From Acaryochloris marina MBIC11017 (GTDB lineage Bacteria; Cyanobacteriota; Cyanobacteriia; Thermosynechococcales; Thermosynechococcaceae), in assembly GCF_000018105.1 (NCBI RefSeq), contig NC_009925.1, positions 2,400,001 to 2,432,000 of the forward strand: DNA of 32,000 nucleotides. Direction: 5' to 3'. A program made the position numbers and the translations under genes. Numbering within the stretch: position 1 is the stretch's first letter; each line of letters opens with the position of its first letter. Below the pieces are notes generated by a model, which saw only the letters and a program-made list of their open reading frames with translations, did not search any database and had not been told where the DNA came from. Of this stretch, positions 1 through 32,000 are shown piece after piece.

Positions 1-609
1 ATTATCTAGATAATCCTCAAAGGATTGGTTACTCAAACCCAACTTTTCAAATGTGTCTAATTCCTTTTGAGTCAGGGGATAAGGCATTTGGCCCGGTGGA
101 TCTGTTTCCTCACGACCTCTGGCAATCACTAATAGCTGGCCTAGGGAGGCTATCAAACGACTTATTTTTGAGATGGCAAGCGCGCGCAATGCCGAGGGAA
201 GAACTTGCAACGTATAGGATTCTAGGACAAAGTCAAATCCCTGAGACCAGGTGGCTGGAGGGTTTAGCAAGTCTGCGACCTGGTAGGACACAGGTGAATT
301 AGGGAAACGTTGGTTACACTGTGCGATCGCAGTCGTCGAAACGTCAAAGGCTACAACCTCAAACCCCAACTCCGCCAAAAACTCGGAATCATCCCCATAG
401 CCGCAACCAATGACCAGAGCTGTTTTACCTGCCCCCTTTAATCCTTGGGTGATGATCCAATCGACTAAGTTTGGATTGGGGGTTAAATCAGCCCAAGGCA
501 CGGCAGCATAATCGTTGCCAGCTTCTGCATAGAGGGCTTCAAACCATCCCTGAGCATCTGCACGGGCCAGAAACTCTGACGCTAGTTGTTGGGCACGGTG
601 ACGAGACAT
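1..609 (-). CDS. Class I SAM-dependent methyltransferase (3' end runs off the window)
   Basis: Absent from the ORF track because no stop lies inside the window. My reverse-complement translation from the ATG (complement of 607-609) reads MSRHRAQQLASEFLARADAQGWFEALYAEAGNDYAAVPWADLTPNPNLVDWIITQGLKGAGKTALVIGCGYGDDSEFLAELGFEVVAFDVS... This shows the glycine-rich SAM motif I (VIGCGYG) and an acidic residue closing beta-2 (AFD). The frame is open for 203 codons to position 1. It lies 13 bp downstream of, and co-oriented with, the bciA-like gene. Confidence 0.8.
   Translation of the reverse strand, partial: MSRHRAQQLASEFLARADAQGWFEALYAEAGNDYAAVPWADLTPNPNLVDWIITQGLKGAGKTALVIGCGYGDDSEFLAELGFEVVAFDVSTTAIAQCNQRFPNSPVSYQVADLLNPPATWSQGFDFVLESYTLQVLPSALRALAISKISRLIASLGQLLVIARGREETDPPGQMPYPLTQKELDTFEKLGLSNQSFEDYLDN
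323..330. repeat. HIP1 palindrome GCGATCGC
   Basis: Exact octamer read in the sequence. Confidence 0.95.
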
Positions 610-622
610 GGTGGGCAGCAAC

Positions 623-1633
623 TTAGAATACAGCGAAGTCGCCCCGCTCCGCTTCTTCGCTACCGTCAACGAGGCGCTGATAATATTCGAATAAAGTGTC
701 TTTACCGGTTTCAGGCGTGGCGTCCGCATCATAACGCCCGGTTTCGGCATCGTATACCAACATCGATTCCGTGGCATAGTAATGGCCGATTCGCGCTAAC
801 TCTGCCTTGGCTGCCAAGCTTGGCACAATCTTGGCAATTCCGCCTAATACCGTTGCGATCGCATTCAGGAATCCAGGCGGTACGCTTTTGAAGCGGGGTG
901 GGCAGTCCAACAGTTTAAACAAATATTCTCCCTGCTCCAAGGGCGTGAGGGCAGGTCCAGGCCCGCCGATGGGCAAAATTTTGTTCTGCAGTGAAGCGTC
1001 TTCGAGACAGTCCACAATGTAGGCCGCTAAATCTGGATCGCTGATCGGTTTGCAAGCAGTCAATGTGCCATCGCCAAATAGATAAAATGGCTTCCCGTTC
1101 TGAATCTTAGCCACCTGCCCCGCCAGAGATTTGAAGTAGGCGGTTGGTCGGACAATGGAATAAATTAGCCCGGATTCTCTCAGGGCTTTTTCAAAAGCAA
1201 GCTTGGCATGCTGAAACGCAAGGCGCGGCTTTTGCACGCAGATGGCTGACAACAGCACTATCTGCTTCACTCCAGATTCTTTTGCCAAGGAGAGAACGTC
1301 CATATGGGCTTGATAGTCAATGGCCCAGGTGTCGTCTGGTTCTCCTGTCCGTGAGGCTAAGCAGGATACCACTCCATAAAATTGTCGATTCTTGAACACT
1401 TGCTCAGCCAGAAACTTTGGATCTTTGACGTCGCCGAAGCATACCTCGGTCCCTTGTAGCAGTTGGGCCGTTTTTTCTTGGGTAAGCTGACCTCCAACCC
1501 CTGCCTGGGGCCGAGCAATACAAACAACTTCGTAACCGCGCTTCACCAATTCGGCGACAGTGGCTCGCCCAATCGTACCGGTGCCGCCCAATACCAAAAT
1601 GCGACGTGTCTCCGAAGTGCTAGCGTCAGTCAT
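623..1633 (-). CDS. bciA: BciA-type (plant-type, NADPH-dependent) 3,8-divinyl (proto)chlorophyllide a 8-vinyl reductase; atypical SDR fold
   Basis: 336 aa. It has an N-terminal Rossmann motif (VLGGTGTIGRATV). It also has blocks I recognise from plant and bacterial DVR/BciA: VVSCLASR, LLSAICVQKP, IVRPTAYFKSLAGQV, GKPFYLFGDGTLTACKPISDPDLAAYIVDC, LPIGGPGPALTPLEQGEYLFKLL and GKDTL. Confidence 0.78.
   Translation of the reverse strand: MTDASTSETRRILVLGGTGTIGRATVAELVKRGYEVVCIARPQAGVGGQLTQEKTAQLLQGTEVCFGDVKDPKFLAEQVFKNRQFYGVVSCLASRTGEPDDTWAIDYQAHMDVLSLAKESGVKQIVLLSAICVQKPRLAFQHAKLAFEKALRESGLIYSIVRPTAYFKSLAGQVAKIQNGKPFYLFGDGTLTACKPISDPDLAAYIVDCLEDASLQNKILPIGGPGPALTPLEQGEYLFKLLDCPPRFKSVPPGFLNAIATVLGGIAKIVPSLAAKAELARIGHYYATESMLVYDAETGRYDADATPETGKDTLFEYYQRLVDGSEEAERGDFAVF
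855..862. repeat. HIP1 palindrome GCGATCGC
   Basis: Exact octamer read in the sequence. Confidence 0.95.
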
Positions 1634-1771
1634 GGGTAATTAATGGTGTGTTGTAGGACTCTATTCGTAGCCTACCAGTTAGCAGCTGCAAACCAATAGT
1701 TTCATAAACACGAACAGAAAACTAAAACACAAGACAGGCAGAGGATTACCAAGCTTTCGCTAAGAGAAATG

Positions 1772-2383
1772 CTACTGAGATTTTCCACGACCATATTTTT
1801 GATCTATTGGTCTACAACCCATGTCATAGATGAGGAGGTTGCATATTCCAGAGTCCCAAAATTTTGCTCTTGATTCGATGATCTCAGCAATAGCCAACAT
1901 CATGTTCGTAATGCTGGGATAAAGCGGCTCATGAATTTGAGAAACATCTAGATCAGTCACACGATAGACAGGAGAGAATTTCTGTTGAATCGTACTTCCC
2001 AAGACGACAATTTGCCCGAAGTCACAAAAGAAGAGAGGCAATATATTGGATGGCTCATATGGGACAAAACTGGCATGGTAATCATCACGGGCTTGCCACC
2101 AAAATATTGCCTCTTCAAGCGGTAAAAAAGTAATATCGCCAATTAATTCAGCTAAGTGATACCCAAAATCGAAAGCGATCTCTGATGTCATATCATCTTC
2201 TCTAAATATTGGTAATGTGCCGTTATGCCAGCGGTAAAGCTCATATACTTCTTTGGAAAGCTTGAACGGATAATTTTGGAGAATGACGTCAATATCTCGA
2301 ATGCTTAGTTGGGGACGCCAATATGATTGATCACATTTGGAATAAGCCTCAATTCGCTTCAAAGCATCTGTCAGTGATGGCAT
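1772..2383 (-). CDS. SMI1/KNR4 (SUKH-1) family protein, immunity-protein-like
   Basis: 203 aa. The pattern ILQNYPFKLSKEVYELYRWHNGTLPIF, then FLPLEEAI, then LPLFFCDFGQIVVLG matches the usual SUKH-1 layout (LP..yk.fy...NG, then l.sleE, then a hydrophobic/Gly core). It is more AT-rich than the neighbouring bciA. Confidence 0.5.
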   Translation of the reverse strand: MPSLTDALKRIEAYSKCDQSYWRPQLSIRDIDVILQNYPFKLSKEVYELYRWHNGTLPIFREDDMTSEIAFDFGYHLAELIGDITFLPLEEAIFWWQARDDYHASFVPYEPSNILPLFFCDFGQIVVLGSTIQQKFSPVYRVTDLDVSQIHEPLYPSITNMMLAIAEIIESRAKFWDSGICNLLIYDMGCRPIDQKYGRGKSQ

Positions 2384-2542
2384 TAGTGAAAAGCTCTTCA
2401 GGCAAGAAATGATTTTATGGATCTGACAACGGAATTATAAACTAGGTGTTAAGCTTCCAGACTTGAACCGACAGCTAAAGCAAAAAATTTTGGGGGAAGA
2501 CTAAGTACGCTACTACTTTCTCTTCAATCCCAACAATTAAAC

Positions 2543-2856
2543 ATGCGAAAACAACAGCTAGTAGCGGTGATAGCAGCTATTTTTGCTTATACCGTCTGGG
2601 ATCAGCTTCGCCGATCCATTTCCCCCTGGATTGACTCAAATTTAACTGCAATTGGTGTCCCACATCTCATTGTTCAACTCATTCTGCTGGTATTGCCTCA
2701 AGTTTTATTACTAGAAGTTGTCCTTAAGTTGCTCTTTCTATCACTAACATTCCGTTCCCCGAAGTTTGTTCCTGCACAACCTGAGGATTGGAAAGGATTC
2801 AACCAAGATAAACTGAATGATGACACTTCCGAGTTGGAGAAGTTAGGTTTTGTATA
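2543..2856 (+). pseudogene. 5' fragment of a membrane-protein gene interrupted by IS elements
   Basis: The ORF 2543..2944 has a hydrophobic N-terminal region (VAVIAAIFAYTVW, LIVQLILLVLPQVLLLEVVLKLLFLSL). From 2857 onward it is reading IS701 inverted-repeat sequence. See the 3' fragment at 5399..5879. Confidence 0.45.
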
Positions 2857-4254
2857 TCCCTCTTTTATCACTTTAGACAGAGAGAAAATCAGGATGCTTG
2901 AGCAATTTCCTCACCAGTGGACAGCAAAATGCCTCCATCTTTGATGTGAGTTGCTCAAACCCCTTTTTCAAAGCACGGCTGGGAAAGACTTCTAACCAGC
3001 GCTTTAGAAGATTCCAACTGATTAACGGTTGAATGATCAAGCGCACATTATTGAGCAGATTCTTCCACCCGTTTTGGTTATCCCACCAAGGATGCTGCGC
3101 AAAGTGTTGATGTGCCACTGGACAAGAGTCATTGAAGACATCAGCGAACAAACTCACCATCAAGAAAGCGCTCATCACTATCTCCCACCACTTTTCAATT
3201 TGTTCGTAGTGCGTCATGCGAAAATCAGCCCAACCCAAGGTATCTTTAGACTGTTTGAGACCATACTCAATCCAAGTTCTGAAGCCATAGCAATCCCCAA
3301 TTTCATCCAGCTTGATCTCGGGTGCCGCTGCCATGACATAAGAGGTTGAGTTCTCTGGTAGCGTTTGGGGGTCCGTGGTTAATAGCCAATAGCGCTTCTG
3401 GTGGTGTCGCTGGCCATAAATGATCTCTTGCCTGTAACGAGTTTCAGTGGTGCCATTGCTGAAGGTTCGTTCAAATGACTGCCACGGTTCGGCAAAGACT
3501 GCTTGTTCTGCGGGTAACCACACCGCATGATTGCTACGAATCGCTAGGATATAGGGCAGCTTTAACTCCTCTAAGACATTCACAAAGTTTGTTTGAGCTT
3601 CCCCATACAAGCTGTCAGCCAGGACGAGCTCAAAGCAAAAGCCCATCCCTTGCAACTGTCGGATCATTCCAGCAGCAATTTGGGGTTTGCTGAGATACTC
3701 ATCCTCCTCTTTAAGACGTTCTCGGGGTTTGTACACTTCAAAGGACAAAGGCAAAATCATCCCTTGAAACAGCCCGTAGGCAGTGACTGCGACGATGCCA
3801 TTCTCTTTCTTGCCCACATTGCCGATATACTGCCGTTTCACATAGTCGGTACTCTTGCCTTTTTTGCAATCGCCCGTCTCATCGATCAATAGAATTAACC
3901 TGCGCCCATCCAGTATTTTCAAGATGATGTCCAATCTCTTGTCAGACAAATGTGACGCTACCCAAGGTGATTCACTCAGAAAATGATGCAGGCTTTGATG
4001 GTTCTCCAAGCCCACTGCTCTTGCAATGGCGGGCAATGATTTACGTTTGATATCACTAATCATCCCCAGATGGAGATGCTTGAAGGCTTCATAACTGCGG
4101 ACTTGGGGAAATAACTCTGCAAATAGTTGGCAGTACTCATCAACAAAGCCAATGGTTGGTTCTGGACTTCTTGAAGCTGACATCACTCATTAGAAAAATA
4201 GAAACTGAGAATAGTCTATTTTTTATCTGTCTAAAGTGATAAAAGAGGGATATA
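2853..4254 (-). mobile_element. IS701-family insertion sequence (complete)
   Basis: It has perfect 28-bp terminal inverted repeats. TATATCCCTCTTTTATCACTTTAGACAG at 2853-2880 is the reverse complement of 4227-4254. The outer TATA may instead be a 4-bp target duplication, which would make the element 2857-4250. One 437-aa transposase ORF lies inside. Confidence 0.9.
2873..4186 (-). CDS. IS701-family DDE transposase
   Basis: 437 aa. The N-terminal signature FPQVRSYEAFKHLHLGMISDIKRKSLPAIARAVGLENHQSLHHFLSESPW is typical of IS701 transposases, and LILLIDETG and LVLADSLYG are DDE-like blocks. It is bounded by the 28-bp inverted repeats. Confidence 0.85.
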   Translation of the reverse strand: MMSASRSPEPTIGFVDEYCQLFAELFPQVRSYEAFKHLHLGMISDIKRKSLPAIARAVGLENHQSLHHFLSESPWVASHLSDKRLDIILKILDGRRLILLIDETGDCKKGKSTDYVKRQYIGNVGKKENGIVAVTAYGLFQGMILPLSFEVYKPRERLKEEDEYLSKPQIAAGMIRQLQGMGFCFELVLADSLYGEAQTNFVNVLEELKLPYILAIRSNHAVWLPAEQAVFAEPWQSFERTFSNGTTETRYRQEIIYGQRHHQKRYWLLTTDPQTLPENSTSYVMAAAPEIKLDEIGDCYGFRTWIEYGLKQSKDTLGWADFRMTHYEQIEKWWEIVMSAFLMVSLFADVFNDSCPVAHQHFAQHPWWDNQNGWKNLLNNVRLIIQPLISWNLLKRWLEVFPSRALKKGFEQLTSKMEAFCCPLVRKLLKHPDFLSV

Positions 4255-4256
4255 CT

Positions 4257-4907
4257 CTAGACGGTTAAGAGATTAACTTTCTGGAAAGACTGAAACTTGA
4301 GTGAGAGCAGGCTGGTTAGTTTCGCCTTATGCTCTGTATTGCATTGGTCAATGCACTGTTGAATGGCCCCTTTGAAAGAGTGAAAATCCGAATAATACTT
4401 CGAGTAGAGACATTCCTTGCGCACAAAGCGCCAAAGCCGCTCAATCAAATTCAAATGGGGTGAATAGGAGGGCAAATAGACTAACTCAATATCGACGATC
4501 TCAGCAAAGTCAGTCACCAGCTGGCATTTTTGATATCGGGCATTGTCTAAAATGACGCTGATGGGTATGACTGGGTCGAGTAGTGCCAGCTTGGCTAGCA
4601 ACAGACACATGCTATGAGAGTTGATGTAGGTGTGGTTGGTGATACTGGTGACTTCTTTGGTGACAGCGTTGAGTGCACCCAGAACATTGAATCGTTGACG
4701 GCCAGAAGGAGAAGGGATGAAGATCCGACGAAGGCACCAGAGAAACCCCAGATAAGCCCGGTGAACAAAATGAGCAGCATCCACAAAAAAGACAAGACGC
4801 TCTTGGCGTTGAGCTTCCTCTAATAAGGGTTCAAGGCGAGTTTGTCGAAACTGCTCTTGCTCCTCAATTTTCTCGGGCAGACTCGACTTTCCCGGCACAT
4901 ACCCCAC
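4257..4907 (-). CDS. IS630-family transposase, C-terminal DDE catalytic part
   Basis: LVFFVDAAHF, ILDNARYQKC and YLPSYSPHLNLIERLWRFVRKE form the classic IS630/Tc1-like DDE block. This reading frame continues upstream as KAFLKRIGCRSRKVGYVPGK, which overlaps the end of the N-terminal ORF. Confidence 0.8.
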   Translation of the reverse strand: MGYVPGKSSLPEKIEEQEQFRQTRLEPLLEEAQRQERLVFFVDAAHFVHRAYLGFLWCLRRIFIPSPSGRQRFNVLGALNAVTKEVTSITNHTYINSHSMCLLLAKLALLDPVIPISVILDNARYQKCQLVTDFAEIVDIELVYLPSYSPHLNLIERLWRFVRKECLYSKYYSDFHSFKGAIQQCIDQCNTEHKAKLTSLLSLKFQSFQKVNLLTV

Positions 4908-5313
4908 TTTTCGAGAGCGACAACCAATGCGTTTGAGGAAGGCTTTGAATCTGGGTTGGAGAACGCTTAATACCTGTCAATTGTTCAATGACTGCTTGGG
5001 CTTCTGCACTGGTGCGGGGCGGGTGTTGCTCAAAATAGGCTCTCACACTATCGCTATGAGCGTTGAGTGAACTGGATTGACCTTTGTATTCCAGGGTTTT
5101 CAACCCTTCAATTCCGCCTTGTTGATACAGACGAAGGGTTTTAGCTAAGGTCGGACGACTAATCTGACAAAGCTGACAAATCTGGGCATGGGGAAGACCC
5201 TGACTTTTCAAGTAGAGCACTTCCATCCGTCGCTGCACCCGTGGGTGAGGGTGATGATAGCGTTCGTAATTGAGGTGTTGGATTTCCTCTGCGGTGAAAT
5301 CAATTTTAATCAT
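4864..5313 (-). CDS. IS630-family transposase, N-terminal HTH part
   Basis: MIKIDFTAEEIQHLNYERYHHPHPRVQRRMEVLYLKSQGLPHAQICQLCQISRPTLAKTLRLYQQGG is a helix-turn-helix DNA-binding module. I place the start at the ATG (complement of 5311-5313) rather than the TTG at 5355 used by the track. Confidence 0.75.
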   Translation of the reverse strand: MIKIDFTAEEIQHLNYERYHHPHPRVQRRMEVLYLKSQGLPHAQICQLCQISRPTLAKTLRLYQQGGIEGLKTLEYKGQSSSLNAHSDSVRAYFEQHPPRTSAEAQAVIEQLTGIKRSPTQIQSLPQTHWLSLSKSGVCAGKVESAREN

Positions 5314-5398
5314 GCAAGTAGGGGAGTCGGTTGAGGGATACTCCCAGTCTGCCAAATCTCTCCACTACAATGTTAAGCCGCAAGTCGTACGCAGTATA

Positions 5399-5879
5399 CC
5401 TCACTGATTACAGGGTTCTATCTCATCGGGTTATAGCAAGGCTATTTGCTCATCCTCAAAAATTTTGCTTCGCAGAGCTGGGTCAGCATGAAGATTTTCC
5501 TATGTTCTGTAGCATATCTTCTAGCTTAGAAAAGCAATGGTCTATAGCAGTTACAAATATGCCTTCATTTGCTATCTCTTTTGCCTTCCTATGGCAACCA
5601 CGAGGCCTTATAAAATATTTTGAGAATACATCAGAGAATATGATGTTTCAAGCACTATTAGACTTACGTGAACAGGTTTCTAGTGACTTGGGGCTAGAAC
5701 TAGTCCAAGATATGAGAGCTGAAACTTATTTTGAGCTAGAACGTAAACGAACGAGAGACAGAAGGCGTTCATTTCTTTATTCAAGCGTTATTTGGAGACT
5801 ATTGAAGTGGTTATGGTTTTCTCTGAATCCCCAAGATGAGTATTTAGGGGCTTACTCCAAGCTCAAAGGGAAGCGGTAG
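5399..5879 (+). pseudogene. Putative 3' fragment of the IS-interrupted membrane-protein gene
   Basis: The frame of ORF 5331..5879 reads through the IS630 terminus. The host part starts after GTATA (5394-5398). Joining 2856 to 5399 gives GGT TTT GTA TAC CTC = GFVYL in frame. This could be coincidence, because other readings of the termini break the frame. Confidence 0.4.
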
Positions 5880-5931
5880 AACATAAATTCATGAATTTAT
5901 TAGTCATAATATGTGTCTGCCAAGAACTAAT

Positions 5932-6043
5932 AGACCTCTTGCAATATTCGTTTCATGATGTGCTACTTACGCAACAGATATCGCGATCTGACTCGAATTT
6001 TAAGTCCTCCACCATATCGTTAGTTGAAGTATGCAAGAGGTCT
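5932..6043. mobile_element. 112-bp MITE-like element, copy A
   Basis: The terminal inverted repeats are AGACCTCTTGCA at 5932-5943 and TGCAAGAGGTCT at 6032-6043. The element is flanked by the direct repeat AAT (5929-5931 and 6044-6046). A same-length copy, about 80-85% identical by eye, lies at 8694-8805. Confidence 0.7.
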
Positions 6044-6198
6044 AATGTTGAGCTAAGCCGAGATGTAGAAACATACGTCGACGTCCAAAACAGATTATGT
6101 ATCTAGGGCTTGCTGAAACACAGTTTAGTGGACGAGTGGACACCACGAGTTTTCAGACATGCGCTTGGTGATCCTTACAATACATTCCAATCGCTGAT

Positions 6199-6543
6199 CT
6201 ATTTTTTAGATTTCTGAGAAGTGGTGACACTCAGCGTGACATAAAGAGTTTCGGGTTCGGCCTCGATCACCTGAACTACAAGCGGTTGAATGGTGTTGGT
6301 CAGTTCGTCAACATTTTTCTCAGAGATCTCATTAGCGGGAATGATAACGTTGACATTCGTGAAGGCACCATTGCTCCAATTCCCACTTACTTTTGAATCA
6401 ACACTAAGTTCAGCATTGATAGCGCGCTCTAATTCCGCGAACTTCTCGAACGTACCCATTAAGTTGTCAACAGCACTGCATGCAGGTAAGAGAAGCATTG
6501 CCCCAATGACTAGCGCAGATGACTTATTCAATTGGGTGAACAT
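6199..6543 (-). CDS. Small putative lipoprotein
   Basis: 114 aa. It has a signal peptide with a lipobox-like LLPAC (MFTQLNKSSALVIGAMLLLPAC) followed by a hydrophilic mature part. I recognise no family. Confidence 0.55.
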   Translation of the reverse strand: MFTQLNKSSALVIGAMLLLPACSAVDNLMGTFEKFAELERAINAELSVDSKVSGNWSNGAFTNVNVIIPANEISEKNVDELTNTIQPLVVQVIEAEPETLYVTLSVTTSQKSKK

Positions 6544-6862
6544 ATTCTTAGATACCTCATTATTAATTTATTGGGCAAGGCATGATAACTCTGAGATTAA
6601 GTGTTATCCGACCCTATTCGTATAATTCCCAACGTAAGATTTCTTTGAATATCACCTATATAATTCCGAAGTGAGAATATTATCTGCTATTTACCTTGAA
6701 TTTTGTAGTTCTGCTTGAAAATATTCGAATTTAGTATTTTTTACGCTAGAAGTCTTTGCGAATTTCTTTGTTTATAGCTAACTCTTCCTAGCATTGATTT
6801 GACTTGGGTTAAATCAGGAAGCTTCTTTACAATGAGATGATTGTCACAGATCTCCTACCGCA

Positions 6863-7369
6863 ATGAGAAAAGAGGCATCATCAGGTAACTTTGTCGCCAT
6901 TGACTTTGAAACAGCAGATTACCAAAGAGATAGCGCTTGTGCCATTGGCGTCATCCGGGTAGAAAATGACCAAATTGTTGATCGGTCCCACTTCCTGATT
7001 CGCCCGCCACGCCAGAAATTCCAATTTACCTACATCCACGGCATTACTTGGTCTGATGTAAAACACCATCCAACTTTTGCTGAATTATGGCCAAATCTCC
7101 AACCCAAATTTGCAGGCAGTGACTTTGTCGCGGCCCACAACGCTAATTTTGATCGCTCTGTGCTTAATGCTTGCTGTCAGGCAGCCGAACTAGATCCTAT
7201 GCCCCTGCCTTTTCTCTGCACTGTCAAGCTTGCTCGGGAAGTATGGAATATCCGACCAACAAAATTGCCTAACGTATGTGAGTTTTTGGATATCCCCTTA
7301 CAGCATCATCAAGCTCTTTCCGATGCCGAAGCCTGCGCCAAAATTGTGATTGCAGCACGACAACAGTAA
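6863..7369 (+). CDS. DEDDh 3'-5' exonuclease (DnaQ / DNA pol III epsilon-like, stand-alone)
   Basis: 168 aa with all three Exo motifs: ExoI AIDFET, ExoII AAHNANFDRSVL and ExoIII HHQALSDAEAC (H-x4-D). Confidence 0.85.
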   Translation: MRKEASSGNFVAIDFETADYQRDSACAIGVIRVENDQIVDRSHFLIRPPRQKFQFTYIHGITWSDVKHHPTFAELWPNLQPKFAGSDFVAAHNANFDRSVLNACCQAAELDPMPLPFLCTVKLAREVWNIRPTKLPNVCEFLDIPLQHHQALSDAEACAKIVIAARQQ

Positions 7370-7583
7370 ATGCTTGTACCTGCTAATTGACATTGGTCAG
7401 CACCATTCCAGAATCTCAGACATTTTGCTTTTGGTCCTTGTCATAATCTGCATCGAGAGACCAACGTAGCGGTTGATAGGTTAAACCTCATAAAGGGTTA
7501 GCATTCAGTTCCAAAGTCATCAAGTACTCATCATAATATTTCCCATCTTTGATAAAAGTTTCGTGTTCTGTACCGTATAGGAG

Positions 7584-8636
7584 TTACGCATTGATAGAAG
7601 TGCATTGATCCATTTCGGCAAAAGTAGATATCGTCAGATTGTCCAAAATAAACTGGCGAATCACGGGTACAAACAATTGTCTTGATATTTGATAACAGTT
7701 GTTGAGCAATCCTTGGATGCACATCGTTTGCAGGCGACAGAACGCTCTGAGCGCACAAAAGCAATGATTACGAATGGCTTGCTCATCTCGGACATAGAAT
7801 CGTTCGATATTGCATACTTGTTTAATGACTCTATGGAAGCATTCAATTTTCCAGTGGTCATCATGCACCGCTTTGAAGATCTTGCGAGTGAGATGTTGCA
7901 ATCGTTCTAATTCGGGTTGGTACAAGATGTAGTGTCGCAGTTCGTCTTTGAACGGCTGACAAAATACCTTCACCCAACCAAAGGCTTTGAGATAAACCAT
8001 CCTCCCTGTATCAGGTATATCTAGCTGTTTAACCTGTACTAAGGAGCCTCGCTCTACAGAGACCTGACGATTGCTGGCGATGCCAAAGAGAAAACCCACT
8101 TTCTCGTTTCTGAGAAACTTCAGGTTTTCCAGGCTTGAATACCAACTATCACCTGTCACCCAAGCCGGTGTAATGCCCCATTGTTTGACCTCAAGCACCA
8201 TCTCCCGGAAGTAATCGTTTTTGGTTTTGCCCTCCTGTTTGTCGTAAATGCGAAAGTTGATGGGATAAGAATGACCCGCTGTATCGGTGTAGTACAACGT
8301 GATTAAATTGAGTCCTTTGACACTCCGCTTGTGCTTGCCTGACCAGAAGTAATCGACAAAGGCACTTTTGCTCAGGTCCCGATAGGGTTTGTCTTCCACA
8401 CTGTCGTCAACGCTGAGGATGCCTACTGTCCAACCAATATGGGCTTTGACCTCATCCAATAAATCTTTGGGGGTGTAGTTCTCGCGTAATAGAAATCGAT
8501 TCACGCTATCGTGACTCAACTCTGACAGAATCTCTGATAACCGCATACAGCTGACATATCGAGGCTCCGCCAGCAGGAATAGGGTGTAGAGAGTGCTATT
8601 ACACTTTGCTGTGGAAGGTTTAGATATCTGACGCAT
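7584..8636 (-). CDS. DDE transposase (IS701/IS4-like)
   Basis: 350 aa with DDE-type blocks ILSVDDSVEDKP, WVTGDSWYSS and HWKIECFHRVIKQ. It lies between the inverted repeats above. Confidence 0.75.
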   Translation of the reverse strand: MRQISKPSTAKCNSTLYTLFLLAEPRYVSCMRLSEILSELSHDSVNRFLLRENYTPKDLLDEVKAHIGWTVGILSVDDSVEDKPYRDLSKSAFVDYFWSGKHKRSVKGLNLITLYYTDTAGHSYPINFRIYDKQEGKTKNDYFREMVLEVKQWGITPAWVTGDSWYSSLENLKFLRNEKVGFLFGIASNRQVSVERGSLVQVKQLDIPDTGRMVYLKAFGWVKVFCQPFKDELRHYILYQPELERLQHLTRKIFKAVHDDHWKIECFHRVIKQVCNIERFYVRDEQAIRNHCFCALRAFCRLQTMCIQGLLNNCYQISRQLFVPVIRQFILDNLTISTFAEMDQCTSINA

Positions 8637-8693
8637 GAGGTTTGAATACTGGGTCGAAGCAAGGGCTGCTTAATACACTACAGCGTTGTTATT

Positions 8694-8805
8694 AGACCTC
8701 TTGCAATATTCATTTCATGGTGTGCTACTAACTCAATGAATGCCGCGATCTGACTTAAATTTTGAATCCTCTACCATATCAGTAGCTGAATTATGCAAGA
8801 GGTCT
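8694..8805. mobile_element. 112-bp MITE-like element, copy B, nested in the IS leader
   Basis: It has the same AGACCTCTTGCA / TGCAAGAGGTCT termini as copy A. It is flanked by the direct repeat ATT (8691-8693 and 8806-8808). It sits between the transposase start (8636) and the IS inverted repeat (8811-8842). Confidence 0.7.
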
Positions 8806-8972
8806 ATTCTGTCAATGCGTAACTTCTACCGTAGATACGAAAGCTAAAAGATTGGTAAAGTCGAATGGCATTTTTTTGTTGAGTGATAACCGTTAAGTTG
8901 ACTCGTGAAGTGACCCCCAAGATTCGGACAAGTCCTTAAGCATCGTAATCTTGTACCGAATGAGGGAAATTA

Positions 8973-9278
8973 ATGTCATCAAAACGTCGTCAATATAGTG
9001 CTGAGTTCAAAGCTCAAGTGGTCTTACAATTGTTAAGCGGTGAAAAAACGAGCAGTGCATTGTGTCGCATCCATACCCTGCACTCTAGCCTCCTCAACCG
9101 CTGGCGCAAGGAATTTCTAGCGCACGCCAGTAGCATTTTTGAGAGTCAGAACAACGACGACAACGCTGAAGCGAAAATTGCTCAGTTAGAGCGTCTAGTC
9201 GGCCAATTGACGCTGCAATTAGAGATCGCAAAAAAAGCCTCAATGTCCTTACACCTAACCAAAAACGGCAGATGGTGA
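8973..9278 (+). CDS. IS3-family transposase OrfA (HTH)
   Basis: RRQYSAEFKAQVVLQLLSGEKTSSALCRIHTLHSSLLNRWRKEF followed by a leucine-zipper-like segment (IAQLERLVGQLTLQLEIAKKA). This is the standard IS3 OrfA. Confidence 0.85.
   Translation: MSSKRRQYSAEFKAQVVLQLLSGEKTSSALCRIHTLHSSLLNRWRKEFLAHASSIFESQNNDDNAEAKIAQLERLVGQLTLQLEIAKKASMSLHLTKNGRW
9230..9236 (+). promoter_or_regulatory. A AAA AAA slippery heptamer for -1 programmed frameshifting (OrfA to OrfAB)
   Basis: The A7 run at 9230-9236 lies in phase gcA AAA AAA Gcc of OrfA. The -1 frame is open from here into OrfB (AGC CTC AAT GTC ... ATG GTG AGA). Confidence 0.7.
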
Positions 9279-10129
9279 GACAGTTGCAGCAGGACTATTC
9301 CATTCGCCAAATTTGTCAGGTACTCAATTACCCACGCTCTCAAGTGTATTACCATGCCAGAGGCCAACCGGATGAGAGCGAACTAAAAGCGGCCATTGCT
9401 GGAGTTGCTGGAGCCTATCCGACTTATGGCTATCGTCGAATCACCGCCCAACTGCAGCGTCAGGGGTATTGCGTTAACCATAAACGCGTGGCTCGACTAA
9501 TGCGACAGATAGGGATTATGGCCAAGACCAAAGTCAAACGCAAACGCACCACCAATAGCGAACATTCGTTCCCTCGCTATGGCAATCGAGTGTTGAATCT
9601 CTCCATCGACCATCCTGAGCAGGTGTGGGTGGCGGACATCACGTACATTCGCTTACAGCAGGAGTTTGTCTATTTGGCCGTCGTGATGGATGTCTTTACT
9701 CGCGCCATTCGTGGCTGGCATCTGTCCCGCCATATCGACCAGCAACTAACGTTGAGGGCGTTGAACAAGGCGTTGGAGCGGGCAACGCCTGAGATTCACC
9801 ATTCTGACCAAGGGGTTCAGTATGCCGCTGCAGCCTATATGCAATTGCTCCAACAACACCAAGTGCAAATCAGTATGGCCGAGGTGGGACAGGCTTGGCA
9901 AAATGGCTATGCTGAGCGATTGATGAGAACGATAAAAGAAGAAGAGGTCGATTTATCAGACTATCGAAATTTTACTGAAGCGTATGAGCACATTGAGCAG
10001 TTTCTAGAAGATGTGTATATGCATAAGCGGATTCATTCATCACTGGGGTATTTGACACCCTGTGAATATGAGCAGCAGTGGAGACAACAGAACAATCACT
10101 ATTGTATGAATAAGGAGGATAGCGCTTAA
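9272..10129 (+). CDS. IS3-family transposase OrfB (rve integrase core)
   Basis: WVADITYIRL, HHSDQGVQYAA and NGYAERLMRTIKEEEV form the DDE(35)E integrase core typical of IS3. The frame is -1 relative to OrfA. Confidence 0.88.
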   Translation: MVRQLQQDYSIRQICQVLNYPRSQVYYHARGQPDESELKAAIAGVAGAYPTYGYRRITAQLQRQGYCVNHKRVARLMRQIGIMAKTKVKRKRTTNSEHSFPRYGNRVLNLSIDHPEQVWVADITYIRLQQEFVYLAVVMDVFTRAIRGWHLSRHIDQQLTLRALNKALERATPEIHHSDQGVQYAAAAYMQLLQQHQVQISMAEVGQAWQNGYAERLMRTIKEEEVDLSDYRNFTEAYEHIEQFLEDVYMHKRIHSSLGYLTPCEYEQQWRQQNNHYCMNKEDSA

Positions 10130-10165
10130 TTCATCTATTGCCCTGTCCGAATATAGGGGTTCACG

Positions 10166-10549
10166 TCATCGCCTAACACCAGCAGTCATCGTTGCCCGAT
10201 GTAATGCTTGACTCACCAGTACTCTGCCACAGCCACGTTTGCGGAATTCAGGCAGGACATAGAGACCCGCCAGATAGGCACGATGTTTTTCATTGATGGC
10301 TTCGTAGCGAGACAACCGGATAATGCCAATGAGCCGCTTGACTTGAAAGGCACCAAAAAAGCAACGATCCATACTCTCAGCCAATCGCACTGCAGTTTCA
10401 GCAAGATCGGGTTCCGTTTCGGGAAGTGAACCAAAAGCAGGAGGCCGTTCATGCAATGCACGTAGGCGTACTGAACGATATGCTTCAACATCAGCAGGTG
10501 TAAGCACCCGCGTACTGATGCTTGTCTCTATGACTGGGTTATCGTCCAT
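10166..10549 (-). pseudogene. GNAT N-acetyltransferase, probably C-terminally truncated next to the IS3 end
   Basis: 127 aa. The acetyl-CoA motif A region (LYVLPEFRKRGCGRVLVSQAL) is present, but the usual final beta strands after it are missing. The stop codon (10166-10168) is 2-3 bp from the IS3 terminus. No continuation is found on the other side of the IS. Confidence 0.5.
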
Positions 10550-11501
10550 ACAATAAACGTCATATTGCTAACTTTACAATGATCGGAGAATTGAGCATCA
10601 CTCTTTTGCACAGATATTTTTGTAAGTGCGGCGTTAGATTGAACCTATCAAAACGCGGTGAGAGATAGGAAAGGTAACCGTTAATATGGGGCAATCTCTC
10701 CAAGCCAGTGTGGTTATTGACTGACATTATCCTGGCATTGTTGAACTGGCCCATCAAATGACATCAGGATATAAAGCATTGAGTGCGATGGCTGTTAGTA
10801 AAGCCCAGGCTCTACCTGTAGGCCAATCAAAGAACATCGCAAAAAATATCTGCCAACAAGTCTACGATCAGATTCACCATAAACTTCAAGACCAAACGCA
10901 TCCTGTAATACGCGCACGGTAGATCAGTGAGGGGGCATCGATGACTTCTCCATGGGGTAGAATCAACCTGCTTTTTATCCAGGTTATTGAAACAAGCCTA
11001 GATTTTTTAGGTGATAGCGTGCTGATTTCATATTTACAATCAACATTGGTTCCTTATATATAAAATCTACAAAAAAGCTAATGTGGCAATATTTCCTTGT
11101 CTTATTTTTAGCCCACAAAGGCAATATATATGAGTTCTTAAAAAATTAGATATAGCTCATTCTTATATAAAAAATACCGGCCTAGGCATATAAAAAAGAT
11201 AGAGACATACCTCAGAGACAGGGGAAGATAAAAAGCCAAAAGCTTTTTACTGAAAGGTTTGCAGGGATTGACCAAGCCGCATCTCTGCCAAGGATCACGT
11301 CTAAAAATAGGAAGTATCACGTTTCTAGTGTGATCCAGATTAGATAAGAAGAAAGGCTTTACCGATAACTTATGAGAAGAGAGGAAAACAGATTGGAAGA
11401 AAGTTTATCGGTTCTCTATTAACAAGAAACAGAGACATTAAGAAGGCTTCATCTGGACAATCTCTGAGCAATCAGTCAACGTTCTAAATTTGATTTCTGT
11501 T

Positions 11502-11506
11502 GGAGG
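11502..11506 (+). promoter_or_regulatory. Shine-Dalgarno (GGAGG) for the cationic peptide gene
   Basis: GGAGG lies 8 nt upstream of the ATG at 11515. Confidence 0.6.
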
Positions 11507-11514
11507 AATCCATC

Positions 11515-11841
11515 ATGCTAAAGCCAATAAAAGTTACCCTGCTAGGTGTAATGGCAGCAACCACAACTGCACTCGCTATCCCTCAAGCAAATGCCTTCTC
11601 TACATCGGTTGGACAACAGCCTGAAACTTCTGAGCAAGTTGAAAACTCACTAGTGGCTTCTCGATGGCGAAAAAGACATAGAGTTCGTCGAGTTCGTCGA
11701 GTACGCTGGCGTTGGCGCCGAAAGTGGGTTTGCTTCAAGCGTCCAGTCGTCTTCTATCGCCATGGCCGTAAAATCGTGAAGTTCAAGCGGCACTGTCACT
11801 GGAAAAGATACCGAGTCCGTCATGGCGGACATCATTTCTAA
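11515..11841 (+). CDS. Secreted, extremely Arg/Lys/Trp/His-rich small protein (108-aa precursor)
   Basis: It has an ATG preceded by GGAGG and a Sec-type signal peptide, MLKPIKVTLLGVMAATTTALAIPQANA|F. A short acidic/neutral spacer follows. The 59-aa tail, RWRKRHRVRRVRRVRWRWRRKWVCFKRPVVFYRHGRKIVKFKRHCHWKRYRVRHGGHHF, has by hand count 19 R, 7 K, 7 H, 5 W, 2 C and no D or E. Confidence 0.6.
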   Translation: MLKPIKVTLLGVMAATTTALAIPQANAFSTSVGQQPETSEQVENSLVASRWRKRHRVRRVRRVRWRWRRKWVCFKRPVVFYRHGRKIVKFKRHCHWKRYRVRHGGHHF

Positions 11842-12027
11842 CCAGTGATGTTAATTGATAGCAACCTCAGGCCTGAGATTTATCGATAATGTCATTGATT
11901 AACATGAACTTTAGCAACTCTAGGAGATTAGGTTCTTCTGGAGTTGCTTTGGCGAAGTATAAGCGATCAACGAATTTTCTAACGGTTGGAATAGTTTCAA
12001 AAAATCGGGCATTGCTCCATGACGGGG

Positions 12028-13193
12028 CAGGGCTGTTTTAAGTTAGCAGCGAAAAAATGATGTCGACCCGATTAGCAAGCTTAGTCATAGCGGTTTTGAG
12101 GGATTGATAGCCGTTTAGACGCAGAATATTAATCACAATGGTTCTAAGCACTGACCAATTGAGCAGTGCTTGTTCATCCTCTAGTCGATAATCATCTTCA
12201 CCAAAGACCACATCCTTCGGCCAATGCAACCGATTTTCAATGCCCCAATGCTCTCGGACCAGAGATTGCCAATGATGGGGTGAGGTGGCAGCTGAACTGA
12301 TGTAATAGGCCGTGTTGTGATACGCCTTGCCTTGACGAGTACCCCATCGCTGGACACAAAGCACCGAGCGAATGGCTTCCCACTCTTGTAGGGCTATGCC
12401 GACAGGCTCATAAACCTGGATACACCGATGTTCCTCTCGTCCTCTACTCTGTATGGAGTGGGTATGCTCAGCCATGGGTTTAAGACACTCAAAGTAAGTC
12501 TGGAGGTGGTCGTAAAGACGGCCCTGATTGCGCTTAACGGCGATAAGATAGTCATTAACCGAAGCCACAACTTGCTGAAGTGTTTTTTTGGGCGTGTAAG
12601 GCATCCATGGTGATTAACAAGCCATCGAGTTGTAGTGTTTCCAATAGAGCCTGGACGACTTTGATTTCGCTATTATCCTCCTGAGTGAGGGCTTCGAGCT
12701 TGAGGGTGATGCCTGCTTCCACTGCGAATATACTCACCAATCCTACAAAACGCTGCTTGCCGTTTTCATCGGTGAGCCCCTGACAAATCCGTTTGCCATC
12801 CATGGATGCTGCATAATTATCGGGAGAGTGAGTCTGAGCTTTCGAGAGCATCCAAGCTTCAAATTGGTGGCTCAACGATTGGAAGTCAAGCCCCTTCATC
12901 ACGCGTCGAAAGGTACAGTGAGACGGAACTTGGAAGTTCTCCAGTCCCAACAGCTCACATAAAGGCTGCTGATAATCGCTCGTAAAAGTTTCTAAGGGAC
13001 AATACCCCTGGTATCCAGCGAGCATGCCCATCACCATCAAGAGCAATAGAAGCCATAACGGATGAGTACGACCACGGGCACTGCGGAAGTCAGGGACTTG
13101 CTTCAAGGTATCGATCAGATGGCTCATCGGTCTCTCTACTCTTATTCAGTAGAACCATCCTATTTTTTCTAGGAGGAACGTAAAACAACCCTG
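12028..13193 (-). mobile_element. ISAs1-family insertion sequence
   Basis: The terminal inverted repeats match at 15 of 17 positions. CAGGGCTGTTTTAAGTT at 12028-12044 pairs with the reverse complement of 13177-13193 (CAGGGTTGTTTTACGTT). An ISAs1-type transposase split into two frames lies inside. Confidence 0.8.
12038..13127 (-). pseudogene. ISAs1-family transposase, frameshifted in an A7 run
   Basis: ORFs 12555..13127 and 12038..12604 together give a standard ISAs1 (H-repeat-associated) transposase: DFRSARGRTHPL, ITMDALHAQKKT, DYLIAVKRNQ and HWGIENRLHWPKDVVFGEDD. The frames meet at the T7 run at 12583-12589 (A7 on the coding strand). Removing one A restores a single frame. Confidence 0.8.
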
Positions 13194-13196
13194 GGT

Positions 13197-13352
13197 TTAG
13201 GTGTCCTGTGAACTCGCGGTCTTTTCCCATTTACCGATAAATTTTTCAGCCTGTTGAGCCAGGATTTTCATCTTGGCTTCGGCAGACTCAGCCAATCCAA
13301 CAATCTCTTCTAGCTCAGAGTGCTTGGCAGTGTTTTGTTCTATCTGTGTCAT
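13197..13352 (-). CDS. Small helical hypothetical protein (51 aa)
   Basis: It is below the ORF-track length cutoff, so this is my own translation: MTQIEQNTAKHSELEEIVGLAESAEAKMKILAQQAEKFIGKWEKTASSQDT. It starts 41 bp downstream of the methyltransferase stop on the same strand. Its G+C looks host-like rather than island-like. Its stop is 3 bp from the ISAs1 inverted repeat. Confidence 0.35.
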   Translation of the reverse strand: MTQIEQNTAKHSELEEIVGLAESAEAKMKILAQQAEKFIGKWEKTASSQDT

Positions 13353-13393
13353 AACAGCTCACTCAAGCAACGGATTACGATTAATCTTTCAAC

Positions 13394-14500
13394 TTAACAA
13401 TTTAAGTTTGCCCAGATATCATACTCTTCACGAGGATTCGAAACTTTCGAATTAATATGAATAGCCTGTCGACGACCTTGTGAAGCAAAGCCTGCTGATT
13501 TAATATTTTTAATTTTCCATCTTGTCTGACATAAAGACTTTTTAATAATTTCTAAAGCATCAACATTTCTAGTATTAATACTACCAAATCTAATTACTAA
13601 TGTTGCATTTTGGGCACATATATCACTAGAATTTTCCCAGACTTTTTTTAGAGCCGATGAGAAATGATCTGGGCTCAAATGATTAAGTTGTTCTGGAGAA
13701 GAATAGTTGACTTGTGAAGAGTCACCCAAAAACCAAGATCTTAGCCACTGATCCGGAATATAACTACTCATACCATAGTAGGGAGGAGAAGTTATAACCC
13801 AATTAACCTGGCTTTGAATTTTCTGGAAGTACTTATTGTTACGACTATCACCTACAATGATTTTACCCATTCCTTGAGATTTTTCTAGGCCGAAGTATCG
13901 ATCAGCCTTTTCTCTAATAATTTCAATTACATCTACTTCTTCCGGTAATAACCCCTTGCGTTTCCAATAATTAACTGCATAGTTAGGTTTAGGAGCATAA
14001 GTACGTTGGGATTGATTTGAAAAGTATGACTGTTTTGACTTTGGACGAGGGCCATGTAAAGCACCCAAGATAATAGCTCTAAGTGCTTTTCTAGAATCAG
14101 AACGACAGTTTCGAAGAAAAGATTCTCGAAACTTACAGAGACTATTCAAAACATTTTTGTGAAAGGCTAATTCCCAAAACTCTCCTGTTGGAATGTCAGA
14201 TGGCTCTTCAGCATTTTTCAAAATTTTAATTGCAGTGCTAACAATATGACCAGGCTTAATATTAACTAGTTTTGCTTCAGAAATAGCTGTTGCAACTGGG
14301 CTGCTGTCAATACCGATAGAAGGCATACCTAACAACCTACTCGCATATATGGTTGTACCTCTACCACAAAAAGGATCTAGGACCCACTCTCCCCGGCTTC
14401 CATGCTCTTCAAGAATCGAGTATGGAAAGTCAAGAGGGAACATTGTGAAGTATGGGCAAATTCCATTAAGCCTAGTTTTTGCTTTTAAGGTTTTATCCAC
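13394..14500 (-). CDS. N6-adenine / N4-cytosine DNA methyltransferase (SPPY type, motif I before motif IV)
   Basis: 368 aa. The SAM motif I region, FPLDFPYSILEEHGSRGEWVLDPFCGRGTTIYASRLLGMPSIGIDSSPVA, is at the N-terminus. The catalytic motif IV, VITSPPYYGMSSY, is about 190 aa later. It apparently starts at a GTG at 14500, 22 bp after the HerA stop. It is very AT-rich. Confidence 0.8.
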   Translation of the reverse strand: MDKTLKAKTRLNGICPYFTMFPLDFPYSILEEHGSRGEWVLDPFCGRGTTIYASRLLGMPSIGIDSSPVATAISEAKLVNIKPGHIVSTAIKILKNAEEPSDIPTGEFWELAFHKNVLNSLCKFRESFLRNCRSDSRKALRAIILGALHGPRPKSKQSYFSNQSQRTYAPKPNYAVNYWKRKGLLPEEVDVIEIIREKADRYFGLEKSQGMGKIIVGDSRNNKYFQKIQSQVNWVITSPPYYGMSSYIPDQWLRSWFLGDSSQVNYSSPEQLNHLSPDHFSSALKKVWENSSDICAQNATLVIRFGSINTRNVDALEIIKKSLCQTRWKIKNIKSAGFASQGRRQAIHINSKVSNPREEYDIWANLNC

Positions 14501-14522
14501 TCAACTAAATCGCTGAAACTAT

Positions 14523-16565
14523 CTACTTCTTACGAATCCATGTTTTACCTTGTTTCTTAAATGACTCCCATCGCTTACCTTGTGGACCTAAGACATTGTT
14601 AAGCGTAGGAGCAACTAATTTATATGGCATATCCTCTGAAACATCTATTTGTTTGGGTAAAGCACTTTTGATTATAGCCATTACAGAACCCCATGCAATT
14701 CCTTCACCTTCGAGGTTCTCCATAACTTTAAGATTATTTTTAATCGCTTGGATGGCTTGCCGCTGACAGACATCTAACACATCCATGGGCAAGCCAGAAT
14801 TTTCATCAATCATGCCTTCTTGAAATTTTTTCTTGAGCTGTTGTGCATAATTCTTAAGTAGTCCAGAGCTGTAGTCCGGATCACGAAGATTATGCATTTT
14901 TTCGAACAAAAGAACGCGCAGTGCTATTGGAAAAGGCTTTCCACTGGAAGAACTCCAGAAAACACCTTGTCCTGGGATAGGCTCATTCAATAAGGCACTT
15001 AAAATATCCTGACTAAAGTGAGCATTAGCATTTTTAATATTATTGAGGTCTGAAGCAGATAGTAAATGAAAAATAAACCAGTTATCTCCTTGACTTAAAA
15101 TCTCGTTGGAGATACTACCTGGCTGTTGAGTAATTAAAACGGCACCTAAATCATATTTTCGCCCTTCTTTGACCCATGCAATATATGGCTCAGCTCCTGT
15201 AGCTCTTTCACTTAAAACTGATTGAGCTTCTTCAACCACTGCAAGAGTTGGTATTGTTTCAGGGTTAGCTGCTGTAAACTGTTCTTGGTTATGGTCAAAT
15301 ATTCGACGTAGAATCAAGCTAGAAAGGATAAGAGATTGGCTACCTCTCATTTGAGAGATATCAACAATACATAATTTTCCATTTTTTAAAGCATCTAACA
15401 GCATGTCTAATAACTGACTTGTATTGTCATGCAGCATTCTGACAATCGTTGTCATGTTTGCTCTTGCAGCTAATGCCTCTGCATCTTGTTGGTCAGGTTC
15501 CAAACCCAAGATATTTTTGACTTCATCAAGCTCTGCTTGATTTCCATTCTTGTGGACAAGATCAACTAATCGAGACCAATTATCTTGCCTCAAACCACTT
15601 AATTTACGTATATTTTGTTGGCCTTGCTTTTCAGGACTAATTGCTATGGATATTACATCACTTGGGTTTAACCTACGAATATCAAGTTTGATACCGCCTG
15701 CAACAAAAGAATCATAAAAATTACTAGGACCTCGCCTATTAGTGAAAACCACTAATTTATTTTCCAATTCTTTTACATCGCATAAACCAGGACGACCTTT
15801 ATCATCTGGCCAAAAATATTCTCCATCCGGGTCAAACAGAATAGTCCCTACTGGAACCCTTCTTCCTTGCCTCTTTTCTACTACAGGATCAGATTTATAC
15901 AATTCACTGAATAGCAGTTTATTTAAGTTTGATTTTCCAAAGCCTGCTCTTGCAAAAATAAATGAGCGCCTTGAAACCAAATTTTCCATAGGAAATTTAA
16001 TCAGTACTTCAGGCTCTTTAATTTGCATCCATGGCAGTGGCTCTAATAATGTACTGGTTGAAGAGTAGATATACTCTCCCAATGCAAAATGACCTATAGC
16101 AGCTCCTTGAACATTATGGCTAGCTATCTCTCTTAAAACATCTCCAGATAAGAATGCTACTAAACTACCAACATGAGGGAGTCGTCGATGAGATGCAACA
16201 AATGTTAGCTTGCCATCATCTATAATTCTTAAAACTCCAAGTACTCGAATATCTACTTGATATTTTAAATACTGCTCCCTTAAGTCTTCTGGCACTGCCC
16301 GACTTTCTTGCATAGCCCGGATATTAAATTCTTCTCCCACGCCTGAAGACAGCTTTCCTGAAGAGGAAAGGGATGTAATTCTTCCTAACACAGCTTCATC
16401 TTGCGTTTCCAGTTGTACCAGAAGGAACTGGCCATGCATGGGGATACTTTGAAAGTCATTTCGGTAGGGCAGAACCAGATCTGCATGGAACTCTAAACCT
16501 CCTTTACTGAATCCTCGAAAAACGCCAATAACTTCGTTAGGTGGAAAAAGTTCAATACTAGACAT
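14523..16565 (-). CDS. HerA-like (DUF87/FtsK-HerA superfamily) hexameric ATPase
   Basis: 680 aa. It has an N-terminal HAS-barrel-like region (VIGVFRGFSKGGLEFHADL...GQFLLVQL...AVLGRITSL), Walker A FARAGFGKSN, ILFDPDGEY, Walker B LAVVEEAQSVL and the HerA-typical EGRKYDLGAVLITQQPGSI. A C-terminal extension of about 120 aa is unrecognised. Confidence 0.8.
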   Translation of the reverse strand: MSSIELFPPNEVIGVFRGFSKGGLEFHADLVLPYRNDFQSIPMHGQFLLVQLETQDEAVLGRITSLSSSGKLSSGVGEEFNIRAMQESRAVPEDLREQYLKYQVDIRVLGVLRIIDDGKLTFVASHRRLPHVGSLVAFLSGDVLREIASHNVQGAAIGHFALGEYIYSSTSTLLEPLPWMQIKEPEVLIKFPMENLVSRRSFIFARAGFGKSNLNKLLFSELYKSDPVVEKRQGRRVPVGTILFDPDGEYFWPDDKGRPGLCDVKELENKLVVFTNRRGPSNFYDSFVAGGIKLDIRRLNPSDVISIAISPEKQGQQNIRKLSGLRQDNWSRLVDLVHKNGNQAELDEVKNILGLEPDQQDAEALAARANMTTIVRMLHDNTSQLLDMLLDALKNGKLCIVDISQMRGSQSLILSSLILRRIFDHNQEQFTAANPETIPTLAVVEEAQSVLSERATGAEPYIAWVKEGRKYDLGAVLITQQPGSISNEILSQGDNWFIFHLLSASDLNNIKNANAHFSQDILSALLNEPIPGQGVFWSSSSGKPFPIALRVLLFEKMHNLRDPDYSSGLLKNYAQQLKKKFQEGMIDENSGLPMDVLDVCQRQAIQAIKNNLKVMENLEGEGIAWGSVMAIIKSALPKQIDVSEDMPYKLVAPTLNNVLGPQGKRWESFKKQGKTWIRKK

Positions 16566-16590
16566 AGTATTTTTTACTTCAGAAATTTAA

Positions 16591-17736
16591 TTAATAGCGG
16601 TTCTGTGCCGGATCTGGATCTTGTAATCTTGCCATATCTAAAACCACTGCCTCTTGACCAAGGATATTTCTAATACCGTTAAATATTTGATCCTGTAAAA
16701 CATCAAAGTCGAAATCAACTAAAGCAGCATTTTCATGTGCTTTTTGAAGACAACGAGGATAAAAAGGAACAGGAAAACCATTAATTGCATCTGATAATAA
16801 ATAACCAATTATGGCTTGAGCTTCGTGGGCCTGAGGCAAAAATATATCCACAGGCCATATTGGATCGTGAGATTTGTTTCCAAATTTGATGAAGAACATT
16901 TTACCACCTACAAACTTATTGATTTCGCCACCTTGTTCTAGTGCGATATCATCATTTCTGGCATATTCTGACCAGATATATGCTTTTTCCTCTATGTCAG
17001 GAGGTATGTCAACGTAAGCTGGATACTCTGACGTTAAAATATTTTCTAAAGCCATTGCTAAGCGATAACGCGTTAGAACTTTACTATGCTTTGCAAATCC
17101 TACTAAATAAATCTTTCTACGTGATTTTCTTCGATGGCTATCTATCGCTTCCTGAATTCCTTTTCGATAATGCTGAAAAAGTCCTTCCTTAAAAACTTTA
17201 CTGCGCAGTAGTCCATCAAAGACAATTAACGTATCTACAGCAAATTCCTTTTCTCGAATTACTGAAAATAGTACAGCCCATTCCACTAACTCTCGATACA
17301 CCTGAACCCAGCTAGTGCTTGTTAGTTCTCCATCATCATTACTACGAATCATAGGGCTAAGATCGCTAATATGTCTGACTCCCAAGAAGTCCATCATCTT
17401 ACCCAATGCAGTTAAGGGTTCGCCATTTTTATCGAATTGTTGATTACTGAGCGAACTAACTTTTGTAGTTGGCGTAATAGCTTCAAGACAATACTCATTA
17501 TTGCTAGAGTCAACTACCCGAATGAGTTGAACTAAGAAAGGGTCGTATTGGATACGATTATTACCCCCATCAGTTCCGACTAGTGAAACAGAGGTCGTTG
17601 TTCGGGCTTGGATTCGTCTCACAGCACTTTTCAAAGGCCGGATCTCAGATCGTAATTGCTCTAATATTTCCCTATCTTCTGCAATGCGATTAGCAATCTC
17701 TGTACTGAGGTGTTCATGGCTTTCAGGGTCTATCAT
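16591..17736 (-). CDS. NurA-domain nuclease
   Basis: 381 aa. Blocks in NurA order are SLVGTDGGNN (first catalytic Asp), TLIVFDGLLRS, IYLVGFAKHSKV and FPVPFYPRCLQKAHENAAL. Its stop lies 25 bp upstream of the HerA-like start, and the nurA-herA adjacency is the canonical pairing. Confidence 0.72.
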   Translation of the reverse strand: MIDPESHEHLSTEIANRIAEDREILEQLRSEIRPLKSAVRRIQARTTTSVSLVGTDGGNNRIQYDPFLVQLIRVVDSSNNEYCLEAITPTTKVSSLSNQQFDKNGEPLTALGKMMDFLGVRHISDLSPMIRSNDDGELTSTSWVQVYRELVEWAVLFSVIREKEFAVDTLIVFDGLLRSKVFKEGLFQHYRKGIQEAIDSHRRKSRRKIYLVGFAKHSKVLTRYRLAMALENILTSEYPAYVDIPPDIEEKAYIWSEYARNDDIALEQGGEINKFVGGKMFFIKFGNKSHDPIWPVDIFLPQAHEAQAIIGYLLSDAINGFPVPFYPRCLQKAHENAALVDFDFDVLQDQIFNGIRNILGQEAVVLDMARLQDPDPAQNRY

Positions 17737-18008
17737 GGATCTGCCTTTTCAAACGCTCTCAACATGATGTGAACATCGATTGCTATCACATTGAGGTTGA
17801 TAACTACCTCTTTGCTCTATTTAGAAGGCTAAGTTCAAAATAAATCTGGATAATTTCCGTAAATTTTGACCTTACTTTGTTTTTTAGAAGCTACGTTCAT
17901 TAAAAGTTGAGAATAAAAGTATTCAAACTTAGAAGGCTTTTCCCTCTCGAAAATTGAAGATTTCTTTAATCTATCCTTGAATCTCTAAATATGCGGTACG
18001 TCCTAGGG

Positions 18009-18045
18009 AAAAAAATATCTCCCCAACATCCGTCAGGGAGATATT
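18009..18045 (-). terminator. Rho-independent terminator of the transketolase-family gene
   Basis: On the minus strand there is a 10-bp perfect stem, AATATCTCCC (complement of 18036-18045) pairing with GGGAGATATT (complement of 18014-18023). The loop is 12 nt and a T7 run follows (A7 at 18009-18015 on the plus strand). It sits 23 bp after the stop at 18068. Confidence 0.8.
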
Positions 18046-18067
18046 CCAAGAGTTAATCAAATTAAGC

Positions 18068-19969
18068 TTAGCTAGCGAGAGACTTGACGGTCTTCATAAT
18101 GCCAACGGGGTCAATCCCTTGATGAGGGAATTGCTCCCAAAGACCGCCGCAGCCTTCTTCATGGGTGCCTAAGTAAGCAAACTTAGGAGATAGTCCTCGC
18201 TCCAGCAGCCAAGAACCGAAGCGGCTACCTAATCCAGTCCGACGGTTAAAGGATTCAACGACCACCACAAAGGGCGCTGCGCCAATCTTCTTCATCATGT
18301 CTTCGTCGACGACATTGAGGGTGGACTTGTTGATGAGACCCACATCAATGCCTTCCTTCTTCAGACGCTCAACCGCATCCAAAGACCGATAGAGGGCTTC
18401 ACCAAAGCTGACAATATAGCCTGCTGTTCCTTCTCGTACCACTTCGTCCTTGCCAGGGGTAAAGGTGTAATTGCCTGCATACAGCTCACCGCCATTAGCG
18501 TCTGTCAGGAGGGGTACCTTAGAGCGAGTAGAGAAGATAAACCGGAGACCCGAATTATCGAAAACCGACTTTACACAGGCCTTCATTTGGTTGGCATCGG
18601 CAGGGAAATAGAGGCGAGTCTCATAACCATCATCCAAGCCATTATCGGCAAACATATTGTTAATACCGAAGTGGCAGGTGTTATCGGCCATATCGTCAAT
18701 GCCCGCATGGGAGAAGTGACAGAGCAAGTTGGACTTGTTCAAGCGAGCCATGGTGATCTCAGAGATACACATCTCCAAAAAGGCACTAAAGGTGGCAAAG
18801 ATGCCCTGCTTGCCTGCAGCCATGCCGAAACCAGCAGCAGCAGACAGGTTGCCTCGCTCTTGAATCCCACCACTGATAAAAATTTCAGGATTAGCAGCTC
18901 GAATTTTATGGAGACCACAGGAGCCTTCCAGGTCGCTATCCACGACGAGCACCTTAGCCTTACGGTCGGCTTCGCTCATGCCGCTGAGGACTTCTACCAC
19001 CGCATCACCGAAGACGTTCCGGTTGGAGTCGTACTTCTCAGAAGCCCCGAGGAACGTATAGTCCTGGCTAGGCTTAACCACACTCTTCAGATTGGAAACC
19101 GCATCAGAATGACCGCGAGCCTCTAGATACTTAAGGGCGGCATCCACAGAGATCACGTCATGACCATGGTTAGATCCTTCTAGACCGTCGATCCCCACAC
19201 ACATGGCCCGCTTGTTGATAACGGCCACGGGACCGGGGGTGTTAATCGCTTCACAAATGCGAGCGTAGAGGCCATCAATATCTTCGCCATCGCCTTCTAG
19301 AACTTTGAGGCCATGACCTTCCAAAGTCTTTTTGACACTAAAGCCAGGTAGATAGTCAGAAGGGCTACCGGCAATGGTGATGTCATTATCATCAATCAGC
19401 AGCTTGACGTTAATCTGCTGGGCAACGGCTAGGCGGGCCGCTTCTGCATCATTTCCTTCTTGCTGAGAACCATCAGACCCAAGACAGAAGGCTGTTTTAC
19501 CAGGATTTGCGAGGGCAACGCCATTCACATAGGGCCACATATGTCCCAAACGACCGGAGCTGAACTTAACCCCAGGGGTGAGACCCAGTTCGGGGTGACC
19601 AGGCAAGGTGGAGTTGGCAGCCCGATAACTCATCAACTGCTCGGCAGGTAAGGAGCCTTCTAGAGTAGACATCAAGTATTGCGTCGCGACTCGGTGCCCA
19701 GCTTCGTCAAAAAAGATCGGAACATACTTGTCAGCACTGCCCCGAAAGAGCGCATCCAAAATCATCACTTCGGGAACCGTGTCGTAGGGGCCACCGGTAT
19801 GTCCACCCACACCTCGGGCTGCCCCCGTGGCGGTAAAAAAGACAATGGCATCACGGCAAAGCTGAATATTCGATTTGAGGGTCTCCCGTTGCTCCGGGGT
19901 GAGGGTGGGATTGCTAGCGTCCAGGGTAAGCGGTTTATAGGCCTTTAAATCAATCGGGAATGTTGTCAT
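18068..19969 (-). CDS. Transketolase-family thiamine-diphosphate enzyme (divergent, 633 aa)
   Basis: LPGHPE, the TPP/metal motif GSDGSQQEGNDAEAARLAVAQQINVKLLIDDNDITIAG, a pyrimidine-binding middle domain (GIQERGNLSAAAGF) and a C-terminal domain are present. The N-terminal region (GGHTGGPYDTVPEVMILDAL) differs from canonical TktA. Confidence 0.75.
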   Translation of the reverse strand: MTTFPIDLKAYKPLTLDASNPTLTPEQRETLKSNIQLCRDAIVFFTATGAARGVGGHTGGPYDTVPEVMILDALFRGSADKYVPIFFDEAGHRVATQYLMSTLEGSLPAEQLMSYRAANSTLPGHPELGLTPGVKFSSGRLGHMWPYVNGVALANPGKTAFCLGSDGSQQEGNDAEAARLAVAQQINVKLLIDDNDITIAGSPSDYLPGFSVKKTLEGHGLKVLEGDGEDIDGLYARICEAINTPGPVAVINKRAMCVGIDGLEGSNHGHDVISVDAALKYLEARGHSDAVSNLKSVVKPSQDYTFLGASEKYDSNRNVFGDAVVEVLSGMSEADRKAKVLVVDSDLEGSCGLHKIRAANPEIFISGGIQERGNLSAAAGFGMAAGKQGIFATFSAFLEMCISEITMARLNKSNLLCHFSHAGIDDMADNTCHFGINNMFADNGLDDGYETRLYFPADANQMKACVKSVFDNSGLRFIFSTRSKVPLLTDANGGELYAGNYTFTPGKDEVVREGTAGYIVSFGEALYRSLDAVERLKKEGIDVGLINKSTLNVVDEDMMKKIGAAPFVVVVESFNRRTGLGSRFGSWLLERGLSPKFAYLGTHEEGCGGLWEQFPHQGIDPVGIMKTVKSLAS

Positions 19970-20199
19970 AGAAGCTGTTCCTTAAATGGGTCAATGTGAA
20001 GAGTTATAACGGGCTAGCCTGGCTATCGTACCATTTTGTCTGAAGCCCTCCAGACGTTTTTGGGTACCGACTTTGATATCTGAATCGTAGGCAGCTTCGG
20101 GCTGATCTCAAGGTCGAGAATCAAGGTTAGAGGCCAACCAGTATTCTTGAAGTTGCCGCTTATAGTTAAGTATTTTTACCTATTATAGTCGGTCGTTGT

Positions 20200-20763
20200 T
20201 CAAACGCTGACTAAGGGTTGTAATGCTGATGCGATCTCATCCGTAATTTCTGACTCCGGGCGACTCCCATCAATTTCAATCAAACATTGGCGACGGCGGT
20301 AAAAGTCAATCAGCGGAGTGGTTTGGTCGTTGTAAATCTGTAAGCGCTGTCGGATCAGATCTTCACTATCATCCTGCCGACCTCGCTTCAGCATTCGCTC
20401 GATTAATAAATCTTCGGGGGTTTCAAAATACACGACTTGCCCATAGAGCTGGCCCATAATTTGGAGTAAGGTATCCAGCGCCTGGGTTTGAGCGAGATTC
20501 CGGGGAAAACCATCCAAAATCCAACCATTCTGGGTGGCGGGTGACCCAAAGCTTTCCCGCATCAAACCTACCATTAAGGTATCTGGAACGAGTTCACCCG
20601 CTTCCACATGAGTTTGGGCTTGTTTACCTAAGTCAGATTGGGTTGCGATCGCATCGCGGAGTAAATCACCTGTCGAAATACTGGGAATCTGCCAACGCGC
20701 AGCCCCTGCTTGAGCTTGTGTACTTTTACCAGAACCGGGCGGGCCGAGAAATACAAGTCGCAT
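20200..20763 (-). CDS. adk: Adenylate kinase (short-LID type)
   Basis: MRLVFLGPPGSGKSTQA P-loop, STGDLLR, GWILDGFPRNLAQ and a short LID (KRGRQDDSED). I use the ATG (complement of 20761-20763); the 26-codon extension in the track looks spurious. Confidence 0.88.
   Translation of the reverse strand: MRLVFLGPPGSGKSTQAQAGAARWQIPSISTGDLLRDAIATQSDLGKQAQTHVEAGELVPDTLMVGLMRESFGSPATQNGWILDGFPRNLAQTQALDTLLQIMGQLYGQVVYFETPEDLLIERMLKRGRQDDSEDLIRQRLQIYNDQTTPLIDFYRRRQCLIEIDGSRPESEITDEIASALQPLVSV
20645..20652. repeat. HIP1 palindrome GCGATCGC
   Basis: Exact octamer read in the sequence. Confidence 0.95.
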
Positions 20764-21137
20764 CGTTTTAGTGGGGAATAACAACACAGTCGCTAATGGC
20801 CAAGGAGCCAGCATCCACAAGAAAGGGATACACCAACTCAACAGCTATGTGGTCTCATATTCTGACTAGAACAAGCGGAGTTAGGTCTCTCACCGATTAG
20901 AAAATCCAAACTAACTCATAACCTATACTTAATAAGAATTTCAAGATTTTTTCCGTAACATCCCCTTACTATACACCTAATCGGAATTCATAACGGACCA
21001 TCCCCAACGTCGCAAAATTACGGGCAAGCCCAGCAAATTTCTGCGCTATCGCTTGAGAATGGTCTAGGCAGGTGTACCGCTTTACGTCATGCTAGAAATC
21101 GTCAGTTTTCGCAAGCAGCTTTTTTAGGAGGTTCAGT

Positions 21138-21845
21138 ATGAGCGCAGTTGATCCCGTTAAGTTAATGAAACAACAGGTGGGTAAAGCCGCTGCCGATCGG
21201 GTTCAGTCTGGCTCAATCGTGGGGTTAGGCACTGGGTCTACCACCGCCTTTGCGATTCAGTTTTTGGGTGATCGGATTAAGTCAGGTGCATTAACGGATA
21301 TCAAAGGTATTCCCACTTCCTTCCAAGCTTCTGTGTTAGCGAAGCAGTATGGCATTCCCCTCACCACCCTAGATGAAGTGGATCGGATTCATATCGGCAT
21401 TGATGGTGCCGATGAAGTGGATCCGCAGAAGAATTTAATCAAAGGTGGTGGCGCAGCTCATACCCGCGAAAAGGTCGTGGATTCCCTAGCTGAGCAGTTT
21501 ATTGTGGTGGTCGATCAATCCAAAATTGTCGATAAATTAGGGTCCACTTTCCCGGTCCCGGTGGAAGTATTGCCAATGGCGATCGCACCAGTCGTCAAAG
21601 CCTTAGAGAAGCTCGGTGGTAAGCCCGAACTGCGGATGGGTATCAAAAAAGACGGTCCTGTGATTACCGACCAGGGCAATATGGTGCTGGACGTCACCTT
21701 TAGCGATATTCCTAATCCCCCCGAACTGGAGAAAACCATTAACAATATTCCAGGAGTTCTGGAAAACGGCATCTTCGTGGGCATGACTGACATTGTTTTA
21801 ATTGGCGAAATCAAAGATGGCAATCCCACCGTCCGTGAGATGTAA
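21138..21845 (+). CDS. rpiA: Ribose-5-phosphate isomerase A
   Basis: 235 aa. [21 protein letters not shown] and [15 protein letters not shown] are the RpiA signature blocks. Confidence 0.92.
21579..21586. repeat. HIP1 palindrome GCGATCGC
   Basis: Exact octamer read in the sequence. Confidence 0.95.
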
Positions 21846-21860
21846 TCTCCCATCGTTATC

Positions 21861-21885
21861 AAGGAAGTATGGGTGATACTTCCTT
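21861..21885. terminator. Hairpin between convergent rpiA and TPR genes (possible bidirectional terminator)
   Basis: A perfect 10-bp stem, AAGGAAGTAT (21861-21870) pairing with ATACTTCCTT (21876-21885), has a 5-nt loop. There is no strong U-tract on either side. Confidence 0.5.
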
Positions 21886-21894
21886 CTGATCATT

Positions 21895-22437
21895 TCACCT
21901 CCGGCTACCTTCGGGGGTATATTTTTTCCCTTCCTGTGGAGCCTCTTTCGCTTCTAAAAGGATGATTGCTTCTTCCTCGACTCTGCCTGTAGCACCGAGA
22001 AAATCAGCATAGCTTTCCAATCGTTCCTGTGTCCGTTTTTCCTCTAAGCCTTCCAGATGGATGCGTTCGGCCTCATCGGTACGATCCGTCAGAAGATAGA
22101 TAAATGCAAGCATGGTGCGGTTCAAGTGCCCACTTTTAAGCTCTACGGATTTCAGAAAACACTTTTCTGCTGACTCGTACTTTTCCAACTCCATCCATAC
22201 AACACCCAACGCCCAATAGGCGACATGACTGTAGCTTGCTGGAGCAATAGAGCAGGCTCTTTGCAAATGGGGGATGGCATCTGAGTGTTGGTTGAGCTTG
22301 AAATAAGCCCATCCAGTATTCCAAGATGTATTAAAACTAGTTAGAAGAAGTTCTGAGTTTTGCTCAGCGAACTGAATAGCATCCATCCAATGTTGCTGCT
22401 TCACCAACTGATCCATCTGTGTGGTTAGCTCTATCAT
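21895..22437 (-). CDS. Tetratricopeptide-repeat protein
   Basis: 180 aa with TPR-like periodicity (WNTGWAYFKLNQHSDAIPHLQRA, AYWALGVVWMELEKYESAEKCFLKSVEL). Confidence 0.6.
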   Translation of the reverse strand: MIELTTQMDQLVKQQHWMDAIQFAEQNSELLLTSFNTSWNTGWAYFKLNQHSDAIPHLQRACSIAPASYSHVAYWALGVVWMELEKYESAEKCFLKSVELKSGHLNRTMLAFIYLLTDRTDEAERIHLEGLEEKRTQERLESYADFLGATGRVEEEAIILLEAKEAPQEGKKYTPEGSRR

Positions 22438-22626
22438 ATTTGTTGATCTCTAGTACTTATCTCGCCCCTTGAATAGGAGATAAACCCTCGGGTTTTATAT
22501 GCGCGACTGTCCTAGGCTTATAAAGCCCAGCCAGGATGTCTTACCTAACCCCAGTTCAGCACTTGGGAGATTCTCCCACGCAAGAATAAAGGTTTCAGCT
22601 TATCTCGAATCTAGCGTTAGCCATGA

Positions 22627-23571
22627 CTAGTGCGACTCCGCCTCGTGAAACAGAGGCGTGCTGAGATAGCGTTCACCAAAGCTAGGCTGAATCATCACAA
22701 TCAGCTTGTCCTTATTCTCAGGTCGTTTGGCCACTTGGATGGCCGCACATAAAGCGGCCCCGGAGGAGATCCCAGATAGCAACCCTTCTTCTCGTGCAAG
22801 TCGGCGACCATAGGTGATCGCATCTTCATCTTTGACCAGGATCACTTCATCAATCAAATCCACCTTTAAAACAGGCGGCACAAATCCCGCACCGATCCCT
22901 TGAATTTTATGGGGACCAGGTGATCCGCCCGATAAAATTGGACTGCCTTCAGGCTCCACAGCGATGGCCTGAAATGATTTCTTGCGAGCCTTTAAGGCTT
23001 CTGCCACTCCCGTTAGGGTGCCCCCAGTGCCCACGCCAGCAATGAGGAAATCTACCTTGCCATCGGTATCTGCCCAAATTTCTTCCGCTGTGGTTTGGCG
23101 ATGAATTTGGGGATTGGCTGGATTGCGAAACTGCTGGAGCATATAGGCATTGGGTAGGGTATCCACCAACTCTTGAGCCCGTTCAATACACCCCCGCATC
23201 CCTTCTGTACCTGGAGTCAACTCTAGCTCTGCCCCGTAGGCCCGCAGCATTGCCCGCCGCTCAGCACTCATGGTTTCTGGCATAGTTAGGATCAGGCGAT
23301 AGCCTTTGGCCGCCGCCACCATCGCCAAGGCAATTCCCGTATTGCCAGAGGTGGGTTCCACCAACACTGTGATACCGGGATGAATCAGTCCTTGCTTTTC
23401 GGCAATGGCAATCATATTGCTGCCAATCCGATCTTTCACCGACGCGGAGGGATTCAGGCTCTCCAGCTTGATAATAATTTTGGCCAGGCACCCTTCCGAT
23501 TCAGGAATGCGATTGAGTTGAATGAGCGGCGTTTTACCAATCAGCTCGGTAATATCGTGGGCAATACGCAT
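22627..23571 (-). CDS. cysK: Cysteine synthase A (O-acetylserine sulfhydrylase)
   Basis: 314 aa. It has the PLP-lysine motif [12 protein letters not shown], then [12 protein letters not shown] and [10 protein letters not shown]. Confidence 0.9.
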
Positions 23572-23643
23572 AGTGACAGTCTCTGCTTATCAGTGCAATC
23601 AAGGAAGAGAACGCGGCCCAGGCAGCTGAGCTGTGCTCTTAGC

Positions 23644-24081
23644 TTAGATGTAATACATCAGGTCAATTTGTTTTTTAGCATCTCTACGATCGCAAAGATC
23701 TTGCAACGTACAATTCTTGAGGATCTTGCTCGCTGCTTGATCCGCTTCTTGCCAAAGTTCCTGGACCACCGCTTTCTCCGTTGTCAGACCTGTTTGGGGT
23801 AAAGCGTTCGATTGCGGATCTCTGCCTTCTATACAGTTAATGATTTCTAGTAGGGTAATTTTCCAAGGTTCCCGGGCCAATAAATATCCTCCGCGCGCCC
23901 CTCGCTGAGAACAGACTAAACCTGAACGGCGCAGAATGGCCAGGAGTTGTTCTAAATATCGATCGGGAATATGTTGTTGAGCTGCAATTTGGCGGATTCG
24001 TAGCGGCTCCCCTTGAGGGTAGTGATCCACCAGTGACAGCAATGCCAGCACCGCATATTCACATTTACATGACAATTCCAC
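23644..24081 (-). CDS. Rrf2-family transcriptional regulator (CymR/IscR-like)
   Basis: 145 aa with a GTG start. MELSCKCEYAVLALLSLV...IRQIAAQQHIPDRYLEQLLAILRRSGLVCSQRGARGGYLLA is the Rrf2 winged-helix domain. It lies directly upstream of cysK on the same strand. Confidence 0.85.
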   Translation of the reverse strand: MELSCKCEYAVLALLSLVDHYPQGEPLRIRQIAAQQHIPDRYLEQLLAILRRSGLVCSQRGARGGYLLAREPWKITLLEIINCIEGRDPQSNALPQTGLTTEKAVVQELWQEADQAASKILKNCTLQDLCDRRDAKKQIDLMYYI

Positions 24082-24193
24082 AGGGCAAGCCCCCCTGAGG
24101 CAACAACAGCCTTGGACCTAGTATACTCCGGTTCTCCATCGGAGTTTAGGGATTATCCTGCCTAGCCTTCTTAGTGCTCTATTCAGCTAGACC

Positions 24194-25033
24194 TTACCCC
24201 AATTCAATCCCCATCCAGCGATACAGCCACAAAATTCCCTGCTGATAACCCGTCCAAATTTGCGCCCCTGACATCATGCACAGCAATGCTCCCAGCACCA
24301 GAAACGGGCCAAAAGGAATCACCTGAAACTTGCCAAGTTTGCCAAATACCCGGCCTCCTATCCCTACCACTGACCCTACCAAACAGGCGAGAAACAGAGT
24401 CAGCAACATATATCGCCACCCTAACCAAGCACCAATCATCGCCATCAGTTTGCTATCGCCACCCCCCATCGCAGCACGACGAAAGATCAGGCCAGCCAAC
24501 AGGCCAATTACATCAATCAACCAGATCCCCGCAATCACCCCCAAAGCACCAAAGGTGAACCCTTGGGCCGCCCCCGTCAGGCCATTTTGATGCCAGCCCA
24601 CTAGGGTCTGAAACGTGACGCCCGAAATCACCCCCAACCGGGTCAAGGGACTGGGCAATAACATCACATCTAAATCAATCAGGGCCAGGGAAATCAGCAC
24701 ACTGGCAAACAGCCAATAACCCAAGGTCTGCAGCTGATAGCCAAACAGCAGGAAAATCCCCAGAAACATGCAGGCCGTGGCTGCTTCAACGAGGGGATAC
24801 CGGCTGGCTATCGGGGTTTTACAATAGCGACATTTGCCTTGGAGCCACAGCCAACCTAGAACCGGAACATTGTCATAGGGTTTCAGGGGGGTGTGACATT
24901 TGGGACAACGAGAAGGGGGATGAAGTAGAGATAAGCCTTCGGGTAGCCGATAAATGACGACGTTCAAGAAACTACCCACCGAAGCCCCCAAGCTCACCAC
25001 CAGTCCATAGATAAAGATTTCTGCCCAACTCAT
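24194..25033 (-). CDS. pilD: Prepilin peptidase / N-methyltransferase (A24 family)
   Basis: It is polytopic, with a zinc-binding CPKCHTPL...CRYCKTPI and the catalytic region GGGDSKLMAMIGAWLGW. I prefer the ATG at the complement of 25031-25033; the track uses the GTG at 25045. Confidence 0.88.
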   Translation of the reverse strand: MSWAEIFIYGLVVSLGASVGSFLNVVIYRLPEGLSLLHPPSRCPKCHTPLKPYDNVPVLGWLWLQGKCRYCKTPIASRYPLVEAATACMFLGIFLLFGYQLQTLGYWLFASVLISLALIDLDVMLLPSPLTRLGVISGVTFQTLVGWHQNGLTGAAQGFTFGALGVIAGIWLIDVIGLLAGLIFRRAAMGGGDSKLMAMIGAWLGWRYMLLTLFLACLVGSVVGIGGRVFGKLGKFQVIPFGPFLVLGALLCMMSGAQIWTGYQQGILWLYRWMGIELG

Positions 25034-25163
25034 ACCTTTGTACACACCGATAGCCAGATCGCCGAGGAGATTAGGGCTATCTATTCAGTGCTTCTCCTTG
25101 ATGTTTGAAGGGAGACAACCTCTACCAGAGAAGGTCCACTCCTATAGGCAGGATACCCACTCT

Positions 25164-25454
25164 CTAATCGAGTTCGATATCTTCGGGTTGGGAGGACTCG
25201 TCGTTCTCTATATCATCAACAGAAATAAAGCATTCATGGGGAAGCAGTATCGGCTGCTCAGAGAAAATGAGTTGCCCACGCCCCGTATTGCGATCCATCG
25301 CCACTCCAGTCGGAGATTGCGCGTCTACATGGATTTGGCAATAGGCTTGATAGGTTGCACGAGCAGATGCCAACATCACAGCTTGGGAGGGTAATTGCAC
25401 AGACTCAGAATGCCGATTCGGGTCAGGGGGATTATGAACATATGTCACTCGCAT
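25164..25454 (-). CDS. Hypothetical protein with acidic C-terminus
   Basis: 96 aa. It is preferred over the overlapping plus-strand ORF 25038..25394, whose translation is Arg/Ser/Leu-rich and looks like junk. I recognise no family. Confidence 0.45.
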   Translation of the reverse strand: MRVTYVHNPPDPNRHSESVQLPSQAVMLASARATYQAYCQIHVDAQSPTGVAMDRNTGRGQLIFSEQPILLPHECFISVDDIENDESSQPEDIELD

Positions 25455-25795
25455 ATCCCTGTTTTACTAGGTTTAATTACCTGTAATTTGTAGCAAGAAA
25501 CCCCTATTTCAGCAAGAGCAAAGCCTATATTGATCGAAAAAAATTTGTACTTATTCTCAATTTTTTAGGCCAACAAACAGCGAAGACTGTAATAATTTCT
25601 GCGCAAAAATCTCCTGCATTAGCCTGACCATAACCCTGCAGCTAGATATTCTGATCCGCAGCGCTCATGGATTTTAAGGGCAATAAAACGAAATTATTCT
25701 AAAATGCGATGGACATATTATGGTTGTTTCCGTCTGCATAGACAGAATACTGGCCAATCATGGGGACACCTAGGGATTCGGCTTTATCCCTAATC

Positions 25796-25803
25796 GCGAT
25801 CGC
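25796..25803. repeat. HIP1 palindrome GCGATCGC
   Basis: Exact octamer read in the sequence. Confidence 0.95.
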
Positions 25804-25866
25804 ACGCTTTACCTAAGTTAGTGAAGTTGTGCATACTGACCTCTACACCTTGGATTTAACTCAACC

Positions 25867-27552
25867 ATGAGCGAACGACCCACTCGACCGACCCGACCCA
25901 ACCGATCTAAGCTGGCTAAGCGCAAGCCGAAGAAAGCTCAATCTCGGACTTTGCTGTTGACGTTGGGTGGTGCGGCATTGCTGGTCGTGGGCGGGACGCT
26001 CGCCTTCTTTCTCCTCCGAGGGAGTGACGATAAAGCGGGGCCATTACCCCTAGGGGCCAAAGTGGTGCCTAGAGACGTAATGCTCAGCGTCACCCTCAAC
26101 ACTGAGGGCGGTAAATGGCAACAAGTGGCCCAGTTCGGGACCACCAACACACGAAAGACCTTGCAAGACCAGCTCCAGCAGCTAGAGAAAGACGTATTGG
26201 AACCCAATGGCCTGTCCTATAAAGCCAATATCCAACCCTGGGCAGCCAATCAACTGACCATGGCGCTCTTGCCTCCCACAGTGGACTCCGTTGAGGAGCA
26301 AAGCCAGCAGGCCACGATTTGGGTGGTGCCCATTCGCGATCAAGGCCAGTTCGAAAAAGTATTTCAGAACAAGCTCACATCGGCTAATTCAACAGATACG
26401 CGCACCTATAAAGCAACGCAGGTGTATGAATTTAAGGCGGATGATGGCAATCGTTATGGCTTTGCCACGTTAGATAATCGCTGGTTAGTGTTTACTGCTG
26501 CCGATGCTCCTATCAATGCCGTCATTGATACCTATAAAGGGAAGCCAGCCTTAGCCGATGTGCCCCGGTATCAAGAGGCCCTCAAAGAGATTGAAAACGA
26601 CGCTGCGATCGCAAAGGTCTATATTAATGTCCCCATCGCCGCCGCTCAGATGAGTCGTGTGCCCTTATCTCCAGCCAGCCAGGAACGCATTCAGAGTGTT
26701 CAGGGCATTGGCTCCACCCTGATGGTGGTCAAGGATGGCATCCAATTTAAGGCGATCTCCTGGCTAAAGCCGGATGCTAAAGACACCCTAGAGGCCAAAA
26801 ACGAGGCCAAAGATATCGCCAAGCATTTACCCGACGATACGTTATTGATGACGTCTGGGGGGAATTTCCAGCAAGTCTGGCGGGACTATGCCCAGGGGAA
26901 CTTAGCCAAGTTGGTGTTTCCCCTAAATCCTAAAGCCTGGAATGATGACCTTAGCAAACGCACGGGCATTGATTTCAATAATCAGTTTGTGAACTGGATG
27001 GATGGAGAATTCTCTAGTGCCATCATCCCTGCTCAAACCGACGATAAAAAAGGGGTCGGAATCGTCTTCTTAGCCAAAGCCAAAGACAGGACCACCGCGA
27101 ACCAGGCGTTTCGAGACCTGGATAACGCCATGCGCGATCGCTTTGATTTTCTAGTCAGTGAATCCAAAGTAGGGAATAAAACTGTCACGAACTGGAAAGT
27201 TCCCCCCGGATTGCCCATTGCCAGTCATGGTTGGTTGGATAATGACGTGGCCTTTTTTACCCTGGGAGCACCGATTGCCAACCGCTTACTTCCAGCTCCG
27301 AAGAAAAATTTAACCCAAGCAGCGAGTTTTCAGGGGGCCACCACTTCAGATTTAGATCCGAATAACGGCCATTTCTATATTGATATGCCGCGCATGTTGG
27401 GGTTGCTAGATACCAATCCCCTGCTGCCCAAACTGACGCCCGACACCACAAAATTTATGAAAGGGATCGAAACGATTGGTGTGACGACCGCTATCAACAA
27501 TGAGTGGAGTACGCGCTACGACATTCATGTCAAACTAAAGAAAGAATCATAG
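25867..27552 (+). CDS. Large membrane-anchored hypothetical protein (possibly the cyanobacterial DUF3352 family, from memory)
   Basis: 561 aa. It has a basic N-terminal tail (RPTRPTRPNRSKLAKRKPKK), one TM helix (LLLTLGGAALLVVGGTLAFFLL) and a long soluble domain. Codon usage is host-like and there are two internal HIP1 sites. Confidence 0.6.
   Translation: MSERPTRPTRPNRSKLAKRKPKKAQSRTLLLTLGGAALLVVGGTLAFFLLRGSDDKAGPLPLGAKVVPRDVMLSVTLNTEGGKWQQVAQFGTTNTRKTLQDQLQQLEKDVLEPNGLSYKANIQPWAANQLTMALLPPTVDSVEEQSQQATIWVVPIRDQGQFEKVFQNKLTSANSTDTRTYKATQVYEFKADDGNRYGFATLDNRWLVFTAADAPINAVIDTYKGKPALADVPRYQEALKEIENDAAIAKVYINVPIAAAQMSRVPLSPASQERIQSVQGIGSTLMVVKDGIQFKAISWLKPDAKDTLEAKNEAKDIAKHLPDDTLLMTSGGNFQQVWRDYAQGNLAKLVFPLNPKAWNDDLSKRTGIDFNNQFVNWMDGEFSSAIIPAQTDDKKGVGIVFLAKAKDRTTANQAFRDLDNAMRDRFDFLVSESKVGNKTVTNWKVPPGLPIASHGWLDNDVAFFTLGAPIANRLLPAPKKNLTQAASFQGATTSDLDPNNGHFYIDMPRMLGLLDTNPLLPKLTPDTTKFMKGIETIGVTTAINNEWSTRYDIHVKLKKES
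26605..26612. repeat. HIP1 palindrome GCGATCGC
   Basis: Exact octamer read in the sequence. Confidence 0.95.
27134..27141. repeat. HIP1 palindrome GCGATCGC
   Basis: Exact octamer read in the sequence. Confidence 0.95.
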
Positions 27553-27599
27553 TCGCGCAGGTGCGGCAAACCCACAAGCTTAAGATTGGAGGTTCCCCG

Positions 27600-27878
27600 A
27601 TGGCTGCGAAGTTAGATGATGCGACCATTCGTGAACGGGCACAGACGCTCACGGGTTGGACAACAGATGGTCAATCCCTGAAGATTACCCGCAAGTTCAA
27701 AGATTTTTTGGCAGCTATGGCTTTTGTAAATAGCTTGGTAGATCCTGCCGAGGCTGCGGGCCATCACCCTGATATTTACATCAGCTACAACCGGGTCGAT
27801 ATTACCCTCATCACCCATGATGCGGGGGGCTTGACGGAGATGGATTTCCGCATGGCCCAAACCATTTCTAATCTGTAG
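27600..27878 (+). CDS. phhB: Pterin-4-alpha-carbinolamine dehydratase (PCD/DCoH)
   Basis: 92 aa from the ATG at 27600. LTGWT, the [27 protein letters not shown] motif and [20 protein letters not shown] are present. Confidence 0.88.
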
Positions 27879-27901
27879 GTCTGGCCCCGAACAGACCACC
27901 C

Positions 27902-28672
27902 ATGAGCAACGGCGCCCTACCGAATCGATCTGACGTGTGGTTGCAATCTTTGGGCTGGCAGCCTACCCCTGAGCAGGAGCAGCAGTTTGAACGGCTGTTT
28001 CAGCTGATTGTCCAAGCCAATCAGCAGCTGAATTTAACCCGGATTACAGATCCCCCAGACTTCTGGGAAAAACATCTGTGGGATTCCCTCGTTGGAATTG
28101 CGCCTTGGCTACAGCCGGACTCTTCTATACAGCGGCAGGTTAGCTTCTCGGTAGACCACAGCCACCCCTTAAAAGTCATTGATATTGGAACGGGAGGCGG
28201 GTTTCCGGGGCTACCCATCGCCATTATTAAACCCACCTGGCGTATCACTCTGCTGGATTCGACCCAAAAGAAGCTGGCTTTTTTGCAGCAGGTCAACGCA
28301 GAACTGGGCTTGGAGAATGTGGAGACGTGTTGCGATCGCGCCGAAAATCTAGGTCAACAGTCCCCCTATCGAGAATCCTTTGATCTCGCCGTTATTCGGG
28401 CCGTAGGTCCGGCTTCGGTCTGTGCTGAATACGCCCTCCCTCTATTGGCATTGCAGGGCTATGCCGTACTGTATCGCGGTCAATGGACCGCAGAAGAGCA
28501 GGAAGGATTAGTGGCTGCAACCTCCAAACTAGGAGGCGAACTGATTGCCGTATCACCTGTTAAAATGCCTCATTCTCAAGGCATTCGGCACTGTATCTAT
28601 CTTCGAAAGATTAAGACCACAGACCCTAAATTTCCTCGGCGCGTAGGGGTGCCCGCCCGAAAGCCCCTGTAA
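27902..28672 (+). CDS. rsmG: 16S rRNA (guanine527-N7)-methyltransferase
   Basis: 256 aa. [20 protein letters not shown] and [16 protein letters not shown] form the GidB/RsmG signature. Confidence 0.9.
28332..28339. repeat. HIP1 palindrome GCGATCGC
   Basis: Exact octamer read in the sequence. Confidence 0.95.
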
Positions 28673-28717
28673 CTTCGCACCTATTTAATGGCCAGTTAAT
28701 ACACCTAAAAATTCAGA

Positions 28718-29398
28718 TTATCGATAGGCTTCTAAGCCACCGATCCAGGTGACGAGAGCCCGACGGGTGCCTTCAGTCATAGCGGTGACGCGATGCAGAG
28801 TATAGCTAGGGAAAATCACGAGGGTGCCACGGGAGCGAGGCATCATGACGGGCTTTTGAGTGGCATGGAGTTCAAGCCCACCGCCCACATAGGTCTCTGG
28901 ATCGGAAAGCTGCACAGAGACGGACAGCTTCCGCAGGCCACTGCGCCGAGACCCAATATCCTGATGCCAGGTGTAATGTCCGCCAGGTTCATATTCCGTG
29001 AGTTGAATGGAGCTTTCAAATCCATCCAGCCGAAATTGCCAGTTCTCGGCGTTGACCTGTGCAACATGATGCATGATCTTCTCGTAGATCCAAACGCTGT
29101 CGGGGTGGTCGTTTAACCGCAACCAGTGGAGGGTGCTATCTCGGGTGGCTTTATGGACGGATTTACCGCCCACTTCTCCGGTCATGGCTTTGACTTGAGA
29201 GAAATAGGTTTCAATGGTGTCGCATTCTTGATCGCTAAAGCAATGCTCTAGGGCGACGTATTTGCTAATGGTAGCGTCATTGGGGTTTTCGGAAACAAAT
29301 TGAATTTTGGTCTCAACCTGCCGATCCATCAGCTGAATGTTATAGACCTGTTGGTTAATGACTTTGTATTCAACGTTTGACTGGGCATTTATAGACAT
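28718..29398 (-). CDS. 2OG-Fe(II) oxygenase (prolyl-4-hydroxylase-like)
   Basis: 226 aa. The HxD...H facial triad is YTWHQDIG and SYTLHRVTAMTEGTRRALVTWI, with the Arg in the final strand. Confidence 0.75.
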   Translation of the reverse strand: MSINAQSNVEYKVINQQVYNIQLMDRQVETKIQFVSENPNDATISKYVALEHCFSDQECDTIETYFSQVKAMTGEVGGKSVHKATRDSTLHWLRLNDHPDSVWIYEKIMHHVAQVNAENWQFRLDGFESSIQLTEYEPGGHYTWHQDIGSRRSGLRKLSVSVQLSDPETYVGGGLELHATQKPVMMPRSRGTLVIFPSYTLHRVTAMTEGTRRALVTWIGGLEAYR

Positions 29399-30156
29399 AA
29401 AAAATCGATCAAGAGATAAATATCAACATTTCCCAGCTTTGGTCTATAAACGAGATCTATAGCTCCTTAAACACTTATTCAAAAGCATATGAATATTTTT
29501 CACCTAGTATTATTGAAGTCTTTACAGATCAAAGGTTTGTGGCCATATAGGTTGTTGAGTAGACTATTGCCATACCCTATTGCAAGCAGACAGAACATGA
29601 CAAACTTCTCGCAACCCAAAATCATGGTTTAGATGTCAAGATTATCTCTTCGCTGAAAGAATATATCTCGATTTTTCCACTATTTAAAAATATACTACGT
29701 ATTGAAAATAACATCAAGACCATTAACTATCAGCAATACCTTTTCTAAGCTAGTTGCTAAACTTAAATCTAGATACTTAACTTGCTGGAAAATTTTTTCT
29801 AGCGACCAATCCTCCACAATAATCTCATAAAAATTAATCACTTTTTGAGTTCAAATCTAGAACTTTTTAAGTTTAATATAGCGCCTGATTTTTCAGCCCA
29901 GTGTTATATGAATATCCTTTTTAAAAGAAAAATCAAAGCCTAAAAATTTCAAAAATATAGACTTAATCTGCGTAATTTATCAGAACTAGGTCGATATCTA
30001 TAATATACCCTTCTCTCTTCTAAGATAAGAGCAAAAAACCTCATAAATACAAGAGAAATTCAGGAGTTATAAGCTATTGATCGCCTGATTATTCTTCAGT
30101 TAATATCTCGTAAATTTTGATGCAAAATATCCAATAATTCAACTAACTAAAATACC

Positions 30157-31479
30157 ATGAATGACAAAGAAAGATGCTTAAATAGCCAAAGCAATGATTT
30201 GCTATTGAGCTATCAAGAAAGTATAGAAATAATAGAAAATGAAGATAAAAAATTATCAGCCTCAGAAATTATAAATACCTTCAAAATTCGTGACATTATC
30301 CAGACTATTATCAATAGCAAAAAAGATGACTATTATGAGATATCACCAATCCTTTTAAAGTTAGATGCAAGACTAGAAAAACAATCTGACAAAATTACAC
30401 AAGCTATTAATATTGAAAAGCTATGTAGAAGTTTTCATCCTAATAAAGATTTTTGGTGGTGGCACCTAAAACCAACTATTCCAGTTCATTGGTACGATAA
30501 ATATGATCGATTATTTAATATATTTTCTATTATTATTTTGGCTGCGTCTTTATGTATTTTATTCGACATCTCTTCCAGGGTTATCAGTCCTGATCCTGAC
30601 TTGCTAAGTTCATTATTCCTTGCAGTTCAAGGTGCACTGACAACCTTATTCGCAGCAGTCATTATTACTCATGAAGGGCAGGAACTAGTTACAAGAATAT
30701 TCAGTTTCATGAAAATCTCTCCTCATTTTAGGCAAGAAGTGCAACTAGGTGCAGCAGTTTTTTGTTTGATCCTCTTAATTATCTTTCGTACCTTTTTACC
30801 TAACATCTCCAATCATTTTTACAATAAAGGTCTGAATTTTACTGATACAGGTAGTATTAGTAGTGCTATGGCTTCATACCACCGTGCTCTTTCAATCGAT
30901 CCAGAGAATGATTTAGCTAGATTTAATATTGCTGTCATATATGAAAAGCTAAGCGAATACAAAAAAGCTGAAGAAAACTTCAAGATTGCAAGTTTAAAAC
31001 TAAAAATAGAAGCCTCAGATGAATCACCTTTAAAACCCATTGAGAAACTACAGTTAGAAGCTATAAATAGATTATCACGGTTATATATAATAAGAGAAAA
31101 TTACTCAGAAGCTGTCAAGCGACTAGACAAAATAAAAGCAATAATAGATCAAAAAGCTGGAGAAAAAATAGATCCAGAACTAGGATATGCAACAATTAAG
31201 AACTTAGGCTGGGCTAGATATGAGCAATCACGATATAATGAGGCTATTCCATTATTAGAACAAGCCATCGGCTTTCCTATTAAAGATGAAAAAAAGGCTT
31301 CTGCATTCTGTCTATTAGCACAATCACTTAAAAAAGCTAAACATGCTGATTACGCAGTATACCAAAACTATGAAAAGTGCATTCAGTATGCAGACTCAGA
31401 AATCCCAGAAGAAGACGAATGGATTCCTCAAGCTAGAAATTTCATCTCTAACTCCTATCAAGAATTAAAGTCTCAATGA
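30157..31479 (+). CDS. Membrane-anchored TPR-repeat protein (AT-rich, likely acquired)
   Basis: 440 aa. It has a soluble N-terminal region and about three TM helices (IFSIIILAASLCILFDI, LFLAVQGALTTLFAAVIIT, LGAAVFCLILLIIFRTFL). C-terminal TPR units follow (AMASYHRALSIDPENDLARFNIAVIYEKLSEYKKAEENF, GWARYEQSRYNEAIPLLEQAI). Confidence 0.65.
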   Translation: MNDKERCLNSQSNDLLLSYQESIEIIENEDKKLSASEIINTFKIRDIIQTIINSKKDDYYEISPILLKLDARLEKQSDKITQAINIEKLCRSFHPNKDFWWWHLKPTIPVHWYDKYDRLFNIFSIIILAASLCILFDISSRVISPDPDLLSSLFLAVQGALTTLFAAVIITHEGQELVTRIFSFMKISPHFRQEVQLGAAVFCLILLIIFRTFLPNISNHFYNKGLNFTDTGSISSAMASYHRALSIDPENDLARFNIAVIYEKLSEYKKAEENFKIASLKLKIEASDESPLKPIEKLQLEAINRLSRLYIIRENYSEAVKRLDKIKAIIDQKAGEKIDPELGYATIKNLGWARYEQSRYNEAIPLLEQAIGFPIKDEKKASAFCLLAQSLKKAKHADYAVYQNYEKCIQYADSEIPEEDEWIPQARNFISNSYQELKSQ

Positions 31480-31743
31480 TGTAGACCTCTGAAAATCAGT
31501 ATTATGGCAACTTGAATGACGCCAATTTATTCAACTAACAATAACTTGTCTAATAACCCCTGACATCTTTGCCGATAGAAATCAATCATTTTTATCTAGT
31601 TAATTTTCTTTGCACATAACGTTTTTTAGAAAAATTTTTCATAATTGGCAACATTATTCATGTGTTTAACGTCACAGTATTTCTTGAGTGCTAGTACCTT
31701 TTTGAGTTCTAATTCCTACATAAAGATGTGAGTGAGATTATTT

Positions 31744-32000
31744 ATGATTTGTAGACAATTGTGCAAGCACAACTATATATTTATCTCTTTGCCTTTTATC
31801 CTGAATGTTTTCACTGCCTTTACAGCATTTGCCCAAGAACTACCATATGCAGTTCTTGAAGATGTTAGTGGTGACGTTAAAGTTATGCGAAGACAAGAGA
31901 ATAGAAGATTTCAGCCCATTTATCAAGGTGAAAAGCTTCACTCAGGAGATTTATTGAAGCTAAATTTCGATGCACGTGCTCGGGTGAGATGTCCAGATAG
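31744..32000 (+). CDS. Secreted protein with FecR-like N-terminal domain (partial, runs off window)
   Basis: My own translation is MICRQLCKHNYIFISLPFILNVFTAFTAFAQELPYAVLEDVSGDVKVMRRQENRRFQPIYQGEKLHSGDLLKLNFDARARVRCPD... It shows a signal peptide, then the G.V.V.R....F.P...G..L..GD.L pattern seen in FecR-domain proteins. Confidence 0.4.
   Translation, partial: MICRQLCKHNYIFISLPFILNVFTAFTAFAQELPYAVLEDVSGDVKVMRRQENRRFQPIYQGEKLHSGDLLKLNFDARARVRCPD

What the first reader, a model, noticed from the sequence alone, without database searches (positions are those of the whole stretch)
13394..17736. AT-rich operon of NurA nuclease, HerA ATPase and SPPY DNA methyltransferase: candidate methylation-coupled HerA/NurA defence system
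Three co-directional minus-strand genes are packed with 25-bp and 22-bp spacers, which implies one transcript.
- The first gene has NurA blocks (GTDGG, VFDGLL, GFAKHS, QKAHENAA).
- The second is a HerA-type ATPase (HAS-barrel-like N-terminus, Walker A GFGKSN, DPDGEY, Walker B VVEEAQ, EGRKYDLGAVLITQQPGS).
- The third is an amino-methyltransferase (DPFCGRGTT plus TSPPYYG).

NurA-HerA is known as an end-resection machine in archaea and some bacteria. HerA also partners different effectors in the anti-phage SIR2-HerA and DUF4297-HerA systems. HerA/DUF87-like ATPases occur in modification-dependent DndFGH-type restriction as well.

I do not recall a described system in which a NurA-HerA pair is hard-wired to a DNA methyltransferase. 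The logical reading is a restriction-modification-like module. The methyltransferase would mark self DNA, and the translocating HerA hexamer would feed unmarked DNA to NurA for degradation.

The foreign base composition, the absence of HIP1 sites and the position beside an IS-rich plasticity zone fit a mobile defence island rather than a housekeeping repair locus.
Basis: partly seen in the sequence, partly recalled or inferred. Interest (0 to 1): 0.9.

Follow-up and report, generated by a model that had tools for sequence, protein, structure and literature searches.

The report
Methylase-linked NurA–HerA (TdpAB-like) defence operon
Three tightly packed genes in the cyanobacterium Acaryochloris marina encode a DNA-degrading motor-plus-nuclease pair and a DNA methylase that travel together between distant bacteria, and they most likely form a restriction-modification-like immune system that has not been tested as one.

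Summary
Three minus-strand genes lie at the stated coordinates with 25- and 22-bp spacers.

- **Gene 1** is a NurA-superfamily nuclease. It is below the Pfam threshold, but its model's best structural match is TdpB, followed by archaeal NurA.
- **Gene 2** is a HerA/DUF87 ATPase whose closest solved relative, by sequence and by fold, is TdpA.
- **Gene 3** is a circularly permuted N6_N4 DNA methyltransferase with intact FxGxG and SPPY motifs.

TdpAB is the restriction half of TdpABC, a phosphorothioate-based R-M-like system. Here a methylase takes the place of the sulfur-modifying enzyme TdpC.

The triad is a real unit:
- In 70 assessable genomes from more than 15 phyla the methylase is adjacent in 60.
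- The three proteins co-evolve (r = 0.86–0.95).
- Proteins at least 85% identical occur across phyla.
- The module is AT-richer than its host in 31 of 46 genomes.
- Its neighbours often include known defence genes.

It matches no PADLOC 2023 or NCBIfam 2026 system model.

The Thermus ICETh1 tdtA operon has the same gene order, but was assigned to DNA donation.

Caveats: a methylase-less subclade exists, the methylase shows no hypervariable specificity region, and there are no experiments.

Verdict: a probable new variant of a known kind, of moderately high interest.

The parts
16591..17736 (-). First gene: a NurA-superfamily (TdpB-like) nuclease of 381 aa. Candidate catalytic residues are D56 (GTDGG), E85 (CLEA), D174 (FDGLL) and H334/E335 (AHENAA).
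   Evidence: - ORF confirmed.
- Pfam NurA 17.1 bits, below the cutoff of 21.
- Best PDB hit of the family profile is TdpB, E=0.011, aligning FDGLL with KDGRL and AKHSKVL with TKRSRLL.
- AF2 model pLDDT 74.8.
- Foldseek: TdpB E=4e-11 (TM 0.56-0.59), NurA 3tai E=1e-4, then PIWI and EndoV RNase-H-like folds.
- D56, E85, D174 and H334 are invariant in 22 homologs.
14523..16565 (-). Second gene: a TdpA-like HerA/DUF87 hexameric-translocase-type ATPase of 680 aa.
- β-rich N-terminal region (about 1-150).
- Walker A GFGKSN (208-213).
- Walker B VVEEAQ (443-448).
- Fast-evolving C-terminal domain (about 556-680) of helices plus a terminal β-hairpin.
   Evidence: - DUF87 76.5 bits.
- Best PDB hit is TdpA, 1.7e-18 with the single sequence and 4.3e-24 with the profile, against 4.4e-16 for Sulfolobus HerA.
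- AF2 model pLDDT 76.9, with the C-terminus at pLDDT 75-93.
- Foldseek ranks 1-6 are TdpA chains at E about 7e-24.
- C-terminal mean pairwise identity is 0.36, against 0.77-0.79 for the rest.
13394..14500 (-). Third gene: an N6_N4-family DNA methyltransferase of 368 aa (AM1_2410).
- Motif I DPFCGRGTT lies at residues 42-50.
- Motif IV SPPY lies at residues 238-241.
- The order is circularly permuted relative to β-class enzymes.
   Evidence: - N6_N4_Mtase 51.9 bits, covering only the motif X/I part of the profile.
- PADLOC MTase_II models.
- Alignment to T. thermophilus TTHA0409 (2zie) places query 205-247 on chain 15-56 (SPPY) and query 20-85 on chain 219-284 (FxGxG). This shows the permutation.
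- Both motif blocks are the most conserved in 53 homologs, at 0.87 and 0.90.
- Locus name.
14501..14522 (-). 22-bp spacer between the ATPase and methylase genes
   Evidence: Coordinates. No terminator-like site above chance within the operon.
16566..16590 (-). 25-bp spacer between the nuclease and ATPase genes
   Evidence: Coordinates. Spacing of 7-28 bp is typical of homologous loci.
17737..18067 (-). Upstream intergenic region, the presumed promoter region of the operon. No element was demonstrated.
   Evidence: It is the gap between the NurA-like start and the transketolase-like gene. The consensus promoter scan gives nothing above shuffles.
13250..17900 (.). AT-rich block (GC 0.37-0.40) coextensive with the triad
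   Evidence: Composition profile. The same tendency holds family-wide: the triad is AT-richer than its flanks in 31 of 46 loci, with a mean difference of -0.054.

Best explanation
I read this as a three-gene, restriction-modification-like immune module that is the base-methylation counterpart of the phosphorothioate system TdpABC.

**Proposed mechanism**
- The methyltransferase marks host DNA. The SPPY motif suggests N4-cytosine, but N6-adenine is not excluded.
- The TdpA-like HerA ATPase assembles as a ring on DNA and translocates it using ATP.
- It feeds the DNA to the bound TdpB-like NurA nuclease, which degrades DNA lacking the mark.
- Methylated self DNA is spared, either because the mark blocks loading or translocation or because it blocks nuclease activation.
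- The fast-evolving C-terminal domain of the ATPase is a candidate site for DNA or mark recognition, or for interaction with phage proteins.

**Shown**
- Gene identities.
- Operon-like packing.
- Co-inheritance and co-evolution of the three genes.
- Rampant horizontal transfer.
- Frequent defence-gene neighbours.
- Specific kinship of both effector proteins to TdpA and TdpB.

**Inferred**
- Formation of the complex.
- Processive degradation.
- The methyl mark as the self signal.
- The base that is methylated.
For: **1. Kinship to TdpAB**
- ATPase to TdpA: best PDB hit by sequence and by fold.
- Nuclease to TdpB: best hit by profile and by fold.
- TdpABC is listed as a PT-based R-M system, with tdpC as its single modification gene.

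**2. Unit character**
- Of 70 assessable loci from the species-level genome scan, 55 have NurA-HerA-MTase in this order and 60 have the MTase adjacent.
- A lineage only 30% identical keeps the triad.
- Distance matrices correlate at r=0.95 (NurA-HerA) and r=0.86 (each against the MTase), Mantel p<0.0005.

**3. Mobility**
- The family was found in 226 of 185,579 species genomes.
- Identity is 62-72% across more than 15 phyla.
- One cluster at 85% identity or more spans Proteobacteria, Nitrospirota, Planctomycetota and Chloroflexota.
- The triad is AT-richer than its flanks in 31 of 46 loci.

**4. Defence neighbourhoods**
- Wadjet JetCD, pPIWI_RE_Z and HipA_2 in Spirosoma.
- GmrSD_N in a Dehalococcoidia MAG.
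- Among 92 immediate neighbours: Tiamat x5, Type I and Type III R-M, DpdJ, AbiEi, MzaA, SngC and WYL, plus integrases.

**5. Intact catalytic motifs**
- All three proteins keep catalytic motifs that are conserved family-wide.

**6. R-M-like decay and modularity**
- An orphan copy of the MTase lies between IS elements on an Allochromatium plasmid.
- A homolog sits beside an anti-phage dGTPase and a giant AAA protein on a conjugative plasmid.
Against: - There is no experiment on any member of this family.
- A recent subclade (95-99% identical NurA) and one singleton have intact NurA-HerA but no homologous MTase within 10 kb. The nuclease pair is therefore not obligatorily lethal without an adjacent methylase.
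- The region between motif I and SPPY is not hypervariable. Residues 141-180 are among the most conserved. Classical R-M target-recognition domains diversify, so this is atypical.
- In the architecturally identical Thermus ICETh1 operon, the methylase mutant is viable with minor phenotype, and the operon was assigned to DNA donation.
- It is unclear how a ring ATPase that grips the backbone would sense a base methyl group.
- In A. marina no other defence gene flanks the locus.
- No copy of the nuclease was found on about 72,000 plasmids or about 50,000 phages.
- The TdpAB mechanism itself is cited from my memory of An et al. 2025 (Nat Chem Biol 21:1160). That paper is not in the held library.
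Confidence: 0.6

Rival explanations
1. It is a defence module, but methylation is not the self/non-self mark. NurA-HerA would be triggered by something else, such as free DNA ends, a phage protein or replication intermediates, as in the SIR2-HerA and DUF4297-HerA systems. The methylase would then serve another role, for example epigenetic regulation of the operon, protection against a different nuclease, or blocking invader methylation.
For: - The MTase-less subclade is intact and still spreading between genera.
- There is no hypervariable specificity region in the MTase.
- Distant NurA-HerA pairs occur with other partners, namely DruA/DruE-like and MmcB-like.
- The fast-evolving ATPase C-terminal domain would suit a sensor of phage factors.
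Against: - The MTase is adjacent in 86% of loci and co-evolves with the pair.
- The closest characterised relatives, TdpAB, work with a cognate DNA-modification enzyme.
- Both MTase catalytic motifs are under strong conservation.
Confidence: 0.17
2. It is a DNA-donation or DNA-processing module of a mobile element, like the tdtA operon of Thermus ICETh1. There a NurA-like nuclease and the HerA-family ATPase TdtA are required to export chromosomal DNA to recipient cells ('transjugation'), and the methylase is accessory.
For: - The gene order and sizes match: NurA-like 377 aa, TdtA 568 aa, N4/N6 methylase 410 aa.
- There is genetic evidence for DNA donation.
- Integrases (3) and a RepA (1) occur among the 92 immediate neighbours.
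Against: - Orthology to the Thermus genes could not be tested.
- Most loci are not in recognisable ICEs, and no conjugation or secretion genes are conserved next to the triad. No neighbour family recurs in more than 5 of 92 neighbours.
- The family is absent from about 72,000 plasmids.
- The Thermus phenotype could itself be a by-product of a defence nuclease. That last point is my inference.
Confidence: 0.1
3. It is a housekeeping NurA-HerA double-strand-break end-resection machine, as in archaea and Deinococcus, that merely happens to lie next to a methylase.
For: - NurA and HerA folds, with archaeal HerA-NurA repair complexes among the structural matches.
- One distant relative sits beside RecQ and FtsK.
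Against: - The family is present in only about 0.12% of species genomes.
- It shows inter-phylum identity of up to 99%.
- Its composition is AT-shifted.
- The MTase linkage is conserved.
- Defence genes are frequent neighbours.
- No Mre11 or Rad50 gene is nearby in the window.
Confidence: 0.03

Closest known systems
TdpABC phosphorothioate-based R-M-like system (TdpAB cryo-EM structures 8wet, 8wfd, 8y1k; An et al. 2025, Nat Chem Biol)
   Same: - It is a three-gene module with one DNA-modification enzyme, a HerA-family ring ATPase (TdpA) and a NurA-fold nuclease (TdpB).
- Both effector proteins of the window have TdpA and TdpB as their best solved relatives, by sequence and by fold.
- The Walker A context GFGKSN.NK and the KEGRKY...TQ.P.SI..EILSQ block are shared.
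   Different: - The modification gene is an N6_N4 SAM-dependent methyltransferase, not the PT-forming TdpC.
- Identity to TdpA is only about 21%, and to TdpB about 15-17%.
- The ATPase carries an extra, fast-evolving C-terminal domain of about 120 aa.
- Hosts are mesophiles across many phyla rather than extremophiles.
- A base methyl group lies in the groove and not on the backbone, so the sensing step cannot be the same.
tdtA operon of Thermus thermophilus HB27 ICETh1 (TTC1877-TTC1880; Blesa et al. 2017, PMC5365140)
   Same: The order is the same: NurA-like (377 aa), then the HerA/FtsK-family ATPase TdtA (568 aa), then an N4/N6-family methylase (410 aa). The genes are co-transcribed and lie on a mobile element.
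   Different: - It includes an upstream type IIG enzyme, Tth111II.
- Its assigned function is DNA donation in transjugation.
- TdtA is shorter and membrane-associated.
- The methylase mutant has only minor effects.
- Sequence-level orthology was not testable here.
Archaeal and Deinococcus NurA-HerA end-resection complex
   Same: It uses the same two folds and adjacent genes, with a ring translocase feeding DNA to a NurA dimer (PMC9960219 and PMC12977600 listed).
   Different: - It is housekeeping and linked to Mre11-Rad50 in archaea, with no methylase.
- The window proteins are closer to TdpAB.
- The window's NurA-like protein fails the Pfam NurA threshold.
SIR2-HerA (Nezha) and DUF4297-HerA anti-phage systems
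   Same: A HerA hexamer acts as the platform for an effector in phage defence. These are structural matches at E about 1e-17, and PADLOC HerA models hit the C-terminal ATPase half.
   Different: - The effector there is a SIR2 NADase or a DUF4297 nuclease, not NurA.
- There is no modification enzyme.
- NCBIfam HerA_antiphage scores 54.8 bits against a cutoff of 800.
DndFGH/SspFGH, and MADS (methylation-associated defence system)
   Same: These are modification-linked defence systems that include a DUF87/HerA-type ATPase. The window ATPase gives weak PADLOC hits to DndH (2.7e-4) and mad8 (6.9e-10).
   Different: - They have multi-domain or multi-gene architectures with other nucleases and no NurA.
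- The hits are generic P-loop similarity.
- The comparative-genomics papers on HerA/FtsK 'capture systems' never mention NurA.

Membership tests
NurA nuclease family (Pfam PF09376) | Score at or above the Pfam gathering threshold | tested here: not met
   17.1 bits against a cutoff of 21, matching only profile positions 3-140 of 254. Some close family members do carry a precomputed PF09376 hit (P0042, P0275).
NurA nuclease family (Pfam PF09376) | RNase-H-like NurA fold | tested here: met
   AF2 model (pLDDT 74.8). Foldseek gives NurA 3tai at E=1e-4 and 3taz at 2.9e-3, followed by PIWI and EndoV folds.
NurA nuclease family (Pfam PF09376) | Conserved acidic and His catalytic residues | tested here: inconclusive
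   D56, E85, D174 and H334 are invariant in 22 homologs. D174 aligns with the DG motif of TdpB. No residue-level superposition on a NurA active site was done.
HerA / DUF87 ATPase (PF01935) | DUF87 domain above threshold, with Walker A and Walker B motifs | tested here: met
   76.5 bits against 23.2. G208-N213 (GFGKSN) and E445/E446 are invariant.
HerA / DUF87 ATPase (PF01935) | N-terminal HAS-barrel | tested here: inconclusive
   PF09378 scores 14.9 bits against 25.2. The model shows a β-rich N-terminus but with low pLDDT.
TdpABC system | TdpA-like ATPase and TdpB-like nuclease encoded side by side | tested here: met
   Best PDB relatives by sequence and by fold. The genes are adjacent.
TdpABC system | TdpC phosphorothioate-forming modification enzyme | tested here: not met
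   The third gene is an N6_N4 methyltransferase. No other modification gene is present in the operon. The locus therefore works like TdpABC but is not a member.
N6_N4 DNA methyltransferase (PF01555) | Family score above threshold, with SAM-binding FxGxG and catalytic (S/D/N)PP(Y/F) motifs | tested here: met
   51.9 bits against 26.7. DPFCGRGTT and SPPY are present and conserved. The order is permuted relative to β-class TTHA0409.
Classical Type II R-M | A cognate site-specific restriction endonuclease next to the MTase | tested here: not met
   No REase-family hit. The partners are NurA-like and HerA.
Anti-phage HerA systems (SIR2-HerA, DUF4297-HerA) | SIR2 or DUF4297 effector, and a HerA_antiphage equivalog score | tested here: not met
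   NF042943 scores 54.8 against 800 and NF042944 scores 28.8 against 850. There is no SIR2 or DUF4297 gene.
ICETh1 tdtA-type operon | Co-directional NurA-like, then HerA-family ATPase, then N4/N6 methylase | tested here: met
   Gene order and sizes were compared with the published description.
ICETh1 tdtA-type operon | Sequence orthology to TTC1878-1880, and a role in DNA donation | not testable with these tools
   The Thermus sequences could not be retrieved.
Known defence systems in PADLOC v2.0.0 and NCBIfam 20.0 | A system-specific model hit for every component | tested here: not met
   The NurA-like protein has no hit in PADLOC or NCBIfam. The ATPase has only generic HerA, mad8 and DndH hits.

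The most novel reading that the evidence does not exclude
This would be a new class of restriction-modification. A processive ring translocase plus NurA-fold nuclease (TdpAB type) would read base methylation, rather than backbone sulfur, to spare self DNA. It would use a methylase whose specificity region is conserved rather than diversifying. The whole three-gene cassette moves almost unchanged between more than 15 bacterial phyla. If so, the Thermus 'transjugation' operon would be reinterpreted as a member or cousin of this immune family.
Probability: 0.45. Interest if true: 0.75.

Novelty: new variant of a known kind. Interest (0 to 1): 0.6.

Why it matters
If the reading is right, HerA/NurA-type motors are a general restriction 'chassis' that can be coupled to different self-marking chemistries. 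TdpABC uses phosphorothioate, and this family would use methylation.

That would raise a concrete mechanistic question: how does a backbone-gripping ring ATPase sense a base methyl group?

It would add a compact, widely transferred three-gene system to defence-finder catalogues. About 3,400-4,000 homologs of each effector protein (90%-identity clusters) are already in public protein data.

It would also prompt re-examination of the Thermus ICETh1 DNA-donation operon as a possible defence system with a side effect on gene transfer.

Mesophilic, culturable hosts make the system directly testable. They include Cupriavidus cauae, Bordetella genomosp. 2, Methylococcus capsulatus Texas and Fibrisoma montanum.

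Tried and rejected
- **Single-sequence PDB search of the NurA-like protein.** It gave only spurious designed-armadillo hits. The family profile and the fold search were needed.
- **Literature searches**. I found no named NurA-HerA-methylase defence system. One search was badly formed, since NurA was absent from every listed paper. The HerA/FtsK 'capture system' papers and a 2026 domain-centric discovery paper do not cover it. The primary TdpABC paper is not in the held library.
- **Thermus orthology.** Cluster look-ups on distant representatives returned no names. The plasmid tblastn with HerA found only a Pontibacillus hit.
- **SACS+NOV_C protein as a replacement partner.** I rejected this idea for the MTase-less loci. 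The protein is PADLOC TmtA (which I recall as the Tiamat system), a separate adjacent system.
- **Hypervariable target-recognition domain in the MTase.** I expected one and did not find it.
- **Co-adaptation between the ATPase C-terminal domain and the MTase.** The partial Mantel r was 0.39 in the full set, but it was not specific in the non-redundant set. I report this as inconclusive.
- **Promoter and terminator scans.** They gave nothing above shuffled expectation.
- **First neighbour batch.** It exceeded the residue limit and was rerun with immediate neighbours only.
- **PHROGs.** No phage family matches the nuclease or the ATPase C-terminal domain.

Full report
**1. Observation**

- 16591-17736(-), 381 aa
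- 14523-16565(-), 680 aa
- 13394-14500(-), 368 aa, with a GTG start

They are separated by 25 and 22 bp. Every quoted motif is present in the translations.

GC is 0.37-0.40 across the block, against 0.47-0.52 on both sides.

HIP1 (GCGATCGC) occurs 8 times in the window, against 0.28 expected from shuffles. None lies between 863 and 20644. The absence inside the triad is real, but only about one site would be expected in 4.3 kb. The HIP1-free stretch also covers a normal-GC transketolase-like gene, so this point is weak.

The low-coordinate side is IS-rich:
- DDE_5, DDE_3, DDE_Tnp_1 and rve transposases
- a split DDE_Tnp_1 at 12038-13127

The high-coordinate side is housekeeping: a transketolase-like gene, adk, rpiA, a PLP enzyme, pilD and gidB. 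No other defence gene is recognisable in the window.

The protein matches identify the host as Acaryochloris marina. The methylase is AM1_2410.

**2. What the genes are**

*Gene 2, the ATPase.*
- It is a solid DUF87/HerA ATPase (76.5 bits).
- Its best solved relative is TdpA. E is 1.7e-18 with the single sequence and 4.3e-24 with a 32-sequence profile, against 4.4e-16 for Sulfolobus HerA.
- The AF2 model (pLDDT 76.9) hits six TdpA chains first (E about 7e-24). Next come archaeal HerA from HerA-NurA complexes, then SIR2-HerA and DUF4297-HerA.

*Gene 1, the nuclease.*
- It fails the Pfam NurA threshold (17.1 against 21 bits).
- It has no PADLOC, NCBIfam or PHROGs hit.
- A profile of 22 homologs finds TdpB as the top PDB sequence (E=0.011). 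The alignment pairs FDGLL with KDGRL and AKHSKVL with TKRSRLL.
- The AF2 model (pLDDT 74.8, pTM 0.75) matches TdpB at E=4e-11 (TM 0.56-0.59) and archaeal NurA 3tai at E=1e-4. Argonaute PIWI and EndoV folds follow.
- D56, E85, D174 and H334 are invariant.

*Gene 3, the methylase.*
- It is an N6_N4 methyltransferase (51.9 bits).
- Alignment to the β-class Thermus enzyme TTHA0409 shows that the SPPY block and the FxGxG block are swapped in order. The enzyme is therefore circularly permuted, with about 190 residues between motif I and motif IV.
- From general knowledge of the family, SPPY is more typical of N4-cytosine enzymes. One UniRef label says cytosine-N4. The target base was not determined here.

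**3. It is a unit, and a mobile one**

- The NurA-like protein has 3,421 homologs in the large protein collection, and many are about 70% identical across phyla.
- A scan of one genome per species found relatives in 226 of 185,579 species.
- Of the 80 loci fetched, NurA-like and HerA are adjacent wherever the sequence allows a judgement.

Among the 70 assessable loci:

| Arrangement | Loci |
|---|---|
| MTase immediately downstream, same strand | 55 |
| MTase immediately upstream (a 42%-identical variant) | 4 |
| MTase downstream, opposite strand | 1 |
| MTase within 10 kb but not adjacent | 3 |
| No homologous MTase | 7 |

- Pairwise-distance matrices correlate at r=0.95 (NurA-HerA) and r=0.86 (each against the MTase), Mantel p<0.0005.
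- A marine lineage only 30% identical still has the full triad.
- Thirty-seven loci share at least 85% NurA identity. They span Alpha-, Beta-, Gamma- and Deltaproteobacteria, Nitrospirota, Planctomycetota and Chloroflexota.
- The triad is AT-richer than its flanks in 31 of 46 loci and GC-richer in 2.
- The nuclease has no tblastn match in about 72,000 plasmids or about 50,000 phages. Transfer therefore seems to be by chromosomal islands.
- In Acaryochloris the locus is collinear with a sister-lineage MAG across 13256-21845, at 84-87% DNA identity. It is not a very recent arrival in this genus.

**4. Neighbourhoods**

- In Spirosoma the triad lies between pPIWI_RE_Z/PARP genes and HipA_2/Wadjet JetCD.
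- In a Dehalococcoidia MAG it lies near GmrSD_N.
- Among 92 immediate neighbours from 46 loci, PADLOC models at E<=1e-10 hit Tiamat TmtA (5), MTase_II, WYL (2), Type III MTase and REase, Type I MTase, DpdJ, AbiEi, MzaA and SngC.
- Pfam adds ResIII (4), phage integrase (3), RepA (1) and Tse2 ADP-ribosyltransferase (2).
- No neighbour family recurs in more than 5 of 92 neighbours, so the system is self-contained at three genes.
- I had no matched genomic background. The enrichment is judged against the general expectation that defence genes make up a few per cent of a genome.

**5. Exceptions and objections**

- Six of the seven assessable MTase-less loci, together with L060 (whose contig is too short to be assessed formally), form one subclade with 95-99% identical NurA. 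It is itself 95-96% identical to MTase-bearing loci. The seventh, L074, is a singleton.
- Those subclade loci carry Tiamat upstream, or WYL upstream plus DUF3223 downstream.
- A near-identical relative, L033, has the 42% MTase variant 9 kb upstream. A distal methylase is therefore possible in the others, but this is unproven.
- The MTase diverges faster than its partners (mean identity 0.58 against 0.70-0.71), but the divergence is not concentrated in a hypervariable domain. Residues 141-180 are highly conserved.
- The most variable element of the whole system is the ATPase C-terminal domain (0.36 identity against 0.77-0.79). It is confidently modelled as helices plus a terminal β-hairpin. TdpA is shorter (586 aa), and its PDB sequence alignments to the window ATPase end near query position 560. 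I take this to mean that TdpA lacks the domain.
- A test for specific co-adaptation of that domain with the MTase was inconclusive.

**6. Precedents**

*TdpABC.*
- It is listed as a PT-based R-M system with one modification gene, tdpC, found in extremophiles.
- Its TdpAB complex with DNA has been solved (PDB titles).
- I recall the detailed mechanism, in which PT in self DNA inhibits translocation and nuclease activity, from An et al. 2025. That paper is not held.

*Thermus thermophilus ICETh1 tdtA operon.*
- It is described as Tth111II (type IIG), then a NurA-like gene (377 aa), then TdtA (HerA/FtsK family, 568 aa), then an N4/N6 methylase (410 aa).
- The nuclease and the ATPase are required for DNA donation. 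The methylase has only minor effects.
I could not obtain the Thermus sequences to test orthology.

*Catalogues and literature.*
- No PADLOC v2.0.0 or NCBIfam 20.0 model is specific for this family.
- No paper found names a NurA-HerA-methylase defence system.

**7. Modularity of the parts**

Distant NurA-HerA pairs (30-35% identity) occur in several contexts:
- with the MTase
- beside RecQ and FtsK
- between DruA and a DruE-like helicase
- after an MmcB-like nuclease gene

The MTase family also occurs without NurA-HerA:
- A 52%-identical orphan lies between IS200/IS605 TnpB and IS607 on Allochromatium pAt1.
- A 40%-identical copy lies between an anti-phage dGTPase and a 1,416-aa AAA protein on a conjugative Bradyrhizobium plasmid.

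Orphan methylases and partner swapping are what one expects of R-M-like modules. That last point is my inference.

**8. Verdict**

- The R-M-like interpretation is the best-supported one (about 0.6) but remains untested.
- The system works like TdpABC, with methylation in place of phosphorothioation. It is not a member of that system, because the modification enzyme differs.
- It shares its architecture with the ICETh1 tdtA operon.
- I classify it as a new variant of a known kind and rate interest at 0.6.

Noticed in passing
L090:548-8894: A distant NurA-like + DUF87 pair (32% identical, with a Pfam NurA hit) sits between a DruA gene and a convergent DruE-like giant helicase (DEAD/YjiV_N/MZB). 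This looks like a Druantia-like locus with an embedded NurA-HerA module.
   Followed up: no
L086:6277-10251: A distant NurA-HerA pair (34% identical) is preceded by an MmcB-like PD-(D/E)XK nuclease gene that overlaps the NurA start. A Dam-like MethyltransfD12 lies 5.5 kb upstream, and Cas6 and HD genes are nearby.
   Followed up: no
L027:6544-9855, L043:6426-9884, L044:6632-9886, L033:6487-9858: Tiamat (TmtA, SACS + NOV_C, about 1,100 aa) lies immediately upstream of NurA-HerA in a Burkholderiales subclade. In that subclade the methylase is missing or displaced.
   Followed up: partly
L034:5359-6105 (also L048:7073-7819, L060:3549-4295): In MTase-less loci a 248-aa DUF3223 protein occupies the position of the methylase just downstream of HerA, and a WYL-domain gene lies upstream. 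Whether DUF3223 is a functional replacement is unknown.
   Followed up: no
L091:5055-8089 (Allochromatium tepidum plasmid pAt1): A 52%-identical orphan copy of the methylase lies directly after an IS200/IS605 TnpA/TnpB pair and before IS607 and IS1595 elements. There is no NurA-HerA on the plasmid.
   Followed up: partly
L092:5598-12324 (Bradyrhizobium sp. 27S5 conjugative plasmid): A 40%-identical homolog of the methylase sits between an annotated anti-phage dGTPase and a convergent 1,416-aa AAA-domain protein. This may be another effector paired with this methylase family.
   Followed up: no
window 11500-11841 (+): A 113-aa ORF has a signal-peptide-like N-terminus and an extremely basic Arg/Trp-rich repetitive C-terminus (RRVRRVRWRWRRKW...). 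It lies in an AT-rich gap between IS elements.
   Followed up: no
window 863-20644: There is a 20-kb stretch without any HIP1 (GCGATCGC) site, although the window has 8 against 0.28 expected from shuffles. The stretch covers the IS zone, the triad and a normal-GC transketolase-like gene.
   Followed up: partly
window 12038-13127 (-): A DDE_Tnp_1 transposase is split into two overlapping ORFs, with a DDE_Tnp_1_assoc N-terminal part and a DDE C-terminal part. It is either a frameshifted or decaying IS copy or uses programmed frameshifting. It abuts the methylase end of the operon.
   Followed up: no
window 29000-32000: A second strongly AT-rich region (GC 0.30-0.34) at the right end of the window contains a TPR-repeat protein (30157-31479). 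A strong AT- and GC-skew excursion occurs at about 24000-25000, around the pilD-like gene.
   Followed up: no
window 18068-19969 (-): The gene directly upstream of the operon is a divergent transketolase-like protein. All three transketolase domains score low (37-57 bits). It is conserved next to the triad in the sister Acaryochloris MAG.
   Followed up: no
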